UHGV virus genome: UHGV-0135730 | Reading direction: 5' to 3' (one strand) | DNA: 54,321 bases | From: a virus | In this document: positions 1 through 54,321 of the stretch, piece by piece | Layout: each line of letters starts with the position of its first letter | How positions within the stretch are numbered: position 1 is the first letter of the stretch | Made by a program: the position numbers and the translations under genes | Notes under the pieces: model-generated | The model's database searches: none | What the model was told of the DNA's origin: nothing | What the model saw: the letters and a program-made list of their open reading frames with translations, nothing else

Positions 1-361
1 CGTCATTGAGTAGTTTTAATAAGGTTGATGTTTTGAAGTTGGTTGCGCCTACGTTATAGGCGAAGGAATAAAGTGCAGCGCGGGTAAAATCTGATATTTC
101 GACTTTGATATATGGGTCAATCGCTTTTGCGGTTTTGTGCAGATCTTTATTCAATAAAGCATCGCATTCTGATTGCGTGTAAGTCTTACCAAGCATGATG
201 TCTTTTCCGGTGTGACCGTAGCAAACAGTCCATACACCTACAACATCACGATAGGGATCGTGTTCCACGCCCTCTAATGGCTTAATCATCACCGCCGCAA
301 TAGCGATCGCCCCACCAGCCGCCGCCGCAATAATCTTATTCTTCAGCGATTGGCTAATCAT
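1..361 (-). CDS. SAR endolysin (lysozyme), N-terminal segment; continues at 54191-54321
   Basis: ATG at 361; [24 protein letters not shown] signal-anchor then lysozyme-like core ([20 protein letters not shown]); frame continues into window end, resembles P21-type SAR endolysin. Confidence 0.8.
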
Positions 362-362
362 G

Positions 363-563
363 TTACTTATTCCCCATTCGCGCGTCGTGTTCCTCTTGCG
401 CTCGCTTGTTCTCCTGTGATTTAAAGTAATAGTTAACGGCAAATGTGCCTATGGTTGATAAGATACCCACAAAGACGGCAATGTCATTGATGGTTATCGC
501 GCCGAAAAAAGCAGTTACGGCCCCGGTCACATACGCACACGCCTCCCGTATTCTGTCGAACAT
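363..563 (-). CDS. Holin, pinholin-like (class II)
   Basis: 66 aa from MFDR with two hydrophobic helices and charged C-terminus; RBS GGAGG; directly upstream of endolysin. ORF-track N-terminal extension rejected. Confidence 0.65.
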
Positions 564-577
564 AGATTTTCCTCCAA

Positions 578-606
578 CAAAGCAAAAACCCGGCGCGGGG
601 GCCGGG
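578..606 (-). terminator. Rho-independent terminator upstream of holin (tR'-like)
   Basis: Hairpin CCCGGC-GCGGGG-GCCGGG followed on minus strand by TTTTTGCTTTG; 15 nt upstream of holin RBS. Confidence 0.6.
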
Positions 607-634
607 TAGTTACAGTTTCGCATTGTTAGGTAAT

Positions 635-663
635 ATTTTAATCTGTTTGTTTTCGACCCACAA
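635..663 (-). promoter_or_regulatory. Candidate late promoter (PR'-like) upstream of tR'-like terminator
   Basis: TTGTGG-17-TAAAAT on minus strand; weak -35; position inferred by analogy with lambda PR'/tR'. Confidence 0.25.
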
Positions 664-671
664 ATACGGCT

Positions 672-848
672 TTACGCAGTTCTGTATATCAGTCCGTTAT
701 CAAGCAATGTTTGCATGTGTTCGCGATCCATGTCGCTTAATTCCCAATAAGGAACATCTTCATTCCTTATCATCACCTCTTCGCCTCTTACCAAATAGGC
801 GATGTCAAATACCTTATGCAAATAGATGCCATCTTCGATCTCGTTCAT
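672..848 (-). CDS. Hypothetical small protein (58 aa), paralog of 845-1027
   Basis: MNEIEDGIYLHKVFDIAYLVRGEEV...; ATGA overlap with upstream gene; shares IEDG-Y...V.GE pattern with neighbour. Confidence 0.5.
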   Translation of the reverse strand: MNEIEDGIYLHKVFDIAYLVRGEEVMIRNEDVPYWELSDMDREHMQTLLDNGLIYRTA

Positions 849-1027
849 AGGTCGCTAACCTTTACCAGTTCACCAGCATCAAGAAATATTTTAATTGTTT
901 CTCGCGTCGTCTTAATGATTGGCGCTACCCACTCGCCACCGCCAACGCAGATACGAATATCATCGCCTTCTACGCGGTAAAACAGCCTGTCGACTACTGT
1001 TGCTGCGTACACGCCATCTTCAATCAT
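845..1027 (-). CDS. Hypothetical small protein (60 aa), paralog of 672-848
   Basis: Start at internal ATG with AAGGAG RBS; MIEDGVYAATVVDRLFYRVEGDD... Confidence 0.5.
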   Translation of the reverse strand: MIEDGVYAATVVDRLFYRVEGDDIRICVGGGEWVAPIIKTTRETIKIFLDAGELVKVSDL

Positions 1028-1223
1028 TTTTGCGCTCCTTAATGGCTCGCATGATGTTAATACGCATAGCGTCACTGAATGCGTATATCGTAATGAAAGG
1101 CCAGAAGACTAGCTCGAACCAAATAATGCCGTCACTATCAACAGCTTTCTGAAAAGCGCCCATTAAAATGACGCCAGCCAGGTAAATGATAACCGCCGCA
1201 ATAATAAGGCATTCAATCATCAT
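1020..1223 (-). CDS. Hypothetical membrane protein (two predicted TM helices)
   Basis: Hydrophobic segments IIAAVIIYLAGVILMGAF and FELVFWPFITIYAF; start codon uncertain (several ATGs). Confidence 0.45.
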   Translation of the reverse strand: MMIECLIIAAVIIYLAGVILMGAFQKAVDSDGIIWFELVFWPFITIYAFSDAMRINIMRAIKERKND

Positions 1224-1470
1224 CGTCATCGTCCTCATGTTCAGCCAGGAACTCATCAACCACTCTGTAAGTCACTGGCGGGATGTATTCGAAATCATCA
1301 GAATCAAGATCAAGCGTCCGGCTGTCGCCGTCATCGTCCAGCGTATTCATCCCTAATTCACCGAAAGGGCCGTACCCAATGTGGCCCAGGTATTCGCATC
1401 CAGTCGTAAAGCCAGGGTATTCGCCTTTGCACCTGATCTTGTACAGCTTACTTGATGCGCTCAATTTCAA
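1213..1470 (-). CDS. Hypothetical acidic protein
   Basis: 85 aa ORF with poly-Asp N-terminus; operon orientation. Confidence 0.4.
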   Translation of the reverse strand: MKLSASSKLYKIRCKGEYPGFTTGCEYLGHIGYGPFGELGMNTLDDDGDSRTLDLDSDDFEYIPPVTYRVVDEFLAEHEDDDDDD

Positions 1471-1771
1471 TTCCCCCTTCTACCCCTTCAGTCATTTTGT
1501 ATTCCGCAAACAGTTCAGCGCCAAGTAATTCGACATCAGTATCACCAATACCAGGGAACGCCAGATAAGCAAAAATAAGGCTTTTAATTCTATTCGGGTC
1601 TTCAAGATGGTCTGCATTAAAAGGCGGTTCAGTTACATGGAAGCATTTAACGTGCGTGTCGTCTTCAGTGGCTACACGGAAACATGCGCCAGGTTGTCCG
1701 GCGAATTGCCCCAATGTTTCCTTGCTCGGTAAAGTGCCACGAAAAACTTTAACGCTGATAAATTTGTACAT
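1448..1771 (-). CDS. Hypothetical protein
   Basis: 107 aa ORF in same-strand gene train. Confidence 0.45.
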   Translation of the reverse strand: MYKFISVKVFRGTLPSKETLGQFAGQPGACFRVATEDDTHVKCFHVTEPPFNADHLEDPNRIKSLIFAYLAFPGIGDTDVELLGAELFAEYKMTEGVEGGIEIERIK

Positions 1772-1794
1772 TGCTTATTCTCCTTAGTAATAAA

Positions 1795-2094
1795 TTAAAA
1801 TTCAGCACCAGGTAAGCTACGCGCTTTATTTATAACATCTTGTTTTAACAATAATAGTGAGTGATAATGCATGTTAAACATTCTGCAAAGTGGTGTTTCA
1901 CTATTTTCTGACTTAATTTTGAATAACTGGTTTGCAGTAAAAATCATGTCGTCGTCTGTTATGTATAACCAGTCGCCGCGCTTACCAACAACAATATGAG
2001 ATTTTCCCCAGCTATCTTTAAATTCATAATTGCAGAAGACATCACCTTTAGGCACTTCAACGAAACAGCACGCTATGAATTTATCGCTTTTCAT
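1795..2094 (-). CDS. Hypothetical protein (AT-rich)
   Basis: 99 aa ORF; lower GC than flanks. Confidence 0.45.
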   Translation of the reverse strand: MKSDKFIACCFVEVPKGDVFCNYEFKDSWGKSHIVVGKRGDWLYITDDDMIFTANQLFKIKSENSETPLCRMFNMHYHSLLLLKQDVINKARSLPGAEF

Positions 2095-2137
2095 GATTCA
2101 ACCCTTCTGGTTTGATGGGGCCATCCGACCCCGTGCT

Positions 2138-2278
2138 TTATCCTTCTTTGCCTCCTTTGAACCCCAAACACTCCGCGTATTCGTCAATGCTTAATGCTTC
2201 TTCACCTGGTGCCAGCAATTCAAAGTAGCGGGCATATAACTCAAAAACCCATGCCGGATATTTAGCGTTAGCGCTCAT
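2138..2278 (-). CDS. Hypothetical small protein (46 aa)
   Basis: MSANAKYPAWVFELYARYFELLAPGEE...; GGAGG RBS; not in ORF track (short). Confidence 0.4.
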   Translation of the reverse strand: MSANAKYPAWVFELYARYFELLAPGEEALSIDEYAECLGFKGGKEG

Positions 2279-2311
2279 CTTCTTGCCTCCCCTCCGCCTT
2301 TCCGTGGCTTA

Positions 2312-2355
2312 TATATAACAAAATGGCACTGTCGAAACAATGCCATTTCGTATAC
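2312..2355 (-). promoter_or_regulatory. Candidate sigma70 promoter with upstream TACGAAATGGC motif
   Basis: Minus strand GTATACGAAATGGC-A-TTGTTT-17-TATATA; palindromic arms AAATGGCA/TGCCATTT. Confidence 0.4.
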
Positions 2356-2392
2356 TTTGCGAGGTAGATCACATTTATTGGTGAGAACTATA

Positions 2393-2608
2393 TTACCACT
2401 TAACGAAACGCGCCATAACTCGATTGTCAAAGCTGCCCTTAACAACCCCTTTTGCGTGATCTCCGTAAAATTGCCACGCATCGCCATCATTATCTTTTAC
2501 ATAATGAATACCTACAGCGCCGCGCTTGCACCCATTGAGAAGGTCAACGCTATATGACTCACCAACAGTAAAGTGAACAGTGTCAGAGTAAACACATCTT
2601 GCAAACAT
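2393..2608 (-). CDS. Hypothetical protein
   Basis: 71 aa ORF in gene train. Confidence 0.4.
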   Translation of the reverse strand: MFARCVYSDTVHFTVGESYSVDLLNGCKRGAVGIHYVKDNDGDAWQFYGDHAKGVVKGSFDNRVMARFVKW

Positions 2609-2610
2609 AA

Positions 2611-2862
2611 TCAGAAAACCCCTTTATAATCTGCCGTGTATTTTGCAACCAATTTCCATTCACAATAGTTTTCCATGTCGCGCGGTTGCCAGCCTTTCAT
2701 GCCTACAGCACCACGCACGCCGTGGCGACGATAATTATCGTTATAGTCAGCTACGCACCACGGCTGAAGCACAAACATGTAATTGGCCTCGTTAACCAGG
2801 ATCGCCATCTGCTTTCCTGTTGCCTTATCTTTCGCCCGGAAATAACTTACCCTGATTTTCAT
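2611..2862 (-). CDS. Hypothetical protein
   Basis: 83 aa ORF; start may be a downstream ATG (overlap with upstream gene). Confidence 0.4.
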   Translation of the reverse strand: MKIRVSYFRAKDKATGKQMAILVNEANYMFVLQPWCVADYNDNYRRHGVRGAVGMKGWQPRDMENYCEWKLVAKYTADYKGVF

Positions 2863-3073
2863 TTTGATATACCTCTATCAACATTTCTTCCTCAAGGTTG
2901 GCAGGACGTTTACGGAATACCCCGGCAAAAACCAGATCGTCGAGCAAGTCTTTGCTCTTAAATAGCCATTCCTTCATTATTACCCCATCGTCGCTGCGAT
3001 ATACCACGCTGTTTTTCAGAAAATAAAACGTGTGCGTGTTTGTCTGGAGGTACAGATCTTCGTAAACGTCCAT
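2825..3073 (-). CDS. Hypothetical protein
   Basis: 82 aa ORF in gene train. Confidence 0.4.
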   Translation of the reverse strand: MDVYEDLYLQTNTHTFYFLKNSVVYRSDDGVIMKEWLFKSKDLLDDLVFAGVFRKRPANLEEEMLIEVYQNENQGKLFPGER

Positions 3074-3077
3074 GATG

Positions 3078-3305
3078 TTAACCCTCGACTACTTCCAGCC
3101 CGCGCCCCTTGTCGCCAACGAAGTCCCCCAGGCTGAACGTATACGACCATGCCGGATTAATGTAATGGTCATCAGCGCCAGCGGCTATCAGGTCAGCACC
3201 GTTAATCATGCAAGTGACATTATCACTATGCACAACTTTAACGACCTTACCAACAACCTGTTTCAGTGACGGATAACCGTGATCGTGCAAGAATTTTACT
3301 TTCAC
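3078..3305 (-). CDS. Hypothetical protein
   Basis: 75 aa ORF, tightly spaced. Confidence 0.4.
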   Translation of the reverse strand: MKVKFLHDHGYPSLKQVVGKVVKVVHSDNVTCMINGADLIAAGADDHYINPAWSYTFSLGDFVGDKGRGLEVVEG

Positions 3306-3580
3306 TCTTCTGCCTCCCAGCGCTCAATACTGATTAAAAAGTCCCGGATAGCGTGGCGCTCGTCGCGCGTTGGTTTGCGTTTCCGGTAGATCCTGAAATC
3401 GAACCATTCTTTTTCCTGCTCAAAATCCAGGTCGTAAGCAAGCGCCTCAATGTATCCGCATTCGTGATACCAGTACGCAACGCCAGCACGAACAAAAAAG
3501 CGGGTTTTATCCCGCTTGTGCTCATAGATACGCATATTCACCCCGTTATGCTGTTGTGTAGCTGTCAACCAGTTTTTCAT
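3302..3580 (-). CDS. Hypothetical protein
   Basis: 92 aa ORF, 4-nt overlap with next gene. Confidence 0.4.
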   Translation of the reverse strand: MKNWLTATQQHNGVNMRIYEHKRDKTRFFVRAGVAYWYHECGYIEALAYDLDFEQEKEWFDFRIYRKRKPTRDERHAIRDFLISIERWEAEE

Positions 3581-3776
3581 CTTTCATTCTGGCAAGCTGT
3601 GCGATGTTCATCGTGTAGCCGCCATCAGCGAAAAGCAATTCCGCCGCAGCGCGACGGAAAGCAATATCATCATGGTTACGTGTCCATGTAGCGATCACAA
3701 CGCGTTTCCCGTTAGTGGCGAACATAGACAATTCGTTATCAACAACGTCGATAGCACACCAGATTTTTAGCTCCAT
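3546..3776 (-). CDS. Hypothetical protein
   Basis: 76 aa ORF. Confidence 0.35.
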   Translation of the reverse strand: MELKIWCAIDVVDNELSMFATNGKRVVIATWTRNHDDIAFRRAAAELLFADGGYTMNIAQLARMKDEKLVDSYTTA

Positions 3777-4132
3777 GACTTATCCCCGTAGATCTTGAAT
3801 AGTTCGCGCTCTTCCTGGTCTTCAACTATCCCTATATGCAGATCACGCAGGCGGCGCATTGTGCGGAATCGTGGCCTGAACTCCTGGCTGCGTTTAATGT
3901 ACTTACCGCCAATTGAGTAAATGTGTCCGTATGAGTACCATCTATTCCCTACCCATATTTCATATTCCTTTCCTTCGTAATTGAATTTTATCGTTAGCTC
4001 TCCGACTTCAACTATTAACCCTTTGTCAATAATGTCGTTAAGCATTTCATCCCATTCTTTTAGAAATGGTTGTTGATAAAAACCAAAAATCGTATTAACA
4101 GCGTGACAGAGATAATCAATGATTATTTGCAT
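3767..4132 (-). CDS. Hypothetical protein (AT-rich)
   Basis: 121 aa ORF. Confidence 0.45.
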   Translation of the reverse strand: MQIIIDYLCHAVNTIFGFYQQPFLKEWDEMLNDIIDKGLIVEVGELTIKFNYEGKEYEIWVGNRWYSYGHIYSIGGKYIKRSQEFRPRFRTMRRLRDLHIGIVEDQEERELFKIYGDKSWS

Positions 4133-4136
4133 ATTA

Positions 4137-4352
4137 TCACCACATCATATAATAAACGTTGTCGTTAGCTACTTCGTCAGCTTGTTCTTGTGTTAATAGC
4201 GGTGCGCTTTCCATAAAAGCATCAGAGTAATGCCATTCATAAACAAGCATTCGCGCCCATTTACGGCGCTGGCGCTTATTGCGACGCAGATCATCAAAAG
4301 CCTTTAATGCTTTGTCATACGCCCTTACCAGGCGCTTACGGTTACTTTTCAT
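4137..4352 (-). CDS. Hypothetical basic protein
   Basis: 71 aa ORF, Arg/Lys-rich. Confidence 0.4.
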   Translation of the reverse strand: MKSNRKRLVRAYDKALKAFDDLRRNKRQRRKWARMLVYEWHYSDAFMESAPLLTQEQADEVANDNVYYMMW

Positions 4353-4654
4353 TTTTCACCTCTTAGCATCCAATTCACATCGCATTTAATTGCGAATACC
4401 TTAACAGGATCAGGGCCGAACAATGGATGTATGATTGTTTTCACTTCATAGCCAAAATAAGGTAGGTCTATAATCCGGTGTTTTTCGTGTCCTGCCGGAT
4501 AACCCCATTTAATGAACAAACGTTCATACTCCCGACCTTCCAGGCGCTTGCGCCAGTAGTCATTATAAAGCCGGTATTCCTCCACCTTCTTTCCCGCACG
4601 GATAGCGTGGAAGTATTCTCCTTTTAAATTCAAATGCAGGTGTTTACTTGCCAT
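4349..4654 (-). CDS. ASCH-domain-like protein
   Basis: GxKxxExR-type motif (IRAGKKVEEYR) typical of ASCH/PUA-like fold; start at MASKHL. Confidence 0.45.
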   Translation of the reverse strand: MASKHLHLNLKGEYFHAIRAGKKVEEYRLYNDYWRKRLEGREYERLFIKWGYPAGHEKHRIIDLPYFGYEVKTIIHPLFGPDPVKVFAIKCDVNWMLRGEK

Positions 4655-4913
4655 CGCTATGATCCTGTAAACAGTCGTTATAGCCTTCAATGTATCCAGT
4701 TAACCCAGTGTTGCTAACAGACCAGTCAGCCGAACGGCGCTTGATGGCCTTGTCTATAGTCATTTCATCGCCCTGGCCGCCTGGCTCAATGTATTTTCTC
4801 AAATCCCTTGCTATCCATTCCCTTAGCTGTTGCGTATCACTGAGCACACGCGCCGTCAGTGTCAGTTCGTTAACCAGCTTTGCAAATAGATGTTCTTTTA
4901 ATTTAGGCTTCAT
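4644..4913 (-). CDS. Hypothetical protein
   Basis: 89 aa ORF. Confidence 0.4.
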   Translation of the reverse strand: MKPKLKEHLFAKLVNELTLTARVLSDTQQLREWIARDLRKYIEPGGQGDEMTIDKAIKRRSADWSVSNTGLTGYIEGYNDCLQDHSDGK

Positions 4914-5103
4914 CTTTCACCTCGCGACGATAGATATTTACTGGCTTAACCGGGATGGCGTTAAAATCCCCTTCATCCAGTGCGGCAATAAACGTTAGCG
5001 CCAACCGTGCTTCAACACCGCTTAAATACTTGCACCATGCCTCACCGTTATGATCTTCAAAAAGAATAACCACTTTTTTCATGTTTATTTCTTGTTGTTC
5101 CAT
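4903..5103 (-). CDS. Hypothetical protein
   Basis: 66 aa ORF immediately downstream of Q. Confidence 0.4.
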   Translation of the reverse strand: MEQQEINMKKVVILFEDHNGEAWCKYLSGVEARLALTFIAALDEGDFNAIPVKPVNIYRREVKDEA

Positions 5104-5831
5104 TATTCACCCCGTGTCACTCGTTTAATTTCGTTATCAGCCCGCGCCTCTTCTTTGAACAATTCAGCAATGGCGTCTTCATAGAAAGCACGGTATTTCT
5201 TCCACCATGTTGATCGGCTTACCGGAAAAACAAGCTGATTAACCGCCTGTCGGACAAGATCTACAGGGAAACGCGAGTACCCGCGCCCGCCGCAGTGCTG
5301 GCACGTTTTGAACACTGGCATTTCCGCCGCTTCACTGGCTGCTTTATCCGGTACTTCGCCACGACCCTTGCACCGCTGGCAATGGTTTTTAACGTAGCCT
5401 TTGCCGCCGCACCGCGAGCAAACTGTCGATGCGTACTCACAATATGGATGTGGTGAAAGCCCGTTACCGCCGCACTTAGGGCAAACTTTTTCGGTCGCTG
5501 CACTCTGGCAATAATCCCGAAACGCGAAAACGGCAACAAGAATAATGAGATCATTGCGTTTGGCCTCGTCCAGTTCCATAACGTATTCATATTCTTTTGC
5601 CATAGCTCTTAAACGCTCTGTAAGCAAAACTACGGCCTTATGTTTTTCGGCTTGTGATAGTTCCATCTTTCCCAAAAAAGCGCTATAGCCAAGCTCTACG
5701 CGCGATTGCGCCATACCTGCGGCAGTTAGTGCATCCGTAGTATTAAGCGCATCCGGGGACGTGCCCCGGCTTTCATCTGATAAACGCGGTGATTTTGGGA
5801 AGTGGAATTTGAGAATAGATTCCAGATTCAT
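5103..5831 (-). CDS. Q: Late-gene antiterminator Q (lambda Q family)
   Basis: MNLESILKFHFPKSPRLSDESRGTSPD closely parallels lambda Q N-terminus; multiple CxxC zinc-binding motifs. Confidence 0.85.
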   Translation of the reverse strand: MNLESILKFHFPKSPRLSDESRGTSPDALNTTDALTAAGMAQSRVELGYSAFLGKMELSQAEKHKAVVLLTERLRAMAKEYEYVMELDEAKRNDLIILVAVFAFRDYCQSAATEKVCPKCGGNGLSPHPYCEYASTVCSRCGGKGYVKNHCQRCKGRGEVPDKAASEAAEMPVFKTCQHCGGRGYSRFPVDLVRQAVNQLVFPVSRSTWWKKYRAFYEDAIAELFKEEARADNEIKRVTRGE

Positions 5832-6013
5832 TACTTGCCCCCGTAACGCGCAACAAGTCTTTTGCGATCAGATATTGCCTGCACCAACTTTCTTTCAAGC
5901 TCTTTAAGTGCAAGCAATTCTCGCATGTGGAAAGCCTGTATTTGTCGCACAGTCTCTAAATCATGCTCATCGCGCTGAATATCTATTTGCAGATCTTTAA
6001 TTTCGTTTTTCAT
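5831..6013 (-). CDS. Hypothetical coiled-coil protein
   Basis: 60 aa ORF between RusA and Q. Confidence 0.4.
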   Translation of the reverse strand: MKNEIKDLQIDIQRDEHDLETVRQIQAFHMRELLALKELERKLVQAISDRKRLVARYGGK

Positions 6014-6016
6014 TTG

Positions 6017-6418
6017 TCACCCCCACATATTAGTTTCGTATTCACCAATATCCGGTAACAGGTCGCCGCGTTCGCGTACCTTAATAAACAATCGCCCGCC
6101 TTTTACCTTCCGGCAGCGAACAATTTTTATTGAGTCAATTTGCCCGTCATCCATCCAGAATCCGGCATAAGTAAGGCTGTCAAAAAGGCATTTAGGGATA
6201 TTATCCAGATCTCTGATCCGGTTATCCGGCGGCGCGGCGTAAATGGCAATTGCCAGTCGGCAAGGTAGGTTAATATTTAAATTTAATAGCTCGATGATGT
6301 CTCTTACTTGTTCCCTGTATTCCTTCCCTACTTTGCTGATATAATGAAAACCGCGCGAATGTCGGTAATAGCGATTATTCGATGGCGGGTAAGGCAGGCT
6401 AAAAGAATATTCATTCAT
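6017..6418 (-). CDS. rusA: Holliday junction resolvase RusA
   Basis: 133 aa, RusA-like size and conserved acidic residues; nin-region context. Confidence 0.7.
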   Translation of the reverse strand: MNEYSFSLPYPPSNNRYYRHSRGFHYISKVGKEYREQVRDIIELLNLNINLPCRLAIAIYAAPPDNRIRDLDNIPKCLFDSLTYAGFWMDDGQIDSIKIVRCRKVKGGRLFIKVRERGDLLPDIGEYETNMWG

Positions 6419-7020
6419 GCCGCCTTTCTCCTTAAGGCGTCCAATTTAGCCTGATAGACTTTTATGATTTCCTTACATTCTTCTATCGTCCATTTGTGAG
6501 TTTCGTTGTTGTTCTCCAGCGCTACCACCCTGGCGAGGCCAATTTTTCGAATCAGTGCCGGGCGATACCCTCCGATGTTGCCGTCTAGTGTCTGGTTGCA
6601 GTGCCTGCATTGTTTATGGCAATTATCCTCGTTAAAGCGAAGATGTCCGGCGGCGGCTACCGTCCTGTAATGGCCCGCATCCCACCCGCATTGCTCACCG
6701 TAGTAAGTACCGCAAGATATACACGGCAAGCGCGCGTCACGTTCGCGAATATAGGCGTTAAATACATTTTGAACTTGTTTGATCCAATAACTACGCGGAT
6801 TTAACTGCTTCCGCTTCCGGTTGCGCTCTTCCCGCTGGCGGTCGCGGCGTTTCTTCCGCTCCATAGCCTTCATAGCCTTCTCACGGTCGCGGCATAGCTG
6901 ATCAAATTTCAGCTCTTCCAGACACTCATCACTGCACCACGTTTGATTATGGTATTTAGGCTCAAAAAAAACGCCGCAGCATTTGCAACGGCGTTTTATG
7001 GGTTTTTTAGGGTTCTGCAT
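6415..7020 (-). CDS. ninG: NinG (Rap) recombination protein
   Basis: RSYWIKQVQNVFNAYIRERDARLPCISCGT...WDAGHYRTVAAAGHLRFNE..NCHKQC matches lambda NinG; ATG at 7020. Confidence 0.85.
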   Translation of the reverse strand: MQNPKKPIKRRCKCCGVFFEPKYHNQTWCSDECLEELKFDQLCRDREKAMKAMERKKRRDRQREERNRKRKQLNPRSYWIKQVQNVFNAYIRERDARLPCISCGTYYGEQCGWDAGHYRTVAAAGHLRFNEDNCHKQCRHCNQTLDGNIGGYRPALIRKIGLARVVALENNNETHKWTIEECKEIIKVYQAKLDALRRKAA

Positions 7021-7034
7021 AAAAACCACCCCGA

Positions 7035-7211
7035 TTATTTTTGATTCTCTGTTTCGTTCAGCCTTTCGGCGTGTCCGGCCCTTAGCCAATGATCTAAACA
7101 TTCGTTGCACTCGTTACAGCCTCCTTTCTTTGTGCTGCATACATTGCACATTGCACGCATGACGCTTTCTCGTTCATAGTCGTCATGCCATTGGTAATTA
7201 TCAAAAGACAT
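7035..7211 (-). CDS. Hypothetical Cys-rich small protein (58 aa)
   Basis: Strong AGGAGGG RBS; CNVC...CNECNEC motifs suggest zinc ribbon. Confidence 0.5.
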   Translation of the reverse strand: MSFDNYQWHDDYERESVMRAMCNVCSTKKGGCNECNECLDHWLRAGHAERLNETENQK

Positions 7212-7291
7212 AATGCTCCCTCCTTTTCAGGTGATTTATACGCATTTCAGCGCTGCCGGATTTTTAAAGAGCATTTTGTTTGCTTGAAGTA

Positions 7292-7366
7292 TACAAAATG
7301 GATACATGCAAACAAGACAAAAAGCGCCATTATGTGATCCGCATCACGCAATGACGCCATTTTGTA
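7292..7366. promoter_or_regulatory. Intergenic regulatory region: divergent TACAAAATGG motifs flanking palindrome TGTGATCCGCATCACG
   Basis: TACAAAATGG at 7292-7301 (+) and 7357-7366 (-); TGTGA-N6-TCACG palindrome at 7333-7348. Confidence 0.45.
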
Positions 7367-7370
7367 AACT

Positions 7371-8153
7371 TCAGTCCGGTAAAACGCGGTTGAGCGTAGT
7401 ACGATTGATGGCCCGGTCGTTAGCCATAAATACAGCACGGGCAAAGCCGCGCGGCGTTAGTGAGCGGATCATCTTTGTTCGTTTCGTCCGGCCTCCAGTT
7501 TTAGCCCACCCTGGGTTATCACCAGAATTAAGATCTACAGCCCTGAAAAGCGGCCGTTTGAATCCGTTGCCGCACCATATGCAAGTTTTCTTCGTGTAAG
7601 CGTCGCGCGGCGGGTAAACATCCGGGAAAGCAGGATGCTTGTCGTCTTCCGGCAGGTAGCCACCGTAAGCGCACGGATTGAAGATAAAATCCGGTTTACG
7701 CCATAGCGTTGACAGTGCTCCCACCGGATTTTCCACCATCCACGGCACGTTATACATATTCGCCAGTTTTTCTACCAATTTTGCGTTATACGCCGCCTTT
7801 ACCTGGAAGTCAGGATCTTCTTTTCGCTTGTCAGCGAACCAGCGAGCGCCAGACACGGCGAGATTGTCGCATGGCGGGAAGCCCAGGATAATATCAGGCT
7901 CCGGGTAAACTGATAATTCAGGCGAGAACATCACCAGGAAGTGACTGTCAATCCACACGTTAACGTATTCAATATTCGGGTGAATGATTTTAACGCCTTC
8001 ATAATCGCCGTGATTTGCGCCGTCATAGTTGAAGCAATAGCATTTATATCCTGCTTCCGCCCAGTCTTTAACGGCGTACCCGCTGCCGTCGTACAGCGAC
8101 CACACAACCCAGTTTCTTAGCCAGTTATTTAACCAGTGTTTAGCCTTGCTCAT
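7371..8153 (-). CDS. DNA cytosine-C5 methyltransferase-like protein (divergent)
   Basis: Order of motifs resembles C5-MTases: YDGSGY (motif I-like), GFPPCDNLAVSGA (motif IV-like, PCD in place of PCQ), ENPVG (motif VI-like). Confidence 0.35.
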   Translation of the reverse strand: MSKAKHWLNNWLRNWVVWSLYDGSGYAVKDWAEAGYKCYCFNYDGANHGDYEGVKIIHPNIEYVNVWIDSHFLVMFSPELSVYPEPDIILGFPPCDNLAVSGARWFADKRKEDPDFQVKAAYNAKLVEKLANMYNVPWMVENPVGALSTLWRKPDFIFNPCAYGGYLPEDDKHPAFPDVYPPRDAYTKKTCIWCGNGFKRPLFRAVDLNSGDNPGWAKTGGRTKRTKMIRSLTPRGFARAVFMANDRAINRTTLNRVLPD

Positions 8154-8695
8154 TTTTTGCCCTCAAACGTGAAATAGCGGCGCATGATGATAGTGATCAC
8201 CGTCACCGCTGCCATTTTTGAGATAAACTGCATCGCTGATATTTCCGGCATAAACGCCATAAACGATAGCGTCGGGAAAATTAACGCATCCCCGATGGCT
8301 GAAGCTATATTTGCAGGCCAGCGTTTCGAATCGAAATCACCAGGCAAAACCCGGTAAACACCGCCAGATATAAGCGCACCGGAAACAACCGCGACGAATG
8401 ACGCTATTGCTACCATTCCTGCATCGTAATTTATTAGCACCGTGATTGCGCCAGCGGCGGCGCATGTTGTAGCCGACCATTTCAGGCCGCCGTCATATAA
8501 CAGGAAGTCACGGATCATCATATTGACACATACAGCGGCTACCGTAGTGATCGGAATTACCCACGGGCCGCAATGGTTAACAATAAGGTTGATGATCACG
8601 AAAACGGCGACATAAACGCAGGCCAATAACCTGTCAATTGTCACCTTTTTCATTTGGGTCATACCTCTTATCGCGAATAGCTTCAGATCTGTCAA
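8150..8695 (-). CDS. Multi-pass inner membrane protein, unknown function
   Basis: 181 aa with at least 5 hydrophobic helices; overlaps neighbours. Confidence 0.5.
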   Translation of the reverse strand: MTDLKLFAIRGMTQMKKVTIDRLLACVYVAVFVIINLIVNHCGPWVIPITTVAAVCVNMMIRDFLLYDGGLKWSATTCAAAGAITVLINYDAGMVAIASFVAVVSGALISGGVYRVLPGDFDSKRWPANIASAIGDALIFPTLSFMAFMPEISAMQFISKMAAVTVITIIMRRYFTFEGKK

Positions 8696-9131
8696 AACTC
8701 AAATCAAGCCGAGTTGAAATACAACCGCATTGAGGGTTAAGCATTGAATGAGGCAATCCCTTACAGCTTGTTATTGCTGCGTCATTTATTATTCCATCAT
8801 TAATATTGGCGGCAGTGAACTGCCTTTTCTTCAGTTCCTCTTCCCTATCGTTTAATATTTGCTCCGCTTTTAGTGCGCTGTAGCTAATTAAATCAACCAA
8901 TGTATCAGTAGGATCGCTTTCATTAACTAAAATGGCCTCTAAACGCGCCTCCTTAAGACAAATCAACAGATCCCACACATCAAGTGGGGTTAAACTTGCC
9001 CCCTTCTTAGCGTTGTATATAGTGGCTATTTTTGGCGCTGATTTTTCCTCTTTTCTGTCGTAGCCGTTTTGTTTACCCCTTTGCTCTATTGTTTCCGCTG
9101 CAACTCGTAATAAATCTGCTGCACTAGTCAT
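8634..9131 (-). CDS. Hypothetical protein
   Basis: Start at MTSAADLL; between Dam-like methylase and membrane protein. Confidence 0.45.
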   Translation of the reverse strand: MTSAADLLRVAAETIEQRGKQNGYDRKEEKSAPKIATIYNAKKGASLTPLDVWDLLICLKEARLEAILVNESDPTDTLVDLISYSALKAEQILNDREEELKKRQFTAANINDGIINDAAITSCKGLPHSMLNPQCGCISTRLDLSFDRSEAIRDKRYDPNEKGDN

Positions 9132-9663
9132 TTTCTGCACCTCTTGCATATAGCTCTTTACGCGTTATGTGTGTGAAAATACATTCATGTCTGCACCGTG
9201 GATGCCAGATCAAAAACAAGCTCCCCTTGTTGTTTCCGCTAACTGGCTTACCAGTCGCAGCATTTATAAAAGCCAGCCGCCCGCGCGTTATTAATCTGCA
9301 TTCGTTTGCCGTCTCAACGCCGTTCATGAACCAGCTAACAGAAACGTCAGCGGGCAACAACATTACGCAACCAATGTGATTTCGTTGATGTTCAAGCGCC
9401 GCTTTATCAACGAATGGCCCTGGGTTTGAGTATGGCGGATTCATCCAGACATATTCACCAGGCATTGCCACCGCTCCCCACGGATAATGCAGCGTGTCCA
9501 TTTCTTCGGTTATATATCGCGGGATTAATGCGTTTGCCTTGTTTGCCGCCACGTCAGCGACAAATTCAAACTCGCGGTCCATTCCTCTAAAAACTGGTTT
9601 AGGTGTCTGCCACAGGTCTTTAATTTCCTTCGGCGTGCTGCTGCCTCCAAAATCATTTTTCAT
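9124..9663 (-). CDS. DNA N6-adenine methyltransferase (phage Dam-like)
   Basis: NPPY catalytic motif (VWMNPPYSN) and size typical of phage N6A methylases. Confidence 0.7.
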   Translation of the reverse strand: MKNDFGGSSTPKEIKDLWQTPKPVFRGMDREFEFVADVAANKANALIPRYITEEMDTLHYPWGAVAMPGEYVWMNPPYSNPGPFVDKAALEHQRNHIGCVMLLPADVSVSWFMNGVETANECRLITRGRLAFINAATGKPVSGNNKGSLFLIWHPRCRHECIFTHITRKELYARGAEND

Positions 9664-9672
9664 TACGCCCCC

Positions 9673-9921
9673 TTAAAAATAATCTTGTTCAGTCCCCCAA
9701 CGGTTGTTTAAATACCCAACCAACCAGATAAAACGCTCAATGCTGATTAGCGGGGCAACCTTGCGATAATGCTTTTCTAATATCAGCCGCGTAGCTTTAT
9801 CGCTGTAGCCGTTTCTTTCTACCTCTGCTTTGCAGGCAGAAAGCGCCGCACGCGCGGCAGTTTTTACGGCATTAAATTGCAGTTCTGACATATTGAACAA
9901 AGCCATAGGATCACCATTCAT
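9673..9921 (-). CDS. Hypothetical protein
   Basis: Start placed at MNGDPMALF to avoid long overlap. Confidence 0.35.
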   Translation of the reverse strand: MNGDPMALFNMSELQFNAVKTAARAALSACKAEVERNGYSDKATRLILEKHYRKVAPLISIERFIWLVGYLNNRWGTEQDYF

Positions 9922-10144
9922 CCCAATCCTGCGAAACGGTAAGGCAAAAACCGATGAATGCGCTACCAGCCAATAAAGCGCGCACAGTAAAAAGAATACT
10001 TTCAATGTCGTTAAATTCAGGTACTGACCATGTAACAAACATCATACCCAGCGTAAATATAACGATAGCGCCGCTGAACACCAAAAAAACAGAAAGCGTA
10101 GCCAAAAGCCACGCCTTTAACCAGTTTAAAAAGATTTTAACCAT
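9911..10144 (-). CDS. Hypothetical membrane protein (2 TM)
   Basis: 77 aa with two long hydrophobic helices. Confidence 0.45.
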   Translation of the reverse strand: MVKIFLNWLKAWLLATLSVFLVFSGAIVIFTLGMMFVTWSVPEFNDIESILFTVRALLAGSAFIGFCLTVSQDWDEW

Positions 10145-10145
10145 T

Positions 10146-10349
10146 TTAAACCTCGTCTATTACACCGCCTTGCACGCGCTCTTTAATGTCCCATGTATGA
10201 GGCTTGCATAATTCTTGATAATAGTGATCCGGCCTGCTGCCGAAATACCATTTACCTTCCATATAAAAATAAACGCCCGAAAATATTCCGGGCGCTGCCT
10301 TTGTTGCTGATTCTGGAATCTTCCAGTCTTTATACTGTTTAAACTTCAT
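10146..10349 (-). CDS. Hypothetical protein
   Basis: 67 aa ORF. Confidence 0.4.
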   Translation of the reverse strand: MKFKQYKDWKIPESATKAAPGIFSGVYFYMEGKWYFGSRPDHYYQELCKPHTWDIKERVQGGVIDEV

Positions 10350-10533
10350 GAGCTTTTAAGTAACCTCTTCTGAATGCTTTGATGTAAAGTCCTAGCCTTC
10401 TTATATGCTGAACGCCATCAATGATGCGCACCAAATAAATTTTCCCGTTTGTGTCAGATACAAAACGACAACCAAAACCAATGCCAACCAACGTCAGGTT
10501 GTCAGGTATTCTATAATCAGTTTTCTGTTCCAT
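10339..10533 (-). CDS. Hypothetical protein
   Basis: 64 aa ORF. Confidence 0.4.
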   Translation of the reverse strand: MEQKTDYRIPDNLTLVGIGFGCRFVSDTNGKIYLVRIIDGVQHIRRLGLYIKAFRRGYLKAHEV

Positions 10534-10536
10534 GCC

Positions 10537-10629
10537 TCACCTCATATGGTATTCAATAAACCACCTGATAAACAGGCATAAGGCAATAAAACCCCAGCAA
10601 CAGCACATATAAAACAATGTGTCGTCCAT
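10537..10629 (-). CDS. Small hydrophobic peptide (30 aa)
   Basis: MDDTLFYMCCCWGFIALCLFIRWFIEYHMR; packed between flanking genes (3-nt gaps). Confidence 0.4.
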   Translation of the reverse strand: MDDTLFYMCCCWGFIALCLFIRWFIEYHMR

Positions 10630-10631
10630 AA

Positions 10632-10850
10632 TTAAGCCTCAATAACACCGTAATCAAACGTGCCCAAATACCGTTCGATACTTACAACTTCAATACCATC
10701 AACGCACCGTTTCCACACAGACACCTGGCTTTCATTTTCTCTGAAGTGCATATTAGAAAGCACTTCATCGGCTGGATAGCCTTTCCCGGCGACGTAGGCA
10801 TCGTGACCTACTCCACCCTCAACACAATAAAGCATTAATTCGCGGGCCAT
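10632..10850 (-). CDS. Hypothetical protein
   Basis: 72 aa ORF downstream of predicted promoter. Confidence 0.45.
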   Translation of the reverse strand: MARELMLYCVEGGVGHDAYVAGKGYPADEVLSNMHFRENESQVSVWKRCVDGIEVVSIERYLGTFDYGVIEA

Positions 10851-10924
10851 CTTATTTCCCTCCGCACCGTAAACCTTTTGATTTCAGTTCACAAAACGGA
10901 TTCGCGATCACAATACAAAACGTA

Positions 10925-10953
10925 TATTTATGTGATCGCAATCACGATGTCAA
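10925..10953 (-). promoter_or_regulatory. Candidate sigma70 promoter with operator-like palindrome in spacer
   Basis: Minus strand TTGACA-17-TAAATA; the 17-nt spacer contains palindrome TGTGATCGCAATCACG (10931-10946). Confidence 0.5.
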
Positions 10954-11570
10954 TGAAGTACGCGTTTTTCAGGTTCTGGCATTGGCTGTGCGTCTTTCCG
11001 TGCGTCATTAAGCACGGCTATAGCTGCCTGTACACCTAAATCATTTGCGCGCATATTATTGCCAACCATTTCGCCGTAAAATAATGGCATGATCGCCTTT
11101 ACTTCTTCCTCTGTGTGCCCTTCATCAATACACTTCTGTAACGCTTTAGCCTCGAATACTTTTTTCATTACGCCGCGCATAGAATACAGCGCAACGCTAC
11201 CCATATGATTTTTATCTAACGGGAAAATAACCGCACTTCCGAACGCCAGCGGGTCAATTTCTTCCGGCACTGGCACGCGACCATACTCCTCTTCCATGCG
11301 CTTTACGAAAGTAAGGCAGAAGACATAGCGAGCTACGGCAGTTTTTTCTTCAGCGTTTAAAGACACATAATCGCGGATCGACGCGTCCATCACAATATCA
11401 ACAATCTGTAACGCCAGATTCAAATCGGCGTCATACTTGCCAGATTCCATATCTTTCAATACTTCGTGATAATCTTTAATTTCCACTTCATGAAAACTTG
11501 CGTCTTCAGTGTAGCGAGTGATTAACATGCCTTCGCTGCCGAGTGAATAAGCTGTTTTGATGTCTTTCAT
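10950..11570 (-). CDS. Hypothetical protein
   Basis: 206 aa ORF. Confidence 0.5.
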   Translation of the reverse strand: MKDIKTAYSLGSEGMLITRYTEDASFHEVEIKDYHEVLKDMESGKYDADLNLALQIVDIVMDASIRDYVSLNAEEKTAVARYVFCLTFVKRMEEEYGRVPVPEEIDPLAFGSAVIFPLDKNHMGSVALYSMRGVMKKVFEAKALQKCIDEGHTEEEVKAIMPLFYGEMVGNNMRANDLGVQAAIAVLNDARKDAQPMPEPEKRVLH

Positions 11571-11583
11571 GATATTTATCCTT

Positions 11584-11916
11584 TTATAGTGGGTGATGCC
11601 ATTTCATTTCTGTTTCTGAATTAAACGGGTTTCCTTCGCTTGAAAGGAATAAATCACGCTCCCGTTTCAGTTCTTCCGGGCTTATTTCTATTTCATCAAT
11701 CTGACCGAACGATCCCGGCATCATTCGTTTTAAATCAGATAGCGGACGCATAAGGCCGCAGCCGCGTAACAGCATATCGACCGCGAATTGTCTACGTCCG
11801 GCGGCGTCATTAAAGCGCCGCGCCCAGGGCACAACCACGATCCGGCGTTCGAATTCGATAAATAGTGATAGCTTGTTTGTTTCGCTATCATATGCTTTAT
11901 GGAATTTAATTTTCAT
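11584..11916 (-). CDS. Hypothetical protein
   Basis: 110 aa ORF. Confidence 0.45.
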   Translation of the reverse strand: MKIKFHKAYDSETNKLSLFIEFERRIVVVPWARRFNDAAGRRQFAVDMLLRGCGLMRPLSDLKRMMPGSFGQIDEIEISPEELKRERDLFLSSEGNPFNSETEMKWHHPL

Positions 11917-12097
11917 TTAACACCTCAACATATTGTTCAAGATGCCATTGACCCACCTCATCATCTTCCTCGTCAAATAATGTTACCTGACCACCAGGCC
12001 CAAAAGAAAAGGCAGCTATGATAAATTTATACCCATACCACGTACGGATCTTTTCGCCGCCTTTTAAATCTTTAACTTTCACCAATTTTATAGCCAT
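11906..12097 (-). CDS. Hypothetical protein
   Basis: 63 aa ORF. Confidence 0.4.
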   Translation of the reverse strand: MAIKLVKVKDLKGGEKIRTWYGYKFIIAAFSFGPGGQVTLFDEEDDEVGQWHLEQYVEVLNEN

Positions 12098-12360
12098 ACG
12101 CCGAACATCCCATTCAGTCCGGCGAACAATTTCCGCCAGTGGTTTTCAACATAAGCCCGGAACGGCTTAACGCGAACATTGCGGGCCTTCAGTTCAATCT
12201 TGTCGAAGAAACGCGGCTCTATAATTGTTCCATCTAGATATTTAACCAGGATCGGGCGCTCAAGATCGTTATATGTCTTGTTCAGCACAACCAGACCAGG
12301 GTCTTTACGGTATTCCGGGAGCACGACCAGATCGCCCGTTTTGATATTCATGAATGGCAT
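12088..12360 (-). CDS. Hypothetical protein
   Basis: 90 aa; ATG at 12360 overlaps stop of upstream peptide gene (TGATG). Confidence 0.45.
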   Translation of the reverse strand: MPFMNIKTGDLVVLPEYRKDPGLVVLNKTYNDLERPILVKYLDGTIIEPRFFDKIELKARNVRVKPFRAYVENHWRKLFAGLNGMFGVWL

Positions 12361-12476
12361 CACATCACCCCGCCGATATAGCTAATAATTGCCGCAGTCG
12401 CGCCAGCCATTACCACCATGAAGACGAAAGCGACCACGCAGAAAACAGCCTTGACAGTATTTTTGTCGACTCGCAT
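12360..12476 (-). CDS. Small hydrophobic peptide (38 aa)
   Basis: MRVDKNTVKAVFCVVAFVFMVVMAGATAAIISYIGGVM; single predicted TM helix. Confidence 0.45.
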   Translation of the reverse strand: MRVDKNTVKAVFCVVAFVFMVVMAGATAAIISYIGGVM

Positions 12477-12483
12477 ATAAACC

Positions 12484-12591
12484 TCACATGTCAGTAATCA
12501 GCTTAACAATCGCCACAGTGATATAAAGTGACGCAATAAGGTAAACAGCCGCCACAGCAACGGCGGCGGATAACATTGCAATCTTTTTCAT
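12484..12591 (-). CDS. Small hydrophobic peptide (35 aa)
   Basis: MKKIAMLSAAVAVAAVYLIASLYITVAIVKLITDM; ATGA overlap with upstream gene. Confidence 0.45.
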   Translation of the reverse strand: MKKIAMLSAAVAVAAVYLIASLYITVAIVKLITDM

Positions 12592-12827
12592 TTGCCACCC
12601 TCCGCAATGAACTTATCAAGCCATTTGTTATTAGCCAGCCGTTCTTTGTCATTACCAAAACTGTTTCTGCTTAAAAGCTCCTGTTTTGTTAATTGCGGCC
12701 ACTTATCCGTCCACCCAGCCGACGTATCGAACTCATACAGACCGCCGTCAAAAGTAACAAAGTCATCAGCCGTGTCAGGCACTTCTTTATCAACTTCTTT
12801 TTCTTCGATCATGATTTGATACCTCAT
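12588..12827 (-). CDS. Hypothetical protein
   Basis: 79 aa ORF. Confidence 0.45.
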   Translation of the reverse strand: MRYQIMIEEKEVDKEVPDTADDFVTFDGGLYEFDTSAGWTDKWPQLTKQELLSRNSFGNDKERLANNKWLDKFIAEGGK

Positions 12828-13120
12828 TAATCGTTAATGACCTGGCCCATACGCCCGCGATATTTGCGCATACGTGGATCGACATATTCAGGCCAATGCA
12901 TATCCGGTTTTCTTTGCAGTGGGTAAAAACTTGCCTGCCAGTTGTCGAACCATATTTGCTTTGCGTACAGGTCACTAAATCTTTTCGCCATTCGTTCCGC
13001 TGCCGTGCCGCATAAAAAAAGCCCGCGATCGATTTGATCACGGGCTTCTCTTAAAACTTGCTCTTTTGTTCGCGGAATCGGTGGCGCATTAAGATAATGC
13101 GTGGATTCTGCTTTTTCCAT
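12827..13120 (-). CDS. Hypothetical protein
   Basis: Start at MEKAEST; downstream of SSB. Confidence 0.4.
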   Translation of the reverse strand: MEKAESTHYLNAPPIPRTKEQVLREARDQIDRGLFLCGTAAERMAKRFSDLYAKQIWFDNWQASFYPLQRKPDMHWPEYVDPRMRKYRGRMGQVIND

Positions 13121-13556
13121 ATTGTAACCCAATAGGAGCAAATGGAATATCGTCGTCGAGGTCCATCGGCGGCGCATTATTCCCGTTATTATTCTGCTGC
13201 TGCGGCGGCGCTTTCTGCTGCTGGCCTTGCTGCTGGCCTTGTTGGTTAACGTTCATGAATTCGAATTCGTTAACCGCCACTTCAACCGCCGTCCCCTTCG
13301 TGCCGTCGTTCCGGTCATATTGCCGAACATCCAGGCGACCGCTTACCACTATTTTTCCACCCTTACGAATATGTGGCGCTAATTTTTCCGCACGCTCGCC
13401 AAATACCAGGCAAGTGATCCACATTACCCGCTTATTATCGCCGTAGCCATTCGTTACAGCTAACGGAAAGCTACCAATAGCTTTACCGTTTTGCGTGTAG
13501 CGAACTTCCATATCATTTCCGATATTACCGCCCAGCATGATTGAATTTAAGCTCAT
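13089..13556 (-). CDS. ssb: Single-stranded DNA-binding protein
   Basis: OB-fold-like N-terminus, Gln/Gly-rich linker, C-terminal acidic tip DDDIPF. Confidence 0.85.
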   Translation of the reverse strand: MSLNSIMLGGNIGNDMEVRYTQNGKAIGSFPLAVTNGYGDNKRVMWITCLVFGERAEKLAPHIRKGGKIVVSGRLDVRQYDRNDGTKGTAVEVAVNEFEFMNVNQQGQQQGQQQKAPPQQQNNNGNNAPPMDLDDDIPFAPIGLQYGKSRIHALS

Positions 13557-14209
13557 TAACCGATCTCCCCGTTAAGCTCTTTTAAGCGAATATCATAAAC
13601 GTCTTTAGCTTTCTGTTGCTGCTCTGAATCTTTAGGAAGTAGCTTCCAGCACTTTCCGAAGATCTCGCGTAACTTGTTAGCGTCCGGCGCTTTCGCTGCC
13701 GCATCACAGAAACGCGCTAACACTTCATCAGGATTTGGCGGCGCTTTCTGCTGCTGTGGTTTCTGATTAGTTTGTTGTTTTGGTGGGTTTTTCTGTTGGC
13801 GAGGCTGCTGGCCTGTCTGCTTAGCGTATGCGTCAGTATCAGGATCTCGCGCATCGTCAATGCAGAACAATCCGTTCAACGCGTATTTACGCGCATAACT
13901 TGATGTCGCGCCAGTTAACTGGCTTGCGTCCATTCCCTTCTTGCTTTCTTCTTCCCTGGCGTAAGCAGTTACCGCAATTTCATCTTCGCCGTCGCTTAGT
14001 GTAGCCGTGGCTTTCACATAATAGCGATTGCCGATCAGGACGATTTCATCGCTAACAGTCAGCGTTATATTTTGAAGAAGTGGCTTAACCGCCTCCAAAA
14101 TATCCTCCGCCGACCTGTAATTGTACCCACCAAAATTATTACGCTGATTTTTCGGCGCGTTCAACGTTTGTTGAATCGTCCACAGCTTTTTGTGTAACTC
14201 TGTTTTCAC
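13556..14209 (-). CDS. erf: ERF-family single-strand annealing recombinase
   Basis: N-terminal FGGYNYRSAEDILEAVKPLL and TGATSSYARKYALNGLF typical of ERF; GTG start with AGGAG RBS. Confidence 0.75.
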   Translation of the reverse strand: MKTELHKKLWTIQQTLNAPKNQRNNFGGYNYRSAEDILEAVKPLLQNITLTVSDEIVLIGNRYYVKATATLSDGEDEIAVTAYAREEESKKGMDASQLTGATSSYARKYALNGLFCIDDARDPDTDAYAKQTGQQPRQQKNPPKQQTNQKPQQQKAPPNPDEVLARFCDAAAKAPDANKLREIFGKCWKLLPKDSEQQQKAKDVYDIRLKELNGEIG

Positions 14210-14328
14210 TCTTTGATCTCCTTCGCTGTTAACACTATGTATAAGGCTTTATTCGCGGCGCTCCACATTTCGGCATCGTGAAGCATTTCCGCTACTGCCA
14301 GTTTGAATTGAAGCGCCTCGATAACCAT
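14206..14328 (-). CDS. Hypothetical small protein (40 aa)
   Basis: GGAGG RBS; stop overlaps erf start (GTGA). Confidence 0.35.
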   Translation of the reverse strand: MVIEALQFKLAVAEMLHDAEMWSAANKALYIVLTAKEIKE

Positions 14329-14358
14329 AATGTAACCTCCGAATGTTTACATTTTGTA

Positions 14359-14649
14359 TTAATGGTAACGGACTTTATCCAGGGGTTTCTCCCCTAAATG
14401 GCGTGGTTGCGTTGCGTGGTAGTAGCTGCCACTTTCATTTTCCGTATACCATTTTACTGATCCTTTGCGACGTTCTTTTTTGCCATCTGGCTTGCATCTT
14501 TCGTCACTTGCCATTCGAATGGCTTTTTCCACATTGTCAGTTTTATTAATTGCAGGTGATGATTTTCTTTCGTTTTCTCTTTTTATCCTTCTGCGTTCCC
14601 TGGCATTTATTTTGCTATCACATTTACCATATATAATTGTAACGCTCAT
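14359..14649 (-). CDS. Arg-rich basic protein, candidate N-like antiterminator
   Basis: First gene after the pL-like promoter and a 340-nt leader; N-terminal arginine-rich motif NARERRRIKRENERK resembles N-family ARM. Confidence 0.4.
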   Translation of the reverse strand: MSVTIIYGKCDSKINARERRRIKRENERKSSPAINKTDNVEKAIRMASDERCKPDGKKERRKGSVKWYTENESGSYYHATQPRHLGEKPLDKVRYH

Positions 14650-14705
14650 AATCTGATCTCCGTATATCCTTGATGATACTTAATAAAAAATCATCTTCGT
14701 TAATT

Positions 14706-14743
14706 GCCGCACTTCCAGCGGCTGACCAGATTGTTAATGAGCG
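14706..14743 (-). promoter_or_regulatory. Candidate nutL (boxA-like plus boxB-like hairpin)
   Basis: Minus strand CGCTCATTA (boxA-like) then 12 nt then hairpin GCCGC-UGGAAGU-GCGGC, upstream of the N-like gene. Confidence 0.35.
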
Positions 14744-14997
14744 GCTTAACATCTTTCAACTAATCCCGCAATCATCGCCGTTCCCGGCGTGACCTTGCTC
14801 ACTCCAAGCAAGCTGACTCGTCGCCTTGCGTGCGGTTTCGTGGGGGATGTAACGCTTTAAACACCCCATGCGCCTTGTTATCAGTGCCGCTTTCGGTCCC
14901 CCATCGGGGAGTTACTCCACGGTTGACAAGGTGTTAAGCCTGATTTTTAAAGTGCCAGGAAGTTGCTTTTGTTGCCTGCTCCCTTCCTTTGATTCGC

Positions 14998-15040
14998 AAT
15001 ATACGCCCCGTAAAACACCGAGTCAATCCATTTTGTATAC
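14998..15040 (-). promoter_or_regulatory. Early leftward promoter (pL-like)
   Basis: Minus strand GTATACAAAATGG-A-TTGACT-17-TATATT. Confidence 0.6.
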
Positions 15041-15107
15041 TTTTTTAAAATATTTTATATACTATTGATATTTAAACAATAAATAGCGTTTTCTGTTTAC
15101 GTTTTGG

Positions 15108-15145
15108 TGTTTTTTCGAACAAAGAAAAGCCGCCACCAGGCGGCT
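15108..15145 (-). terminator. Rho-independent terminator after repressor gene
   Basis: Hairpin AGCCGCC-ACCA-GGCGGCT followed by T-rich run on minus strand. Confidence 0.6.
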
Positions 15146-15150
15146 AATGT

Positions 15151-15798
15151 TTATGGCAGGTTTACGATCTTCGCATCAACAACCACGCCAATGATTTTTG
15201 ACTCTGGATTCATAGGGATCGGCGGATACAACGGATTCAGTGAACGCAAAAGTTTTCGGCCTCCATCAATAATCAACTGTTTAAACGTAGGTATCTGCCC
15301 TTCCTCCAGTTGTGCTATAACAAGTTTTCCGTCAATAGCTGGCGCGTGCGGGTCAACGAGTATCATAGTCCCCGCCGGGATGCTTAACCCCTGCGGTGCG
15401 TTCATTGATTCACCTTTAGCAACCAGCCAATAACTATCATCCGAACAAATAACGCTAGTAGCAACGTGTGGCAATGTTGATCGGTGTGTGCCTTCCATAT
15501 TGTTTGCTACATCCTTCCAGTCAACAACCGGGTAACTGCCTAAATCACGCGGTGGCGCTCCCGACAACGTGTTAGAAACAGAATCATCAATGACCATTCC
15601 GTCATGAGTAACAGTAAATTGCCGACGCCCAAGCGCCCGCATGATACGCGCAATATCTTCAAGATTCGGCTCACGGCGACCGTTCAGCCAGTGAGAAAGG
15701 CCGCCTTTGGTTATCCCCATAAGATCAGCCAATGAATCCTGGCTCATGCCCTGCGCCCGCATGAGTTGTTTTGCTAAGTCATACCATTTTGTTTTCAT
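15151..15798 (-). CDS. CI-like prophage repressor (HTH plus S24 LexA-like peptidase)
   Basis: N-terminal HTH (QDSLADLMGITKGGLSHWLNG), C-terminal S24 domain with GESM serine motif. Confidence 0.85.
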   Translation of the reverse strand: MKTKWYDLAKQLMRAQGMSQDSLADLMGITKGGLSHWLNGRREPNLEDIARIMRALGRRQFTVTHDGMVIDDSVSNTLSGAPPRDLGSYPVVDWKDVANNMEGTHRSTLPHVATSVICSDDSYWLVAKGESMNAPQGLSIPAGTMILVDPHAPAIDGKLVIAQLEEGQIPTFKQLIIDGGRKLLRSLNPLYPPIPMNPESKIIGVVVDAKIVNLP

Positions 15799-15857
15799 GT
15801 CGCTACCCTATAACCTAAAAAATTTTGATGCAAGTCACAAAACGTGTTTTTCAAGCC

Positions 15858-15885
15858 TTGACCTGTTAGCGCCATTATGTAAACT
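15858..15885 (+). promoter_or_regulatory. Early rightward promoter (pR-like) within operator region
   Basis: TTGACC-16-TAAACT; flanked by TTGATGCAAG / CTTGCAATGATGCAAGG operator-like repeats. Confidence 0.45.
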
Positions 15886-15961
15886 TGCTGACAAGGTAAA
15901 GCCATACTTGCAATGATGCAAGGAAAAAGATAAGGGAAAGCACAAAAAGGCCGACGCCTTA

Positions 15962-15995
15962 AGCTCTTTAAAAATCCGGTGTCGCTGCGAAGCGA
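15962..15995 (+). promoter_or_regulatory. Candidate nutR (boxA-like plus short hairpin)
   Basis: AGCTCTTTA followed by hairpin TCGC-TGCGAA-GCGA in the rightward leader. Confidence 0.25.
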
Positions 15996-16103
15996 AAAAC
16001 AAATATCACGCAACGGCGGGATCTGTTGAGCGGTCAGTCACTGCTATCTAATGCTAATGGGATGCCCGCCCGCGCGTTCACTCTAACCATAGGAGAAAAG
16101 AAT

Positions 16104-16349
16104 ATGTATTACGTGCGCAAGGCTTTTGATATTCGCCTGAATAACAATGATCCGGCGCAAAAACTCATCTTAATTGCACTGGCAACAAAGGCCGGATGCA
16201 ACGGCAAAAGCGAAGTAACGCCAGAAGAGATCGCGGAAATGTGCGAAATTTCGTTACGCGATACTATCTCTGCACTGCATCAACTGAAAAGAAGCGGCCT
16301 AATCAGCCAGCTGCCAGGTTTCTTCTGTGTTTATCAGTTAATGTTTTAG
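16104..16349 (+). CDS. HTH protein, paralog of replication-initiator N-terminal domain (possible Cro/cII-like regulator)
   Basis: First rightward gene, AGGAGA RBS; LILIALATKAGCNGKSEVTPEEIAEMCEISLRDTISALHQLKRSGLI parallels N-terminus of 16356-17363 product. Confidence 0.55.
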   Translation: MYYVRKAFDIRLNNNDPAQKLILIALATKAGCNGKSEVTPEEIAEMCEISLRDTISALHQLKRSGLISQLPGFFCVYQLMF

Positions 16350-16355
16350 TTCGTC

Positions 16356-17363
16356 ATGAGGTTAATGCTTATGAGTATGCGGCTAATGGTAGAGGTCTTC
16401 CATACTGAGGTTGGCGACCCAATGCACAAACTGGTGCTGTTGAAGTTGGCTGATAACGCTAATGATAACGGCGAGTGTTACCCTTCTTACCATCACATAG
16501 CAAAGGAGTGTGAGATCAGCAAAAGAACAGCTATGAGGGCTGTAGACTCACTTTGTGAAAAAGGGTTGTTGATTAAACAACCAAGATATTTAATCGGAGG
16601 AAAAGAGCAAACTAGTAATTTCTATGTAATAGTCCTTCCGTCATTGCATGGTAGTGTCACTATGACACCGGGGGTAGTGACACAGAGTCACCAGGGTAGT
16701 GACACAGAGTCACCGGGGGTAGTGTCACAGAGTCACCCTAACCAGTCATATATAACCAGTAAAGAGAACATTAAAAACAATACACTCCGTGTATTGGAAA
16801 AAGACCGGTCTATCAGCGAAGAAGATCGGGAGGTTAATCTGGCGGCATTGCGTTGCCTGGCCTTCTACAACGACAAGGCAGGATGCAAATGTCGTGATGC
16901 AAAGCCATTCGTAGAACTACTGACAGAAACAAAAACACGTAAAGCGTATACGGAGGATGAAATCACATTAGTGATTGAGTGGGCTTTAACACAATGGCGT
17001 AGCCGTGGTGGAACACCTAAGCCTATAAACATTTGCCGGGTAACTAAATTTGATGGGTATCTGGCTGACGCTGAAAAATGGCACAAACTGTCAGCCACTG
17101 CAAACGCTGCCGACGTAGTGGAGGCATTTAACAGCACGTTTGATGGCCTGTTGCCACCTGCCGAACTGGATCGGGATCTTGAACGCAAGATTTATGCGTT
17201 CACTGACTACCTGAAAGACAAAAGCATCAACGGCTTTGTCGCCTACTTTGAAACGTTCAAAAACACGGCTTCAGATTTTTACTTCGGCAATGGCTTCACA
17301 GCGACACTTGATTTCCTGCTTAAACCAAAAACGCTACGTGATACACGATGTGGCGCTCTTTGA
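16356..17363 (+). CDS. Replication initiator (lambda O-like, winged-HTH N-terminus)
   Basis: HTH replication-protein-like N-terminus; iterons within coding sequence as in lambda O; start may be ATG 16371. Confidence 0.7.
   Translation: MRLMLMSMRLMVEVFHTEVGDPMHKLVLLKLADNANDNGECYPSYHHIAKECEISKRTAMRAVDSLCEKGLLIKQPRYLIGGKEQTSNFYVIVLPSLHGSVTMTPGVVTQSHQGSDTESPGVVSQSHPNQSYITSKENIKNNTLRVLEKDRSISEEDREVNLAALRCLAFYNDKAGCKCRDAKPFVELLTETKTRKAYTEDEITLVIEWALTQWRSRGGTPKPINICRVTKFDGYLADAEKWHKLSATANAADVVEAFNSTFDGLLPPAELDRDLERKIYAFTDYLKDKSINGFVAYFETFKNTASDFYFGNGFTATLDFLLKPKTLRDTRCGAL
16650..16737. repeat. Origin iterons (4 direct repeats, about 22-bp period) inside initiator gene
   Basis: GGTAGTGACACAGAGTCACC at 16673, 16695, 16718 plus degenerate copy at 16650; each contains GTGAC/GTCAC inverted half-sites; AT-rich stretch follows. 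Confidence 0.8.
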
Positions 17364-17496
17364 CCAACCACGATCTGCAAAAATCCAAAATTACCCACAA
17401 AACAACCTCACCGGCGAGCTAAAACACGCATGGTGCTACGACTGCATATCTTTAGCGGTCTAGCTCGTTATAGAGCGTTTTAGAGAGGATTTTAAA

Positions 17497-17598
17497 ATGG
17501 ACGGTAAACACGTTTTCGCCCTGGCCTTTGCCATCGCTGCTGCAATCGCTGTTAACGTCGCTTTGTTCGGCGGTTTGTTCCTTCTTATCAATCCATAA
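17497..17598 (+). CDS. Small hydrophobic peptide (33 aa)
   Basis: MDGKHVFALAFAIAAAIAVNVALFGGLFLLINP; GAGAGGA RBS; intergenic between initiator and antirepressor. Confidence 0.4.
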   Translation: MDGKHVFALAFAIAAAIAVNVALFGGLFLLINP

Positions 17599-17730
17599 CC
17601 TTCATACCAGTCTGTAAATCAAAAATTAGCCACCTGAAAGCGCCTCTGACGCAATAAGACACTGCAACCTGTGCAAACGGGTTACGCGGTGGGATTTTTG
17701 CGTTGTAGCGCGTTTTACGGAGAAATTACA

Positions 17731-18474
17731 ATGTCTGAGTTGATGTGTTTTAATTTTGATGACAATAAAATCACTGCTGTAATTTATGATGGTAAACCTG
17801 CTTTTGTTGCAATGGATGTGGCGCGGGCGCTTGGGTACGCTACGCCGCAAGATGCCATTAAAAAGCATTGTAAGTCATTGATAAAAATAAAATGTCGTGA
17901 AATGCGACATTTGGGTTTCGAACCAATCCCGCAAGGCGTAACGCTAATCCATGAATCAGATGTTTACCGCCTGGTGATGCGATCAAAAGTAGAATTGGCT
18001 GAGCGCTTCCAGGATTGGGTGTGCGAGGATGTTCTCCCTGCTTTGCGTGAAAATGGACATTACGGCTTTAAACCAGCTTTGCCGGATTTCACTGACCCAG
18101 TTGTTGCGGCTCGCGCATGGGCGGATGAGGTAGAGCAAAAACTATTAGCACAGAAGGAAGTTGATCGTCTGGCGCTGGAAAACAAGGAATTAGCGCCAAA
18201 AGCGGCTGTCTGTGATGCGATTGTAAGAAACGAACAGCATCGCAACGCGACACAGGTTGCCAAGCCTTTGGGTATGACTGCTACGCAACTCAACAAAAAA
18301 CTTGAACAGGTCGACGTCTACGATACGCGGATTAAGCGAGGCGGTCGTATGTTCAAGCAGTGGTTCGTAGACAAAGGCTACGGAGTGGTAAAATGTTCGG
18401 CTGAAGGTTACGTCCAATCACTATTTACTGCTAAGGGTCAGATTTGGGTGTCTGAACTTTTTGCGTGTAAGTAG
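17731..18474 (+). CDS. Antirepressor (Bro-N domain plus C-terminal KilA-C-like region)
   Basis: Bro-N-like N-terminus (FNFDDNKITAVIYDGKPAFVAMDVARALGY); GGAG RBS. Confidence 0.65.
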   Translation: MSELMCFNFDDNKITAVIYDGKPAFVAMDVARALGYATPQDAIKKHCKSLIKIKCREMRHLGFEPIPQGVTLIHESDVYRLVMRSKVELAERFQDWVCEDVLPALRENGHYGFKPALPDFTDPVVAARAWADEVEQKLLAQKEVDRLALENKELAPKAAVCDAIVRNEQHRNATQVAKPLGMTATQLNKKLEQVDVYDTRIKRGGRMFKQWFVDKGYGVVKCSAEGYVQSLFTAKGQIWVSELFACK

Positions 18475-18507
18475 GTATACATTTTGTTAACTGGAGGGAT
18501 TAACATT

Positions 18508-19626
18508 ATGTCGCAAAGAAAAATCAGCGATGAGCAATTGATCGCTGAATACAACAACGGTTTAACGTACAAACAGATTGCTGAGAAGTACGGCATGTCT
18601 AAACGCAATGTCGAGCGCCTGGGCGCAAAACTGGCGAAACGTGGTTTATTATCAACACGCCGCGCGCCTGGTTTTGGCGTCAATGGCGAGTCGTTGCTAG
18701 TCGATAAAAACGGCAATGTGATCATGCGCTGGATTAAAACAGCCCGTGACCGCGACGAAATGGAACAGCTAATGGAAGCGGCCCGCGACGCTTTCACGGA
18801 TGAAATACCACGCGCGGAGGCTGTGCCAGTGCCTGAAATTGATTTTCAAAAAAGCCTGGCACTTTACCCGGTATTTGACCTGCATATCGGGGCGCTTGCT
18901 CATAAAGCTGAATGCGGAGAGAGCTACGATACTGGGATCGCTGAGCGCGTGTTGAATGACTTCTTTGACTACGCTGTTGGCGCTGCTCCGATGTCTGAAA
19001 AAGCAGTACTGCTCCTCGGTGGCGATCTACTTCATTCTGACGGTATGGTCCCGGTGACGCCAACAAGCGGGCACATTCTTGATCAAGATAGTCGCTACGC
19101 AAAACTTGTTTATGTGGCGATCCGGTCTGTCCGGCGGGCGGTAGGAAAGATGTTGTTAAATCATAAAGATGTTGAAATCCAGGTGTTATCAGGCAATCAC
19201 GATCAGTCGGGCATGATTTGGCTACGTGCGGCGCTGGCGGCTTTTTACGAAGATGAACCGCGCGTGACGGTTGATGTATCACCTGCTATTGTCCACCACA
19301 CACAGTACGGTAAAACATTCCTTGCATATCATCACGGTCATACTATCAAAAAACCTGAAAATTTGTTGTCTGCCTGCGTATCTGACTGGCGTGAGGATTT
19401 CGGCAAGTCGGCGGCTGTTTACGCTCACACTGGACATCTACATCACCAATCTGTTGTTGAAACATCATTGGGGATCGTTGAACACCACGGCACGTTAGCT
19501 GGCAAAGACGCATATTCGACTAATGGCGGCTGGCGGTCGCGGCGGCTGGCAGCGGTGATTATTTACAGCCCGGATCATGGGGAAATTGGGCGCTTTGTTT
19601 ATTACCCTGAATATTCCATTTTGTAA
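18508..19626 (+). CDS. HTH domain fused to calcineurin-like metallophosphoesterase
   Basis: N-terminal HTH (LTYKQIAEKYGMSKRNVERL); phosphoesterase motifs DLH, GGDLLH, GNHD, HHGH, GHLHH in canonical order. Confidence 0.6.
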   Translation: MSQRKISDEQLIAEYNNGLTYKQIAEKYGMSKRNVERLGAKLAKRGLLSTRRAPGFGVNGESLLVDKNGNVIMRWIKTARDRDEMEQLMEAARDAFTDEIPRAEAVPVPEIDFQKSLALYPVFDLHIGALAHKAECGESYDTGIAERVLNDFFDYAVGAAPMSEKAVLLLGGDLLHSDGMVPVTPTSGHILDQDSRYAKLVYVAIRSVRRAVGKMLLNHKDVEIQVLSGNHDQSGMIWLRAALAAFYEDEPRVTVDVSPAIVHHTQYGKTFLAYHHGHTIKKPENLLSACVSDWREDFGKSAAVYAHTGHLHHQSVVETSLGIVEHHGTLAGKDAYSTNGGWRSRRLAAVIIYSPDHGEIGRFVYYPEYSIL

Positions 19627-19644
19627 ACCGGAGGTAATGACATA

Positions 19645-21060
19645 ATGGTAACTGAGCAAATAAACTCACTACGGCAGGAACGTGAAGCGTCAGTTATCGG
19701 CGGGCTGCTGTTAGGTGGCCTCACTCCTAACGCGCAAGATGTTCTCGCCACTCTGGATCCTGAAGTGTTCACGATCTCGCTTTACAAACGTGCGTTTGAA
19801 GTTATCCGGGCGCAAGCCAGAAACAGGAATCTTATCGACGCGTTATTGGTTGGCGATGAGATTGGGAATGAAAACTTTGTTCCTCTGATGCAAACGGCGC
19901 GATCGTGTCCTTCTGCCGCCAACCTGAAGGGATACGCACAGCTACTACGTGAAGAGCACCAGCGGCGGCAGATGTTGGAACTCATCGACGATATGCGCTA
20001 CAAGCTGGAAACGGGGACGCTTGAAGTCGTCAAAGAGACGATGAAAGATTTTGATTCCCGGTACTCAAAATTAAAAGTAACTAAAGACAAGATCATTCCT
20101 GTTCTGTTGCGCGATGCGGTACAGGAATACACGGAGGTTTTAAGCAAGCGCATGGAATGCGGTGTCAATTCTGACAACATCAAAACAGGGATAGAACCAC
20201 TCGACGAAATGTTAGGCGGCATTAACGCTACTGATTTGGTGCTTCTCGCCGGACGTCCTGGGTCTGGTAAATCTGCGTTGGCGCTTGCAATTGCCCGCGA
20301 GGCTGCCGAACGCCCTTACCCTGGCGGCGAAGGTCAGCGGGTAGGCGTTTTGCTGTTTACGCTTGAAATGTCACTCGATCAGATGACTGAGCGGGCTATA
20401 GCTGGCGCTGGCAATTTATCAACTGACTGCCTGCGCAATCCGGTAAAACTTGATGATGAGGGGTGGGCGCATGTCGGCCAGGGTATGAGCGCACTTGCTA
20501 ATCTTGATGTGTGGATCGTTGACGCGTCGCAGTTAACGGTTGAGGAAATACGCGCAACAACGGAACGCATGAAGCAGGATCACCCGAACCTGGGTATGGT
20601 AATGATTGACTATATCGGGTTAATGAAGCTGGCTAAAGCCGAACGTCACGATCTCGCCGTGGGGCAATTATCGTGGTCGTTAAAGATGATGGCTAAAGAA
20701 TTGCGCGTACCAGTGTTGGCGCTGGCGCAATTGTCACGCCGAGTTGAGGAACGACCAAACAAGCGCCCTAATAATTCTGATCTTCGTGATTCTGGCAACC
20801 TTGAGCAAGATGCCGACAGGATAATCATGGTTTACCGCGATGGATATTACGACGAACAGTCTGTTGCCCGCGAATATATGGAAATCATTGTGTCAAAAAA
20901 CCGTCATGGTAAGTCTGGAACTGTTTACCAGCGGTTTGATGACAACGGTAATATCTTGCCATGCGACCAGGCGCGCGCAGCCGCAGCGTGCATTCAGTCA
21001 ATGAATCATCGCACAAGCCGTTTTAACCAACGAAACAATCAGAATAACGCATCTTTTTAA
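19645..21060 (+). CDS. DnaB-family replicative helicase
   Basis: Walker A GRPGSGKS, RecA-like C-terminal domain; 471 aa. Confidence 0.85.
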   Translation: MVTEQINSLRQEREASVIGGLLLGGLTPNAQDVLATLDPEVFTISLYKRAFEVIRAQARNRNLIDALLVGDEIGNENFVPLMQTARSCPSAANLKGYAQLLREEHQRRQMLELIDDMRYKLETGTLEVVKETMKDFDSRYSKLKVTKDKIIPVLLRDAVQEYTEVLSKRMECGVNSDNIKTGIEPLDEMLGGINATDLVLLAGRPGSGKSALALAIAREAAERPYPGGEGQRVGVLLFTLEMSLDQMTERAIAGAGNLSTDCLRNPVKLDDEGWAHVGQGMSALANLDVWIVDASQLTVEEIRATTERMKQDHPNLGMVMIDYIGLMKLAKAERHDLAVGQLSWSLKMMAKELRVPVLALAQLSRRVEERPNKRPNNSDLRDSGNLEQDADRIIMVYRDGYYDEQSVAREYMEIIVSKNRHGKSGTVYQRFDDNGNILPCDQARAAAACIQSMNHRTSRFNQRNNQNNASF

Positions 21061-21136
21061 TCAATATTAGCAAACAGCTTGCCGGAAAGTTTACCGCTTT
21101 CTGGTGGCTGTTATCGCGTTTTAAACGAGGCTAAAA

Positions 21137-21694
21137 ATGAGCGCTGAAATTGAAACAAAAATTATCAATATCCTTGAACTTGATGGCATCGCAACAATGC
21201 ACCAGTTACGCCAGAAAACAGGGTTATTGGCTTGGTATGATAAGGACGGAATCATGCCTGAGACAATTAAACACTTAATAAAAAACGGCATCGTCGAGCG
21301 CGTGTATACATGTTTTGGACGCCGCCGCCGCCTGCTGGGTTATCGCATTAAACAGTTATATGCTGAACGTCGTGAGCGTGTTGCGTCGTTATTTGGTGAC
21401 TACAGCGTTAAAAAACGTATGCGCGACATTAGCGCTGAGACTGGTATCCCGTGGAATTATCTTTCTCGTACTCTTCGCCTAATGGTGATTGATGAAACAC
21501 TTTGCGTTGATCCAAATAGGCACGGCGTTAACTTTTACTCACTGTTTAAACCTGGGCGATTCGGTCACGCTAATGATTTGGCGTTTGACTTTGACAGCCG
21601 CCTGAGCGAATACCGGAAAAATAACGGCCTGCTACCTGATAAACCAGTGTTTGAGATTGAAAAACTTAACGGTGAAACGGGGTTGGAATTATGA
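21137..21694 (+). CDS. Hypothetical protein
   Basis: 185 aa ORF downstream of helicase. Confidence 0.5.
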   Translation: MSAEIETKIINILELDGIATMHQLRQKTGLLAWYDKDGIMPETIKHLIKNGIVERVYTCFGRRRRLLGYRIKQLYAERRERVASLFGDYSVKKRMRDISAETGIPWNYLSRTLRLMVIDETLCVDPNRHGVNFYSLFKPGRFGHANDLAFDFDSRLSEYRKNNGLLPDKPVFEIEKLNGETGLEL

Positions 21695-21897
21695 GACGGG
21701 TAATTTTTTATTCAGTTGAAACGTTTATTGACGAATCTCACTTTAAATTCACACGCGATCCTTGCGGAACGATGGTTTATACGCCTCCACTAATGCGCAA
21801 GTATAAGCACGTAAAATTTAACCGTGCTTTTGTGCCGATTCGTTACGCTTTGCAGGCGTTGCGCGGTGAATTACGAAACACAATGCGTATTGTGTAA
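21691..21897 (+). CDS. Hypothetical protein
   Basis: 68 aa ORF, ATGA overlap. Confidence 0.4.
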   Translation: MRRVIFYSVETFIDESHFKFTRDPCGTMVYTPPLMRKYKHVKFNRAFVPIRYALQALRGELRNTMRIV

Positions 21898-21907
21898 GGG
21901 GGAGATC

Positions 21908-22105
21908 ATGAACAGGGAATTGGATTTGACCGTGGAAGACTTAAGCACGATTGCGGAATACATGCGCGGCGGCGATCCTGATAAGCCTGTTGTTGTTGAT
22001 ATGAGGTACTTAAAAAGCGCTTTTATGACAAGCTCGCGCCTAATTTCTTTGCGGGCGATCATGTATGCGCGGGCACAGTGGAAAAATAGTAACGGTGTAT
22101 CATGA
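21908..22105 (+). CDS. Hypothetical protein
   Basis: Start at MNRELD with GGGGGAG RBS. Confidence 0.4.
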   Translation: MNRELDLTVEDLSTIAEYMRGGDPDKPVVVDMRYLKSAFMTSSRLISLRAIMYARAQWKNSNGVS

Positions 22106-22533
22106 GGCAAATAAGATTTGAAATAGTAAACGACGCCGTAAAAGAAAACGCTATCAGGCAGATAAGAGAGATCCAGCCTGATAGCAAAAGCCCGCTGGTA
22201 ATTACCATCCGTGAGAAGACACGCTCACTGAGTCAAAATGCGTTGCTTTGGGCGCTATTAACAGACGTTAGCGATCAGGTTAATTGGTACGGAAAAAAGC
22301 TGTCGCCGGAAGATTGGAAAGCGGTATTTACTGCCGGGCTTAAGAAATATGGCGTTGTCCCTAACCTGGATAAATCAGGTTTTGTTGTGCTGGGTACGTC
22401 AACCAGCCGGATGAGTAAGGCTGAATTTAGCGAATTAATCGAACTGATCTACTCGTTCGGCGCTGAACATGGTGTTCAGTGGTCTGGCGATACGAAGTTA
22501 AACGAGGAATTTATAAAACGCTGGGGGCAATAA
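22102..22533 (+). CDS. ninB: NinB (Orf-family recombination mediator)
   Basis: 143 aa; SLSQNALLWA motif characteristic of lambda NinB. Confidence 0.75.
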   Translation: MRQIRFEIVNDAVKENAIRQIREIQPDSKSPLVITIREKTRSLSQNALLWALLTDVSDQVNWYGKKLSPEDWKAVFTAGLKKYGVVPNLDKSGFVVLGTSTSRMSKAEFSELIELIYSFGAEHGVQWSGDTKLNEEFIKRWGQ

Positions 22534-22709
22534 TGGTTCGTTACTACATGGCTAAACCTACAGGCATTTTGTATAAGATTGATGGCGAATATGTTTATTA
22601 CTTTCACAATCAGGCGCGTGAGTGGCGATTATGTCACGCGCACTTTCAGCACGAAATAGAAAACCATCCTGAATATTTTATCAAAGTTGACAATGTAACG
22701 GTGGCGTAA
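22533..22709 (+). CDS. Hypothetical protein
   Basis: 58 aa ORF with overlapping stop-start. Confidence 0.35.
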   Translation: MVRYYMAKPTGILYKIDGEYVYYFHNQAREWRLCHAHFQHEIENHPEYFIKVDNVTVA

Positions 22710-22723
22710 TTGAGGATAAGAAA

Positions 22724-23383
22724 ATGAATAAACTTAAAGTAATTGGCGTGATTAGCCATCGTACTAACCCTGAGTGTTACCCATCGTTTGAGGTAACAAC
22801 ATGCCGCACAGAATATAATTTTGGATCATGCTATTTAATGGGCATTCGCGCTGACACTGGCGGCACTTATTCTGTTATGGCTGCAAGCTGGAAATTTGAA
22901 AAATACGATGATTTATCGAATAAGGATGATGACGGCATGAATAAAGAAAGTGAAGTTGTTGATGAATTAATCGAAGACGAACGCCGTGACTGCGAAACGA
23001 AACAAGAAAAAACGGAATGGAAGCCAGGAGAAAAGCCGCCGTGCGGCGTGTGGCTTGAATGTTATTATCCTGATGGTTATCTAGTTGGGATTGTAATGTT
23101 TAAATTTGTCGGTGATAAATTCGGTGTGTACACTGAAAAAGGCAGTAAACAGCAAGAACATACTATTGATTGGGGTTTTTGTAATTATTTTTTATATGTT
23201 GACCCGAAAGAAAAAGCACTTGCTGAAATCGCGTTTGCACTTGCTATCAAAGTTATGGGTGAAGACGCGGCAAAAGAGATTGACTTTAACCATGACAATG
23301 ATTTTTCGTGCGATTATCGCAATATGGCGCAAGCTATTATTGATGGATGTATCGGACACGTTGAATACACGGGGAAAAGATAA
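22724..23383 (+). CDS. Hypothetical protein (AT-rich, possible cargo)
   Basis: 219 aa ORF; lower GC. Confidence 0.5.
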   Translation: MNKLKVIGVISHRTNPECYPSFEVTTCRTEYNFGSCYLMGIRADTGGTYSVMAASWKFEKYDDLSNKDDDGMNKESEVVDELIEDERRDCETKQEKTEWKPGEKPPCGVWLECYYPDGYLVGIVMFKFVGDKFGVYTEKGSKQQEHTIDWGFCNYFLYVDPKEKALAEIAFALAIKVMGEDAAKEIDFNHDNDFSCDYRNMAQAIIDGCIGHVEYTGKR

Positions 23384-23613
23384 TGGATAAAACGGCAACA
23401 ATTCTTCTTAGTCGCCCTGCCATCTGCCGTATGCTTGGGGGAATTAGCAGGGGAACGTTCTATTCATGGCGTAAAAAGTGGGAGGAAAACGGAACTCCAT
23501 TCCCGGACCCTGTTGATGTGTTGGGGACCGGGAGGGGCGTCATGTACCGCTATCAGGATGTAATGCGGTTCTTTGATAAGATCGGATTAACGCCAGCCAG
23601 GGATAAGACGTAA
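23383..23613 (+). CDS. AlpA-family DNA-binding protein / excisionase candidate
   Basis: Short HTH protein (ICRMLGGISRGTFYSWRKK) adjacent to integrase; 3' end overlaps int 3' end convergently. Confidence 0.6.
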   Translation: MDKTATILLSRPAICRMLGGISRGTFYSWRKKWEENGTPFPDPVDVLGTGRGVMYRYQDVMRFFDKIGLTPARDKT

Positions 23614-24767
23614 TCCGCAAATTTATTTAACGCCTCCTTTTGTTCATCAAGATAATCATATTTGTCGTACACTGCCAGTATTCCTCTGAGTGAATGGCCT
23701 AATACCTTTTCCGCGATATGTACCGGAACACCTATAGCTGAAAGGTGTGTACGGCACGTCCTGCGGAGGTCGTGACAGGACCATGATTTGCCTCCCATCC
23801 TTTTACGCACGAAGATTGCAGCTACTTTTATCACTGATGCGTTTACTGGCTTGTTGCCGCCGTTAATCACTGGCGGGAACACATAATCATACTCATGGGA
23901 GGCTAATACCTCCCTGAGCATTTTTATCGACAAATCTGATAATCCCCGCCTGATTTCACTTCTTGTCTTCGCCACTGCCGCCGGGACGGTCCATACCCCG
24001 TTATCCAGGTCGAGGTGTTCCCTTCTCATTTTCTGCAACTCCCCCACCCTGCACCCAGTTAGCAATAATAGCCTTAATGCTATCTTGTTTTGACGGTAGA
24101 TCTGCGAATCATCCACCGTTCGCCAGAAATGGCCTATTTCATCGCATGATAAATAACGCTCGCCAACCGCATAATTTTCGCCTACGTCAACAACCCTGAT
24201 ATTGTTTATCGCTGTACTGGTCATTAGCCCGCGCCGGATAGCGCTGTTTACAACAATCTTCATTCGCTTAAGTATCAGCCCAGCCGTAACCGCGTGGCCC
24301 GCCGCAGTGATCTCGCCAAATATATCCATCCATTGCTTCGTGCTGACATCATCGGCAATATACTCACCGAATTTATCGACAACGTGGCGCTTAAGCGCGC
24401 TCCTGACGTCATTATATGCAACCAGCTTAATAACGTTCGGCAGGGATAAATAGTCACTCACAATGGCGCTTATTGTTAATTTGCCACGCTCAATATTTAT
24501 CGCTTGCTTTACTGAAACAGTCGGGTTCTTCCCCTTCGCTAATAGCTCTTTGTATTCTGCCACCGCGTAGCGTGCATCTTTCAATGTCATGTTGCCATAA
24601 TCGCCAATCTTCATCCTTACAGGTTTACCGTTGAACCTGTACCTGAACTGGAAAATGATTTTCCCCTTCGGGCTTATCCTGGCAGACAAGCCATCGCGAT
24701 CCGCTATCTCGTTCGGGCCGTCATATGGCTTGTTTGCTATTGCGCGTAATTTCGTATCCGTCAGCAT
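23553..24767 (-). CDS. int: Tyrosine integrase (P4-like)
   Basis: N-terminal arm-binding-like domain, C-terminal catalytic region with HDLRRT...HxxxH...Y. Confidence 0.85.
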   Translation of the reverse strand: MLTDTKLRAIANKPYDGPNEIADRDGLSARISPKGKIIFQFRYRFNGKPVRMKIGDYGNMTLKDARYAVAEYKELLAKGKNPTVSVKQAINIERGKLTISAIVSDYLSLPNVIKLVAYNDVRSALKRHVVDKFGEYIADDVSTKQWMDIFGEITAAGHAVTAGLILKRMKIVVNSAIRRGLMTSTAINNIRVVDVGENYAVGERYLSCDEIGHFWRTVDDSQIYRQNKIALRLLLLTGCRVGELQKMRREHLDLDNGVWTVPAAVAKTRSEIRRGLSDLSIKMLREVLASHEYDYVFPPVINGGNKPVNASVIKVAAIFVRKRMGGKSWSCHDLRRTCRTHLSAIGVPVHIAEKVLGHSLRGILAVYDKYDYLDEQKEALNKFADYVLSLAGVNPILSKNRITS

Positions 24768-24785
24768 TCTGATACCTCTTTTTTT

Positions 24786-25046
24786 TGGTCACGATTTGGT
24801 ACACATTTTTATCTGAACGGATATTAACACCATCGAACGGATTTAAACACACGACATGATGATTTATGCGTAACTTAGTGAATTTAAATGGTATTTTTTA
24901 TCAACCGTGAACGAGTATGAACAGGATTGAACACCACTAATCGTTACTGTCTGGAATGGTTAGCGCCGTGAATAATCACTTATAAAACAGTATGTTACAG
25001 TGCTTTTGCTTTTGGTTTTTGATATTTGGTCACAATTTGGTACACA
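24786..25046. other. attP-like region with arm-type direct repeats
   Basis: 20-bp direct repeats TGGTCAC(G/A)ATTTGGTACACA at 24786 and 25027; three GAAC(G/A)GAT(A/T)T(A/G)AACAC repeats at 24815, 24835, 24919; intergenic next to int. Confidence 0.5.
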
Positions 25047-25073
25047 AAAAGAAACGAGGCGTAAGCCTCGTTT
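25044..25073 (-). terminator. Rho-independent terminator after tail-fibre gene
   Basis: Hairpin CGAGG-CGTAAG-CCTCG followed on minus strand by TTTCTTTTTGT. Confidence 0.6.
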
Positions 25074-25103
25074 CGCGCGGCGATGTTCTTCGCACATCAC
25101 CTC

Positions 25104-28100
25104 TTATTCTTCGCTTCCTGTTAACTGCCGGACAAGCGCTTCAAGTTTTGCGATACGCTCATCCATTGCGGCAATGTTGGCGCGTAGGCTGGCGTTTTCC
25201 TCTTCCAGTTCGGTTACGCGGTTATCTGTTTCGCGTGCCACCTGGACAAGTAAACCAGTCACCGCCGCATAGTCAACATTGAGGTAACGAGTTTCCTCGC
25301 GTAGCTCGTTGCCGTCAGTGGTCGGGCCTTGTAACGCTTCACCGTAATGAGTAAATGATCCAACAGCTTCCGGCAGCGCCTCCATGACCTCCTGAGCGAT
25401 AACGCCAGCGTAAGGCAGGCCGTTTTCCTTAAGGGTATAAGTGTACCCGTTCATTTTACGGATTGCTTCGGTAGCGTCACCTATAACCTGAATGTTGTCT
25501 TTAAGATCGCGGTCTGATGTTTGGGTAACTGTTGTGCATGTAATACTACCTCCTACCTGCAACTGGGCAGAACCATCTGAGAGGTATTTAGCCATAAACA
25601 GTGATTTCAATGATGTCTCACTACTGTTTGTATCAGCCGCTATGACTTCATAATACAACGGGACAGATTTATCACCCCACGATACTATTTTGGCGTTCAC
25701 TGTCGATGATGCGGAACACTGATGTTTCATGAAACGTGTGTGCGTGCTATCAAAGACATAATGAACAGTAAAATGATTGTCTCCTGTCCATAAGTTTTTT
25801 GTGTCAAGCGTAGCAAGTTGATGCCAGCCTTTATCAACTCCCGCCTCAAAACTTCTTGCATAGAATGATGAGTTTCGCCCGGCGAACTGGGTGGCATGTG
25901 TACCGCTAAATCCAACATGAAAACCGCCATATGTAACGTTGCTTTCAGGTGCATTAACATTACCCGCAATAGGCTTAAAATTGTTTAAGCTACCTGACTG
26001 CTGCGTGTTCCAGTCAGCGCCAGTTTCTGCAGCGTAACCTTTAGACGATCCTATCGTGCCATTTATAGTTAGCTTCGGCATCGTCATAGATATTTCTTCG
26101 CCGACGGTAATCCCGCTAAACAGACCTACGCGAGCACCACTACAAATATAATGGAGTCCTTCAGTTGTTGCGGAATAAAAACCACAACGCCCCATCCTGA
26201 AGTCAAACATAACCTGTAGGTTTTTATATGAACCTAAAGGATCTGATACACCCCACGGGATGATCGTTTCTGTATCTTTACCACTATTATATACAACCTG
26301 GGCGGTTGGTACTTGTACTGTTACGCCTACAGGCAAGCGCATTTTAACAGGGAATGCCCTTGCTTCAACAAAAACAAAGAGCAAGTTTTCTTTGTCTTTG
26401 CTGGAACTGCAGATAGAATGTAAAGCGATTTCTTTGTCGGTATAGCGATTATAAAAACCGTACCCGGCATCTTTTCTGTCACTCCACCCGCCAGTCCTTA
26501 TATACCCTGAAAAGGTGTTACAGTTCATTGGGTAACTACCAGCGCCAGACGCTGTAACAATATCGACCTGATAGCCAGTCAGGTAAGCGTTGTAATAATT
26601 GGCGTTTATAATTATAGGGTAATACTTCCCATCCTCAACGCCTTCCGGTGCTTCGATTGTCATCAACTCGCCACCGCCTATGGTTGGGATATTGAGATTT
26701 CTCCTTGTCTGTTGAGCGTTCTTAGCTTTGAAAGAGTCGGCTATAAATTCGCCGTTCGCGGTAAGGCTGGCGTATTTGCTCACGCCGCCAGTTCTCAAAT
26801 GCATTGTTAGCTGATCAGGCTCAGTAAGATGCGTTTCTGGATACACAGCACCATAAACACGCTCCGTTCCTGTTGTACCAACCAAAGCGCTAGATAAAAG
26901 ACCACCAGCAACCCACCCGGTAGTTACGTCAGTAGCCCTTTTTAGTGAAACATTAAGGAACTGCGGGCTATTTGAAGACCCGACGCCGAGGTTTGCCCTT
27001 GCTGTCTCTGCATTTGTTGCACCAGTACCACCCTGAGCAACGGCGAGCGGGATCCATTTTTTCTGCGTGTCGCTGTAACAACCCCATAATGAGGCTGATA
27101 AACCCATGCGCATAGAGTTGTCAGCGTTATATATCCACGTCTCGCTTCCCCACTCATCAACCCTTTCTGTTACTACAATTTTCTTCCATGCGCTCCAACC
27201 TTCCCCGTTAAACACCCTTCTATAGCTGGTTTTTACATCGTTAAACACATAATAGGTCTGGATGCACCCCTTAGCGTCACCCGCGCCAGTTTTTTGCACT
27301 AACAGTGATCCCGCAACCTGTTTAGGGTAATTTAACTCAGGTTTTGCGTTTGCTGATAAATATTGATGATAAAAGCCTGCCGAGTCTCCTTTTAAATCAT
27401 CAAGATTCTGAGTCGAACTAAGGGAAGATTTTGCATCATGCATAACCATTAGGTTATTTCTGGCTTCTGCTGCGTTTCCTGCACCAGTACCGCCATACAT
27501 AATGCCTAACTTAATTGCCCCAGTTGTTGAATAAGCACCCCACCCAGTGTTATTAACGAAGATATAATTTTTCTTGTCCCCGTCCCATAACTGACTTTCT
27601 TTTGAGGAACCAGCACTTTGAAGTAAGCGATCCACTTCATCCTTGCGTGCGTGGCGTGTCCAGTTCGCGCCTGATGATGCAATCCATGTATAGGTATAAA
27701 GTGATCGCGTAGACCAGCCGACAAAGACGCCTGTATATGAAGGCGTTGTGTCTCGTTGACAGATAAATCCACTCAAAAATGATTCACCAGCCGCCACGGA
27801 AGGAAAACCCTTAGTCGTTTCCTTTATGCGCAAAAATCCAACGTAAGAAGACGGATTGCCTGATATATCGGTGCAATCTCGCGGCTCTGGCCCCAAGCCA
27901 ATATTGCTGCCATCTATTGCGCTGGATATTTCATCTTCCTTTTCCTGATAAAAACGAAGCGTTTCCGCTACATCCTGAGCAAGCCCATCAACTGAGATCG
28001 AGTCAGAAAGCAGAATGCTAAATTTTGTCCCGGCAGCGATTGCAGGGCTAGCCGCTGGCGTTACTGACAGTTCAGTACCGCTCTTGATTTCAGTAATGGT

Positions 28101-28235
28101 AAAGATCTGGATAGGGTTGCTAATAGCAATAAGCGTGCAACCTACACGAATGAGAGAAAGCGGCGCGGAGAAGTTTGTGCCCGTGCCTTTAACAGTGTTG
28201 CCGTTGATGGCAATTGTTCCAGTTGTGTAAATCAT
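25104..28235 (-). CDS. Side tail fibre with C-terminal intramolecular chaperone (S74-like) domain
   Basis: 1043 aa; C-terminal TSDRDLKDNIQVIGDATEAIRKMNGYTY...coiled coil resembles self-cleaving chaperone domains of tail fibres/tailspikes. Confidence 0.75.
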   Translation of the reverse strand: MIYTTGTIAINGNTVKGTGTNFSAPLSLIRVGCTLIAISNPIQIFTITEIKSGTELSVTPAASPAIAAGTKFSILLSDSISVDGLAQDVAETLRFYQEKEDEISSAIDGSNIGLGPEPRDCTDISGNPSSYVGFLRIKETTKGFPSVAAGESFLSGFICQRDTTPSYTGVFVGWSTRSLYTYTWIASSGANWTRHARKDEVDRLLQSAGSSKESQLWDGDKKNYIFVNNTGWGAYSTTGAIKLGIMYGGTGAGNAAEARNNLMVMHDAKSSLSSTQNLDDLKGDSAGFYHQYLSANAKPELNYPKQVAGSLLVQKTGAGDAKGCIQTYYVFNDVKTSYRRVFNGEGWSAWKKIVVTERVDEWGSETWIYNADNSMRMGLSASLWGCYSDTQKKWIPLAVAQGGTGATNAETARANLGVGSSNSPQFLNVSLKRATDVTTGWVAGGLLSSALVGTTGTERVYGAVYPETHLTEPDQLTMHLRTGGVSKYASLTANGEFIADSFKAKNAQQTRRNLNIPTIGGGELMTIEAPEGVEDGKYYPIIINANYYNAYLTGYQVDIVTASGAGSYPMNCNTFSGYIRTGGWSDRKDAGYGFYNRYTDKEIALHSICSSSKDKENLLFVFVEARAFPVKMRLPVGVTVQVPTAQVVYNSGKDTETIIPWGVSDPLGSYKNLQVMFDFRMGRCGFYSATTEGLHYICSGARVGLFSGITVGEEISMTMPKLTINGTIGSSKGYAAETGADWNTQQSGSLNNFKPIAGNVNAPESNVTYGGFHVGFSGTHATQFAGRNSSFYARSFEAGVDKGWHQLATLDTKNLWTGDNHFTVHYVFDSTHTRFMKHQCSASSTVNAKIVSWGDKSVPLYYEVIAADTNSSETSLKSLFMAKYLSDGSAQLQVGGSITCTTVTQTSDRDLKDNIQVIGDATEAIRKMNGYTYTLKENGLPYAGVIAQEVMEALPEAVGSFTHYGEALQGPTTDGNELREETRYLNVDYAAVTGLLVQVARETDNRVTELEEENASLRANIAAMDERIAKLEALVRQLTGSEE

Positions 28236-28412
28236 CGCAATGACTCCATAATGTTAATTAACGGAATAATTCTACCATTTTGTGATCTGTGTTGCATTTT
28301 CTGCTTACACAAAATGTATTTGTTGATTTTTATCAATATACGAAATGTGGTTTTGTCGGATATTTAAGTCACCGGATGAACCGGACGAACCAACAAGAGC
28401 GAGGATTCAAAG

Positions 28413-28661
28413 ATGAAAAACGTATTCAAAGTGGTTTTGTTCGCTGCGGCTGTAGCTCTTACTGGTTGTGCTGTTGACAAAGAGGCTGCATTGCATAACC
28501 TGCCGAACAGCGGAGTGATTCCACAGGATGTTGTCTATGATGGTAGCGGTCATCTTGTCTATGACACTGAAAAGCTACCGTATACTGGGCAATGGTGTCA
28601 TGAACTCGATCACAACATGCGCCGCATCGGTAGCCCGTCAAACTGTGTAGCTAACTACTAA
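28413..28661 (+). CDS. Small lipoprotein (opposite-strand cargo between fibre genes)
   Basis: Signal peptide with lipobox LTGC (MKNVFKVVLFAAAVALTGCA); own terminator. Confidence 0.65.
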   Translation: MKNVFKVVLFAAAVALTGCAVDKEAALHNLPNSGVIPQDVVYDGSGHLVYDTEKLPYTGQWCHELDHNMRRIGSPSNCVANY

Positions 28662-28666
28662 AAGAA

Positions 28667-28694
28667 AACCCCGCGCGAAGCGGGGTTGTTTTTT
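28667..28694. terminator. Bidirectional rho-independent terminator
   Basis: Hairpin CCCCGC-GCGAA-GCGGGG flanked by A-run and T-run. Confidence 0.7.
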
Positions 28695-31600
28695 AACCTG
28701 AGAATGTACCAGAACCGCGCGACACAATGACAGTCGGCGAGTTTATATATGCCCCCTTACTATTTTGAGCGGATACACTAATTATCACTGTAACGCTCCT
28801 GTTAGCTACTGATGCTGCGTGCATAACAAGGCGCTCTTCGCCAGTCATAGAAAGTTGTTTCTGCGAACCGCTGATGTTTATCGTACATCCGCCGAAGCCC
28901 TTAACGTTTGCTATGACACAAACATGTCGGGCGTATGCTGCGTCTGTTGTATCGTAGTACTGAATTGTTTTTTGCAATACGCCATTTTGTAACCTGCTAA
29001 CGTCAGATCCCGTATACATGTTCGCAACGTCACCGATAAATGTCTTCGCTTCCAGTTGTCCTGAGAATTTACCGTTGGTTGCGTACACTGTACCGTTAAA
29101 CACCCCATCATTAGCGTATACCGTGCCCCTTATTGTTGCCTGGTTAAATACTGCTGCACCGTTTTTGTTTATCGCCCAGCCTGTACCGTTTTCCCAGCTG
29201 TAATTACTGGATTGTATTTGCTGAGCTATTTTTGCAGTAGTGATCGATGCGTCTTTAATAAACGCTTCTTTCACATACATTGCACCGTTAGACACATAGA
29301 ATGGCGTTGTATATGTGCCGTTTGCAGCCGTCATCAACACGAAGCGGTCAACAAGGAAGATACACTGCGATTGGACGTTAGTACCGTTGCCAGTCAGCCC
29401 AAGCGACATACCTGTCGCATACTTCATGCCGTTGTTGTCGGTTGCCAGCTTGATGGAATACGTCGCATCGACATTACCTTTGAAGTCGGTTAACGCTTTC
29501 GAAGTAGTCTGTATAGCTGTTGTGTTCCCGTTAACGGTCACTGTTAGCTGATCGATTTTGCTTGATAATGCCTCGTCAGCCGTTGCCATTGTCTGTGACC
29601 ATTCTGTAATACTTGAGTTTACAGAATCGAAAGACGCTGAGATCTGGCCGAATTTTTCCGCGCTTGATGCCTCATGCGTAGAAAGCGCCGTTGATACCTC
29701 AGACACCTTCGAGTTAATCGTACTGGTAAGCGATGAGTTAAGGTTACTTATCGCGTCAGTGCGTGCCTTCGTTTCGTCAGCGACGGCCTTGTCGAGACGG
29801 TTAACGTTGCTTGTCACTTTGCCATCAAGGGTTGAAATTGATGCGTTCACGCCAGTGATGGCTTGTGCTCTGGCGCTGGACTCGTCAGCAATCGCCTGGT
29901 CCAGTCTGCTAACCTCGGATTCAGTGTTGCTTTCGAGGGTGTTAATGCTCGCATTCACTCCACTGATAGCTTCTGTTCTTGCGCTGGTTTCGTTGGCAAT
30001 AGCCTGATCTAAACGTTTAACGCTGGCGTCGGTTTTCTTGTCGAGCGCTGAAATGCTTGCGTTAACGTTGCTCACCGCCTGGCTGCGTGCGTTGGTTTCG
30101 TCAGCGATAGCCTTATCGAGACGTGAAACGCTGGCATCGGTTTTCTTATCAAGATCCGTGATCGATGCTTTTACCACGCCGATTGCTTCGGCTGTAGCTT
30201 TTTTCTCTTCAGCGATAACACTGTCAATACGATCAATCTGCGCGCTTGTTTCCTTGCGACCTTTCTTGTACTGGGCCGTAAGCGTAACACGCGTGTTGGT
30301 TTGAGCGATTGAGTTGTTAATCAGAGCAATAGATGCGTTTTGCAGGCTTGCTTTGGTCTGGCTTATTTCGTCGCTGTTCTTGTCAACGTTATTTTCAACC
30401 TTGCCAAGCTCGGCGCTGATTCCAGATATAGCCTGAGCACGGGCGCTTGATTCGTCAGCAATAGCCTGGTCTAAGCGTTTTACGCTGGCGTTTGTGTTAC
30501 TTTCGAGCGTTGTTAAATCAGCTTTAACCTCTGTTATTGCGTCGCTTCTTGCCTGCGTTTCATCTGCTATTGCTTTATCGAGTCTGGAAACGCTGGCGTC
30601 TGTTTTGCTTTCAAGGTTGCTTATTGATGCTTTCACATCGCTCACAGCCTGGGCGCGGGCGCTGACCTCGTCAGCAATAGACTGGTCAAGGCGTTTAACT
30701 GCCGAATTGGTGTTACCTTCAAGCGTGTCAATACTTGCTTTGACACTACTGATAGCTTCAGTTCTTGCACTGGTTTCGTCTGCTATTGCTTGATCCAGGC
30801 GTTTAACGCTGGCGTCGGTTTTCTTGTCAAGCGCTGAAATGCTTGCGTTAACGTCACTGACTGCCTGTGTGCGGGCGTTCGTTTCGTCTGCAATAGCCTG
30901 ATCAAGTCTATTGACGCTGGCATCGGTTTTCTTGTCGAGATTGCTTATTGATGCGTTCACGCCGTTAATTGCTTCGGCGCGGGCACTGGTTTCGTCAGCT
31001 ACTGCGCGTTCCACGCTGGAGATCTGACCCTTGAGGTTGGAATCCATCGTGTTCATTTCTGCCGTGATGGTTTTCAGAGATTCAGCCGTGGCCTGTTTCT
31101 CATCAGCAATAACGTTGTCAATGCGGTCAATTTCAGCCTTCGTCTCTGTCCTGCCTTTCTTGTACTGTGCAGTGAGAGTAACCCGCGTGTTGGTCTGAGC
31201 AAGGGAGTTGTTGATAAGTGCCAACGACGCGTTTTGCAGGCTTGCTTTTGCTTGCGCCAGTTCACTGCCAACTTTTTCGCTGGATACCTCCAGAGAGTCT
31301 ATTCTTGCCTCATGCTGTCCAATATCGTCGGCGTTTTCCCCAACCTTTTTGTAAAGATCTTCCGTCTCTTTTTTCAGTGTGTCCGTGTCAGCTTTTATGG
31401 CCCCTGTTTCTGTGATTAGGCCGTCCGTATCAGTCCTCAATTCGTCAGTGATGTTTGTCAGGTTGTCAGTGTCAACCCTTAAATCGTCAGTGATGTTTGT
31501 CAGGTTATCAGTTGCAGTTTTGAGGCTGTCAGTAGCGTCTTTAAGGTCATTTGTAGCGCTTTCGATAAGGTCGGCGCGGTTGCCAAGATCTTCAATATCG

Positions 31601-34077
31601 CTAATCATGCCCTTGAACTGCTCTGACCCCATGACGTCCTTCATCACGTAGTCGCTGATTTCGTCAAAGTTTTCAGTCGGTTTACCTGATGCCTCAACGA
31701 AGTCTGACACACCGAAAGCGTTACGCGTGCGCACATAAACGTAATAGGTGTGGCCCGTGTTCATGCCGCCAAAAGTCCATTGGTAGCCGCGCCCGGTGAA
31801 TTGCGCCAGCGTGGTTACTTTTGACGGGTCTGTGATCTGATTCTCACCTGAGTAGTAAAACTCATATGCCGTATCAGTGGTCAGCGTTGTTTTGCTGATC
31901 GGGTAGACTGTTGCCTGGAAGACGCCCGGAATCCAGTTGACTCCAATCGGGGCCGCTGGCGCACCAATAACCAGGTCAACAATACTTTCCGCACCCTTCA
32001 TACCAGTGTCATTACGCCCGCGAATACCAAGCGTGTAGCTGCCAGCGTTGAGGCCATAGAAATCATAACGGTAATTCGTGGTTTCATAAGTTGCCACTAC
32101 ACGCCCATCTGCGTTATATACGCGGATTTCAAAGGTCAGGCGATGCGTTGTTGTCTGTGTTTCCCACGTTGCGCGGCATTGAACCGTCTCAGAACCAACA
32201 TTTAACACCCTCAGGTTTTCGATGTTCGGAACGCGGAAGTGATTAAGCGTGTCGTTGTTTACCTCGAAGATTGCACCTTCATCAACTACAGCCTGTTTAT
32301 GCGGATCGTGCTGTGCAGCCTCAATGGTGTACACGCTGTTATTTTCGGTTTCCGCTACACTGGTAATTCGGCACAGAACCGGTTTTGCAGATTCAGTAGA
32401 CACGGCGAATACGGTTCCGTTGCGGATCCATGCTGGCGCTGCCGCAAGGGTAATATTGTTTCCGTTAACCCCAGTGATCTGATGTTTTTTAAACTTGCCA
32501 TCGCTGTCCAGCAAGCTGATGGTGTCACCAGCCGCCACCAGGTCAGAATCAACCTTGTCTACAGTTATTACTTTCCCGTTATTCGCCACGATGCGACCGC
32601 CTAAACGAGCGCCTGCGCGGTTATTGTCGAGTATCTCGATAATATCCCCTGGGGTGAAGTGAATTGCGTCACGGGCCATTTTAAACGTGAATTTTGAGGG
32701 TTCGCGTTTTGCTGTTTCTATCAGCCATTTGCCTGCGCGGTACGCCTGCCCGCGTGATGTGCAACCAAAAGCCTCCAACGTGGTTTCGTTGTAACCATCG
32801 CGGGCGATCAGTTCATCATCTGCCACGTATTCTTTTGATTGTTCCCAACCGTTTTCCGGGTCAGTCCATGATACGATCACGGCGTTGTAAGATTCTGCGC
32901 GAGCGATACTTGAACGAGTGAACGCGCCATCAACGACGTTAGCATTCGTGATGGTGGCAATTGGATCCTGAGGCGCATCAATCATCACAGTAAGGCGCTG
33001 CCCGTCCCATAACGCGATACCACGGAACATGCCCGCAATGTTGTCCAGCAAGTCGCGTGCGCTCATTTGCTCAGTGATGTATGCGTTAAGCGTCATGCGT
33101 GGTTCAAGGCCACCGTAACCGTCGTTTACCAACTGGTCGCAGTATTGAGAAAGCGTATACAGTGCGCCGTCATCAACGTCGATGTAACCAGCGTGGCGGG
33201 CAAGCCCGAAGCGTTCATTTTTAACCAGATACCGGAAAAGCCATGCAGGGTTGTTGGTATATGCCTTTTTAAAGCCACCAAGCCATAAACCTGAATATGT
33301 GCGCGTTTCCGGGTCGTAGTTATCAGGCACGTCAACAATCAGACCGCGCATGTGATAGGTACGTGTCGGCGTGTCAGTATACTGATCGTGGTCAATTACC
33401 GCGCCTGCTACAGCGGTGTGAGGATAAGATAAATTATCGTCGATTATCTCGCTGTAACTGCTCCACCTGGTGTCATTGCGAAGTAGATCGCTTTTGCTGT
33501 CTGGCGTTATGCGACGAACGCGGATGTCAAACGGTTTTTCATCCGGTGCCTGGATGATATGCGCTTCCATGTACTCGCCGCTTTGCTTACCAGGGCCAAT
33601 GGTAATGCCTTTAACAATTGACCATGTTGTTGATGATGAAGGCTTAACGTCAACAGCCAACGTAACAGATGTGTTGTATTGATTGCCTTTATCATCTGAC
33701 TGAACCAGAGAATCGACACCAAGATTCAGCCTTACGCGGTTAACGTTTGGATCTGAAACGGTTCGGATTATTGGTGTATCGTAAGTCACTTTTGCGTTAA
33801 CAATAACGGTTGATTCAATGGCGTTGAATCCGTTGATTGGTGACTGGTCTGCCGTACCATTACGCCACGCCACGCTGACGCCGGGGACTGATGTATTACC
33901 GTTGGCGTCAGTGATTGGGCTGTCATTAAGCATTACGCTGTTTAATGGCGCTTTCTGGTTTACAGGTCCATAGATTGGGCCCTCGCTGAGAATGTCCAAA
34001 ACGCGATAGAACTGTTTATGGAACAGGTTATCGTTTAATAGTGTTGGTGTTTTGGCTTTGCCGCCGCCGCTACTCAT
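28693..34077 (-). CDS. Central tail fibre / host-specificity protein (lambda J-like) with inserted coiled-coil repeat region
   Basis: 1794 aa; N-terminus MSSGGGKAKTPTLLNDNLFHKQFYRVLDILSEGPIYGPV parallels lambda J; central 36-aa tandem repeats; J-like C-terminal domain. Confidence 0.8.
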   Translation of the reverse strand: MSSGGGKAKTPTLLNDNLFHKQFYRVLDILSEGPIYGPVNQKAPLNSVMLNDSPITDANGNTSVPGVSVAWRNGTADQSPINGFNAIESTVIVNAKVTYDTPIIRTVSDPNVNRVRLNLGVDSLVQSDDKGNQYNTSVTLAVDVKPSSSTTWSIVKGITIGPGKQSGEYMEAHIIQAPDEKPFDIRVRRITPDSKSDLLRNDTRWSSYSEIIDDNLSYPHTAVAGAVIDHDQYTDTPTRTYHMRGLIVDVPDNYDPETRTYSGLWLGGFKKAYTNNPAWLFRYLVKNERFGLARHAGYIDVDDGALYTLSQYCDQLVNDGYGGLEPRMTLNAYITEQMSARDLLDNIAGMFRGIALWDGQRLTVMIDAPQDPIATITNANVVDGAFTRSSIARAESYNAVIVSWTDPENGWEQSKEYVADDELIARDGYNETTLEAFGCTSRGQAYRAGKWLIETAKREPSKFTFKMARDAIHFTPGDIIEILDNNRAGARLGGRIVANNGKVITVDKVDSDLVAAGDTISLLDSDGKFKKHQITGVNGNNITLAAAPAWIRNGTVFAVSTESAKPVLCRITSVAETENNSVYTIEAAQHDPHKQAVVDEGAIFEVNNDTLNHFRVPNIENLRVLNVGSETVQCRATWETQTTTHRLTFEIRVYNADGRVVATYETTNYRYDFYGLNAGSYTLGIRGRNDTGMKGAESIVDLVIGAPAAPIGVNWIPGVFQATVYPISKTTLTTDTAYEFYYSGENQITDPSKVTTLAQFTGRGYQWTFGGMNTGHTYYVYVRTRNAFGVSDFVEASGKPTENFDEISDYVMKDVMGSEQFKGMISDIEDLGNRADLIESATNDLKDATDSLKTATDNLTNITDDLRVDTDNLTNITDELRTDTDGLITETGAIKADTDTLKKETEDLYKKVGENADDIGQHEARIDSLEVSSEKVGSELAQAKASLQNASLALINNSLAQTNTRVTLTAQYKKGRTETKAEIDRIDNVIADEKQATAESLKTITAEMNTMDSNLKGQISSVERAVADETSARAEAINGVNASISNLDKKTDASVNRLDQAIADETNARTQAVSDVNASISALDKKTDASVKRLDQAIADETSARTEAISSVKASIDTLEGNTNSAVKRLDQSIADEVSARAQAVSDVKASISNLESKTDASVSRLDKAIADETQARSDAITEVKADLTTLESNTNASVKRLDQAIADESSARAQAISGISAELGKVENNVDKNSDEISQTKASLQNASIALINNSIAQTNTRVTLTAQYKKGRKETSAQIDRIDSVIAEEKKATAEAIGVVKASITDLDKKTDASVSRLDKAIADETNARSQAVSNVNASISALDKKTDASVKRLDQAIANETSARTEAISGVNASINTLESNTESEVSRLDQAIADESSARAQAITGVNASISTLDGKVTSNVNRLDKAVADETKARTDAISNLNSSLTSTINSKVSEVSTALSTHEASSAEKFGQISASFDSVNSSITEWSQTMATADEALSSKIDQLTVTVNGNTTAIQTTSKALTDFKGNVDATYSIKLATDNNGMKYATGMSLGLTGNGTNVQSQCIFLVDRFVLMTAANGTYTTPFYVSNGAMYVKEAFIKDASITTAKIAQQIQSSNYSWENGTGWAINKNGAAVFNQATIRGTVYANDGVFNGTVYATNGKFSGQLEAKTFIGDVANMYTGSDVSRLQNGVLQKTIQYYDTTDAAYARHVCVIANVKGFGGCTINISGSQKQLSMTGEERLVMHAASVANRSVTVIISVSAQNSKGAYINSPTVIVSRGSGTFSG
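29560..31560. repeat. In-frame tandem repeats within J-like gene (about 108-bp units plus a higher-order duplication)
   Basis: Repeated units encoding ...KKTDASVKRLDQAIADETSARTEAISGVNASI...; duplicated block encoding LTAQYKKGR... at about 30260 and 31160. Confidence 0.75.
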
Positions 34078-34090
34078 GGTTTTTCTCCTG

Positions 34091-34621
34091 TTAACTTACA
34101 ACGTCAAGGGCGTCTCTGTTGTTACTTGTGTCTATGCCTAACGACCCGACATTTGAACCTATTTTCATTTCACCCAACAGGATCGGCACTGGTCTACCCT
34201 GGCCTACCTTGTTTTCAACGCTGGTGTATGTGTTGTTAGATATGGTGTTATCTTGTGCGCTTTCTGCTGATGTTTTTATCTTCATGTTGCGTGACATAAA
34301 GATCGAGAATGCAACGCTAACAACCGAAACACCAATCAAAATCCAGCCTACAACGCCAATCCCCGCAATACCACCTTCCACAACTGGTGCAACAATGACT
34401 GTGGTTCCGTCCGGGTATTTACTGTTAACCGCTGCGGGCGCGGTCTTTTCGTCATAATCTTTCCCGGCAATCCTCAGGCGCAAAGGGGTATTTAAAAACG
34501 CCTTCTTGAACTCATGATTCTGCGCAACCAATAAGTTAAGACCTTGCGCTGGCGTATCAACGTTCAAACACACCTTGCCGTAATATCTTCGAAGATTGCC
34601 CGTAAATCTAAACTTGAGCAT
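34091..34621 (-). CDS. Tail assembly protein I-like
   Basis: 176 aa, position between K and J, hydrophobic central segment. Confidence 0.6.
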   Translation of the reverse strand: MLKFRFTGNLRRYYGKVCLNVDTPAQGLNLLVAQNHEFKKAFLNTPLRLRIAGKDYDEKTAPAAVNSKYPDGTTVIVAPVVEGGIAGIGVVGWILIGVSVVSVAFSIFMSRNMKIKTSAESAQDNTISNNTYTSVENKVGQGRPVPILLGEMKIGSNVGSLGIDTSNNRDALDVVS

Positions 34622-35295
34622 TTGTCAGATCTCCATATTGAATTGGTCTGTCGAACATACGCGGGCCGCATTTGCTCGCGGCGGCTTAACAGTCCGGCAT
34701 TGTCATGATGCAAAACAGTGTTATCGCCCAGGTAAATCATCGCGTGGCATGGGTCAGCGCCTTTAAACGGCTGGCGGATAATCACGTCACCGGGCTGAAT
34801 GCTTTGCGCGTCAACCATGAAAAACCCGTTCAATGGCAGGTTCTTTATGTACAGGTTTTCCCCACGCAGCCACCACCCGTCGTGGCGTTCAAAGTCAGGC
34901 AGATCCACGCCGCATAGGTGATAGGCGTCACGGAAAAGCGAATAACAGTCTGTTTTCCCGTGCTCAAATTTACGGCCTAACAGGTGCGCCACTGGGCGGA
35001 ATTTTCTCACCCTGCCACCGGAGCACAAAAACCACGGCAGGCCGGAAATAACCTGCTGTTGTCGATCCCGCGCTGACAACACCAATGAATCATTAGTATG
35101 TGAGTGGAAAACAGCTGTTATAACGCCCAATTCGTCAGCTTTGATATAATCGTCAGGAGAGATTTTAAAACTGTTGTGCGGCGTTTCAGACACGTTAGCG
35201 CACGGGTAAAAATAATCGTTATCTATCACCAGCCCGCACACTTCCTCGCGCGGGTGGGCTGCCGCATAGCGAATCATTTTATCTTCAAGTGCCAT
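34564..35295 (-). CDS. Tail assembly protein K-like (MPN/JAMM plus NlpC/P60)
   Basis: HSHT JAMM-like motif (FHSHTNDS) and C-terminal Cys/His peptidase-like region; start at MALEDK. Confidence 0.7.
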   Translation of the reverse strand: MALEDKMIRYAAAHPREEVCGLVIDNDYFYPCANVSETPHNSFKISPDDYIKADELGVITAVFHSHTNDSLVLSARDRQQQVISGLPWFLCSGGRVRKFRPVAHLLGRKFEHGKTDCYSLFRDAYHLCGVDLPDFERHDGWWLRGENLYIKNLPLNGFFMVDAQSIQPGDVIIRQPFKGADPCHAMIYLGDNTVLHHDNAGLLSRREQMRPAYVRQTNSIWRSDKCSSLDLRAIFEDITARCV

Positions 35296-35297
35296 AA

Positions 35298-36002
35298 TTA
35301 ACCGACCTTGCTTGATCCGGGAAAACATGAAATTGGTAACGGATTGGGGCGCGGGAAACGCAAACGGCAACCGCTCAGGCGGTGGCTGCATTTATCCAGC
35401 TTTGGATCGCTGGTCGATTCGTCTTTATCTGTAGCTACAGGGCCGCCACTGTATCCGCAACCGTCGCCCCGGTATTGCCACTGGCAAACGTCAGCAAGGA
35501 TTGTGCGCCCAGGAATAACCGCCTTGTCAGCATCAATTGGCGTTGACAGTTCATACTGCACCTGGTCGGCTGTTTCTTCGCTCATCGCCTCAACGACGTA
35601 AAAAGATACAGCCTCGATAGATGGATCTGCATCCGGGTTGCCGTTGGGGAAATTAACGGCGTCCAGGTATTTTACTTCCACTTGGCGGCGCGTAACCTTC
35701 ATTCCTCGCAGGTCGTTAAAATCGTTGTTCATCCCGGTGATTAGCCCGCCAATGTTGGCTACTACCATTTGCGGGCGCGAGTAAACGCCTTCGTTTTTCA
35801 TTTCGAAGCCAGTAGCCTCGATTGGGTAGCTGTTGTAAGTCACTCCCTTCCAGATAACCGGGCCGTAATAACCATTCGCGCCGGAATGGAAGCGGATAAC
35901 CTCGCCACCCAGGGGTGTGAGGTCTAATTCAAACAGGTCAATTACCGCGCCGACTCCGGCATCGACGGAATCAATAATCATTTCTGTAGGTATGGTGCGC
36001 AT
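35298..36002 (-). CDS. Minor tail protein L-like
   Basis: 234 aa, position and C-terminal Cys cluster as in lambda L. Confidence 0.65.
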   Translation of the reverse strand: MRTIPTEMIIDSVDAGVGAVIDLFELDLTPLGGEVIRFHSGANGYYGPVIWKGVTYNSYPIEATGFEMKNEGVYSRPQMVVANIGGLITGMNNDFNDLRGMKVTRRQVEVKYLDAVNFPNGNPDADPSIEAVSFYVVEAMSEETADQVQYELSTPIDADKAVIPGRTILADVCQWQYRGDGCGYSGGPVATDKDESTSDPKLDKCSHRLSGCRLRFPRPNPLPISCFPGSSKVG

Positions 36003-36020
36003 TTTATCACCTTGTCATTT

Positions 36021-36084
36021 TGTGATCGCCATCACGCTAAATCATACCAAAACGGTTGATCGCGTTTTTTACAATACGTATATT
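36021..36084 (+). promoter_or_regulatory. CRP-like palindrome plus sigma70 promoter for cargo cassette
   Basis: TGTGATCGCCATCACG (36021-36036) centred about 62 bp upstream of predicted start; TTGATC-17-TATATT at 36056-36084. Confidence 0.5.
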
Positions 36085-36100
36085 GTACTCAAAAGGAAGC

Positions 36101-36286
36101 ATGGTTAACAAAATGGCGCGGAGGTGTGAGGTGGATGATAAGGTGTGGAGGTTGACGGTGTTCCTTAGTGATGGCAGGAAAATGACTGTAGCTCTGTATA
36201 AGGATGAAGGCGAGGCACTGACTGACGCGCTTTTACTTGCTGAAGACGATCGCGTTTTGGGGTACAGGATCGAACCTGTCAAATGA
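36101..36286 (+). CDS. Hypothetical protein (cargo cassette)
   Basis: Start at MVNK with AAGGAAG RBS. Confidence 0.5.
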   Translation: MVNKMARRCEVDDKVWRLTVFLSDGRKMTVALYKDEGEALTDALLLAEDDRVLGYRIEPVK

Positions 36287-36298
36287 GAGGTTAACGAA

Positions 36299-36646
36299 AT
36301 GCAAAAATATAGTCTTGATGTGTGGTTAAGTGGTTGCAAGGAGTGTTTCGGATTATTTGATAGCGAAGAGGCAGCTTTGGAAGAAGGAAGGATTCTTGAA
36401 TGTAGTTTAGGCCATCCAGTGAAATATGCTGCTAATCCGGTGCAGGTAAATGATGAGGTGGAAAACATGAACCCGAAAGATATTAACTTTAACGTCAATG
36501 TTGAATTTGCAGGCTCTATGGATCAGGCTTGCCCTGGTGAAATCCACGCAAAAGGCTTCCCGGCTGACGATCCTGAGGCAAAACGCGAATACGAAAAAGC
36601 GGCGAAAGACTTCTGCATTGATAACCTGGGCGCATTCGATAAATAA
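36299..36646 (+). CDS. Hypothetical protein (cargo cassette)
   Basis: 115 aa ORF on strand opposite to tail operon. Confidence 0.55.
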   Translation: MQKYSLDVWLSGCKECFGLFDSEEAALEEGRILECSLGHPVKYAANPVQVNDEVENMNPKDINFNVNVEFAGSMDQACPGEIHAKGFPADDPEAKREYEKAAKDFCIDNLGAFDK

Positions 36647-36655
36647 GGCGGCAAC

Positions 36656-36904
36656 ATGGGGCGGCGCAATCACGGCGATTATGTGTACACGTTGAAACAG
36701 GCCGCCCGCCTAGTTGGTTATCATGAACACGAATTTATTGATTTGCTGATTGAGCGCGGGATACTGTACCAGGTCTGTTTAACGCTGTACCCGAAAGCGA
36801 AATACCTACAGGAAAAGTTATTCATCATCATGACGGATGAAAACCAGGTTAACCATTCATTCGTCACGGATAAGGGCGTTAATTATCTGCGTGATAACTT
36901 ATAG
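36656..36904 (+). CDS. Putative HTH DNA-binding protein (cargo cassette)
   Basis: YTLKQAARLVGYHEHEFIDLLIERGIL resembles MerR/excisionase-type HTH. Confidence 0.45.
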   Translation: MGRRNHGDYVYTLKQAARLVGYHEHEFIDLLIERGILYQVCLTLYPKAKYLQEKLFIIMTDENQVNHSFVTDKGVNYLRDNL

Positions 36905-36914
36905 GTGACAGATT

Positions 36915-37031
36915 ATGAAAATAGAAGTTTTGGCGCTAATAATAATGGGATTGATAGTATTTGGCGTTCATGCTGTAGATCTGGACTGGAAAACGATAGC
37001 GGAAAATATAGCATTAATGGAAATGGAATAA
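36915..37031 (+). CDS. Small hydrophobic peptide (38 aa)
   Basis: MKIEVLALIIMGLIVFGVHAVDLDWKT...; last ORF before terminator. Confidence 0.35.
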   Translation: MKIEVLALIIMGLIVFGVHAVDLDWKTIAENIALMEME

Positions 37032-37034
37032 TAA

Positions 37035-37062
37035 TAACCCCGCTTCTCGCGGGGTCGTGTTT
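37035..37062. terminator. Bidirectional terminator hairpin
   Basis: Hairpin CCCCGC-TTCTC-GCGGGG with flanking A/T runs. Confidence 0.55.
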
Positions 37063-37258
37063 ATACGCCATCAACCAAAAATAAAACCTCCTTCCCTTCC
37101 CGGGATCTACACCCCACGTACCCATCGCCAACGTCGTGAAGATACCATATATCGCCGTTGTCAGCTTTTACAGTAAGGTCGTTGATCTCATAGTCGTCAA
37201 ACAATGTAAAAGCGTAAGTTTTGTCAACTACACAAGTCCCGTACATAACAACCCCCAT
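37061..37258 (-). CDS. Hypothetical protein downstream of M
   Basis: 65 aa ORF, start overlaps M stop. Confidence 0.4.
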   Translation of the reverse strand: MGVVMYGTCVVDKTYAFTLFDDYEINDLTVKADNGDIWYLHDVGDGYVGCRSREGKEVLFLVDGV

Positions 37259-37611
37259 TAGCCAACAACTTGTTCAAACGTTGCGTTTAGCGTGTACACA
37301 GGCCCGTCTTTGGTCATGCTCCAGCTACGGCAAACGAAAAGCCTTTGCACCCCGTCGATCGATGGAGTCCAGTAAAACGCCTCGACAGCGCCGCGCGCCC
37401 TCAAAAATGCTTCGGCCTGGATCGCCACGTTTCCACCATCACCACATCCCGCGCTACTGCCTTTGAAAACCAGGGTGTAACTATCAAGCAACGTGTTAAT
37501 CCCTTTCGCCTGGCGCTGTTCATAACCATCACCAAGTTTAACGACAGACACATTTGGTTCCCTGGTCACGCTGTAGCTTCTTTGCGGCGTCCATCTGAAA
37601 ACTTCTGGCAT
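37258..37611 (-). CDS. Minor tail protein M-like
   Basis: 117 aa; position after tape measure; GGGGG RBS. Confidence 0.65.
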   Translation of the reverse strand: MPEVFRWTPQRSYSVTREPNVSVVKLGDGYEQRQAKGINTLLDSYTLVFKGSSAGCGDGGNVAIQAEAFLRARGAVEAFYWTPSIDGVQRLFVCRSWSMTKDGPVYTLNATFEQVVG

Positions 37612-37639
37612 GATTCCCCCTATAAGTTACATATTGCAT

Positions 37640-37668
37640 ACATCTTTACGCGCCTCTACGCGAAAAAT
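37640..37668 (-). promoter_or_regulatory. Conserved 29-nt element upstream of M (second copy at portal start)
   Basis: Minus strand ATTTTTCGCGTAGAGGCGCGTAAAGATGT; near-identical to 49853-49881. Confidence 0.45.
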
Positions 37669-37739
37669 GAGAAATTCATCACAAGAATTATAACCAGTTT
37701 ACAAAATGGCTTCACATAAGGCGTGACAAGATGTATATA
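37668..37739 (+). promoter_or_regulatory. CRP-like site plus TACAAAATGG-type promoter for cargo cassette
   Basis: TGAGAAATTCATCACA (37668-37683); GTTTACAAAATGGC then TTCACA-17-TATATA (37711-37739). Confidence 0.5.
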
Positions 37740-37779
37740 GTAAGCAAGAAGAAAAAGCAGTACCGACAAGGGGGGCAAT

Positions 37780-37935
37780 ATGGAACGCTATGTGGTTGTG
37801 ATGCTGAACAAAGCATTCGAACAGGTGGAAGTTGCGATTGTGAAGGGCTTTGATGATGCATTCAAATACGGTCAATTCATGATGAATGCAAAAGAAGATG
37901 AATACCGTGATTTCTTCCTGAAAGTGGTCAACTAA
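37780..37935 (+). CDS. Hypothetical small protein (cargo cassette)
   Basis: 51 aa ORF. Confidence 0.45.
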   Translation: MERYVVVMLNKAFEQVEVAIVKGFDDAFKYGQFMMNAKEDEYRDFFLKVVN

Positions 37936-37953
37936 TGGATTGCGGGGTGGGTT

Positions 37954-38208
37954 ATGAAATTGGTAATGATTGGTAAAAACCTGAAAGCACAGAAAAACGC
38001 ACAGGACCGGATCATCAAAAAGGGCAAGGCTTTATTAAATGCTTTCCTGAAAAAAGAGGCCAACCCCAAAAAATTACGCGATGGCTACGGTTATAAATTT
38101 GACATCAACCCCGATTGGCGGTTATTCAGCGAAGATTTAAAGATGTGGTTAATTATTGACCACCTGGAATATAACAGGCACTGTGGGGTGAAAGGTGCTC
38201 ACAAGTGA
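37954..38208 (+). CDS. Hypothetical basic protein (cargo cassette)
   Basis: 84 aa ORF. Confidence 0.5.
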   Translation: MKLVMIGKNLKAQKNAQDRIIKKGKALLNAFLKKEANPKKLRDGYGYKFDINPDWRLFSEDLKMWLIIDHLEYNRHCGVKGAHK

Positions 38209-38239
38209 CACGGATTTGAATGTTGCGGAGGAAAACAAA

Positions 38240-38410
38240 ATGAAAAATCCGGCAAATAAAAGCAACGTAAAACGCATAGCCTGGGTGCTAAAATATATGG
38301 ATAGTAAAGGGGATACATATACATGCCCATTTTTCAGGTATACTGACGCGGTATTTGCCAGAAGTGTACACGGAGGGAAAATTGAGAGAGGATATACAAG
38401 ATTTGAGTAA
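38240..38410 (+). CDS. Hypothetical small protein (cargo cassette)
   Basis: Start at MKNPANK with GGAGG RBS. Confidence 0.45.
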   Translation: MKNPANKSNVKRIAWVLKYMDSKGDTYTCPFFRYTDAVFARSVHGGKIERGYTRFE

Positions 38411-38448
38411 ATTTATTCACGAAATCAATAACATGACGAAGGTTAACA

Positions 38449-38628
38449 ATGGTTATTCATGAGACTGAAGAATGCAGAAGTATTAATCTTAGTATTGAAG
38501 ATGACGGGAGATTATGGATCGTTAGCGACTGCGAGATGATTGTAATAGACCAAAAGCAAGCTGACGAACTAATAAGAGCATTACAGCTTTATGCAAACGG
38601 CGAATTTAAAAATGATGAAATTGAATAA
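38449..38628 (+). CDS. Hypothetical small protein (cargo cassette)
   Basis: 59 aa ORF ending at terminator. Confidence 0.45.
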   Translation: MVIHETEECRSINLSIEDDGRLWIVSDCEMIVIDQKQADELIRALQLYANGEFKNDEIE

Positions 38629-38632
38629 AGAT

Positions 38633-38665
38633 AACCCCGGCATTGTACCGGGGTTTTGTTTATTT
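38633..38665. terminator. Bidirectional rho-independent terminator
   Basis: Hairpin CCCCGG-CATTGTA-CCGGGG followed by TTTTGTTTATTT. Confidence 0.7.
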
Positions 38666-41008
38666 CCTGCGAGGTTGCAACATTCCTCCGGGTCGTTGCG
38701 ATTCCCTTGCCATCATTTTCATCGCGACGCGTTCCATCGTCTGTTCAAGTCTGCGACTGTCTTCGTCGCTAAATCCGTTTGTGGTCTGTACGGTGATGTT
38801 AACAGGCATATTGATGCCGCCGCCGCTGAAGAGATCACGGCCAGGAATTACCCTACCATTCTCGCCAGGAATCATATACTGACGCCCGTTGCTCGTCTGG
38901 AATAGCTCTGGGATTCCGTGCTCACCTACGCGATACAGGCTGCCACCATTAACAGAACCACCATTATAACGCCCGCCACCAAAGATTGACGTTGCCAGCG
39001 ACATGATCGCAGAAAGCGCCGCAGCACCAGCCGCCGCCCAGCTACCACCAGTTGACGCCGCAGTCGCCGCCGCCGCTGGGGCCGCCGCCGCTGCAATCTG
39101 GCCTTGTGCCGCTACTGCGCCAGCCGTTGTACTTGCCTGGGTAGCCTTGCTTTGCGTTTCCATCATCAATTGATCTGCTATCCAGTTAGCGGCAATTTCT
39201 GACAGTTTGTTGCCAACGGTGTTAAGTATGCTACTTCCCAGGTTGGCGAAAACCTCGCTTAATGATTGAGTGCCGTTTAGCAGTCCGGTAAGGGCATTAC
39301 CCATGCCACCCTTCAGGCCGCTGACGCACGCACCAATCAGGCCGTTTGTTTCGCTTTGCGCCTGCCATTGTTCCCATTTCAGATCTCTGATCTGTTGTTC
39401 ATATTCCAATAGCGCCTGTTTCTGTTGCGCCTCTGTAGCGCCCAAGTCTATCAGCATTTGTTTGCGAACGGCCCATTCATTTTGTGCCTGCTTGATTGGG
39501 TCAATTTCTCCCTTAAGCTGGTCCATCGGGCTGACTATGTGATCCCATTTGTCGCGTAGCTCATCAACAGGGATTTGCGCCAATTCGTCCTTCAGTTCCT
39601 TGCCTATCCCTTTCTGCGCGGCCTTGTACTCAAGTAGGGTTATTTTGCCCTGGGCGAATGCAGCTTCAATGGCCTTGCCGTTCTCTAATGCTTTGCGCAT
39701 AGCGGCGGCGTCCTTGTTGTACTGGTCGGACACTTTTATGCCTTCATCACCAAGCCGATCAGCTTCAGATTTCTTGTCCTTTTTGCCCTTTTTCCCTTTT
39801 TTAGGCTTACCGACTGGCTGATCGAATCCGGTGATCTTGCCATCGTCAGCCTCATCCTGTTTCTGCATTAACTCATCATAGGCGGCGGTCGCGTTTTTAA
39901 TGTCGTTTGCAAACGTCATGACTTTGCCGACGGTGGGGCCAAATTTTTTCTCGTTGTTGCTGTTTAGCTCTTCCTTGCGTTTATCGACGATCTCCTTCAT
40001 CCACTTGTAACCATCCATTAGCGCTTTGATTGGCGTTACCATTTTGATGATTTCTTCCGCCACCTCACCAGCCTTAACAGCAACGTCGTCAAACATGTCG
40101 ATGAACTCGTTACCAGCGGTTTTAAGTGTGTTGAAACAGGTTGCGGCGAATTTTGCGCCTTTACCCAATCCCTCAACGCCACCAGTGATTAAGTCTATTG
40201 CTGTTACAACGCCGTCAGATATGCCGAAAAGATCATCAAGCTGTTCGACAAGTCCCATAACCTCAACTTTAAGCTCGTTGAAGGCCATGCCGGATGTGCG
40301 AGGCAACTGCGCAAACTTCTCGTTTGTTTCCTGCGTAGCGGCCTGGATCGCGTTAAGCATCCTTTCAGCCGTGATCTTGCCGTCCAGCATTTCAGCGCGG
40401 AACTGACCCATAGACAACCCCATTTGGCGGGCCATTTCCTGTATGATTGTTGGTGTGTTGTCACGTATTGAGTTAAATTCCTCAGCCTGCAACACGCCAG
40501 CATCAATAGCCTGGCGGAACTGAAGCATGGAGTTTGATAGTTGTTCCGCAGACACGCCGCCCAGGTTGCCGAGTTTTTGCAGCGTGCTAACCAGGTTGAG
40601 TACCTGGCCTTCTGTAGCGGATGTGTTTTTTAGCGATATAGCAAGACCTTGCCACAGGGCACCAGTATCCTTGAGGCTTTGGCCTGTTTCTTTTGATATA
40701 TCTTTCAGTCTGTTGAAAACACGTTCCGTGGCCTCCGCTTCACCTGTAAGCAGTTTGATTTTTACGCGAAGCATTTTCGCTTGCTCCGCCATGTCAATAA
40801 ACTGGCGTACAGCCTCCGCAGCAAGTAGCAAATGGATAACCCTGGATAGCGCTTTGATTGAAGTCTTAAGCGTGTTCACCTGGCGGTCAGCGCGTTTTGC
40901 GCCACGCTCGATGCTGTCAAAAGCCTGGTCTGCCTGTCGTTGAGCAACGAGAAGTTGACCAGTTTTTGCATCAACTTCGTAGTAAATTGTACCTAAACTA
41001 GTTGCCAT
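38660..41008 (-). CDS. Tail tape measure protein
   Basis: 782 aa, coiled-coil rich with Gly/Ala-rich segment; between chaperone and M. Confidence 0.85.
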   Translation of the reverse strand: MATSLGTIYYEVDAKTGQLLVAQRQADQAFDSIERGAKRADRQVNTLKTSIKALSRVIHLLLAAEAVRQFIDMAEQAKMLRVKIKLLTGEAEATERVFNRLKDISKETGQSLKDTGALWQGLAISLKNTSATEGQVLNLVSTLQKLGNLGGVSAEQLSNSMLQFRQAIDAGVLQAEEFNSIRDNTPTIIQEMARQMGLSMGQFRAEMLDGKITAERMLNAIQAATQETNEKFAQLPRTSGMAFNELKVEVMGLVEQLDDLFGISDGVVTAIDLITGGVEGLGKGAKFAATCFNTLKTAGNEFIDMFDDVAVKAGEVAEEIIKMVTPIKALMDGYKWMKEIVDKRKEELNSNNEKKFGPTVGKVMTFANDIKNATAAYDELMQKQDEADDGKITGFDQPVGKPKKGKKGKKDKKSEADRLGDEGIKVSDQYNKDAAAMRKALENGKAIEAAFAQGKITLLEYKAAQKGIGKELKDELAQIPVDELRDKWDHIVSPMDQLKGEIDPIKQAQNEWAVRKQMLIDLGATEAQQKQALLEYEQQIRDLKWEQWQAQSETNGLIGACVSGLKGGMGNALTGLLNGTQSLSEVFANLGSSILNTVGNKLSEIAANWIADQLMMETQSKATQASTTAGAVAAQGQIAAAAAPAAAATAASTGGSWAAAGAAALSAIMSLATSIFGGGRYNGGSVNGGSLYRVGEHGIPELFQTSNGRQYMIPGENGRVIPGRDLFSGGGINMPVNITVQTTNGFSDEDSRRLEQTMERVAMKMMARESQRPGGMLQPRRK

Positions 41009-41027
41009 GATTTAACCTCATGAAAAT

Positions 41028-41089
41028 TGTGATCTAGATCTCTATTCTATACAAAATGGCTTCAGTTCAACGAATACATTTTGTATAAA
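41028..41089 (+). promoter_or_regulatory. CRP-like site plus TACAAAATGG-type promoter for cargo cassette
   Basis: TGTGATCTAGATCTCT (41028-41043) centred about 60 bp upstream of predicted start; TATACAAAATGGC then TTCAGT-17-TATAAA. Confidence 0.5.
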
Positions 41090-41165
41090 GAAGATAAAAG
41101 AAAGGGATAGAGCGAAGGGACTTAAAAGGCCGGATTAACCGGAGGAAGCAAAAGAGGATAAGAAA

Positions 41166-41255
41166 ATGAAAAACGTAAACTACCACCCCAACGAGCATGA
41201 GCGTTATGCCGACTTCATCAAAGAAATGTTGAAAGCACTTAAAAACAAAAACTAA
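41166..41255 (+). CDS. Hypothetical small protein (29 aa)
   Basis: MKNVNYHPNEHERYADFIKEMLKALKNKN; precedes secreted-protein gene. Confidence 0.35.
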   Translation: MKNVNYHPNEHERYADFIKEMLKALKNKN

Positions 41256-41267
41256 GCGGGGTGAGTT

Positions 41268-41684
41268 ATGAAACGGTTAATTAGAGCGGCAATGATGGCG
41301 GTAATGGTTGGTTTGGCATTCAACGCAAATGCAAACGATGTAATAAATATAAACTGCGATGAAGTAGCAAATAACGTTGCCGAATACCATAAAATTTTCA
41401 AGAAGGAACCCGCAGCCATCAAGGTTTTTTATAAAGCAATTGACAAGCATTTCGAAGGTAAACCAGTTTATGCAAGATGGTTTAATTATGGGCTTGTGAA
41501 GGAGGCTGCTGTAGGTGTCGTATTCGAAGGTAACAATGAAATAAGAAACAGAATAGCCAACGAGTGCAACGCTGATAAAGCCGCATTTGCTGAAAGAATA
41601 TTTAACGAAGGCGGCGCGGGTGTTAAAAATCATGCTATCGTTGATTTAGGTAACGGCAGAATTGAAATTGTAAGGATCAGATAA
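41268..41684 (+). CDS. Secreted protein of unknown function (cargo)
   Basis: Cleavable signal peptide MKRLIRAAMMAVMVGLAFNANA; own promoter and terminator on opposite strand. Confidence 0.6.
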   Translation: MKRLIRAAMMAVMVGLAFNANANDVININCDEVANNVAEYHKIFKKEPAAIKVFYKAIDKHFEGKPVYARWFNYGLVKEAAVGVVFEGNNEIRNRIANECNADKAAFAERIFNEGGAGVKNHAIVDLGNGRIEIVRIR

Positions 41685-41708
41685 TGAGCACTATCAAAAA
41701 GCATCATC

Positions 41709-41733
41709 GACATATAACGCCCGGTTCTACCGG
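41709..41733 (+). terminator. Rho-independent terminator after secreted-protein gene
   Basis: Hairpin GCCCGG-TTCTA-CCGGGC followed by TTTTTCTT. Confidence 0.7.
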
Positions 41734-42413
41734 GCTTTTTCTTGCTCGCGTTTTTTCATCAATTCCAGCACCCTTTTAGCCGCTCCCATTTGCTCATCAT
41801 AATCACGTTTATTTATATGAACGTTTGGTTTACCTTTCTCGTTTCTTTCGTCTGGCGGCGTTTTAGCGCGTACAGCGGCCCTATATCCGGTCATTGTCAT
41901 GCCCCACGCTTCAGATTCAGACAATCCCAAGTGAGCAACGGCGGAGTAAACATACTCAAGGATGTCGAATGTTGGCTTGTACTCACCTTCCTGGTTTGTG
42001 ACCGTGTCTTCTTCTGGACCGTCACCAATTAAACCGTGATACATACAGTGTTGCGCCAGCGTGATAACGTCGCTGGTGGGCATCAATCCCGGTTTCATTC
42101 TCAACTTACCCGAAGGAGTAAAGCTGCATTCGCCCAATAACGGGCCTATTTCGCATTCTGAGCAACATTTCAGTACGTGGATGGACGTTTGCACCAGTTC
42201 ACCATAACAACGCGCCAGAATGCGATTGCGGAGGTCTGAATCAGTTGGCAAACGTTGTGGGTATCTGCCACCGTGCACCGTTGCGAAGTATTCTACCAGC
42301 TCCCTGTCGCTGCCGATCTTAGCCATTGCAGCAAAGCAGGGATTGAACTCGTAACGTCTGCCATCAACCACAACCGCAAATTGTCCTGTTCGAACATGGA
42401 TCATAACTGTCAC
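41727..42413 (-). CDS. Tail assembly chaperone-like protein
   Basis: Position between major tail and tape measure; basic C-terminus; no frameshift site identified. Confidence 0.4.
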   Translation of the reverse strand: MTVMIHVRTGQFAVVVDGRRYEFNPCFAAMAKIGSDRELVEYFATVHGGRYPQRLPTDSDLRNRILARCYGELVQTSIHVLKCCSECEIGPLLGECSFTPSGKLRMKPGLMPTSDVITLAQHCMYHGLIGDGPEEDTVTNQEGEYKPTFDILEYVYSAVAHLGLSESEAWGMTMTGYRAAVRAKTPPDERNEKGKPNVHINKRDYDEQMGAAKRVLELMKKREQEKAR

Positions 42414-42458
42414 CCTAAAAATAAAGGGGCCAAATGGCCCCGATGTTAATATTTACTG

Positions 42459-42935
42459 TTACATTGACGGAACGTCACCTACTGTGACCTTGCCAGCGCT
42501 TTCGCACTCAATGGACCAGGTGGACACATCGTCGTGCGGATCTTCTTCTTTAAAGGAGGTGCAAAGGAATGGGCCTTCGGTTACGTCGAGCGGGGAAACA
42601 AGTTTTAGCCAGACGTAAGGCTGCGCACCAGTTGTTTCGCCAGGGTTAATAACGTGGCGTTTAAGTGCTTTCTGGTTGTGGATCTCTTCGGTGCGGGATA
42701 CGCCGTCGCCGGAGAAAGAAACGGACTTGTAAGTTACCATTGATTCTTTGGTATAGTCTGCTGATTTATCAGCGGTGGCGTCTGCAGTTTCCCATTCTAC
42801 GGAAAGCGATTTGCCACGCATCATACCTAACGCTTTATAAGCGCTTTCTTCAGGTTTCGCATTAGGGCAAGCGATAGCGTAAAATGCGGCAACGTCGCGG
42901 CCTAAGAACGAACCTTTATCACAAGTCTGAGACAT
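42459..42935 (-). CDS. Major tail protein
   Basis: 158 aa, position upstream of chaperone/tape measure. Confidence 0.6.
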   Translation of the reverse strand: MSQTCDKGSFLGRDVAAFYAIACPNAKPEESAYKALGMMRGKSLSVEWETADATADKSADYTKESMVTYKSVSFSGDGVSRTEEIHNQKALKRHVINPGETTGAQPYVWLKLVSPLDVTEGPFLCTSFKEEDPHDDVSTWSIECESAGKVTVGDVPSM

Positions 42936-42948
42936 GTTTAGTTACCTC

Positions 42949-43335
42949 TTATCTTGATATGATGGTTTGGAAAGCTACGGTGAAGATGAAGCGCCCTTCC
43001 CTTGTCTGCATTGCAGGAATCGCGCCAATTGGTTTCATGTGTGTAATTTTATCAGTTTTGTATTCGGTTATCATACTCTGGCGTATTGCGTCGGCGAGAT
43101 CTTCCACTTCACTGATATTTGCGTCATTCCGCGCTGAAATAACCAGGATGCGAAAATAGTCACGGGTTACTGCTTCTTCACCAGCCGCACCGCCGTTTTG
43201 CTGTATGACAATATATCTGCTGTTATTCGAATTGGATCGCTCATTCCAGAAACGGGCCTGCAAAATATAACCTTCGTCGTACCCGTGGGATTTAATCCAA
43301 TCCCTTATTTCGTCATATACTTCGCTGCGTTTCAT
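42949..43335 (-). CDS. Tail completion / neck protein
   Basis: 128 aa, position between head-tail joining genes and major tail. Confidence 0.45.
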   Translation of the reverse strand: MKRSEVYDEIRDWIKSHGYDEGYILQARFWNERSNSNNSRYIVIQQNGGAAGEEAVTRDYFRILVISARNDANISEVEDLADAIRQSMITEYKTDKITHMKPIGAIPAMQTREGRFIFTVAFQTIISR

Positions 43336-43805
43336 GATTGTTTCGTCCAGTACCCAAGTTTAATCGTGTTCCAGATCTCATTGAAATTATCTGGTTCCTC
43401 GAACGCCTTGCGCAAAAATTCAGGTTCCGCGTTTGGATCCCAGTAATAACCCTTCCCAGTACCGCCGCCGAACTCAACTACCTGTTTCGGGCCGAAATCT
43501 GAAAGGTTATTGGTTTTCCCGAAATGCTCGCGAGGCTGTCCCATTAATGTCCCCGGCATGTCATGCACCCATTCAGCATAGCGGGCGGTATATCCAACCA
43601 TGAGACAAAGGCCGTTACCGTTTTTCTCGACAGTCTGGTACATGCTGTTAATTAAAAAACCCGTATCAACTGGCGTCATTCCAGATGCAAGGCCGGACGC
43701 GACATTGCCAACAATCCATAGCACTTCATAAGTCTTTTTGTCTGCTATGTTCCTGATTTCTTCCGTCATTTTCATACGGACGCGTTTGACGCCTTTCAGT
43801 GGCAT
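43332..43805 (-). CDS. Head-tail joining protein (HK97 gp10-like)
   Basis: 157 aa; size and position consistent with HK97 gp10 family. Confidence 0.5.
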   Translation of the reverse strand: MPLKGVKRVRMKMTEEIRNIADKKTYEVLWIVGNVASGLASGMTPVDTGFLINSMYQTVEKNGNGLCLMVGYTARYAEWVHDMPGTLMGQPREHFGKTNNLSDFGPKQVVEFGGGTGKGYYWDPNAEPEFLRKAFEEPDNFNEIWNTIKLGYWTKQS

Positions 43806-43807
43806 GA

Positions 43808-44182
43808 TTAACCTCCTGTGACGATCTTATAATCCGGCGTGTCGTTAAACATACTCATGTCCCATTCAACGATCCCAGTTATAAAGTTGGCCCCAGCCGC
43901 CAGCGGGTCAGAAATAGCAGTGGTGTCACCAGTGGCAAGCATCCATCCTTTTTCCGGGAGCTGCACTGGCTGCATCTTGTGAAGCAGTTCGGTATATACG
44001 GTTATCGTGTTGCTAACCTCATTCCCGTTTGCGTCTGTTGCGGTTCCGTCAGTACGCTCCCATGCACAATCTACCAGGTATGGCGCACCGTATACGTCGG
44101 AGTTTGTCCAGTCGTCACGCGTTACGGGGTAAATGGTGGCTAATGCCTTGTAACTGAATCTCGCGATCTTACTCATAGCCAT
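43808..44182 (-). CDS. Head closure / head-tail adaptor protein
   Basis: 124 aa, position. Confidence 0.45.
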   Translation of the reverse strand: MAMSKIARFSYKALATIYPVTRDDWTNSDVYGAPYLVDCAWERTDGTATDANGNEVSNTITVYTELLHKMQPVQLPEKGWMLATGDTTAISDPLAAGANFITGIVEWDMSMFNDTPDYKIVTGG

Positions 44183-44354
44183 AGCTCCATTTAACGATTT
44201 TCGGATGGGTTTTCGCCACTCGCGGGCATAGAATTACCCATTCGCCAGCGTCATTGAGATAGGCCGCCACCTGTCGCCCGGTGTCAGTCTTCACCCACAC
44301 GCGAGTAAACAGTTTCGGCAATAGCGGATCCGGTAATGTCAGGTCGTTCCACAT
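44169..44354 (-). CDS. Hypothetical small structural-module protein
   Basis: 61 aa ORF. Confidence 0.35.
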   Translation of the reverse strand: MWNDLTLPDPLLPKLFTRVWVKTDTGRQVAAYLNDAGEWVILCPRVAKTHPKIVKWSYGYE

Positions 44355-44356
44355 TG

Positions 44357-44743
44357 TTACATCCTCCCGCTTTTACCTATCCAAAGCCCAGCGTGCGCGG
44401 TATTTTCTGGATCTGGTGGGATCAGTTCGGCTGTACAGTGATGTTTATCAAGGGAGTAAAGCAACGAGTAGGCTGCCTTCCATTTTTTATTGAAATCGAC
44501 ATAGCGGTATGACTGGCTTGCACCGTTAGGACCAGTTTGCGAGGAAACGTACTTGTTAGCCTGGGTAAGTCCTAACAGGCCAATAAGATAAAGTTGAATC
44601 AATGTTGCACTGGAGGCCGGATAGTTGGCATCAAGGCATTCATTAACGCTGTTTGCCTGCTCCACCAGCAAGGATAAGATAACGTCTGGCAGGTCAATAC
44701 CCTGGCTTTCAAGATATTCCCGCGCCTGTTCTGTAGTGACCAT
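44357..44743 (-). CDS. Head-tail connector-like protein
   Basis: Start at MVTTEQ (GGAG RBS); first ATG of the ORF lies inside the terminator hairpin. Confidence 0.45.
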   Translation of the reverse strand: MVTTEQAREYLESQGIDLPDVILSLLVEQANSVNECLDANYPASSATLIQLYLIGLLGLTQANKYVSSQTGPNGASQSYRYVDFNKKWKAAYSLLYSLDKHHCTAELIPPDPENTAHAGLWIGKSGRM

Positions 44744-44761
44744 TTTGTTTGCTCCACATAC

Positions 44762-44790
44762 AAAAAAAATCCCCGGCATCGCGCCGGGGA
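44762..44790 (-). terminator. Rho-independent terminator after major capsid gene
   Basis: Hairpin TCCCCGGC-ATCGC-GCCGGGGA followed on minus strand by TTTTTTTT. Confidence 0.75.
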
Positions 44791-44808
44791 GTTACAGGAA
44801 ATGCGAAA

Positions 44809-45861
44809 TTATTTGTGACCGTAAACGACACCGGAACGGCCCAGCATGTCGCAGGTGATTTGTAAACCTTCGGCAGACATGATTTTGAAATTGTAGTTAT
44901 CGGTAGGCATGGTGCGCGGCAGAGGCACTACGCCAGTAGTCATACCAACCAGCGGGGTAATGACGTTGCGGCGGCGTTGATAGGCAATGAACTCGTTGCC
45001 TTTCAGTGCATAGGTCTGACGGATCTCTTTAACCGGAATGAACGGTTTAACGATATTCAGAACACTGCCTACGACAGTCCCGTTTGCAATGTGCGGCGCT
45101 GCCAGGTTAGCCATAATTTCAGGTGACACCCACATGAGATCATACTGGTCAACGCGGTTGTTGCGGGCCATAACACCGAATGCACCAGTGGTGAAGAATT
45201 TGATGAGAGCATCGAATCCGTCAGTGGTGAGATCTTCGGAGGTCATGACTAGTTGCTGGGTATTGCGGTGATTTTTAATACCCTGGCCCGGTTTACCGTT
45301 GACGTTGATTTTTGCGTTACCGTTAAGGTAATACTCAACGCGGGCCTTGTTGAATTTTTGCAGTTTCAGGCGCTGGCTATCCAGTGCAAGGTCAATACCC
45401 ACAGTTTTCAGACCCTCGGAATGACGCCAGCTGACACCGTAACCCGCTGCGAACATCGGGATCGGGTCGCCATCGCTGCCATATTCAGTGTGATCGAAGC
45501 CATGCGGGGCTTGACCATCGATACTAACGACAACCTCATCGTTAATATCACCGGATACGCTGTACATTTTCTCGGTTTTACCGATTGGCAATACGGTTTG
45601 CACAGCCATCAAATCGTTTACGATTTCAATGCCAGTCTCTTCGGTGCTCATTTCGATAATCTGGTTATCGACAGCTTTCCAGAACTCCTGATCGAAGCCG
45701 CCAACGGCATTACATGCCAGGATGTCAGCGGTCATGTTTGCCATATTTGCGGCAATAAGAGCGCCGTCCTGCTCATTGAACATGTTGCGCTGCGCCCAAA
45801 GGTGATCCCACTGGGCACGAATGCGGCTGTTGGTAGCAAGGTTGTGTTTATTAAACAACAT
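44809..45861 (-). CDS. Major capsid protein
   Basis: 350 aa, followed by strong terminator, preceded by decoration and scaffold genes. Confidence 0.7.
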   Translation of the reverse strand: MLFNKHNLATNSRIRAQWDHLWAQRNMFNEQDGALIAANMANMTADILACNAVGGFDQEFWKAVDNQIIEMSTEETGIEIVNDLMAVQTVLPIGKTEKMYSVSGDINDEVVVSIDGQAPHGFDHTEYGSDGDPIPMFAAGYGVSWRHSEGLKTVGIDLALDSQRLKLQKFNKARVEYYLNGNAKINVNGKPGQGIKNHRNTQQLVMTSEDLTTDGFDALIKFFTTGAFGVMARNNRVDQYDLMWVSPEIMANLAAPHIANGTVVGSVLNIVKPFIPVKEIRQTYALKGNEFIAYQRRRNVITPLVGMTTGVVPLPRTMPTDNYNFKIMSAEGLQITCDMLGRSGVVYGHK

Positions 45862-45880
45862 AGTTTTTCACCTCTTATTA

Positions 45881-46291
45881 TTATGCAACGCGGACACGTA
45901 CAAAATCAGCCGCTTCAAGGGTTACAGTTTCCTGGCAGAAAGCGAAAACCGGATCGGCAGATTCACCAGTTGCTGCGACCTTAAAGCCATCAGCACCAAT
46001 GGTGATACCAGCGTCTTTGGTGTAAGTGCCAGTCGGAAGCAGGATTGCGAATTCGCGCCCTTCTTCTGCGTAGTCAGCGACCACGGAATGACCAACCGGG
46101 ATCGCATCTTCAATGCCTAATCCTTCATGGTATGCTGGATTAACAACATAAATACGGCCTACGGTATCGGTGGCGGCAACGAATTTACCAGCCGTCATTT
46201 TTACCGGGGTACCTGGTTTAAGCTCTGCGGCAGATACTGCGGTTTCGGTAATAGATTTACCGTCAATATTCACACGACGAAAACGGGCCAT
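45881..46291 (-). CDS. Head decoration-like protein
   Basis: 136 aa, immediately upstream of capsid gene. Confidence 0.4.
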   Translation of the reverse strand: MARFRRVNIDGKSITETAVSAAELKPGTPVKMTAGKFVAATDTVGRIYVVNPAYHEGLGIEDAIPVGHSVVADYAEEGREFAILLPTGTYTKDAGITIGADGFKVAATGESADPVFAFCQETVTLEAADFVRVRVA

Positions 46292-46301
46292 AATTCACCT
46301 C

Positions 46302-47588
46302 TTATGCGAAATAGTTGTTAATGTCAGGGGTGGCAGGTTTATTTCCACCAGCGGCGGAGTTTGCTGCCATTGGTGCTGCTTTACCCAGAGATTTAAACAT
46401 TGCTTCTAACGCTTCCCCACTTAATGCGTTAGCAACAATTTCGCCGTGTACTTTCGCAACTGCGGCGCGTTTTTCTGCTACTTCTTTATTTGCGTTTGCT
46501 GCGATCTCTTCTTTAATCGCTTTTTGATTGGTCTGTAATTCTTCAACGCTTGCCTGTACTGGTTTAAGCGCTTCAGCGATTGCATTAGCCATATTTGCAG
46601 TGATGCTTTCGTTAATTTCTTTTACCAGTTCGGCGCGTTCTTCTTTGGTCAAAGGCATGGGATCGTCCTCCGATTTATTGGCCTTAATTTTTTCGTTTAA
46701 TGAGAAAAGATTGGATAGGTGTTCAGCGAACTGAGCGAACCAGGATTTACCTTCCTCATTGGTTGCAAGCTCGCCATTATTGAGAATTATTTTATCAGCC
46801 TGTTTTTCATACGTGCAAACTTGAGCATTTTCAGCGTTAGTAGCAATCGTCACTTCTTTATCAGTGAAGTCCACGACATAGACATAATCTGCATCGGGGA
46901 ACAGTTTACGCGCCGCTTCCTCAAGTTGTCTTTCAAGCGTGCGATAGCTGTTTTCTTTCATTGCCACCGCCATTAATGGCTTCGCCTGGTCAGTGTTAAC
47001 CATCAGGCCAACGCCCTGTTCAGGCGATGCGGCTGGCGGTTCATGCAATAAGATAGCGTCATGGTCAATCGACATAATTTTGACAACGCTGTCAGCACCC
47101 TGTGCTTTCATCTCTTCAGTAGCTGGCATGCGCTGACGATATACGGCAACAGATGACCAGATCGGATCTTTGCTTTCGCCTTTTTCCAGTGCTTCCAGTC
47201 GGCTTAATAATTCGCGGCCTTGTTCTGAATGGCTGGCGGTTTCCACATCCACCCATTTTTCCACATAAACACGGTTGCCGCGTAATTCAACATTTCTGTT
47301 CCACGCTCCACAAAAGCCAATATTCAGACCTTCCGGGCTAAATGCGGAAACAAATTCACCGTCAACCGTAGGATGGCCCAGCGGTGCGAGCGTGCCTTCC
47401 AGAGATTGATAATTAGCAATGATTTCGGCTTCCGGGTAATATTCCCGATTCATAACGATATTGAAGGGCAACGTATAAGACGGGACCACAATATGTTCGC
47501 GCCCGTTATATGTTTCCCGGCGGATGGTATTAGCGGTTAATTTGGTATTAACCTGAATCAGTTCTTTACTCACGGTTTTTACTCCCAA
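46302..47588 (-). CDS. Scaffolding / prohead protease-like protein
   Basis: 428 aa, coiled-coil Ala/Glu/Lys-rich C-terminal half; position between head morphogenesis and capsid genes. Confidence 0.45.
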   Translation of the reverse strand: MGVKTVSKELIQVNTKLTANTIRRETYNGREHIVVPSYTLPFNIVMNREYYPEAEIIANYQSLEGTLAPLGHPTVDGEFVSAFSPEGLNIGFCGAWNRNVELRGNRVYVEKWVDVETASHSEQGRELLSRLEALEKGESKDPIWSSVAVYRQRMPATEEMKAQGADSVVKIMSIDHDAILLHEPPAASPEQGVGLMVNTDQAKPLMAVAMKENSYRTLERQLEEAARKLFPDADYVYVVDFTDKEVTIATNAENAQVCTYEKQADKIILNNGELATNEEGKSWFAQFAEHLSNLFSLNEKIKANKSEDDPMPLTKEERAELVKEINESITANMANAIAEALKPVQASVEELQTNQKAIKEEIAANANKEVAEKRAAVAKVHGEIVANALSGEALEAMFKSLGKAAPMAANSAAGGNKPATPDINNYFA

Positions 47589-48523
47589 TCTTCGCCATAT
47601 TTAGCGTGCGCAACTTTATAGTTTTCTTGCGCCCGATCTAATATTCGTTTGTTTAATATATTACCGTCTTCGTCAACTAATACGGTAATCGTGCTACATT
47701 TGCAGTTAATTGAATTAGGGGATTTGCTCCACCATTCGCGCTGCTCTTCTATGGTGTACGTTTTCCCGTGTCGCTGTGCGTGTGACAGCCTGGTAGTCGG
47801 TGACAATGCCGAAATATGCATCTGCATAGTGCGCAAGTTAAGCTCATCCGATGCGGCCTCTGCCTCATCCATACGCGCTGTGCGTAACGCTGTGCATATT
47901 TCAGTACGGGCAATACGTTTGCACCTGTATAGCGGCAATTGCGTTTCCTGCTGCAATGTGCGCGCTATTTCCAGTGGGTTTAGGCCACGGGCCATGCCTT
48001 CGGTTAATCGGCGGGCCATATCCTTCTTGATCTGTGCGGTAAGACCGCGCATCTCTTCAAATACACGGGTACGGACCAGGGCAAGGCGCGTGCGATAGGT
48101 CTGACTGGTTAATACTGCCGACACTTCAGGATAAGCCCTGGAATATGTGACTGACTGGTTAGCGAGGTTGGCATATTCCTGAGAAGTGCCGCGCTGATAT
48201 GCCACCTTCACGTATTCCTGCCAGAACCAGAAGTTTTCCGGGTCTGTTAACTCGAATATTTCATCAATCATGACGCTGGCGTCTTCCAGCAAATCATGCA
48301 ATTCGTCAATGTAGATCTGGAAGGTGTATTTCTTGTTAACAGCCAGGCTATATTGCATCCTGTCCAGTATGGCGATATACGGATCCGCAACTTTCTTCAG
48401 GCAGGTTTTAAAACGCTTGATAGCTCCCGACCGTAACTTACCTGTCATGGTCGGGTCTTCGGTGTTAGATGGCATTATCGCGGCTGGAGGTATTCGCCTG
48501 ATTATCTTCTTCACCCTCATCAT
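47579..48523 (-). CDS. Head morphogenesis protein (Mu F-like)
   Basis: 314 aa following portal; strong GAGGAGG RBS at first ATG; 3' overlap with portal. Confidence 0.55.
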   Translation of the reverse strand: MMRVKKIIRRIPPAAIMPSNTEDPTMTGKLRSGAIKRFKTCLKKVADPYIAILDRMQYSLAVNKKYTFQIYIDELHDLLEDASVMIDEIFELTDPENFWFWQEYVKVAYQRGTSQEYANLANQSVTYSRAYPEVSAVLTSQTYRTRLALVRTRVFEEMRGLTAQIKKDMARRLTEGMARGLNPLEIARTLQQETQLPLYRCKRIARTEICTALRTARMDEAEAASDELNLRTMQMHISALSPTTRLSHAQRHGKTYTIEEQREWWSKSPNSINCKCSTITVLVDEDGNILNKRILDRAQENYKVAHAKYGEDWE

Positions 48524-49835
48524 CGTCCTCCTCTTCCGTTTCTACTTCACTGGCTGGGCCATCGTATCCGGCAGCCTCGCGGATCTCGTCACCGCTAAAT
48601 ATTTCTTCACCAGTAGCCAGACAAGCCTGATTGATTTGTGCCATTTTGTATGCCGCTTCCAGTAGTTCGGCTTTGGTCATAGCGTTCAGGTCGTCCCATA
48701 TCACTGATACGTCTACTGGCATACTGATAAGGCGTAGCGCTGCCATCTTGCTAAACAGATCTTCAAGCTCACCCCCGATTTCCTCCCTGCGAGTCATACA
48801 GCGGCTGTTGAAGTAGCGGAGGTCTTCGGTTGATGCGCGTTCGCCCTGCTGGTTCCCAACCAGGATGCGGGTCGGAATATCAATACCAGCGGCGGCGGTT
48901 TGCAGGTTGACGTCATAGGTTGCTGACGGGTCAGATACGGCAGTCACCAGCGGGCTTACTGTCGCCCCTTGTAATGCCATCATCACGTCGTTACCCTTAT
49001 TCATTTCAGCCGCTGCCTCATTGAATCTTTCTCGCAGCTCTGTGACGTCGCAATCGTATGTTGCAGCCAGGGAGCGGAAGTCGATTTCCTTATCGAATGA
49101 GATAGCAAGCTGGCGGGCGGCGTTTTTCAGGAATGATTCACCGCTACCCCCTTCCACCTTCTCAAGTGACACAAAGGCGTTATAGGACGGTTCAAGGAAA
49201 GCGATGGCATCATCAGAATAGTCGCCAAAGATGAAAATACGGTCAGGGTGGATCCTTCTTGCTATGGTCTTACTGTTAATGCGTTCTTTGTATTCCCACC
49301 ACGTCGGCAGGCCATAGTTTTCACTGTTTGGGTCTTCTTCGAACTCCTTCGGCGTAAGCGCACCAGCCCATACCGGGGTAAATTTGGCAATGCCTACGCC
49401 TTTTGTGACTGGCTTATCCCACGGCTGGTTATCTCTGACATGAATCAACAGGCCAGCATAACGACCGATGAGGCGGCGGCGGTCACATTCGGCAATGGTG
49501 CGCCAAAATCTGTTGTCGAATTGTTTCTTGATTTCTCTTTCCCAGGGTGTTTCCTTTTCGGCTTTCTCGTCTTCGGTTCCCTCGATTAGCGTTGGCATGG
49601 TTCGCCAGCAAGTGGTAACAATCTTCTCAACAGCACCGTGAGCGATACCACCGCGCCTGTACAGTTTGTATAGATCGTCGTACGTGATCTCTTCTTTGAA
49701 TCCGTATTCACTCCATGCAGCATCGCGTTTGGCATCTATCCCCATAGTGAATGGGTGGGCTGCGGCATAGCGGGCATATGCAGCCTGGCGTTGAGACAAG
49801 GCAGCATTAACCGCCAATTCTAAATTGGATGGCAT
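48465..49835 (-). CDS. Portal protein
   Basis: Follows terminase large subunit; acidic C-terminal tail; start reassigned to ATG 49835 (AGGAG RBS). Confidence 0.65.
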   Translation of the reverse strand: MPSNLELAVNAALSQRQAAYARYAAAHPFTMGIDAKRDAAWSEYGFKEEITYDDLYKLYRRGGIAHGAVEKIVTTCWRTMPTLIEGTEDEKAEKETPWEREIKKQFDNRFWRTIAECDRRRLIGRYAGLLIHVRDNQPWDKPVTKGVGIAKFTPVWAGALTPKEFEEDPNSENYGLPTWWEYKERINSKTIARRIHPDRIFIFGDYSDDAIAFLEPSYNAFVSLEKVEGGSGESFLKNAARQLAISFDKEIDFRSLAATYDCDVTELRERFNEAAAEMNKGNDVMMALQGATVSPLVTAVSDPSATYDVNLQTAAAGIDIPTRILVGNQQGERASTEDLRYFNSRCMTRREEIGGELEDLFSKMAALRLISMPVDVSVIWDDLNAMTKAELLEAAYKMAQINQACLATGEEIFSGDEIREAAGYDGPASEVETEEEDDDEGEEDNQANTSSRDNAI

Positions 49836-49852
49836 AATGTTTACTCCTGAAT

Positions 49853-49881
49853 ACATGTTTACGCGTTGCTACGCGAAAAAT
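49853..49881 (-). promoter_or_regulatory. Conserved 29-nt element at portal gene start (copy of 37640-37668)
   Basis: Minus strand ATTTTTCGCGTAGCAACGCGTAAACATGT. Confidence 0.45.
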
Positions 49882-49912
49882 AGAAAAACTTGTGGGTAGT
49901 TGTGAGGCAGAT

Positions 49913-51397
49913 TTAAAATCCGCGCAGGCGCTTCGGTAACATAAGGCCCATCGCCTGTGGCTGGCTTAGTTCAGTGATACCCCATACCATTGCGTCCATA
50001 CGGTCAGGGGATTTTTTAGCGGTTGCTGGCACGTATTCCATCATTTGATTTTCCAGCGTGTACAGGCTGCCAGTGTGGGCCACCCTTCCTTGTGCATACA
50101 GTGCCGATATTGGTTCGGCACGGGCGAATTTACCCTTGCTTGCGTGCACCTTAACAATGCGGCCTTTGAATCCGGCGTTACGTAGCGTGGCCTCTGCCAT
50201 TTCGCCGCCCTGGTTGGTTTCGATAACCATCGCGTCAGCTTCATGGATGTTGTAGGCGTTCATTGCTGCTTGCGCCCAGTCGTTAGGAGACATGCGGCCT
50301 GAGTAGTCACCATCAACAGAATACTGAGCATTCTTGCCGCCACCATAAGCGGAACACGCCATGATCCCCGTTTCGTCCGACTCATCAGATGACGTTGTCG
50401 CCGGGTCAATGGCTATTACCGTGCGGATCTTGTCCTGCGTTATCTGCATCCGGTGCGCTGCGGTTATCATCGCTTCAGTCCACAATGCACCCTCTTCGTC
50501 GAACTTACGCGGGCGCTGCATGTACTGGGCCTCAAATGACCGTCTGTGTGCCTTCAATCCAGCTTCATGGGCGTCATTGTGTTTTTTAGGCCATAGCCAG
50601 CCATCAGGCAGGTTGTGAGCAATAGGGATAGCGAACTCGTTTTCAGGGTACAGATCCCGGTAGTCAACGCTGTTGTCGATCTTCACTGGCAGGTTAAGGT
50701 GATACCACTTTTCACCGCTCCCACCGCGTAGCAGGTAGCCGGACAAATCATCGTAGTGGATGCGCTGCATGATGACGATAACAGGCGTCGTTTGCACTGC
50801 CAGACGTGAAGCAAGCGTGTCGTTATAGTTGGTGTTAACCTGCTTTCTCACCACGTCAGAATAAGCGTCAGCGGGTTTTAATGGGTCGTCGATGATTAAC
50901 GCGCCGTTAAATCCTGGTTCCATATACCCCGCACGGAACCCAGTAACCTGGCCAAGCGATGACGTTGCATACACGCCGCCACCGTATTCAGTCCACCACA
51001 TCGATTTACTGTTTGCATCGTTGCGGATCTTCATGGGCCACATTGCCTGATATTCAGGCGTGCAGATCATATTTCTTACAGTCGAGGAATTGAGTAGCGC
51101 CAGGTTGTTGGAATAGGAAACGTGAAGGAATCGTGTGCGGGGATTTATTGCGAGGGACCGCGCCATCATATTGATAGTTGCGATCATGGTTTTACCGTAC
51201 CCTGGGGGAATGTTAATAATGAGGCGGGTTATCTCACCATTAATAACGCGTTGCAATGCATCACGGATAGCTAAATGATGGCCTGATAATAACATCTTCG
51301 TTCCGTTCGCTTGCTTATAGAAGTAGCGATTGAAAAACAGGCCATCGTTTTCACATTTGGACTGAATAACTCGTTCTTTGATTGTCAACATAATCAC
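49913..51397 (-). CDS. Terminase large subunit
   Basis: Walker A-like PPGYGKT; C-terminal nuclease-like acidic residues; 494 aa. Confidence 0.85.
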   Translation of the reverse strand: MIMLTIKERVIQSKCENDGLFFNRYFYKQANGTKMLLSGHHLAIRDALQRVINGEITRLIINIPPGYGKTMIATINMMARSLAINPRTRFLHVSYSNNLALLNSSTVRNMICTPEYQAMWPMKIRNDANSKSMWWTEYGGGVYATSSLGQVTGFRAGYMEPGFNGALIIDDPLKPADAYSDVVRKQVNTNYNDTLASRLAVQTTPVIVIMQRIHYDDLSGYLLRGGSGEKWYHLNLPVKIDNSVDYRDLYPENEFAIPIAHNLPDGWLWPKKHNDAHEAGLKAHRRSFEAQYMQRPRKFDEEGALWTEAMITAAHRMQITQDKIRTVIAIDPATTSSDESDETGIMACSAYGGGKNAQYSVDGDYSGRMSPNDWAQAAMNAYNIHEADAMVIETNQGGEMAEATLRNAGFKGRIVKVHASKGKFARAEPISALYAQGRVAHTGSLYTLENQMMEYVPATAKKSPDRMDAMVWGITELSQPQAMGLMLPKRLRGF

Positions 51398-51879
51398 ACC
51401 TCATCTTCTACTTCCTGAACGATGCGGGCGATCTCTTCTTTTGTGACTTCTACCTGTACGGGCGCTTCTTCCCTGTTGCCTACGATTTCCTGCGTAACGC
51501 GTTCGCCATACTTACGCGGTTGCAGTTTTGCCAATAGCCATTTACGCGTTTCAATCATCAGTTGATGGCGGCGGCATTCGTCTTTATCGATGTTCTCCGC
51601 TGCATCGGCTATATCGATGATCTCATCAGCCAATACCTCAAAACCGATCTCCTTCGCGCGCATGTACATGTCCGAGAACCCTGGCACGTCTCTGAACCAT
51701 TTAAGGATTGTTGAACGCGCAGGCATATCAGGCATCTTCGAAATTTTGTTAATACTCTGACCGTCCGCCACCAGCTCACAGATTTCTAATGCCTTTTCTT
51801 CGGTATAACCATGCGGACGGCCCGTCTTTTTGGCTGCTGGCTTTTTATCGTCAGCCTTTGCCTTTTTCGTGCGGGCCAT
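51394..51879 (-). CDS. Terminase small subunit
   Basis: 161 aa, HTH-like N-terminal region, ATGA coupling to large subunit. Confidence 0.7.
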   Translation of the reverse strand: MARTKKAKADDKKPAAKKTGRPHGYTEEKALEICELVADGQSINKISKMPDMPARSTILKWFRDVPGFSDMYMRAKEIGFEVLADEIIDIADAAENIDKDECRRHQLMIETRKWLLAKLQPRKYGERVTQEIVGNREEAPVQVEVTKEEIARIVQEVEDEV

Positions 51880-51889
51880 AATTCACCTC

Positions 51890-51973
51890 TTAATATTTAT
51901 TGATGATATATACGCAAGCCACAAAACTTGCGCAGTATGTTAATACTTCCAACCAGTCGAATAGCTCTTTCAT
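51890..51973 (-). CDS. Small hydrophobic peptide 0 (27 aa)
   Basis: MKELFDWLEVLTYCASFVACVYIINKY; RBS AAGGG; first member of tandem array next to terS. Confidence 0.45.
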   Translation of the reverse strand: MKELFDWLEVLTYCASFVACVYIINKY

Positions 51974-51983
51974 TGCTTACCCT

Positions 51984-52052
51984 TTATGCGAAGAAAACGA
52001 TAACGACTAACAGCGAACTTATAGCTATGATTAAGAAATCGACGTCAGACAT
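51984..52052 (-). CDS. Small hydrophobic peptide 1 (22 aa)
   Basis: MSDVDFLIIAISSLLVVIVFFA; ATGTCTGA overlap with upstream peptide gene. Confidence 0.5.
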   Translation of the reverse strand: MSDVDFLIIAISSLLVVIVFFA

Positions 52053-52119
52053 TGATAATAAACCCAATAATAACAACCGCAGCGATGCACACGAATAATA
52101 CTGCTTCGATAGTTTCCAT
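52045..52119 (-). CDS. Small hydrophobic peptide 2 (24 aa)
   Basis: METIEAVLFVCIAAVVIIGFIINV; RBS AGGTGA. Confidence 0.5.
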   Translation of the reverse strand: METIEAVLFVCIAAVVIIGFIINV

Positions 52120-52127
52120 ATATTCAC

Positions 52128-52196
52128 CTATTGAGTCAGCGCGGTCATGGTAAGAACAATCGCAACAATCAGGAAAAAGAAATCAAGCAGTTTCAT
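52128..52196 (-). CDS. Small hydrophobic peptide 3 (22 aa)
   Basis: MKLLDFFFLIVAIVLTMTALTQ; strong RBS AGGAGG. Confidence 0.55.
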   Translation of the reverse strand: MKLLDFFFLIVAIVLTMTALTQ

Positions 52197-52213
52197 TTTT
52201 AACCTCCTGCGAT

Positions 52214-52285
52214 TCAGTTAACGCTTAAAAGGACGGCAACGATGACGATCACTATAATCATGCAAAAGAAGTCTGCTTCTCTCAT
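52214..52285 (-). CDS. Small hydrophobic peptide 4 (23 aa)
   Basis: MREADFFCMIIVIVIVAVLLSVN; ATGA overlap with upstream peptide gene. Confidence 0.5.
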   Translation of the reverse strand: MREADFFCMIIVIVIVAVLLSVN

Positions 52286-52362
52286 CTTTTCAACCCTCGA
52301 TAAAAATCTACGGCGATAACTGTAATAACAGCCACCAGCAATAGCATTTCGTATGCATTCAT
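52282..52362 (-). CDS. Small hydrophobic peptide 5 (26 aa)
   Basis: MNAYEMLLLVAVITVIAVDFYRGLKR; ATGA overlap. Confidence 0.5.
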   Translation of the reverse strand: MNAYEMLLLVAVITVIAVDFYRGLKR

Positions 52363-52457
52363 TTGATGCTACCCATAACAAGGCCGATGATGATAATTAT
52401 GGCGACAATGCCTAACATCATTCCGCACATAATCGCCAGTAATTCGAATATATCCAT
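52359..52457 (-). CDS. Small hydrophobic peptide 6 (32 aa)
   Basis: MDIFELLAIMCGMMLGIVAIIIIIGLVMGSIK; RBS AGGTGA. Confidence 0.5.
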   Translation of the reverse strand: MDIFELLAIMCGMMLGIVAIIIIIGLVMGSIK

Positions 52458-52465
52458 GCCGTCAC

Positions 52466-52540
52466 CTATACAACATTCTTCCACCAGAAATAGATAATGA
52501 CGGCGACCACCAACCACCAGATGAGATCGTAAATATTCAT
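52466..52540 (-). CDS. Small hydrophobic peptide 7 (24 aa)
   Basis: MNIYDLIWWLVVAVIIYFWWKNVV; RBS AAAGG. Confidence 0.5.
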   Translation of the reverse strand: MNIYDLIWWLVVAVIIYFWWKNVV

Positions 52541-52551
52541 GATGAGAACCT

Positions 52552-52626
52552 TTAGCTTTCAATGAATATCATGATCGCCAGCCATACAGCGACGCAGGCA
52601 GAAAGGATAATGAGCGGGTCAATCAT
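52552..52626 (-). CDS. Small hydrophobic peptide 8 (24 aa)
   Basis: MIDPLIILSACVAVWLAIMIFIES; RBS GGGGTGG. Confidence 0.5.
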   Translation of the reverse strand: MIDPLIILSACVAVWLAIMIFIES

Positions 52627-52639
52627 CTTGCCACCCCAT

Positions 52640-52735
52640 CTAATACTTGCTCTTTACGGTTATCAGTACAGCAATAACAAAACTCACCAGAAATACAGAA
52701 ACGCCGATTAATCCGGCGATGATATAATCGTCCAT
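52640..52735 (-). CDS. Small hydrophobic peptide 9 (31 aa)
   Basis: MDDYIIAGLIGVSVFLVSFVIAVLITVKSKY; RBS GGTGA. Confidence 0.5.
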   Translation of the reverse strand: MDDYIIAGLIGVSVFLVSFVIAVLITVKSKY

Positions 52736-52739
52736 AACA

Positions 52740-54321: not shown

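Follow-up and report, generated by a model that had tools for sequence, protein, structure and literature searches.

A 372-amino-acid (aa) protein that joins an N-terminal helix-turn-helix (HTH) to a calcineurin-like metallophosphoesterase (MPE) domain is a new member of a very large, already catalogued and uncharacterised phage family, PHROG 704, and most likely acts as a DNA-cutting enzyme. Its gene lies in a 54,321-nucleotide stretch of viral DNA (the window), a temperate coliphage of the mEp021/mEpimmI group, and had been noticed by a previous reading of the letters alone (the sequence-only reading); a GGAGG ribosome-binding site precedes its ATG, and we confirm it as a real gene. The protein matches the PHROG 704 profile, named 'DNA repair exonuclease', over its full length (E 5e-142; aa 4–368 on profile positions 2–387 of 390), with a further match to PHROG 284 'exonuclease' (E 7e-17). 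It is 96% identical to mEp013 gp11 and has a 56% identical orthologue, Bas01_0050, in phage Bas1 (E 1e-154). The coordinates of all features are collected in Table 1.

Table 1. Features of the HTH–MPE gene and the adjoining helicase gene (window coordinates)
Feature	Position	Strand	Evidence or conservation
HTH-linker-metallophosphoesterase CDS, 372 aa	18508..19626	+	ORF; PHROG 704 member
N-terminal helix-turn-helix, aa 8-44, three helices H8-16, H21-28, H32-44	18529..18639	+	secondary structure; weak Pfam HTH matches
Family-specific linker: beta-hairpin aa 60-77, long helix aa 79-99	18679..18804	+	secondary structure
Metallophosphoesterase catalytic domain, calcineurin-like, Mre11/SbcD-type, aa 115-366	18850..19605	+	
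Motif I, D124-L-H126, metal ligands	18877..18885	+	D in 149/150, H in 150/150 representatives
Motif II, G172-D-L-L-H176, Mre11-type GDxxH	19021..19035	+	D173 in 150/150, H176 in 146/150
Family-specific conserved loop after motif II, aa 177-197 (S-D-G-x-x-P-V-T-P-x-S-G-H-x-L-D-x-D-x-R-Y)	19036..19098	+	
Motif III, G229-N-H-D232	19192..19203	+	N230 and H231 each in 149/150
Motif IV, H275-H276-G-H278	19330..19341	+	H276 in 149/150
Motif V, G309-H310-L-H312-H313	19432..19446	+	H310 in 142/150, H312 in 148/150
DnaB-like replicative helicase, downstream	19645..21060	+	PHROG 19, E 1e-108

The sequence-only reading had described an N-terminal HTH together with a full set of MPE motifs, and the motifs, the fold and the HTH helices bear out both parts of this description. 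The ordered set DxH / GDxx(D/H) / GNH(D/E) / H / GHxH is complete (aa 124–126, 172–176, 229–232, 276 and 309–312), and the domain shows the four-layer alpha/beta sandwich fold of the MPE superfamily. The motifs do not vary among near or remote relatives, their residues being kept in 142–150 of 150 family representatives clustered at 50% identity, and the description thus withstands the comparison with homologues on which it had been staked.

Using separate profile HMMs for the modules, the HTH was detectable in 123 of the representatives and the linker in 142, while the MPE domain could be found in all 150. The HTH part (aa 1–55) is strongly basic (pI 10.3) and gives weak Pfam matches to Rrf2, Sigma70_r4_2, IclR, MarR and other HTH models, and it is the module least conserved in sequence, whereas the catalytic residues are invariant; the MPE domain is slightly acidic (pI 6.3). 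Within the linker, W75 is near-invariant (142/150). Judged from the representatives' sequences, the HTH–linker–MPE layout is ancestral to the family. Two further family-specific conserved loops are present, at aa 177–197 and at aa 330–346. The former, in which T184, L191, D192 and R196 are kept in 144–148 of the 150 representatives, is the lowest-confidence part of both structure models and is probably part of the substrate site.

Searches with Pfam and NCBIfam returned weak HTH matches only and no named relative for the 372-aa protein. The Pfam Metallophos models (PF00149/PF12850) did not match it even at E up to 1, a miss that we attribute to the family being too divergent for the Pfam model; PF00149 was matched by 10 of 24 relatives (best E 7e-6). 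No significant hit to PDB sequences was obtained with either the single protein or the family profile; among MPE proteins T. maritima SbcD/Mre11 came closest, as a weak match of the profile (E 0.4) in which GDLLH is aligned with GDLLHS. The PADLOC defence profiles yielded no match at E up to 1. A fold search of BFVD yielded further phage relatives without names and nothing else. Among known structures, the neighbours of the protein are SbcD, Mre11 and DP1, and profile and structure comparison, which had been suggested as a way to place the protein, probably puts it nearer to the Mre11/SbcD-like enzymes than to the class III cyclic-nucleotide phosphodiesterases (CpdA / Rv0805 / GpdQ); it does not have the GDxVDRG and GNHE motifs of the PPP-type Ser/Thr phosphatases, to which lambda phosphatase NinI belongs, and PPP enzymes are not its closest fold neighbours.

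Although it has the GDxxH form of motif II that is typical of Mre11/SbcD, the protein is not a member of that family. It is only 15–18% identical to Mre11/SbcD and lacks their C-terminal capping domain, and it carries an extra N-terminal HTH, the hairpin-helix linker and the two family-specific loops. Moreover, Mre11 and SbcD pair with Rad50 and SbcC, whereas no Rad50/SbcC-type SMC ATPase gene was found beside the HTH–MPE gene or in the orthologue loci inspected. Identity to the archaeal PolD small subunit DP1 and the eukaryotic polymerase B-subunits is 8–13%, and the phage protein has no OB fold and no encoded polymerase partner.

The sequence-only reading had overlooked that this family is very common and already catalogued in phages. 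PHROG 704 is also annotated 'putative phosphoesterase', and its members include Bas01_0050, PKP126 gp10, EP23 p56 and mEp013 gp11; they have the architecture and the invariant residues of the window protein in common with it, the sole difference being genomic position. In Drexlerviridae the gene belongs to the core set, with 508 of 522 genomes carrying it, and it directly precedes the lysis cassette (PMC13164509). Further members come from Jerseyvirus, Dhillonvirus, Webervirus and numerous phages and prophages of Vibrio and marine origin, as well as from N4-like phages with their own RNA polymerases. The mEp021-group paper makes no mention of the gene.

In the window, the gene is accompanied by genes for Ant, DnaB, a MarR-like protein and NinB, with an O-like initiator (335 aa) encoded upstream. 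The DnaB-like gene starts 18 nt past the HTH–MPE stop codon, and the G+C contents of the two genes (0.499 for HTH–MPE, 0.500 for DnaB-like) stand above the value of about 0.45 in the flanks; given the short gap and the common raised G+C, the two look like a co-transcribed block. This gene pair is also present in relatives. In annotated phage records and the contigs encoding the orthologues, adjacency to DnaB proved to be confined to the mEp021/mEpimmI group, and most orthologues belong to phages that have no DnaB and do not lie beside any helicase. Elsewhere they adjoin lysis cassettes, terminase genes, tail genes, or a 3'-phosphatase and dNMP kinase pair. In many lineages the gene directly precedes or follows the lysis cassette or stands just before the terminase genes, and in three unrelated lineages it lies directly upstream of a HAD-type 3'-phosphatase/nucleotidase and a dNMP kinase (see also PMC13164509). 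Thermus phage Lalka8 additionally has an RNA ligase beside the family gene. All contexts inspected had genes of DNA or nucleotide metabolism nearby or were at operon ends.

The phenotype of the Bas1 orthologue bears directly on function. Expression of Bas01_0050 is toxic in E. coli, the gene is dispensable for plaque formation, and missense or frameshift mutations in it allow phage Bas1 to escape the DRT7 defence, which phage lambda escapes through loss of Gam (bioRxiv 10.64898/2026.02.16.706125). Two other phage MPE proteins are toxic as well. T5 A1 is necessary and sufficient for degradation of the host chromosome (bioRxiv 10.64898/2026.04.02.716235), and for Gp48 of the cluster A mycobacteriophage A10ZJ24, which has phosphodiesterase activity, toxicity goes together with damage to the genomic DNA of the host, although a permissive host does not require the protein for infection (PMC12287305). 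Both are precedents for phage MPE proteins that drive host DNA degradation and thereby count in favor of a nuclease, although motif I of Gp48 starts from residue 10, leaving no N-terminal HTH or linker of the kind seen here.

The likeness to T5 A1 extends to the motif order, including HGH and TGHxH, and to a similar C-terminal D-x-(G)Y...W...ITY stretch. Moreover, T5 A1 is partnered by a distinct DNA-binding protein, A2, where the window protein has a fused HTH, and it adjoins dmp or a PNK-type gene, comparable to the HAD phosphatase and dNMP kinase found next to PHROG 704 relatives. On the other hand, T5 A1 has an extra N-terminal domain of ~290 aa and is essential, unlike the Bas1 orthologue. 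We examined homology to T5 A1 beyond the superfamily level by eye, by PHROG cross-matching and by profile–profile comparison. No HMM cross-match between PHROG 1745, which holds T5 A1, and PHROG 704 was obtained, and hhalign against a 7-sequence A1 alignment gave P 0.0017–0.004 and a probability of 8–15%, covering motifs III–V and the C-terminus only; T5 A1 is kept here as an analogy only.

Taken together, these results lead us to favor, with slightly better than even confidence, a model in which the protein would be a DNA-tethered, Rad50-independent nuclease acting on host or replicating DNA. The sequence-only reading had offered three functions, namely an unconventional replication factor, a nuclease and a phosphodiesterase of signalling nucleotides; the nuclease is favored by the SbcD, Mre11 and DP1 neighbours, the Mre11-type motif II, the PHROG name and the toxic Bas1 orthologue, while the replication factor or loader is not upheld. 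According to this model, the protein would be a phosphodiesterase with a working binuclear metal site, placed within the calcineurin-like superfamily on the Mre11/SbcD/DP1 (nuclease) branch and joined to a basic HTH via the conserved hairpin-helix linker. The HTH, perhaps with the linker, may keep the enzyme on DNA and would in this way do for it what the capping domain and Rad50/SbcC do for Mre11/SbcD, and the MPE domain would cleave phosphodiester bonds of a putative DNA substrate, at ends or within strands. Transcription from the early rightward operon along with the initiator and DnaB would have it act while the phage grows lytically, either on the host chromosome or on intermediates of replication and recombination, where it could supply nucleotide salvage or remodel DNA ends.

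Several points speak against this model. The protein has neither a capping domain nor a Rad50/SbcC partner, its MPE domain is slightly acidic, and homology to T5 A1 could not be shown beyond the superfamily. For a temperate phage, early expression of a nuclease that cuts host DNA without discrimination would be at odds with the establishment of lysogeny, so that any such activity must be weak or kept in check here. The phage also encodes Erf, SSB and a homologue of the anti-RecBCD protein Abc2, so that another recombination nuclease is not obviously needed. A role as the exonuclease partner of Erf or as an anti-RecBCD factor, which we considered separately, is weakened by the Abc2 homologue and by the separate RecE/DUF3799-type exonuclease of T1-like and ST44-like phages.

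A bolder extension of the nuclease model, drawn by analogy and in our view rather unlikely to hold as a whole, is that PHROG 704 might represent a single-chain, streamlined counterpart of T5 A1/A2. Such a pan-phage, Rad50-independent and DNA-tethered nuclease would attack the host chromosome and feed dNMP salvage, its action on host DNA metabolism would be sensed by DRT7-like defences, and temperate phages would have domesticated it beside DnaB with its activity restrained.

The phosphodiesterase of signalling nucleotides fares less well. Such an anti-defence enzyme would degrade the signals of CBASS, Pycsar, Thoeris or type III CRISPR systems, with the HTH as a fused Aca-like autoregulator. 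Nuclease-type MPEs score higher, however, and motif II is of the Mre11 GDxxH type; loss of the orthologue leads to escape from a defence rather than to sensitisation, and the orthologue is toxic alone, a property one would not predict for an enzyme that breaks down signals. Autoregulation by the HTH was assessed from the regions upstream of five orthologues, which revealed no consistent operator-like inverted repeat, and the near-universal presence in Drexlerviridae would suit a housekeeping gene better than an accessory one. We therefore regard this explanation as quite improbable.

The recurrent PNKP-type HAD 3'-phosphatase and dNMP kinase neighbours, together with the RNA ligase of Lalka8, point to another possible role, that of a nucleic-acid end-healing phosphoesterase (2',3'-cyclic phosphodiesterase or 3'-phosphatase, as in the bacterial Pnkp MPE) repairing tRNA or DNA ends damaged by toxins or defences. 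End-healing chemistry is performed by MPE domains in Clostridium thermocellum Pnkp and in lambda phosphatase. In the window, however, none of the ORFs profiled encodes a HAD 3'-phosphatase, dNMP kinase or RNA ligase partner, and where the adjacent 'PNK' does occur it is itself the 3'-phosphatase domain, making the MPE redundant for that step. Toxicity would be unexpected for a repair enzyme and the HTH suggests duplex DNA, leaving end healing very unlikely.

A further reading takes the protein to be first and foremost a regulator of transcription, directed for example at late or lysis genes or at host RNA polymerase, in which the MPE domain would serve as a sensor or modifier. This would be in line with the conserved HTH and its weak sigma-70 region 4 matches, with the position near the lysis cassette or terminase in many lineages, which recalls lambda Q, and with the reported binding of T5 A1 to RNA polymerase (bioRxiv 10.64898/2026.04.02.716235). 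Against this stand the members in N4-like phages that have RNA polymerases of their own, the dispensability of the Bas1 orthologue, and a pattern of conservation in which the HTH varies most and the catalytic residues not at all. For the mEp021 group, a late-gene regulator was rejected, since the related phage MagusPhagus carries a Q-like antiterminator on its other arm, and we hold the regulator to be a distant prospect in general.

Finally, the position before DnaB had been taken to suggest an accessory factor or unconventional loader for that helicase, which is equally hard to credit: no AAA+, lambda-P or DnaD-like domain was found with Pfam, NCBIfam or PHROGs, an O-like initiator is already encoded upstream, phages with their own DnaB, such as P22, are not known to need a loader, the pairing with DnaB does not extend beyond a single phage group, frameshifts are tolerated in the Bas1 orthologue, which is thus not essential for replication, and an invariant active site favors catalysis over scaffolding.

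Overall, for the window itself these results mostly mean a correct annotation, the gene not being a new kind of helicase loader. The wider interest lies with the family, which is among the commonest uncharacterised enzymes of tailed phages and whose Bas1 member is both toxic to E. coli and a determinant of sensitivity to the DRT7 reverse-transcriptase defence. Knowledge of the substrate would reveal how PHROG 704 phages handle host DNA and what DRT7 senses, and would tell whether phages used in therapy bring with them a nuclease for the host genome.

The gene for the helix-turn-helix–metallophosphoesterase protein (HTH-MPE) starts at an ATG preceded at 8 nt by a GGAGG ribosome-binding site, and no ribosome-binding site was found for the TTG upstream of it. 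All five metallophosphoesterase (MPE) motif strings quoted in the sequence-only reading were recovered (5/5) in the predicted protein, and the antirepressor and DnaB flanks were as that reading had stated. The DnaB-like helicase gene begins 18 nt past the HTH-MPE stop codon and carries its own GGAGG.

Features of the window (nt) and of the HTH-MPE protein (aa)
Feature	Position	Strand	Remark
Abc2 anti-RecBCD homologue	12827-13177	-	PHROG 656, E 1.8e-30
SSB gene	13089-13556	-	
Erf gene	13556-14209	-	
Small HTH ORF	16026-16349	+	just before O-like initiator
O-like initiator	16356-17363	+	335 aa
Ant-type antirepressor (Ant/KilAC)	about 17671/17731-18474	+	upstream flank of HTH-MPE
HTH-MPE, open frame	18484-19626	+	ATG at 18508, 372 aa
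DnaB-like helicase	19645-21060	+	downstream flank of HTH-MPE
Integrase	23553-24767	-	
Tail-fibre and tail genes	from 25104 on	-	
Three-helix HTH	aa 8-44		AlphaFold2 models
Beta-hairpin	aa 60-77		AlphaFold2 models
Long helix	aa 79-99		AlphaFold2 models
Alpha/beta sandwich	~aa 115-366		AlphaFold2 models
DLH	aa 124-126		motif
GDLLH	aa 172-176		motif
GNHD	aa 229-232		motif
HHGH	aa 275-278		motif
GHLHH	aa 309-313		motif

Against PHROGs, the protein matched PHROG 704, 'DNA repair exonuclease', over its full length (E 5e-142), with PHROG 284 'exonuclease' as a weaker second match. Pfam yielded only weak HTH matches (aa 10-60) and no Metallophos match, and NCBIfam nothing informative. Two AlphaFold2 models (22 sequences, pLDDT 75; 62 sequences, pLDDT 84.7) define the domain layout, in which the HTH part is strongly basic (computed pI 10.3 versus 6.3 for the catalytic part). 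Among 24 diverse family members, 10 matched Pfam Metallophos, and the N-termini matched assorted HTH models.

The protein was found by tblastn in 2,042/50,697 phage records, including Drexlerviridae (T1-like, with Webervirus), Jerseyvirus, Dhillonvirus, N4-like Vibrio, marine and Thermus phages, and a profile search of 1.84 billion representative proteins returned 5,508 clusters at E<=1e-3 and 1,391 at E<=1e-30. The sequence-only reading had named non-conserved motif residues as evidence against its assignment; the motif residues D124, H126, G172/D173, H176, N230/H231, H276, G309/H310 and H312 are instead invariant down to 31% identity, as are the family-specific W75, T184, L191, R252 and G299, and the metal ligands are retained in 142-150 among the 150 best representatives. 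In the same 150, the MPE domain was detected in 150, the linker (beta-hairpin and long helix) in 142 and the HTH in 123, with at least 100 residues preceding the MPE domain in 145. The retention of modules and metal ligands across representatives therefore indicates that the fusion is ancestral in this family of presumably active enzymes. One metagenomic relative (P0112) is a chimera, whose first ~105 residues (HTH and linker) are near-identical to those of the window's group and whose MPE domain is much more diverged, implying recombination at the module boundary.

In structural comparison, the highest scores were obtained with SbcD (7dog_B) and T. maritima Mre11 (3qg5_C, 18% identity), both 14.5, followed by the MJ0936 phosphodiesterase (14.1), the PolD DP1 proofreading exonuclease (13.9), the Pol delta B-subunit (13.4), other Mre11 structures (12.3-13.3), LpxH (12.9), Rv0805 (12.5) and the Ser/Thr phosphatase PP5 (9.2); AlphaFold2 model 1 gave the identical protein set in slightly changed order. 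Searching PDB sequences with the family profile, the best MPE match was again T. maritima Mre11/SbcD, albeit weak (E 0.4), its GDLLHS aligning with the family GD(F/L)LH. A histidine in motif II is an Mre11 signature. Of the placements proposed in the sequence-only reading, the modelled MPE domain thus lies nearest the Mre11/SbcD nuclease branch and clearly departs from PPP phosphatases, whereas its separation from small-molecule phosphodiesterases is not clean. Unlike Mre11/SbcD, HTH-MPE has neither a capping domain nor a Rad50/SbcC partner, and it therefore stands outside that family.

A full-length orthologue, Bas01_0050 (56% identical, E 1e-154), is encoded by phage Bas1 (AugustePiccard, MZ501051). 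In Bas1, escape from the reverse-transcriptase defence system DRT7/UG10 is reported to come with missense or frameshift changes to Bas01_0050; lambda escapers of DRT7 have lost the RecBCD inhibitor Gam, and Bas01_0050 alone is toxic in E. coli, making co-expression with DRT7 impossible (bioRxiv 10.64898/2026.02.16.706125). Given these escape mutations and this toxicity, Bas01_0050 is unneeded for laboratory plaque formation, harmful to the cell and linked, by its activity or presence, to the DNA-metabolism state sensed by DRT7.

Precedents exist in two further phage MPE proteins. The mycobacteriophage phosphodiesterase Gp48 damages host DNA (PMC12287305), and T5 A1, whose partner is the DNA-binding protein A2, is both required and sufficient to degrade the host chromosome (bioRxiv 10.64898/2026.04.02.716235). 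T5 A1 has its motifs arranged as in HTH-MPE and resembles it in a C-terminal stretch, and T5 A1 homologues adjoin dmp or PNK-type genes; homology beyond the superfamily was not demonstrated (no PHROG cross-match, hhalign probability 8-15%). Homologues of T5 A1 (locus L013 1706-3376) extend beyond Demerecviridae: tblastn detected them in 1,135 phage records, among them a T7-like phage of Agrobacterium, giant phages of Caulobacter and phages of Flavobacterium, and a Vibrio copy is annotated 'homeodomain-like'.

The neighbourhoods of HTH-MPE vary widely. In Webervirus PKP126 it ends the DNA-metabolism operon, and the genes after it encode a HAD 3'-phosphatase and a dNMP kinase, with the lysis cassette next; an 'exonuclease-holin-endolysin-spanin' module has been described in 508/522 Drexlerviridae genomes (PMC13164509). 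The phosphatase and dNMP kinase also follow in Yersinia vB_YenM_39, and in Thermus Lalka8 a nucleotidase, dNMP kinase and RNA ligase. In these downstream genes (L002 6166-6654, Webervirus; L008 5223-5681, Yersinia phage; L010 4908-6339, Thermus phage), the phosphatase is a stand-alone PNKP-type enzyme annotated 'polynucleotide kinase' and the nucleotidase is of NT5C type. HTH-MPE, phosphatase/nucleotidase and dNMP kinase look like a conserved three-gene nucleotide-processing cassette, and its recurrence in three lineages unrelated to one another suggests that DNA is broken down and its nucleotides salvaged. Elsewhere, HTH-MPE lies past the lysis genes at the genome end (Dhillonvirus EP23), alone and in opposite orientation within tail genes (Jerseyvirus LP31), ahead of terminase genes (PEAT2 and JD001), in the early region (N4-like Vibrio phage), after the lysis cassette near the integrase (Sulfitobacter pCB2047-A and a metagenomic temperate phage) or among primase, SF2 helicase, DUF3799 exonuclease and Erf (Salmonella phage ST44, 74% identical).

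The window belongs to the mEp021/mEpimmI group of temperate coliphages, its early region being ~90% identical to mEp554, mEp515, mEp021 and mEp013. The mEp013 orthologue of HTH-MPE (96% identical) is annotated 'hypothetical', and the gene goes unmentioned in the published description of the group. Gene order is small HTH ORF, O-like initiator, Ant, HTH-MPE, DnaB, MarR-like gene and NinB. In each of the first two, matches to PHROG 4617/270 cover the N-terminal winged helix of replication initiators; phage MagusPhagus has the pair as well. The raised G+C common to HTH-MPE (0.499) and DnaB (0.500), compared to 0.44-0.46 in the initiator, Ant, MarR-like and NinB genes, suggests that both (18508-21060) came in as a single mosaic block; the pair occurs in all relatives of the mEp021 group and in 35/5,426 complete E. 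coli genomes. The slot between initiator and HTH-MPE is a swap site: the window has Ant/KilAC there, E. coli prophages have BRO, Rha or a zinc-ribbon protein, and MagusPhagus has no gene at all. A P22-style Erf/Abc2 recombination module is also present, the Abc2 homologue directly downstream of SSB and Erf. The integrase gene lies where the rightward early operon ends, directly followed by the tail-fibre and tail genes. At 54,321 nt (53-55 kb for mEp021-group genomes), the window probably spans a single whole phage genome or prophage in circularly permuted form; a scan of it for tRNA genes gave none.

Taken together, HTH-MPE is an Mre11/SbcD-like MPE with an intact active site and a permanently fused, basic HTH, and its family is toxic to the host. 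In our view the protein is very probably a working MPE enzyme from PHROG 704, and we lean, by a modest degree, towards DNA as its substrate. The HTH would serve as a DNA tether in place of the Rad50 partner and capping domain, and the MPE domain would cut the DNA, so as to degrade or process host or replicating DNA during lytic growth; the products may be recycled where 3'-phosphatase and dNMP kinase genes come next. Because a repressor controls the early rightward operon, HTH-MPE would be silent in lysogens of the window phage, and its activity is probably limited in rate or specificity, since an unrestrained host-DNA nuclease would clash with establishing lysogeny. A role as recombination exonuclease or RecBCD antagonist is unlikely here, given that Erf, SSB and an Abc2 homologue are available to the phage already.

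A signalling-nucleotide phosphodiesterase with an Aca-like HTH is an improbable reading; upstream of orthologues our search found no consistent operator-like repeats. PADLOC gave no match for HTH-MPE. An end-healing phosphoesterase is slightly less probable still. A replication accessory factor or helicase loader, as the slot before DnaB had suggested to the first reading, is very improbable, given the lack of a loader-type domain, the upstream initiator, the frameshifts tolerated by the Bas1 orthologue and the differing neighbourhoods; a transcription regulator is just as doubtful.

Overall, HTH-MPE belongs to a large, already catalogued family, only its position beside DnaB, in a temperate phage, sets the window copy apart, and the finding specific to the window is ordinary. 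The family itself, being ubiquitous, toxic and linked to DRT7, is a worthwhile experimental target.

Follow-up and report, generated by a model that had tools for sequence, protein, structure and literature searches.

Base-level anatomy of a probable attP with paired outer repeats and phased inner repeats beside the P4-type integrase gene of a mEp021-group coliphage

The virus genome UHGV-0135730 carries a short run of nested repeats beside a tyrosine integrase gene, which raises the question of where this phage recombines with its host chromosome and which protein binds which repeat. The window, meaning the whole stretch of DNA analysed, is 54,321 nucleotides in length. A first-pass annotation had described the segment as an attP-like region, AT-rich, bracketed by two 20-bp direct repeats and located immediately upstream of int. 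Both repeats were present (TGGTCACGATTTGGTACACA at 24786-24805 and TGGTCACAATTTGGTACACA at 25027-25046), and each was the inner 20 bases of a 22-bp repeat, TTTGGTCACRATTTGGTACACA, the two copies reading TTTGGTCACGATTTGGTACACA at 24784-24805 and TTTGGTCACAATTTGGTACACA at 25025-25046. A search allowing up to 3 mismatches returned 2 matches to the 22-bp repeat in total from the 54,321 bases and none from 100 dinucleotide-preserving shuffles. The G+C content was 33-37% between the repeats relative to 45-55% in the flanks, and the ATG of int was 16 nt from the nearer 22-bp repeat. We consider it likely that the 263 bp at 24784-25046 act as attP for a temperate coliphage belonging to the mEp021 (mEpimmI) group, served by the adjoining P4-type heterobivalent integrase, including the site assignments proposed below. 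The genes and outer elements of the locus were as follows.

23383-23613, plus strand: small helix-turn-helix (HTH) gene encoding a 76-aa winged helix-turn-helix protein, a candidate recombination directionality factor (excisionase, AlpA/Vis-like by fold)
23553-24767, minus strand: int, encoding a 404-aa P4-type tyrosine integrase with an N-terminal arm-DNA-binding domain
23553-23613: convergent 3'-3' overlap of these two genes, 61 bp, from the ORF coordinates
24784-24805: P-arm pair, units TTTGGTCACGA and TTTGGTACACA (TGTGTACCAAA and TCGTGACCAAA on the int strand), candidate Int arm-type sites
25025-25046: P'-arm pair, units TTTGGTCACAA and TTTGGTACACA, oriented like the P-arm pair, candidate Int arm-type sites
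25051-25074, minus strand: intrinsic terminator of the tail-fibre gene (25104-28235, minus strand), bounding attP

The integrase matched the Pfam models Arm-DNA-bind_3 (PF13356, DUF4102) at residues 2-88 (E 1.4e-20) and Phage_integrase (PF00589) at residues 206-367 (E 6.4e-21). Identity to P4 Int was 24% over the full length, and R240, H332-x-x-R335, H358 and Y367 were aligned with P4 Int residues, while the NCBIfam integrase-domain model PRK09692 scored 92 bits, far under its 434-bit cutoff. The gene adjoining attP therefore encodes a tyrosine recombinase with a separate arm-binding N-terminal domain, as in the heterobivalent paradigm. The terminator on the other side of attP has a 10-bp perfect stem followed by a T-run (-18.5 kcal/mol, z -3.2 relative to shuffles), and the mEp010 and mEp554 records annotate a terminator at the same position. 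Small ORFs inside attP, for example one of 43 aa on the minus strand (24721-24852), overlap the repeat arrays and are without family support; the mEp554 equivalent of this example is annotated as a hypothetical protein. A scan of 23300-25400 for known RNA families found none, the sole match scoring 15 bits relative to a 229-bit threshold.

The comparison with bacterial genomes that had been suggested as a check was carried out. Complete E. coli genomes contained the left part of the region (to window position 24955) and the right part (from 24947) as separate pieces, at opposite ends of prophages inserted between zntB and smrA. The int-side junction (attL) of lysogen MIN12 read AATCGTTACTGTCTGGA joined to TCGTTTCGCCC and the other junction (attR) CACCAGTCCTGTCTGGA joined to ATGGTTAG, while the empty attB of K-12 was CTCACCAGTCCTGTCTGGATCGTTTCGCCC, corresponding to codons 11-20 of dgcM (ydaM). 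Common to attP and attB, and present at both MIN12 junctions, was the 9-bp sequence CTGTCTGGA, located at window 24947-24955 and in dgcM codons 15-17. As attP and attB both hold these bases, strand exchange must fall inside 24947-24955. The attL and attR of Ecol_244 together with the empty K-12 site placed the junction at the same positions, and the sequence in common with attB in the Ecol_244 type was GTCCTGTCTGGA. Host recombination takes place within CTGTCTGGA (24947-24955), so that the lysogen junctions map inside the bracketed segment and not elsewhere in the genome, in agreement with the attP-like region originally suggested.

Across int and the adjoining arm the window was 92-95% identical to mEp554, mEp021 and mEp515 (92% for mEp021), and position 1 of the GenBank records of these three phages aligned to window 24952-24955, just beyond the core. 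The mEp021 (mEpimmI) coliphages, as described in the main text of PMC11893012, are like the present phage in group, integrase type and insertion site at the ydaM/dgcM 5' end. The same text reports that the mEp021 insertion was validated by PCR and sequencing of both junctions, and that most prophages of the mEpimmI group sit in the ydaM 5' end (PMC11893012, 2025). It names integrase types and short att motifs, the words attP, excisionase and Xis are absent from the main text, and in its main-text passages no description of arm-type repeats or of an int overlap was found. The mEp021 and window type had 9 bp in common with attB relative to 12 bp in the Ecol_244 type, and Ecol_244 is listed there as Ia, while the Ib motif is said to have three extra base pairs (PMC11893012). 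Phages mEp021, mEp515 and mEp554 are given as group Ib in Table 2 and as type Ia in the text of that paper, a mismatch that is probably a matter of labelling.

The core was divided into three elements.

24936-24946: C site ACTAATCGTTA, proposed
24947-24953: overlap CTGTCTG, proposed
24954-24964: C' site GAATGGTTAGC, proposed

The C and C' sites form an imperfect inverted repeat in which 7/11 positions are complementary. The same plan is clearer in the type II phages, which are inserted in abgT and have the core GTTATCCGCTT-ATCTTTT-GAATGGATAAC, and the bases GAATGG start the right-hand core site in all integrase types. Because the flanking inverted repeat recurs in the type II core and GAATGG is common to all types, 24947-24953 is proposed as the 7-bp overlap.

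As the crossover lies in dgcM codons 15-17, integration splits dgcM, and the relevant coordinates were as follows.

Window 24947-24964; L002 3441-4636; L011 1894-3075; L003 2959-3020: dgcM split

After integration the dgcM promoter and 17 native codons run into phage DNA, where a stop follows two codons on, while the promoterless rest of dgcM adjoins int. DgcM, which regulates curli and biofilm, should be missing from lysogens and should return on precise excision. A more doubtful possibility is that this reversible splitting makes the prophage act as a switch for curli and biofilm regulation. The dgcM remainder is treated in two ways in RefSeq, as a frameshifted pseudogene in MIN12 and as an ordinary dgcM CDS in Ecol_244, where it is 51 nt (17 codons) shorter than in K-12. 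A further prophage, in E. coli MLI107 (NZ_CP116987.1, L003, H70), had a type-I-like dgcM junction on its tail-fibre side and an int-side match that fell in the low-identity group (~69%), together with the abgT-inserted type II strains. From these sequences it looks like a hybrid of two junction types. In the main text of PMC11893012 MLI107 is placed in integrase group II with a deletion of >7 kb at the insertion region.

A tRNA or tmRNA 3' end, the typical though not defining target of P4-type integrases, was rejected as the target here, the insertion site being a coding sequence. P4 itself targets a tRNA-Leu gene, in contrast to the dgcM coding sequence found here. The 54,321-nt window contained no tRNA. 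Related integrases were surveyed by an integrase-alignment search with one genome per species, which gave 20 loci (L052-L071) with Int identities of 31-45% from Escherichia sp., Citrobacter, Atlantibacter, Sodalis, Xenorhabdus, Morganella, Pantoea, Mixta, Aeromonas and Acinetobacter. Near the int genes of 8 of these loci, from 8 genera, no tRNA, tmRNA or Rfam family was found (7 loci in the Rfam scan), and the clade therefore seems to target protein-coding or intergenic sites. Loci L052-L057 have in common a conserved stretch, TATGTGATCTTTCGTGTAAGT, which is located ~200 bp upstream of int and is a possible core for them.

Each outer 22-bp repeat proved to be a tandem pair of 11-bp units, TTTGGTCACNN and TTTGGTACACA. 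Measured from the overlap centre, the pairs lie at roughly -166 to -145 on one side and +75 to +96 on the other, at the outer ends of both arms. Candidate arm-type repeats unlike the core sites are thus present on both arms, as the heterobivalent paradigm requires. All of integrase types Ia, Ib and II had them at both positions, with 20-22 of 22 bases identical. Between types I and II the proteins were less alike, with identities of 44-47% in the catalytic part of the integrase, 60-64% in its N-domain and 46-51% in the small protein. The int 5' end next to the P-arm copy had ~69% DNA identity between types, and the P-arm copy therefore sits inside a diverged cassette, yet retains 20-22 of 22 bases. 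A possible third TTTGGT unit (25011-25016) lacks the CAC part, is not conserved and was discarded as an arm site.

Tandem direct repeats of 11-12 bp were located ~10-65 bp upstream of the int start in 19 of the 20 related loci. The exception, Acinetobacter gerneri L071, had a single copy and a broken int reading frame. Repeat sequence varied with the integrase N-domain. Repeats of the GTGTACCAAA type accompany the motif KPYDGPxE (residues 13-20) even in distant relatives, the outer repeat TGTGTACATAA occurs in Xenorhabdus and Morganella with the motif VKRESLVE or VEREKLTE, and TGTACATAT occurs in Acinetobacter with KSREKVEV. In two genera the outer and inner repeats varied separately. Xenorhabdus has the small-protein recognition helix (SRTTFYRKR) and inner GTTTCA repeats of its enterobacterial relatives with a different outer repeat. 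In Pantoea the N-domain motif and an outer repeat of GTAC(C)A form are retained, yet the small protein is another one and the inner repeats are of the ATGTAT type. Since their sequence changes with the N-terminal arm-binding domain, the outer pairs are probably Int arm-type sites. The assignments of proteins to repeats, here and below, rest on position and on covariation across about six lineages.

Between the P-arm pair and the core were further repeats and one weak candidate site.

24814-24849: inner cluster B, four TNAACR units at 24814, 24824, 24834 and 24844, in exact 10-bp phase
24899-24911, plus strand: IHF-like match TATCAACCGTGAA in the spacer between the inner clusters, with a T-run before it, weak candidate
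24908-24933: inner cluster A, three TGAACR units at 24908, 24918 and 24928, adjoining the core

Three repeats of a GAACGG type had been noted in this segment, and the corresponding 16-mers were present at 24815, 24835 and 24909 (100, 88 and 75% identity to the first), but they are better read as seven TNAACR units. Phased TNAACR triples occurred 3 times in the window, all in the attP segment, relative to 0.02 expected, a figure that overstates the significance since the pattern was chosen after seeing the data. The inner pentamers were kept in mEp021 with differing 5-bp spacers. Type II phages kept the four-plus-three layout with the motif ACGAT at 10-bp spacing, and the recognition helix of their small protein was SKSAFFKLV as opposed to SRGTFYSWR here. 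The inner units are confined to a single arm, in the stretch from its outer pair to the core, and recur once per helical turn. Winged-helix excisionases and their relatives (lambda Xis, BldC and the RdfS model) have one DNA turn between bound molecules (PMC11963761). This match in placement is the reason for assigning the inner units to the small winged-helix protein, and we give about an even chance to that protein binding them. The link is weakened by Acinetobacter, in which GTT(T)CA-type inner repeats persist although the small protein is barely alignable. The nested repeats had all been taken as arm-type; the outer pairs fit that description and Int, whereas the inner phased units fit the winged-helix protein better. 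The IHF-like sequence had 2 mismatches to WATCAANNNNTTR, and such matches are not discriminating because eight of this quality occur in the region, seven of them elsewhere.

The small protein had been called AlpA-like, which holds for its AlpA/excisionase fold and likely role but not for family membership by sequence profile, as the Pfam AlpA model was unmatched. Its best structural matches were excisionases, the fold being that of a winged helix-turn-helix excisionase. With Pfam, PF05930 (Phage_AlpA) gave no match to the small protein and HTH_23, HTH_28 and HTH_29 were the only families detected. The PHROG family phrog_66, described as excisionase and transcriptional regulator, matched with an E value of 0.008, the Gifsy-1 Xis model reached 17 bits relative to a cutoff of 60, and a PDB sequence search found nothing relevant. 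Identity to P4 Vis was about 31% over 59 aa. An exhaustive profile search of 1.8 billion proteins placed the family in 19 representative clusters, and the 10 scanned of its 18 further relatives matched generic HTH families or none. On the position of the phased repeats on the int-proximal arm and their covariation with the recognition helix, the protein is a candidate excisionase-like partner that would bind the attP-arm repeats. Directly upstream of its gene is a 219-aa ORF (22724-23383, plus strand) with no Pfam or PHROG match, and its equivalents at the same position in mEp021, MIN12 and mEp010 are annotated as hypothetical proteins.

The assignment of the two repeat families could be reversed, with the TNAACR units as the Int arm-type sites and the 22-bp elements bound by the winged-helix protein or by a conserved host or phage regulator of int. 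A 22-bp element beside the int start would suit an operator, the GTT(T)CA inner repeats are conserved wherever the Int beta-sheet motif FQ[YF]RYRFNGK is conserved, including in Acinetobacter with its diverged small protein, and arm-type sites can be numerous, with seven in mycobacteriophage L5. We regard this reversal as decidedly improbable, as heterobivalent integrases bridge both arms and the inner units are on one arm only. Moreover, Pantoea and Mixta keep the N-domain motif without GTTCA-type inner repeats, the inner motif of type II phages changes while the N-domain beta-sheet residues do not, and the P4 record labels tandem pairs at equivalent outer positions as arm repeats. A reading in which the 22-bp repeats bind no protein but are conserved flanks or scars bordering an int-att cassette that can be exchanged, the true arm sites lying in other positions, can hardly be credited. 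The P' copy does lie in sequence conserved across integrase types, from ~25004 rightwards, and in two metagenomic contigs the whole stretch from one copy to the other is gone, which points to recombination or slippage between the repeats. The P copy, by contrast, is within the diverged cassette and still has 20-22 of 22 bases conserved, comparable tandem repeats precede int in eight other genera, in elements that are unrelated, and the layout agrees with P4.

It is also unlikely that the small protein is chiefly a transcriptional regulator of int, whether activator or repressor, rather than an excisionase, with the inner repeats as its operator. AlpA is a transcriptional regulator of int, Pfam detects generic HTH families only, and cluster B sits where the -35 of any int promoter must be. 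RdfS stimulates intS transcription (PMC11963761) and TorI and Vis repress int (PMC2951348). Regulation of this kind is nevertheless compatible with a directionality role because Vis, TorI and RdfS do both. Against a chiefly regulatory function, excisionases are the best structural matches and cluster A adjoins the core and is 110-135 bp away from the arm sites, a placement more in keeping with an intasome than with control of a promoter. We retain the outer pairs as probable Int sites and the inner units as candidate sites for an excisionase-like protein.

The boundary between the int-att cassette and the sequence common to all integrase types was located near window 25004, ~20 bp to the left of the P' arm pair. 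From 25004 rightwards the type II phages matched the window at 90-94%, and on the other side they had no match. The two contigs mentioned above, IMG/VR 3300045988_076816 (L028 ~10855-10875) and 3300045988_064823 (L041 ~537-557), run from the int start through a single 22-bp element to the tail-fibre terminator. Both are without the attP interior (core and inner repeats), as if the direct repeats had recombined, and represent either a real integration-defective variant or an assembly collapse.

The 61-bp overlap reported for the 3' ends of int and the AlpA-like gene was reproduced at 23553-23613, with the genes tail to tail. From the CDS coordinates of the records, the overlap was 61 bp in mEp021, 43 bp in mEp010 and UMNK88 (type II) and 37 bp in Ecol_244. 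In the loci of Escherichia sp., Citrobacter, Atlantibacter, Sodalis and Xenorhabdus it was 25-46 bp, in Acinetobacter 91 bp and in Pantoea 20 bp. As judged from gene coordinates, an overlap of 20-91 bp is conserved in every lineage of the integrase clade where the small gene was found. The overlapped codons are the variable C-terminal tails of both proteins. Putative terminator hairpins at 24714-24732 (plus strand) and 23505-23490 (minus strand) folded no better than shuffles (z -0.56 and -0.28) and were unusable as evidence of transcript ends; with hairpins this weak, either transcript may extend far into the opposite gene. An early lytic transcript through the excisionase-like gene would be antisense to int, and the reverse would apply likewise. 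A more doubtful proposal is that the overlap is a working part of the switch rather than compaction alone, in which case antisense or transcriptional interference, or RNA pairing, would set the ratio of Int to excisionase and hence the direction of recombination. A literature search on convergent int/xis overlap found nothing usable.

Transcription of int runs away from the core, and the int promoter must therefore be located in the P arm. A scan of the int strand for a sigma-70 consensus promoter found none, with a relaxed scan giving 8/12 matches only, and a search for CII-type TTGC-N6-TTGC sites gave poor matches only. One candidate element was located.

24806-24811, minus strand: A/T hexamer TAAAAA (int strand) directly 5' of the P-arm pair, candidate -10 of the int promoter

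Hexamers resembling TAAAAT, TAGAAT or TAATAT were found at the same position in most members of the clade, among them mEp021, the type II phages, L052, L054, L057 and L068.

A working scheme for the site can be proposed. The catalytic and core-binding domains of Int would bind the imperfect inverted sites around the 7-bp overlap (24936-24964), while the Arm-DNA-bind_3 N-domain would bind the two tandem 11-bp pairs, giving four arm sites for an Int tetramer, and the DNA would bend in the AT-rich spacer between the arm sites. On the int-proximal arm, molecules of the 76-aa protein may line up head to tail over the seven TNAACR units, one to each helical turn, and from these inner units direct the reaction towards excision. 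If the hexamer is the -10 element, Int on the P-arm pair would sit just downstream of it and overlie the transcription start, with the small protein on cluster B placed over the -35 region, so that both proteins may also regulate int as in P4 and KplE1. Repression of int by Int and its small partner was shown experimentally in KplE1 and is reported for P4, where Int and Vis are the negative regulators (cited in PMC2951348). In KplE1 the transcription of int is also uncoupled from that of the excisionase gene (PMC2951348).

Several known systems share parts of this arrangement. P4 likewise has an Arm-DNA-bind_3 integrase transcribed away from attP and an AlpA/Vis-type small winged-helix partner, and its record annotates pairs of tandem 12-bp repeats ('attP arm sequence repeat'), 16-39 bp upstream of int and again beyond the core. 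The P4 arm pairs are also in direct orientation, with a spacing of 209 bp relative to 241 bp here, and the arm motif is TTGGGGGCAT in P4 and TTTGGTMAC here. The vis gene is far from int in P4, whereas here the small gene and int overlap convergently. Phage lambda attP follows the same overall logic, with a 7-bp-overlap core, excisionase sites confined to one of the arms and arm-type sites on either side, at ~-150 and +80. It differs in that the arm-binding domain is of another family and int is transcribed towards attP together with xis. The IntS-TorI system of KplE1/HK620 is like the arrangement proposed here in having the int promoter inside an att arm with Int arm-type and several excisionase sites (PMC2951348). 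The IntS arm consensus of ICEMlSymR7A, TGKTGGTATC, has TGGTA in common with the outer units here (PMC11963761). That element differs in being an integrative conjugative element with rdfS far from intS, and its RdfS sites are without consensus, in contrast to the clearly repeated, phased units found here.

The layout is thus ordinary for P4-type integrases, the insertion site has already been published for close relatives and the current understanding of site-specific recombination is unchanged by these findings. New here are the base-level anatomy of attP and the conservation of the module across genera in a non-tRNA integrase clade. For a common group of gut coliphages, base-level attP coordinates are now available for the core and for the probable arm and excisionase sites, a map that would help with integration vectors, with the calling of prophage boundaries and with the interpretation of E. 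coli genomes in which dgcM is disrupted. The covariation of repeats with the N-domain also provides a small natural dataset for the DNA specificity of Arm-DNA-bind_3. Taken across genera, the sequence comparisons suggest that this integrase clade carries a fixed module consisting of tandem arm repeats at the int start, two phased inner clusters and a convergently overlapping excisionase-like gene.

Follow-up and report, generated by a model that had tools for sequence, protein, structure and literature searches.

In phage P22, the immI region (mnt-arc-ant) lies inside the late operon and includes a gene for an ANT/KilAC antirepressor domain with its own promoter. HK97 gp15, the first moron, is encoded at the junction of the chaperone gene with the tape-measure gene (Juhala et al. 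2000 and Cumby et al. 2012, as reviewed in PMC3594210). The phi80 gene taiEcA is set within the Q operon but on the other strand; lysogens express it, and Q reduces its expression (PMC11364771, section 13). For the lipoprotein Lpp010, expression from a plasmid excluded LamB-dependent phages (mEp010, mEp044, mEp554 and lambda), and mEp013 escaped exclusion (PMC11893012, section 3.7).

The window analyzed here, i.e., the whole stretch of 54,321 nucleotides of the virus genome UHGV-0135730, represents an mEp021-like E. coli phage, a temperate siphophage from the mEpimmI (mEp021) group already described in the literature, in which four junctions between minus-strand tail genes are broken by plus-strand cassettes (C1-C4) of one to four ORFs each. 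The gene map thus displays what defines a noncontiguous operon, namely opposite-strand genes between the genes of one operon. This cassette arrangement is common to the whole phage group, rather than unusual, and is no new kind of system; the four blocks are likely to be moron-type accessory cassettes placed at slots where insertions recur within a Q-antiterminated late (tail) operon.

Gene map and signals of the cassettes

On the minus strand, the tail genes run from the tube gene (42459-42935) through the DUF6246 gene (41727-42413), the tape measure (TMP; 38660-41008), M (37258-37611), L (35298-36002) and K (34564-35391), all identified with Pfam, to I (34091-34621), which has no Pfam match and, like J (28693-34077) and the fibre gene (25104-28235), was assigned by annotation in relatives. 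A Q-type antiterminator gene (5103-5831, minus strand; Pfam PF03589, E 7e-32), annotated as Q in mEp021 and MagusPhagus, lies upstream of the late genes. The map and the Pfam assignments bear out the four plus-strand blocks where the first-pass annotation had placed them: C1 between J and the fibre gene, C2 between M and L, C3 between TMP and M, and C4 between the DUF6246 gene and TMP. Its description of cargo at every junction was an overstatement, the tube/DUF6246, L/K, K/I and I/J junctions being tight in the window. Nor is the cargo unusually dense, as had been proposed: the plus-strand architecture is standard in 44 of 44 mEpimmI loci, the mEp021 and mEp010 records annotate an identical layout, and these junctions also act as hot spots across a clade wider than this group.

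The 11 small proteins listed for these blocks are real genes as judged by conservation: relatives conserve each of the 11 ORFs, the pooled pN/pS being 0.08-0.32, against 0.05-0.19 for the tail genes, and purifying selection extends even to ORFs of 29 and 38 amino acids. They had been taken for ORFans; in fact, 8 of the 10 scanned match PHROG families, two match Pfam domains, and dozens of related phages and prophages carry the cassette ORFs as well. The comparison of GC content with the flanking tail genes that had been suggested found lower values in 8 of the 11 ORFs (0.34-0.43 versus 0.46-0.53), with C1, C2a and C2c not distinct from the tail genes, and the sign of both GC and AT skew reverses across the cassettes. 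An NCBIfam scan of the cassette proteins gave noise only, and Rfam and tRNA scans run over the full window gave no matches.

Own terminators, as had been claimed, accompany all four cassettes. The top-scoring hairpin terminators of the region mark their exact 3' ends, with folding energies of -13.4 to -18.3 kcal/mol, z-scores of -3.3 to -5.2, and U-tracts in the cassette direction that are good for T1, T3 and T4 and weaker for T2. T1, between C1 and J (28667-28687), is a bidirectional intrinsic terminator with U-tracts on both strands (-18.3 kcal/mol on the plus strand, -14.6 on the minus strand); T2 (37036-37056; -13.8 and -16.1 kcal/mol) separates C2 from a 65-aa gene after M and has a weak plus-strand U-tract; T3, between C3 and the tape-measure gene (38633-38655), is again bidirectional (-16.2 and -16.8 kcal/mol); and T4, between C4 and the DUF6246 gene (41719-41735; -13.4 kcal/mol), has a good U-tract on the plus strand only. 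As to the companion claim of own promoters, there are candidates for three of the four: sigma-70-like -35/-10 pairs with 17-bp spacing, which are consensus matches only, precede C2, C3 and C4 and are conserved in 14 relatives, while no convincing candidate was found upstream of C1. Possible internal minus-strand promoters were also seen, by eye only, near M, TMP, L and the fibre gene.

Contents of the four slots

The J/fibre slot carries an outer-membrane-directed lipoprotein. C1 (28413-28661, plus strand) encodes an 82-aa lipoprotein of the type-C Lpp with the lipobox LTGC, its signal peptide being MKNVFKVVLFAAAVALTG followed by C (PHROG 12984 'lipoprotein', E 1e-26; pN/pS 0.10). Being 100% identical over 82 aa to mEp010 gp116 (Lpp010), it is established at the level of protein sequence as a type-C Lpp superinfection-exclusion protein, exclusion having been shown for the identical Lpp010 from a plasmid. 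The earlier suggestion of exclusion or defense functions therefore survives for the lipoprotein, and fails as regards recognizable defense systems, in that PADLOC models gave the cassette proteins only a single weak match (C3b, E 0.05). Since the C-termini of J in the window and in mEp010 share only 67% identity, the self-exclusion specificity of C1 is not certain; among relatives, no clean pattern was found between lipoprotein type and J C-terminus. The slot is empty in one relative (L004, gap 140 nt), and in others it holds a type-A Lpp plus DUF6453, a type-C Lpp, Cor, or another secreted protein.

The DUF6246/TMP slot corresponds to the HK97 gp15 position (chaperone/tape measure) and in relatives always holds exported or membrane proteins, in five different sets. 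Its control region in the window (41041-41094) comprises an inverted repeat, TATACAAAATG...CATTTTGTATA, around TTCAGT-17-TATAAA (41061-41089, by eye), and hardly varies among 14 loci, irrespective of their cargo. On the plus strand, C4a (41166-41255) is a 29-aa micro-protein found in 11 of 14 loci (pN/pS 0.10), and C4b (41268-41684) is a helical exported protein of 138 aa with a signal peptide ending in ANA/N and two invariant Cys; its fold is without known relatives, and a homologue search returned only close relatives in the same phage group.

In the M/L slot, the promoter-like site of C2, TTGATC-17-TATATT (36056-36084, plus strand; promoter scan), is kept in 14 of 14 relatives. It is retained in L006 although the cassette is missing there, so part of the control block between L and C2 may serve the L gene. 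The four C2 ORFs are all on the plus strand. C2a (36131-36286; 51 aa; PHROG 29559; 11 of 14 loci; pN/pS 0.28) probably starts at the GTG at 36131, behind a GGAGG site, and not at the ATG at 36101; its RefSeq name, 'transporter', was set aside for want of Pfam or NCBIfam support. C2b (36299-36646; 115 aa; PHROG 38567, E 3e-68; 13 of 14 loci at 65-94% identity; pN/pS 0.32) was considered as a lipoprotein and rejected, its LSGC match at residues 10-13 having no preceding hydrophobic signal sequence. C2c (36656-36904) is an 82-aa stand-alone KilAC (ANT) domain (Pfam PF03374, E 1.3e-6, above cutoff), 84-100% identical in 13 of 14 loci (pN/pS 0.09), and a homologue search of 5.8 billion proteins returned only 7 clusters, all of 82 aa and all from the same phage group. 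LexA control of this KilAC cassette was likewise rejected: a CTGT-N8-ACAG box lies near no cassette, and the match count is at chance level. C2d (36915-37031; 9-10 of 14 loci; pN/pS 0.25) is a 38-aa hydrophobic peptide with a single transmembrane helix. The 65-aa gene (37061-37258; pN/pS 0.17) is on the minus strand, that of the tail genes, and overlaps the M stop; it is missing alongside C2 in L006 and L027 and present wherever C2 is, and by this co-occurrence it is part of the inserted block of C2. The M/L gap without that block is 128 nt in both.

The TMP/M slot opens, on the plus strand, with a control region read by eye (37700-37739) and conserved in 15 loci, in which TACAAAATGG (37700-37709) is followed, after one base, by TTCACA-17-TATATA (37711-37739). 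Downstream on the same strand lie C3a (37780-37935; 51 aa; PHROG 29810; 41 of 44 group loci; pN/pS 0.08) and C3b (37954-38208), an 84-aa ParE_like protein (Pfam PF24732, E 7e-12, 45.6 bits versus a cutoff of 24.4) found in 44 of 44 group loci, whose family is narrow, with 9 matches in 1.84 billion representatives in a profile search. C3c (38240-38410; ~56 aa; 9-10 of 14 loci; pN/pS 0.17), with the Shine-Dalgarno/start motif GAGGAAAACAAAATG, probably begins at the Shine-Dalgarno-led ATG at 38240, the ORF as listed beginning at a GTG at 38195. It is followed by C3d (38449-38628; 59 aa; PHROG 13627; 7-8 of 14 loci; pN/pS 0.32).

Slot occupancy and competing explanations

The comparison of loci shows that the cassettes are dispensable insertions, in keeping with their first-pass description as cargo: in addition to the relatives with an empty J/fibre or M/L slot, three distant ones (L075, L082 and L094) have all inner junctions closed, at -4 to 40 nt. 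In phages with an approximately 70% identical M, the closed junctions measure -4 to 5 nt at TMP/M, 38-39 nt at M/L and 31-40 nt at DUF6246/TMP, and those that are not closed are filled by other cargo, 0.3-2.8 kb long and oriented either way. Inside the mEpimmI group, a plus-strand unit that finishes at the spacer's terminator fills each slot, the M/TMP and DUF6246/TMP slots are never empty, and cassette contents vary among relatives. The uninterrupted L094 still has terminator hairpins at DUF6246/TMP and M/L; thus, the insertion slots coincide with intergenic spacers bearing hairpin terminators even in a relative that has no interruption.

For moron-type cassettes in such slots, transcription in the lysogen would start from their own promoters and end at the terminators, which would keep antisense transcription away from the tail genes. 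Read-through by late transcription may be expected because a Q antiterminator gene is present: during lytic growth, Q-modified RNA polymerase would pass the terminators on the other strand, yielding the tail proteins, and convergent, antisense transcription would damp the cassettes, by analogy with phi80 taiEcA. The envelope proteins, C1, C4b and probably C2d, would act on incoming phage or the cell surface, and the small cytoplasmic proteins of C2 and C3 (the KilAC-domain and ParE_like proteins and their partners) might have regulatory or interference roles.

The control regions lend themselves to other readings. The group-specific upstream motif TACAAAATGG is common to the C3 and C4 promoters and to an early promoter (15037-14998) upstream of an N-like gene, with the same register at all three (motif, one base, -35, 17 bp, -10), and occurs 27 times as often in the loci of this group as in the distant group. 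As an asymmetric element of 10-15 nt, extended to TACAAAATGGCTTCA, it recurs at the early promoter, around nutR2/t4 and in the divergent spacers between the tail-gene segments. Among group members, the divergent control regions keep 86-90% identity and are thus conserved far beyond the synonymous sites of neighboring genes, which differ by 0.33-0.45. The motif could point to co-regulation of C3 and C4 with early lytic genes instead of constitutive prophage expression; moreover, with C3a/C3b and C2b/C2c nearly universal and the control regions conserved, these may be fixed phage genes, not exchangeable lysogenic-conversion cargo. The fuller version, in which at least C2 and C3, and perhaps C4 too, consist of fixed phage genes belonging to the lytic or early program, wired by TACAAAATGG, silent in the lysogen and serving host take-over, anti-defense or the regulation of induction, is rather doubtful. 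In its favor are the register, enrichment and conservation just described, the occurrence of C3b in all and C3a in nearly all of the 44 group loci, that of C2c in 13 of 14 fetched records and in every IMG/VR locus reaching M/L except L027, the place of the KilAC-like protein among the manually defined core genes in the mEpimmI paper, and the distant ParE_like members, which occur among arrayed small phage genes like those of early regions. Against this, the C2 block is missing from two otherwise intact group members (L006 and L027), relatives share the tail module without any of these cassette genes, and the spacer and -10 regions, the usual place for repressor binding, differ from those of the early promoter. 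The motif, at -47 to -38, also fits a plain UP-element-like promoter module and is silent on repression, and genes placed on the opposite strand of a late operon and equipped with a terminator of their own bear the mark of prophage-expressed morons. Another, unlikely reading holds that the cassettes are nodes of a group-specific regulatory layer, with the TACAAAATGG/TACAAAATGGCTTCA element bound by a phage-encoded factor; as to TACAAAATGG being the operator of the prophage repressor, a comparison of the two early control regions gave no clear shared operator. Were such a layer to exist, the factor would coordinate the embedded units, including the ParE_like and KilAC genes, with the lysis-lysogeny switch, the internal tail-gene promoters would perhaps be coordinated too, and the 'tail operon' would be a set of separately controlled modules. 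Palindromes of the type CTTGCA-N4-TGCAAG were seen by eye near the repressor gene only.

Two further readings concern the function of the products. C3a and C3b might form a type II toxin-antitoxin module, with a ParE-family toxin and a small antitoxin acting as an abortive-infection or prophage-stabilizing device, in that C3b passes the gathering score of the ParE_like family, its homologues are named 'ParE family toxin-like protein' in RefSeq, and the constrained C3a lies 18 nt upstream and co-occurs with it at the rate given above. This appears improbable in light of the relatives L010, L036 and L037, in which C3b is intact and C3a cleanly missing, a state that would be lethal for a canonical pair. 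No neighbor of C3b is universal either (L006 and L011 have only C3a and C3b, L010 has C3b, C3c and C3d), C3a has no Pfam domain and no antitoxin or DNA-binding match in Pfam or NCBIfam, and the contexts of the nine profile-search relatives of C3b contain no antitoxin, a conserved partner being absent beside the distant family members. C3b also gave no match in a sequence search of the PDB and no meaningful one with PADLOC, and its AF2 model (pLDDT 58) was too poor for a fold search to confirm the fold. That the plus-strand genes are instead tail accessory or assembly factors needed for the virion is very unlikely indeed. In its favor, these genes sit inside the tail module and group members conserve them, and the mEp021 record lists the alternative opposite-strand J/fibre cargo mEp021_80 (DUF6453) as a virion protein detected by mass spectrometry, so that strand position by itself is no proof of a non-structural role. 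However, relatives with the same tail genes are entirely without the cassette genes, none of the mEp021 homologues of the window's cargo (gp63, gp67, gp68 and gp71-74) is flagged as structural in that mass-spectrometry-marked record, the cassettes encode a lipoprotein, an exported protein and small proteins of the cytoplasm whose domains are of a regulatory type, and cassette transcription runs against the late operon.

Relation to described systems

Read as moron-type cassettes, the four tail-operon slots furnish a testable map of accessory-gene placement in a prevalent group of gut coliphages. Envelope proteins are the cargo of two of them, the exclusion-lipoprotein slot and the classic slot of HK97 gp15, and the other two hold small cytoplasmic proteins. 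The uninterrupted relatives point to the terminator-bearing spacers of a Q-dependent late operon as recurrent landing sites, and the map may be of use in annotating prophage-encoded exclusion or defense candidates and in choosing genes for deletion or testing.

C2c presumably resembles P22 ant in being an ANT/KilAC gene among late structural genes; we take it to differ in consisting of the 82-aa KilAC domain only, with the N-terminal part of Ant missing and no Mnt- or Arc-like regulators. Like the ParE/RelE type II modules, C3 has a ParE_like protein (Pfam) encoded after a small upstream gene, but a recognizable antitoxin is absent, the partner is dispensable in three relatives, and the family is narrow and phage-borne. 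The noncontiguous operon of phi80 taiEcA is likewise a Q-antiterminated late operon interrupted by opposite-strand gene(s) (PMC11364771). Similar behavior, i.e., prophage expression lowered by late read-through, would be expected here, read-through and interference being what we infer from the Q gene and the terminators on the late strand. Unlike the cassettes, taiEcA is located ahead of the packaging genes and forms a defined defense by tail-assembly interference, with a cognate anti-defense gene (PMC11364771); no Tai homology was found among the cassettes.

As with Lpp010 and Lpp021 of the mEpimmI phages and Cor of phi80, N15 and HK022, C1 adjoins the receptor-binding tail genes (PMC11893012), and in relatives an Lpp021-type protein or Cor fills its slot. 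The protein itself is no different from Lpp010, for which the published assay used plasmid expression, not a lysogen. HK97 gp15 and C4 occupy the same junction and both encode envelope-targeted proteins, C4b being an exported soluble-type helical protein and gp15 a YebO-like inner-membrane peptide; in contrast to gp15, no exclusion phenotype is known for C2-C4. With HK97 gene 15 and the lambdoid morons in general, the cassettes share extra DNA between tail genes that are adjacent in relatives, an own terminator and a lower GC content, with a promoter-like site in three of the four. They depart from gene 15 in occupying four slots per tail operon, all on the opposite strand and with one to four ORFs, and in having control regions that are conserved across the whole phage group.

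The phage and its late operon

A megablast search with positions 28000-42000 of the window recovers temperate E. coli siphophages of the mEpimmI (mEp021) group at 88–91% identity over 89–99% of the query, and these phages also match the window's left part; of 5,426 complete E. coli genomes, 35 contain related prophages. The group, described in 2025, combines a CI-like repressor and an N-like antiterminator with lambda-like tail genes (PMC11893012). On the minus strand of the window, Pfam identifies a Q-type late antiterminator (5103-5831; PF03589, E 7e-32) upstream of the late genes, an S24/HTH repressor (15151-15798), and, in the tail region, the tail tube protein (42459-42935), a DUF6246 protein (41727-42413), the tape measure protein (TMP; 38660-41008), M (37258-37611), L (35298-36002) and K (34564-35391). 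Annotation of relatives supplies I (34091-34621; without a Pfam match), J (28693-34077) and the fibre (25104-28235), all on the same strand. At 29710-31011, J contains seven diverged tandem repeats of 108 nt (36 codons) and a further pair of 168-nt repeats, which correspond to the variable J repeat region noted for the group (PMC11893012). In the head module, a 456-aa protein encoded next to the terminase gene (L003 21477-22847 and its equivalents; window ~48465-49856, minus strand) is named 'anti-CBASS protein Acb1 family protein' in RefSeq and a DUF1073 protein in another relative; the Acb1 name is probably a naming artefact.

The gene map confirms four plus-strand blocks where the first-pass annotation had placed them: C1 (28413-28661) between J and the fibre, C2 (36131-37031) between M and L, C3 (37780-38628) between TMP and M, and C4 (41166-41684) between DUF6246 and TMP. 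Two starts are corrected, that of C2a most likely to a GTG at 36131, after a GGAGG site, and that of C3c probably to an ATG at 38240. The accompanying claim of cargo at every junction was overstated, given the tight junctions at tube–DUF6246, L–K, K–I and I–J; nor is the arrangement unusually dense, since a whole published phage group has it as its standard layout.

The cassettes as genes and probable transcription units

In codon-by-codon comparison with homologues from 14 fetched relatives, pooled pN/pS lies at 0.08–0.32 for every one of the 11 cassette ORFs, including those of 29 and 38 aa, and at 0.05–0.19 for the tail genes; the pairwise comparisons are not independent, so that these figures indicate selection rather than measure it. 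Because such values extend to all 11, the cassette ORFs are, by this coding signature, real genes. The GC comparison proposed earlier sets most of them apart, with 0.34–0.43 in eight of the 11 against 0.46–0.53 in the tail genes, and both GC and AT skew change sign across the blocks. Four cargo genes share a start region (28401-28420, 36287-36306, 38228-38247, 41154-41173) of the form GAGGA-N5-6-A(A/G)ATGAAAAA, that is, a Shine-Dalgarno site and start codon followed by Lys-Asn or Gln-Lys.

The cassettes had also been credited with their own promoters and terminators. This holds for the terminators in all four cases: the region's top-scoring terminator-like hairpins, T1 (28667-87), T2 (37036-56), T3 (38633-55) and T4 (41719-35), coincide exactly with the 3' ends of C1 to C4, respectively, with folding energies of -13.4 to -18.3 kcal/mol, far under shuffled controls. 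Proper U-tracts accompany T1, T3 and T4 on the cassette strand; read along the late operon, T1 is a strong terminator, while T2 and T3 are of moderate strength. As for promoters, C2 to C4 are each preceded by a promoter-like site, a consensus match with a 17-bp spacer that is kept in relatives: TTGATC/TATATT (36056-36084, from a promoter scan) for C2, and, read by eye, TTCACA/TATATA (37711-37739) for C3 and TTCAGT/TATAAA (41061-41089) for C4. For C1, no convincing promoter was found. A further terminator-like hairpin separates the tube gene from DUF6246 on the late strand (42426-42441, minus); it would fit attenuation of the transcript beyond the major tail protein and a need for Q-dependent read-through.

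Insertion slots and their contents

Judged from the sequences of relatives, the cassettes are insertions that are dispensable and variable. In the 14 phage and prophage records that were fetched, J and the fibre are separated by anything from 140 nt in L004, where the slot is empty, to more than 1.3 kb, and M and L by an empty 128 nt in L006 up to 1.6 kb. Searching IMG/VR with the M protein yielded two sets of loci. The 30 further group members have an M 85–97% identical, and one of them, L027, has the same 128-nt M–L gap as L006. In the other set, 50 distant phages with ~70% identical M, the junctions are either closed (-4 to 5 nt at TMP–M, 38–39 nt at M–L, 31–40 nt at DUF6246–TMP) or occupied by unrelated cargo of 0.3–2.8 kb in either orientation, and L075, L082 and L094 have all three closed. 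Uninterrupted as it is, L094 retains terminator hairpins in its short DUF6246–TMP and M–L spacers (2734-2753, 6350-6369); hence, the slots fall on late-operon spacers that already had terminators, and the terminators may be older than the cargo. A 65-aa gene on the tail-gene strand (37061-37258, minus), which overlaps the M stop and lacks a Pfam family, is present or absent jointly with C2, both being missing in L006 and L027; thus, the M–L insertion has genes on both strands. HNH endonuclease genes, which the window lacks, lie in other structural-operon junctions of some relatives: at I–J in mEp021 (L001 8132-8698, mEp021_78), and in the M–TMP slot and head region of strain E21845/O/A (L007 11504-11986, 21612-22103).

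C1 encodes an 82-aa lipoprotein 100% identical to gp116 of mEp010, the superinfection-exclusion lipoprotein Lpp010, which, when expressed from a plasmid, excluded mEp010, mEp044, mEp554 and lambda, all of them LamB-dependent (PMC11893012). Relatives carry in this slot a type-A Lpp with a DUF6453 protein, Cor, or another secreted protein. The 311-aa DUF6453 protein, encoded on the opposite strand beside the type-A lipoprotein (L001 1762-2915, mEp021_81 and mEp021_80; also L003, L009 and L011), is a virion structural protein according to the mEp021 record, and a structural gene transcribed against the tail operon would be odd.

C4 encodes a 29-aa peptide and a 138-aa protein whose signal peptide ends in ANA|N and in which two cysteines are invariant. 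AF2 models the 138-aa protein as a bundle of helices followed by a C-terminal hairpin (pLDDT 78), and a search with this model found no significant structural neighbour in the PDB. Every alternative cargo of this slot in the group is likewise exported or membrane-bound (119-aa and 165-aa secreted proteins; a TagO-like lipoprotein with a second lipoprotein; a 35-aa and a 100-aa membrane protein), and lipoproteins also predominate at this junction in the distant group. Several of the mEpimmI group's differing cargo proteins resemble one another in their signal peptide, MKRL.K...A.NANA or a lipobox (window 41268-41340; L004, L012, L013, L006, L009), which suggests that cargo is swapped downstream of a shared promoter and leader segment.

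The products of C2 are a 51-aa and a 115-aa protein, a KilAC/ANT domain (PF03374) that stands alone as a protein of 82 aa, and a 38-aa hydrophobic peptide; the KilAC protein is 84–100% identical within the group and has only seven clusters in 5.8 billion proteins. C3 encodes four small proteins, among them C3a (51 aa; 41 of 44 group loci) and C3b (84 aa; all 44), the latter scoring above the Pfam cutoff of PF24732 ParE_like. The evidence does not support reading the two as a canonical toxin-antitoxin pair, since no antitoxin domain was found in C3a, C3b is intact where C3a is cleanly deleted (L010, L036, L037), a profile search found only nine C3b relatives in 1.84 billion representatives, the distant family members lie in arrays of small phage genes with no conserved partner, and the AF2 model of C3b is poor. 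The cassette ORFs are not the ORFans they were taken for, because eight of the ten scanned match PHROG families; no cassette protein matched defence-system models at a meaningful level.

Control regions, predicted expression and precedents

The divergent spacers upstream of C2, C3 and C4 are 86–90% identical in 41–44 of 44 loci, despite differences of 0.33–0.45 at synonymous sites of the adjoining genes. The L–C2 spacer (36003-36130; L006 9103-9231), kept even in the cassette-less L006, includes not only the promoter-like site of C2 but also a CRP-like TGTGATCGCCATCACG (36020-36035) and, on the minus strand, an extended -10-like sequence, TGGTATGAT; part of the spacer may control the L gene. 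The window has 13 copies of the 9-mer ACAAAATGG where 1.1 would be expected, and the 9-mer is found at 2.96 per 10 kb in group loci versus 0.11 in the distant group; on such counts the TACAAAATGG motif is restricted to mEpimmI phages. Three promoters show one and the same register of TACAAAATGG, one base, -35, 17 bp and -10: the early promoter that precedes the N-like gene (15037-14998) and those of C3 and C4. At C3 and C4 the motif extends to the 15-mer TACAAAATGGCTTCA, and the C4 copy belongs to an inverted repeat. Copies also flank the nutR2/t4 region (7292 and 7366), at positions kept in mEp021. Minus-strand copies lie at 15028-15037, 41076-41085, 7357-7366, 28275-28284 and 36016-36024, and plus-strand copies at 37700-37714, 41050-41064, 7292-7301 and 28308-28316. 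Either an inherited promoter module of the UP-element type or a site for a phage regulator could account for the motif.

Spacer conservation, its persistence without a cassette and the register shared with the early promoter fit the cargo reading less neatly and speak for a less likely rival, in which C2 to C4 would be fixed genes of the phage, regulated together with its early functions, and not prophage-expressed cargo. The cargo reading of the first-pass annotation largely stands for the architecture and for C1, which is identical to Lpp010; it is plausible for C4 from position and protein type, and a candidate reading for C2 and C3. On this reading, the more likely one, the cassettes would be transcribed in the lysogen from their own promoters up to the shared terminators; during lytic growth, Q-modified polymerase would pass through those terminators on the other strand, and convergent transcription would then reduce cassette expression.

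The closest experimental precedent for such behavior is taiEcA of phi80, an opposite-strand gene inside the late operon that the lysogen expresses and whose expression drops once Q is supplied (PMC11364771). The C4 slot, in turn, is the same junction as that of HK97 gene 15, the first moron (an independent accessory transcription unit), whose product is an inner-membrane exclusion protein (PMC3594210). The arrangement is an instance of a known phenomenon, that of morons and opposite-strand genes within Q-dependent late operons.

Follow-up and report, generated by a model that had tools for sequence, protein, structure and literature searches.

The window analysed here, a 54,321-nucleotide stretch of viral DNA (UHGV virus genome UHGV-0135730), carries a small gene, lpp, in reverse orientation between two tail genes. 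This arrangement raises the question of what the product of lpp does and whether it is linked to the receptor that the neighbouring tail protein recognizes. An initial annotation had proposed that lpp encoded an exclusion factor that masked the receptor used by the phage.

The phage and its tail locus

The entire window was approximately 90% identical to phages of the mEpimmI group, namely mEp010, mEp554, mEp044, mEp013, mEp021, and mEp515. Because this alignment extended over the whole window, the sequence identifies it as the complete genome of a temperate, non-lambdoid coliphage of the mEpimmI type. The lpp gene (28413..28661, plus strand) was flanked on one side by a gene for a J-like tail-tip or host-specificity protein of 1794 residues (28693..34077, minus strand). 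This protein matched the Pfam families FNIII-A_GpJ, Ig_J, Ig_J_second, Phage-tail_3, and Phage_Tail_Tip, the last covering residues 1521-1658. On the other side was the gene for a lateral tail-fibre protein of 1043 residues (25104..28235, minus strand), which ended in a Peptidase_S74 intramolecular-chaperone domain (PF13884, 2.8e-14). The open reading frames and the Pfam matches of both neighbours confirmed the placement given in the initial annotation, between a J-like gene and a side tail fibre and on the opposite strand; lpp is convergent with J and divergent from the tail-fibre gene.

The J protein of the window was longer than that of mEp010 (1794 versus 1707 residues). Its residues 900-1350, approximately (about 30000-31400, minus strand), contained long imperfect repeats of the form LDKKTDASVxRLDQAIADETxAR..., with a weak match to an SF-assemblin coiled coil; that this part of J contains repeats whose length varies has been mentioned previously (PMC11893012). 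The tail fibre also differed from that of mEp010, and the megablast match started at about 27940, leaving most of the fibre gene unmatched. The lpp locus was further present in chromosomal prophages of 22 of the 5426 complete E. coli genomes, where the gene is labelled 'hypothetical protein'.

Sequence features of the gene and its product

The ATG at 28413 is the first start codon past an in-frame TGA (28377-28379), and a Shine-Dalgarno sequence, GAGGA (28401..28405, plus strand), was read 7 nt 5' of it. The whole 82-residue translation of 28413..28661 is MKNVFKVVLFAAAVALTGCAVDKEAALHNLPNSGVIPQDVVYDGSGHLVYDTEKLPYTGQWCHELDHNMRRIGSPSNCVANY. It starts with MKNVFKVVLFAAAVALTGC, followed by AVDK.... 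The signal peptide (residues 1-19; 28413..28469, plus strand) consisted of the n-region MKNVFK, the h-region VVLFAAAVA, and the lipobox LTGC (L16-T-G-C19), which matched the pattern [LVI][ASTVI][GAS]C. The 82-residue protein with an LTGC lipobox described initially was thus borne out, and the mature lipoprotein was predicted to comprise 64 residues from Cys19. The +2-residue rule for Lol sorting is established. Since the +2 residue is Ala and the Lol-avoidance Asp is absent, the predicted destination of the lipoprotein is the outer membrane. The lipobox and the lack of Asp at +2 also mark the protein as a predicted lipoprotein substrate of Lgt and LspA, with putative lipidation. Structure prediction with AlphaFold2 gave models that were too poor for use, whether the full-length alignment (pLDDT 55) or the mature-only alignment (pLDDT 54) was supplied. 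A Foldseek search of the PDB with the mature-only model found no match at E <= 0.001, and the model was too poor for this result to be informative.

The gap between lpp and J measured 31 bp and contained a single hairpin (28667..28687) with a T-run on each strand. The terminator scan scored it on both strands as a bidirectional intrinsic terminator common to the two convergent genes. RNA folding yielded -19.9 kcal/mol with z = -5.2, and none of 200 shuffles was as stable; the counterpart of this hairpin in mEp010 is annotated as terminator T18. The terminator that had been described as the gene's own was therefore found, whereas a promoter of its own was not, as the sigma-70 consensus scan of 27900-29000 detected no promoter upstream of lpp. 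Hexamers chosen by eye as candidates for this promoter were weak and hence are not claimed. The 177-bp gap between the divergent tail-fibre and lpp genes (28236..28412) was also present in conserved form in mEp010 and mEp013. The promoter of lpp presumably lies there, and one for the tail fibre may be located on the opposite strand. In the Seuratvirus homologues described below, a near-consensus sigma-70 site, TTGACT-N17-TATATT, was found directly upstream of the lipoprotein gene (2661-2743, 2626-2709, and 6844-6925 of the respective locus pieces). The upstream region of the mEp-type lpp was unrelated to the Seuratvirus one and did not contain this site.

Two further observations were made in the 177-bp gap. 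The element TGGTAGAAT at 28269-28277 (minus strand), roughly 35 nt 5' of the start codon of the tail-fibre gene (ATG, 28235), resembles an extended -10; it was seen by eye alone and was unreported by the consensus scan. If it is real, the fibre gene could be transcribed without read-through over the J terminator and antisense to lpp. In addition, an ORF of about 38 codons (28251-28367, plus strand) upstream of lpp is the counterpart of mEp010_117, which is annotated as a 'hypothetical protein'; it has the appearance of an overcall by the gene finder inside the promoter and 5' region.

Homologues and purifying selection

The protein matched PHROG 12984, 'lipoprotein', over residues 7-82 (1e-26). 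The family was tiny, with 25 clusters at 90% identity among 5.8 billion proteins. A profile search of 1.84 billion representatives (50% identity) recovered three small clusters of true homologues, which indicated no remote link to other families of SE lipoproteins; two giant repetitive proteins returned by the same search were probably spurious. Searches of Pfam and NCBIfam found no family match, only signal-peptide noise, and searches of PDB chains with the single sequence and with the profile gave no match at E <= 10.

In mEp010, mEp013, CSP1C, and the Seuratvirus phages CAjan (gp19) and KurtStettler (bas22_0021), a homologue was flanked by the J and lateral tail-fibre genes and encoded on the strand opposite to them, the same position and orientation as in the window. 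Homologues were also detected by tblastn in Seurat and slur01, and likewise in the Dhillonvirus phages EP23 and PNS1; PHROG 12984 takes in the Seuratvirus and Dhillonvirus proteins. KurtStettler (Bas22) has been found experimentally to depend on LamB, and van den Berg et al. (2022, PMC9586334) have stated that LamB-targeting BASEL phages likely carry SE lipoproteins 3' of gpJ. Over the C-terminal 52 residues, the homologues of virulent phages were 70-77% identical to the protein of the window and kept all motifs and cysteines.

In an alignment of 23 members, Cys19 was invariant, and every member had A, G, or S at the +2 position, where D never occurred. Also invariant or nearly so were the motifs PNSGVxP, DTEKLPxTGQWC, and RIGSPSNC as well as two further cysteines, Cys62 and Cys78, between which a disulfide is probable. 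Compared with mEp013, the last 52 codons showed seven synonymous and no non-synonymous differences, and dN/dS against the Seuratvirus homologues was 0.12-0.17. The reading frame was kept in three phage lineages. These results demonstrated that the lipoprotein is under purifying selection and that the ORF is a real gene.

Identity with Lpp010 and the published exclusion

A tblastn search of phage records showed that the lipoprotein is 100% identical to gp116 of mEp010 (WWQ70279.1), known as Lpp010. The identity was 98.8% with mEp013, 97.6% with mEp044 and mEp554, and 92.7% with MagusPhagus. By homology and by locus, the protein is a member of the mEpimmI Lpp group that Negrete-Mendez et al. (2025, PMC11893012) named 'type-C lipoproteins', and of PHROG 12984.

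In that study, mEp010 gp116 was cloned under Ptac as pLpp010. In spot assays, its expression excluded mEp010, mEp044, mEp554, and lambda, all of which depend on LamB, and mEp013 escaped; mEp021 and mEp515 were not reported as excluded (PMC11893012). A lamB knock-out abolished infection by mEp010, mEp013, mEp044, and mEp554. Lpp021, expressed from the same vector, had a different spectrum, and exclusion of LamB-dependent phages was not reported for it. All these data were obtained with plasmid (Ptac) expression, and the readout was plating (PMC11893012).

The published results supported the proposal that the lipoprotein causes exclusion and that this exclusion is linked to the receptor which the neighbouring J protein uses. 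The test suggested in the initial annotation, namely to express the lipoprotein and plate phages, is in print for the identical protein with the predicted result; the idea was right, and it is already known and not new. The receptor concerned is LamB, not FhuA. That the receptor is masked is something we still infer by analogy. The gene, still called 'hypothetical protein' in GenBank and RefSeq, can now be given a correct functional label, and lpp and the J-tip allele, taken together, provide a genomic marker from which LamB is predicted to be the phage's receptor.

Association of the lipoprotein with the J tip

Past the Phage_Tail_Tip domain, the C-terminal tip of J comprises residues 1659-1794 (28696..29103, minus strand). 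The last 130 residues, approximately, were homologous among the window, mEp010, mEp013, KurtStettler/Bas22, CSP1C, and HK97, and distal GpJ domains have been associated with LamB targeting (2026 preprint). Presumably it is this tip that binds LamB and to which the lipoprotein is matched. Across its last 132 residues, the identity was 70% with mEp010, 74% with mEp013, and 74% with CSP1C. The window thus carries a distinct tip allele, although its lipoprotein does not differ from the mEp010 one; the J tip is diversifying much faster than the exclusion protein.

The DNA similarity to CSP1 (79%) was limited to 28538-29173, that is, to the 3' part of lpp, the terminator, and the 3' end of J, as expected of a cassette that is swapped as a unit. 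In mEp021 and mEp515, the similarity to this J ended after residue 159 of the last 300, and the same locus held an unrelated lipoprotein and a separate protein of 311 residues. A different J tip was thus accompanied by an unrelated lipoprotein, indicating that the tip and the lipoprotein co-vary. These patterns probably mean that lpp and the J tip form one cassette matched to a common receptor and move horizontally together.

The J tip of HK97 was 93% identical to that of KurtStettler over the last 112 residues, and the 208 bp that separate J from stf in HK97 (3400-3608 of the locus piece) contain no annotated gene. This tip type therefore also occurs without an annotated exclusion gene.

Proposed mechanism and alternatives

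Taken together, we consider it probable that the protein is a small outer-membrane lipoprotein that serves as a superinfection-exclusion (lytic-conversion) factor against phages with the maltoporin LamB as their terminal receptor, acts via LamB, and forms a cassette with the J tip. As to how it acts, we favour, with somewhat better than even confidence, a periplasmic binding to LamB that changes the surface seen by the J tip. According to this mechanism, the prolipoprotein would be exported, lipidated at Cys19, and then cleaved by LspA, and the Lol system, given Ala at +2, would insert it into the outer membrane on the periplasmic side. By analogy with the Llp-FhuA and Rtp45-LptDE pairs, the mature lipoprotein, with its Cys62-Cys78 disulfide, would then attach to LamB at the periplasmic rim. 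The surface needed by J-type tips would be altered or occluded, and LamB would not be lost, so that certain tip alleles, for example the mEp013 one, could still use it.

Two published observations bear on the target. The C-terminal domain of lambda J has little or no homology to this tip type (preprint), and lambda is nevertheless excluded, which argues that the target is the host receptor rather than a phage protein. In addition, mEp013 needs LamB and yet plates, indicating that LamB is not simply masked; it would be altered rather than removed or fully covered. Periplasmic action has precedents among SE lipoproteins: Llp binds the periplasmic face of FhuA (PMC9586334), and Rtp45 docks on LptDE at the periplasmic outer-membrane interface and moves extracellular loops 4 and 5 out of place. 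As PMC9586334 explicitly noted, LamB lacks a plug and is not known to be allosteric. How a lipoprotein of 64 residues guards a plain porin is thus a question already in the literature (PMC9586334), to which the window adds no new evidence. The reason why one LamB-dependent relative, mEp013, escapes is of interest for work on phage receptors and phage-resistant strains.

It is possible, though we lean against it, that LamB, a trimeric porin, is disabled by a route unlike both the plug-mediated reverse allostery of Llp-FhuA and the action of Rtp45 on LptDE. Possible routes would be an entry into the periplasmic channel mouth of LamB or a remodelling of its extracellular loops. The block would then be selective, in that the tip of mEp013, and possibly the divergent tip of the window, would still infect. 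If this is true, a conserved exclusion protein and rapidly diversifying J tips would be engaged in an arms race, as illustrated by an identical lipoprotein beside tips that are about 70% identical.

The binding of phages to LamB might instead be left intact, with the block falling after adsorption on DNA ejection or on the passage through the periplasm or the inner membrane, as with injection-blocking Sie proteins. The published work lists interference with DNA ejection among the possible modes and has plating as its sole readout (PMC11893012), and mEp013 uses LamB and infects nonetheless, all of which would agree with such a block. We nonetheless consider it unlikely for several reasons. The predicted sorting to the outer membrane, with Ala at +2 and Asp never found there in the family, speaks against it, as does the spectrum of excluded phages, which tracks the outer-membrane receptor. 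Moreover, lpp co-varies with the J tip and not with the tape-measure or ejection genes, and the solved analogues, Llp and Rtp45, target the receptor.

The periplasmic side, as preferred here, is also questioned by the idea of a surface-exposed lipoprotein that is flipped to the outer leaflet and masks the extracellular loops of LamB from outside. Such an exposure was floated in PMC9586334 for SE lipoproteins of receptors that are not TonB-dependent. The speculation originated from Rtp45, which proved to bind at the periplasmic interface, and the sequence of the lipoprotein contained no recognizable feature of surface export; we therefore regard this reading as quite improbable.

Still less probable is an indirect effect, in which the over-expression of a foreign lipoprotein causes envelope stress and lowers LamB, making the exclusion an artefact of Ptac. 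The published data do all come from plasmid expression. However, the strictly LamB-dependent mEp013 plated on the same Lpp010-expressing cells, in which enough functional LamB must therefore be left, and the control Lpp021 in the same vector gave another spectrum. Furthermore, three phage lineages have kept the gene linked to J tips of the LamB type, which points to a selected, specific function. Finally, the notion that the ORF is a chance reading frame opposite the tail genes, which might be suggested by the missing Pfam and NCBIfam family and by the 'hypothetical protein' label in RefSeq and GenBank, can practically be dismissed in view of the purifying selection, the conserved lipobox and motifs, the Shine-Dalgarno site, and the terminator; the exclusion seen with a protein of the same sequence (PMC11893012) has already refuted it.

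Comparison with known exclusion systems

The closest known system is Lpp010 of mEp010, which agreed with the lipoprotein of the window in amino-acid sequence, locus, orientation, terminator, and phage group; the differences lay in the neighbouring J tip, whose allele was another one, and in the tail fibre. The Seuratvirus and Dhillonvirus homologues belong to virulent phages, whereas the phage of the window is temperate. They also differed in the signal peptide and in the N-terminal linker of the mature protein, which read GNGxNTGK in these homologues and AVDKEAALHNL in the window.

The initial annotation had likened the placement of the gene to that of T5 Llp and of the Cor lipoproteins. The likeness held for the position opposite the tail genes and 3' of J, as in T1 Cor, and did not extend to any detected family kinship; on sequence grounds, the lipoprotein is an analogue rather than a member of the Cor family, and probably of the Llp family as well. 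Cor of T1, phi80, N15, and HK022 is likewise a small lipoprotein that excludes phages with the same receptor, and T1 cor lies on the strand opposite the tail genes and ends at a shared terminator 3' of J. Cor differs in acting on FhuA-dependent phages; the exclusion spectrum in print for Lpp010 comprises phages that depend on LamB. A match to PHROG 1119 (Cor) reached only E = 0.25 over residues 1-22, and membership in Cor was rejected, as the hhalign alignment to T1 Cor covered only residues 1-23, the signal peptide.

T5 Llp is also small, has one disulfide, is encoded beside the receptor-binding gene, and guards against phages with the same receptor (PMC9586334). It resides in the periplasm, anchored to the outer membrane (PMC9586334), a location that is predicted from the sequence for the lipoprotein studied here. 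The disulfide of Llp, Cys11-Cys58, ties the termini together (PMC9586334), whereas the cysteines here are at mature positions 44 and 60. The receptor of Llp, FhuA, is a TonB-dependent transporter with a plug through which the reverse allostery operates, whereas LamB is plug-less. A profile search of PDB chains found no sequence similarity to T5 Llp.

A kinship to the type-A lipoprotein of mEp021 was considered and rejected. At the same locus of mEp021 (MH706966; 3135-4288 of the locus piece), gp81 (Lpp021) was 49% identical to Rtp45 and gp80 was 64% identical to Rtp44 (2753-3918 of the Rtp piece). From its position, rtp44 looks like a separate receptor-binding protein of LptD-targeting small siphophages. 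The receptor of mEp021 has been assigned as OmpA, and the block by the ompA knock-out was incomplete (PMC11893012). The sequence relationships suggest that LptD would be the terminal receptor of mEp021 and OmpA an accessory one; LptD is essential, so it was presumably missing from the knock-out panel of PMC11893012.

A homology of the present lipoprotein to the Rtp45-type SE lipoproteins of LptD was rejected as well, because hhalign aligned only residues 1-24, the signal peptide. The two systems differ in their receptor-binding partner: in Rtp, the lipoprotein is co-transcribed with rtp44, the putative separate receptor-binding protein, whereas in the window receptor binding appears to be the task of the J tip itself. 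They share a lipoprotein gene opposite J and a receptor that is not TonB-dependent and that is, in Rtp45, hit from the periplasmic side, as is proposed here for LamB. By this analogy, we regard Rtp45 as the best mechanistic precedent for the lipoprotein of the window.

Follow-up and report, generated by a model that had tools for sequence, protein, structure and literature searches.

With good confidence, the J gene described here encodes a central tail fibre built around an in-frame modular helical shaft, probably trimeric and extended, whose length is varied by recombination of whole modules. The gene lies in a 54,321-nt stretch of viral DNA (UHGV virus genome UHGV-0135730), hereafter the window, which is a new member of the mEpimmI coliphage group at about 90% nucleotide identity. 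Outside J, the window is about 90% identical to mEp021-type phages over 25 kb, and its J is 84–91% identical at the nucleotide level to J of mEp phages. The J proteins of this group have different sizes and contain "repeats of different length (positions 950-1,475)" (PMC11893012, 2025). Because repeats in the J family are already in print (PMC11893012), the window adds a well-documented case of fibre-shaft evolution by modules rather than a novelty in kind.

Organization and relatives of the J gene

J is located at 28693–34077 on the minus strand, as are all features within it, and encodes 1794 aa; the assignment follows from the ORF list and translation, Pfam domains, and matches to lambda J (8iyk) and mEp J proteins. 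Pfam profiles found on the protein are FNIII-A_GpJ, Phage-tail_3, Ig_J, Ig_J_second, and Phage_Tail_Tip. The N-terminal hub and two Ig/FNIII domains (aa 1–811; 31645–34077) are colinear with lambda J and were recognised at E-values of 2e-36, 1e-28, 2e-16, and 3e-32. They are followed by the predicted alpha-helical shaft (aa 801–1520, about 720 aa; 29518–31677), which is delimited by AF2 prediction and hydrophobic period and matches no curated Pfam domain. Beyond the shaft is the Phage_Tail_Tip domain (PF09327, DUF1983; aa 1521–1658; 29104–29517; E = 9.4e-39), which aligns to lambda J 838–1005 and is predicted by AF2 to form beta strands. Comparison with mEp J proteins delimits a C-terminal receptor-binding region (aa 1659–1794; 28696–29103): this 136-aa end sorts relatives into discrete classes, as befits a variable receptor-binding end after the DUF1983 domain, and in the window it is 71–78% identical to the J proteins of the LamB-dependent phages mEp010, mEp013, mEp044, and mEp554.

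The surrounding siphovirus tail module keeps the L-K-I-J order, with Phage_tail_L at 35298–36002, Prok-JAB plus NLPC_P60 at 34564–35391, and a 176-aa ORF at 34091–34621 that has no Pfam match and is named I from annotation in relatives. A side-fibre gene (25104–28235) lies directly downstream of J. By these domain and gene-order features, J belongs to the TipJ or lambda gpJ-like central tail fibres. From the solved homologues 8iyk, 25vf, and 9l9p, we infer that it forms a homotrimer at the tail tip.

Comparison with lambda gpJ (8iyk, 1132 aa) confirms an earlier estimate, made from the sequence alone, that J is about 660 aa longer. Lambda J 1–858 aligns to aa 1–851 (E = 3.9e-186), and lambda J aligns again to aa ~1515–1692; the extra sequence is therefore aa ~852–1514 (about 663 aa). 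The two proteins share the colinear N-terminal 850 aa, the Pfam domains, the tip domain, and the L-K-I-J gene order. However, lambda gpJ has essentially no shaft, its residues 838–858 align to both flanks of the insertion, and the two receptor-binding domains are unrelated in detail. The central fibre of phage T1, gp33 (9l9p; PMC11945409), is J-like and, like window J, longer than that of lambda; its aligned sequence contains tandem 33-aa VIATETEALSREIDQLKAQIGDDIQASLTDIRE repeats with the IA-ETxA motif also present in window J. The C-terminal 350 aa of gp33 were unresolved and are predicted to protrude about 37 nm (PMC11945409). Nevertheless, this 1172-aa protein has only two to three repeats of 33 aa (three hendecads) and, unlike the window J family, neither a higher-order duplication nor reported copy-number variation. 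The closest counterparts are the mEpimmI J proteins themselves (mEp021, mEp010, mEp013, mEp044, mEp515, and mEp554; PMC11893012), which share the gene, the genome architecture, and the three repeat layers described below. The published account does not define the unit, nor does it report copy numbers, periodicity, or recombination junctions (PMC11893012).

Repeat layers and predicted geometry of the shaft

The extra sequence of J is composed of heptad and 14-aa repeats, ten 36-aa units in blocks of six and four, and a repeated leader of about 60 aa, which bears out the sequence-only reading in its description of a central 36-aa coiled-coil array preceded by shorter repeats. The heptad-based 7/14-aa repeats of TDNLTNITDDLRVD type, identified by direct-repeat search and a motif list, occupy aa 846–912 (31342–31542) and include a 42-nt direct repeat of 81% identity. 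Leader A (SLQNASLALINNSLAQTNTRVTLTAQYKKGR...; aa 945–1004; 31066–31245), with a predicted helix break at aa 969–975 (31153–31173), is followed by block A, six 36-aa (108-nt) units at aa 1005–1220 (30418–31065) defined by a unit HMM and their 108-nt spacing. A spacer (aa 1221–1242; 30352–30417) separates block A from leader B (aa 1243–1302; 30172–30351), a copy of leader A at +298 aa (894 nt) whose predicted helix break is at aa 1268–1276 (about 30250–30276). Block B contains four units at aa 1303–1446 (29740–30171; unit HMM), the last of which corresponds to residues 970–995 of the F2-pyocin fibre. The post-array helical segment (aa 1447–1520; 29518–29739) aligns to residues ~1002–1059 of the F2/F7-pyocin fibre, a region of 32-aa modules. 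This layout, with leaders and units at aa 945–1446, a conserved tip at aa 1521–1658, and a variable end, agrees with the published description of mEpimmI J, in which the repeats precede a conserved stretch and then a variable terminus.

The profile search recovered ten full units, each at an E-value of 1e-19 to 1e-23, and one degenerate copy of the unit within each leader. The LTAQYKKGR leader occurs at aa 968 and aa 1266, with 77% identity over 168 nt. A duplicated block of about 900 bp had been proposed; the 894-nt distance between leader copies agrees with this, but the two copies are unequal, having six and four units. Likewise, the proposed 2 kb of repeats corresponds to the whole helical shaft with its three nested periodicities, whereas the 36-aa units alone make up only 1080 bp. 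Self-comparison of the gene revealed the predicted periodicity: in-frame DNA autocorrelation over gene nt 2521–4560 peaks at lags of 894, 786, 108, 216, 678, and 324 nt (match 0.41–0.49 versus a median of 0.29; z 4–7), the N-terminal 2 kb of the gene gives no autocorrelation peak, and protein autocorrelation peaks at 298, 262, 36, and 72 aa. At the DNA level, the 36-aa units are 50–87% identical, with a longest exact shared word of 29 nt. Tandem Repeats Finder reported no array in 28000–35000, and thus no high-identity, VNTR-like DNA tandem repeat; the shaft periodicity is visible only by gapless repeat search, autocorrelation, and protein profiles. Antisense ORFs of 88–149 aa inside the array look like by-products of the repeats, as do plus-strand terminator-like matches (11 found versus 8.5 expected).

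There is next to no probability that the array reflects faulty assembly or low-complexity sequence arising by chance. Many J proteins in databases are partial and end inside the array, so short-read assemblies evidently struggle there; the modular shaft accounts for this frequent truncation of J in a common gut coliphage group and calls for caution in annotation. However, the 5385-nt ORF of J is unbroken in the window, the units are diverged enough for unique assembly, and the strength of their profile scores speaks against chance. Moreover, taking one unit away from mEp554 gives the architecture found in the window, and 47 other complete genes share the design.

The hydrophobic period is 3.59–3.60 in the shaft and 3.60 in both unit blocks. 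Only aa 846–945, with a period of 3.54, come close to a canonical heptad coiled coil (period 3.5, a/d positions); the 36-aa units do not conform to it. Instead, the core spacing of the unit is 3,4,4,3,4, or 11+7 per 18 residues, and core positions 4, 7, 15, 18, 22, 33, and 36 are hydrophobic in 100% of 88 distinct units. Run as a monomer on the single sequence, AF2 predicts a shaft that is helical everywhere except at the two QYKKGR kinks, with modest confidence over its full length (mean pLDDT 61). When a 44-sequence alignment was supplied to the monomer prediction, helix was returned at pLDDT 94–98 for aa 1350–1470 and 85–98 across aa 1340–1480. In solved F-type pyocin fibres, the region homologous to the shaft is a three-stranded coiled coil (PMC13455828).

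In the favoured model, the shaft connects the tail-tip hub, at its last Ig/FNIII domain, with the beta-structured tip domain and the receptor-binding domain, and is assembled from three types of register-preserving module. The first consists of heptads (7/14 aa). The second is the 36-aa unit, formed of two 18-residue (11+7) half-units; as it amounts to ten helical turns, an almost unsupercoiled three-helix bundle is predicted. The third is a super-unit of about 298 aa, in which a kinked leader precedes a block of units. In a fully extended state, the roughly 720 helical residues would form a rod about 105 nm long, divided into three segments by the two QYKKGR breaks, comparable in length to the tail tube and able to hold the receptor-binding tip far from the tail. 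At about 0.15 nm per residue, the same geometry would give about 116 nm for mEp021 and 66 nm for mEp515. A trimeric shaft with this extended geometry is likely. Against the extended shaft, the AF2 prediction is a monomer of modest full-shaft confidence, and published TEM of the group gives tails of about 130 nm and mentions no terminal fibre of about 100 nm. In negative stain, however, a rod only 2 nm wide can easily escape notice.

The confinement of the AF2 helix breaks to the two leaders also bears on a quite improbable alternative, in which the kinked QYKKGR leaders would be attachment sites for side fibres and their duplication would add a second tier. Three side-fibre trimers of the F2 pyocin attach to a glycine kink in its helical shaft (PMC13455828), and the authors of the F7 study suggest that non-coiled-coil interruptions in the fibres of phages may be side-fibre sites (bioRxiv 10.64898/2026.01.28.702463). 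The position of the side-fibre gene immediately after J would also suit such a role. Nonetheless, the leader kink is basic and the pyocin kink acidic, and the N-terminus of the side fibre resembles a podophage depolymerase anchor domain (7lzj), with no pyocin side-fibre chain among its PDB sequence matches. Furthermore, all phages have one side-fibre gene whether they carry one or two leaders, and mEp515 lacks the second leader of mEp021, yet has the same downstream genes.

Length polymorphism by whole repeat units among relatives

A comparison of J length among related phages, which the sequence-only reading had called for, revealed wide variation. Because a large protein database gave mostly partial J proteins and few full-length relatives, the survey drew on annotated phage and E. 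coli genomes and IMG/VR loci. Across 48 complete genes (20 from annotated genomes and 28 from IMG/VR, the window's included), J ranges from 1393 to 1935 aa, the IMG/VR genes from 1404 to 1813 aa, and 20 homologues contain 3–13 units of 36 aa each. Shaft length spans 367–858 aa across relatives, or about 55–129 nm if extended, with steps of 36 and 86 aa; the heptad region varies from 132 to 184 aa in steps of 7/14 aa. The traced indels between relatives are whole repeat units of 7, 14, or 36 aa. In close relatives the shaft differs more than two-fold in length purely by whole-module recombination.

Recent events can be seen directly. Relative to mEp021, the J gene of mEp515 lacks 1002 nt and otherwise matches without a single mismatch on both flanks; the crossover falls at nt 3390–3395, within the homologous units A4 and B4. 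In this pair, mEp021 has 11 units and mEp515 has 4, their J proteins are otherwise identical, and both use OmpA as receptor. Additionally, the E. coli prophages LP-26, GN04592, and MS 21-1 have near-identical J genes that differ by single 108-nt steps, with 1–4 mismatches; the LP-26 array, at 3.4 copies of 100% identity, is VNTR-like. Length differences in whole units, together with two recent recombination events, are thereby shown in relatives. Unit order is mosaic among lineages. Block A of the window equals the mEp554 array minus unit A4, and the window's 6+4 layout was absent from 19 homologues scored for blocks at the same threshold; ten-unit IMG/VR genes, scored at a lower threshold, include 7+3 and 8+2 layouts. 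The idea that block A must fold back on block B was considered and rejected, given the unequal blocks (6+4, 11+2, and 8+2) and the viability of single-block phages.

The probable mechanism is unequal or homeologous recombination between units, which deletes or duplicates whole modules. Because every module is an in-frame repeat, such gain or loss leaves the protein intact, and the lineage consequently carries viable fibres of many lengths. The array had been described as recombination-prone and as a source of fibre-length variants. The second statement is supported by comparison between relatives, through the range of J lengths, the mEp515/mEp021 pair, and the prophages; the first is too strong for the window, where instability of the array should be modest, since its units are diverged (50–87% nucleotide identity, at most 29 nt exact). 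Rare in-frame deletions would be likeliest between units A3 and B2 (87% identical, 29-nt exact core), with a loss of 786 bp. The near-isogenic length variants provided by nature are available for asking what central-fibre length does in adsorption.

A comparable division of labour exists in the adenovirus fibre, where the number of shaft pseudo-repeats differs among serotypes, the repeats set length, and the terminal knob sets receptor specificity. However, the adenovirus shaft is a triple beta-spiral, a different fold in other viruses with no sequence relationship to the J shaft. Among the relatives of J, no association was found between shaft length and receptor or receptor-binding domain class. 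This independence, over a range of 367–858 aa, is what one would predict if length were matched to some host feature besides the protein receptor, such as an O-antigen or capsule layer that the shaft is selected to span, with repeat gain and loss adapting the phage. Such tuning of reach is nevertheless unlikely. A shaft of 55–129 nm seems much longer than an O-antigen layer, and E. coli K-12 is not known to carry an O-antigen or a capsule. The six mEp phages that have been characterised possess between 3 and 11 units, and every one of them plates on K-12 (PMC11893012).

Likeness to F-type pyocin fibres and a possible fold switch

The central fibres of F-type pyocins (F2, 25vf, PMC13455828; F7, bioRxiv 10.64898/2026.01.28.702463) are J-like and have a three-stranded helical shaft before a beta tip. 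The last unit and post-array segment of window J align to them residue for residue, and both proteins contain an SxSxxMxxLxS motif in alternating orientation and an E-R(i+4) pair. The pyocin shaft differs in having about 163 switching residues and a 32-aa module and in lacking a long tandem array, compared with about 720 residues, ten copies of a 36-aa module, and a higher-order duplication in J. Moreover, fold switching and side-fibre docking are demonstrated for the pyocin and only hypothesised for window J.

A tentative possibility, which extends rather than excludes the modular shaft model, is that receptor binding by the tip is followed by refolding of the shaft, in part or as a whole, from a coiled coil into a compact beta-prism. 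Such a conversion might make the fibre several times shorter, bring the tail tip to the outer membrane, and cause both tip opening and the release of stored energy; unit copy number could then tune both reach and stored energy. If this link to the pyocin holds, the family would be a system with a naturally varying number of fold-switch modules and would bear on how non-contractile tails proceed from first contact to membrane penetration. It is a rather more doubtful proposition that a shaft of about 100 nm acts as a one-shot winch, in which receptor binding triggers collapse to a short beta-prism that pulls the tip to the outer membrane and powers its opening, with module gain and loss tuning reach and stored energy; were it so, the mEp021/mEp515 pair would be a ready-made natural experiment.

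Several observations oppose a fold switch. A beta alternative for the units was sought in the AF2 monomer prediction with the 44-sequence alignment, which gave helix only, at pLDDT above 94. Lambda and T5 show no switch, and no fibre with more than about 163 switching residues has been observed. The conserved small residues beside the core could instead serve tight trimer packing. The motif, whose residue sets are the analyst's own choice from published frequencies, is loose, with 9 matches in the 800-aa N-terminal part of J; it occurs 44 times in the shaft versus 13 ± 3.5 in shuffles, but this enrichment reduces to one ancestral unit because the repeats are not independent.

Other observations point toward a switch. 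HMMER aligns J aa 1368–1643 to residues 917–1187 of the F2-pyocin fibre 25vf (E = 5e-29), tip domain included, and through this alignment the J shaft is homologous to the F7 switching segment (residues 921–1083). The residues named in the F7 study (A987, A995, A998, V1010, A1011, A1017, E1039, and R1043) carry the same numbers in 25vf (8/8). The authors of that study predict fold switches in 21 of 24 siphophage fibres (bioRxiv 10.64898/2026.01.28.702463). In 25vf, the motif is found in reverse at 970 (4/5 positions), forward at 985 (4/5, M being T990), and then alternately at 1002 (reverse), 1017 (forward), 1034 (reverse), and 1049 (forward), and the mutated "corner" residues fall on its S positions, whereas the neutral controls fall off them. 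Positions 1423, 1438, 1456, 1471, 1488, and 1503 of J align onto these six modules. Counted from the start of the 36-aa unit, the motif lies at positions 13–23 (reverse) and 28–38 (forward) in every one of the 88 distinct units (column permutation P ~ 0.0055). The spacing from reverse to forward motif, 15, equals that of the pyocin, and the invariant unit pair E25–R29 mirrors the buried E1039–R1043 salt bridge of the pyocin.

Anatomy of the J insertion

The central tail fibre gene J (28693..34077, minus strand; ORF list and translation) encodes 1794 aa, in which Pfam places the FNIII-A_GpJ (aa 88-214), Phage-tail_3 (aa 335-492), Ig_J (aa 609-707), Ig_J_second (aa 709-811) and Phage_Tail_Tip/DUF1983 (aa 1521-1658) domains and no curated domain at aa 815-1520. 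J aa 1-851 align with lambda gpJ (PDB 8iyk, 1132 aa; E=3.9e-186), and gpJ residues 838-1005 align with J aa 1515-1692. Compared with lambda gpJ, J therefore has ~663 residues inserted after its last Ig domain and before the tip domain, which bears out the sequence-only reading that J is ~660 aa longer than lambda J.

The central array of 36-aa (108-bp) repeats described in that reading is real. A unit profile finds ten units, six contiguous at J aa 1005-1220 (block A, A1-A6) and four at aa 1303-1446 (block B, B1-B4), each with an E value of 1e-19 to 1e-23. Both blocks are preceded by a ~60-aa leader (SLQNASxALINNSxAQTNTRVTLTAQYKKGR...), which contains one degenerate copy of the unit by the same profile. 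The leaders lie 298 aa (894 nt) apart and are 77% identical across 168 nt, matching the proposed ~900-bp duplication with LTAQYKKGR segments, and the shorter repeats said to precede the array are found upstream of the leaders at aa 846-912 as heptad-based 7/14-aa repeats of the TDNLTNITDDLRVD type. The expected periodicity is also evident by in-frame DNA autocorrelation, with peaks at 894, 786, 108, 216, 678 and 324 nt in the repeat region (z 4-7) and no peak in the N-terminal 2 kb of J. At the DNA level, the units are old: they are 50-87% identical, their longest common exact word is 29 nt (A3 and B2), and Tandem Repeats Finder reported no array in the window.

The repeat region also contains several antisense ORFs, 88-149 aa long (29212-31651, plus strand), and plus-strand "terminators" are annotated inside J in relatives' records. 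Both are probably by-products of repeated, stop-poor sequence.

Length variation and recombination among relatives

J is 84-91% identical in nucleotide sequence to its counterparts in Escherichia phages mEp010, mEp554, mEp044, mEp021, mEp515, mEp013 and MagusPhagus, and identity to these genomes is ~90% over another 25 kb of the window. The window, which is genome-sized, is therefore a new member of the temperate coliphage group mEpimmI. The repeat region and J size heterogeneity are already known in the closest relatives, having been briefly noted in 2025 (PMC11893012). Added here are the definition of the 36-aa unit and its 3.6-residue periodicity, the range of unit copy number (3-13), two recombination junctions located exactly, the finding that shaft length is independent of tip class, and a residue-level link between the J unit and the pyocin fold-switch module.

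J was compared with its homologues in 7 phage records and 12 E. coli prophages, and then also with 28 complete genes on IMG/VR contigs. Lengths run from 1393 to 1935 aa, with 3 to 13 units in one or two blocks (3, 4, 5, 4+2, 4+3, 4+4, 6+4, 7+4, 8+2 or 11+2). Among relatives, the stretch from the Ig domain to the first leader measures 132, 135, 142, 156, 170 or 184 aa, varying by steps of 7 or 14 aa, and the whole shaft spans 367-858 aa. The window array equals that of mEp554 minus unit A4; mEp010 lacks two units as well as one 14-aa repeat. The order of the units is mosaic from lineage to lineage. Furthermore, the C-terminal ends fall into three classes (~150, ~256 and ~276 aa) that are freely combined with shaft lengths, a 736-aa shaft being found with all three. 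LamB is needed by mEp010, mEp013, mEp044 and mEp554, and OmpA by mEp021 and mEp515 (PMC11893012). The receptor-binding end of the window J (last 136 aa, aa 1659-1794; 28696-29103, minus strand) shares 71-78% identity with the LamB users and 23% with the OmpA users, and its tip is likely of the LamB type.

The mEp515 J (1393 aa) matches the mEp021 J (1727 aa) exactly over nt 1-3395 and, after a 1002-nt shift, also from nt 3391 to the end, with 0 mismatches in either part; the flanking genes are only 99.1-99.7% identical. The switch point is a 5-nt window inside units A4 and B4, which are ~83% identical over 167 nt. Because unequal exchange cannot create diverged sequence, mEp515 is the derivative that arose by deletion; the two phages are both viable, with OmpA as receptor (PMC11893012). 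Likewise, the J genes of the E. coli LP-26, GN04592 and MS 21-1 prophages measure 5187, 5079 and 4971 nt and otherwise show 1-4 mismatches. The LP-26 gene (prophage record L009, 2139-2505) holds 3.4 tandem copies of the 108-nt unit at 100% identity. In its sister prophages, the array is one and two copies shorter and ~5 kb contains 1-4 other differences, pointing to expansion or contraction in the very recent past. The claim that the repeats generate length variants is therefore right for the J family but was overstated for the window, where such events should be rarer because the units have diverged. The best recombination substrate there, A3/B2, would give an in-frame 786-nt deletion.

Database matches to the shaft (P0001-P0020 and P0036-P0054) are mostly partial proteins that start or stop within the repeat array, so short-read assemblies evidently break there. 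In one IMG/VR contig (L053/L054), J is split across the contig ends.

Predicted structure and function of the shaft

Without an alignment, AlphaFold2 predicts J aa 801-1560 as all helix (mean pLDDT 61), interrupted only where the two leaders have QYKKGR (aa 969-975 and 1268-1276). When an alignment of 44 sequences is supplied, helix is predicted at aa 1340-1480 with 10-residue block means of 85-98 (94-98 at aa 1350-1470), after which the beta tip domain follows. The hydrophobic period is 3.60 residues in both unit blocks, compared with 3.54 in the heptad region. The view of J as a homologue extended by a coiled-coil repeat array is upheld. Positions 4, 7, 15, 18, 22, 33 and 36 are hydrophobic in 88/88 distinct units, and the core spacing of 3,4,4,3,4 recurs every 18 residues, so that the unit consists of two (11+7) half-units, or ten turns. 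Established coiled-coil geometry predicts that the unit bundle is almost unsupercoiled. Since J homologues are trimeric in all solved structures (8iyk, 25vf and 9l9p), the shaft is most naturally modelled as three helices. At 0.15 nm each, ~720 residues would extend ~105-110 nm as three rods joined at kinks. Given a likely tape-measure ORF of 782 aa (38660..41008) and the published tail length of ~130 nm for the group, the fibre would be roughly as long as the tail tube.

Conservatively read, the shaft would be a modular spacer that fixes the distance from the tail to the receptor-binding tip. The further suggestion that its length serves reach through capsule or O-antigen gains nothing here: phages with 3-11 units all plate on K-12 (PMC11893012), and J length does not track receptor. 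In the F2 pyocin, the side fibres attach at a glycine kink in the shaft (PMC13455828). Such docking at the J kinks is unsupported, as mEp515 lost one leader with its fibre genes unchanged, and the side fibre N-terminus resembles a podophage depolymerase anchor instead.

The spacer reading could be extended, without competition, by a fold switch akin to that of the F7 pyocin, whose central fibre converts a 163-residue coiled coil into a beta-prism upon cell contact. Killing depends on this conversion, which follows an SxSxxMxxLxS motif of alternating orientation with buried Glu-Arg(i+4) pairs and is predicted in 21/24 siphophage fibres (10.64898/2026.01.28.702463). The solved F2 fibre chain 25vf aligns with J aa 1368-1643 (E=5e-29) and contains all eight F7-study residues at the same numbers, the mutated corner residues on S positions and the neutral controls off them. 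Its motif placements are 970, 985, 1002, 1017, 1034 and 1049 (spacing 15 and 17), with 4/5 positions fitting at 970 (reverse) and 985 (forward) under the residue sets used here. These modules map to J 1423, 1438, 1456, 1471, 1488 and 1503, that is, to the last 36-aa unit and the post-array segment. Within the unit, the motif falls at positions 13 (reverse) and 28 (forward) in 88/88 distinct units (column permutation of the unit profile, P~0.0055), with the pyocin reverse-to-forward spacing of 15 and with E25 and R29 invariant. By these shared features, the 36-aa unit looks like a paralogue of the 32-aa hairpin module of the pyocin. However, the residue sets were picked after reading the F7 preprint, the motif is loose, the repeats are non-independent observations, small residues beside core positions may merely aid packing, and AlphaFold2 produced no beta alternative. 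A fold switch in J is considered rather unlikely.

Neighbouring genes

Upstream of J lie homologues of L, K (JAB + NlpC/P60) and I, and downstream a small convergent lipoprotein gene and then the side fibre gene. I (34091..34621) and J are 13 nt apart with no HNH gene between them. An HNH endonuclease gene that overlaps the J start occupies this position in mEp021 (record L004, 6463-7029) and mEp515 (L005, 6461-7027) and is absent from the window and the other relatives. The ~2.2 kb at 36498-38660, which separate the tail-tip genes from the putative tape-measure gene, contain no ORF of at least 150 aa. This suggests a moron-like insertion, because relatives annotate small opposite-strand genes (transporter, hypothetical, KilAC antirepressor) in the corresponding stretch beyond gene L, away from J.

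The side tail fibre (25104-28235, minus strand; 1043 aa) has an intramolecular chaperone domain, Peptidase_S74, at aa 907-958. At its N-terminus, ~105 aa are similar to the N-terminal domain of the Klebsiella-phage depolymerases 7lzj/7vyv, and its PDB sequence matches include neither lambda Stf nor a pyocin side-fibre chain. Between this gene and J, an 82-aa ORF (28413-28661, plus strand) encodes a lipoprotein signal with a lipobox (MKNVFKVVLFAAAVALTGC...). It runs convergently to J, and the two genes share a bidirectional GC-rich hairpin terminator (28667-28687). A lipoprotein is annotated at the matching place in relatives, and Lpp superinfection-exclusion proteins have been described in mEpimmI phages (PMC11893012).
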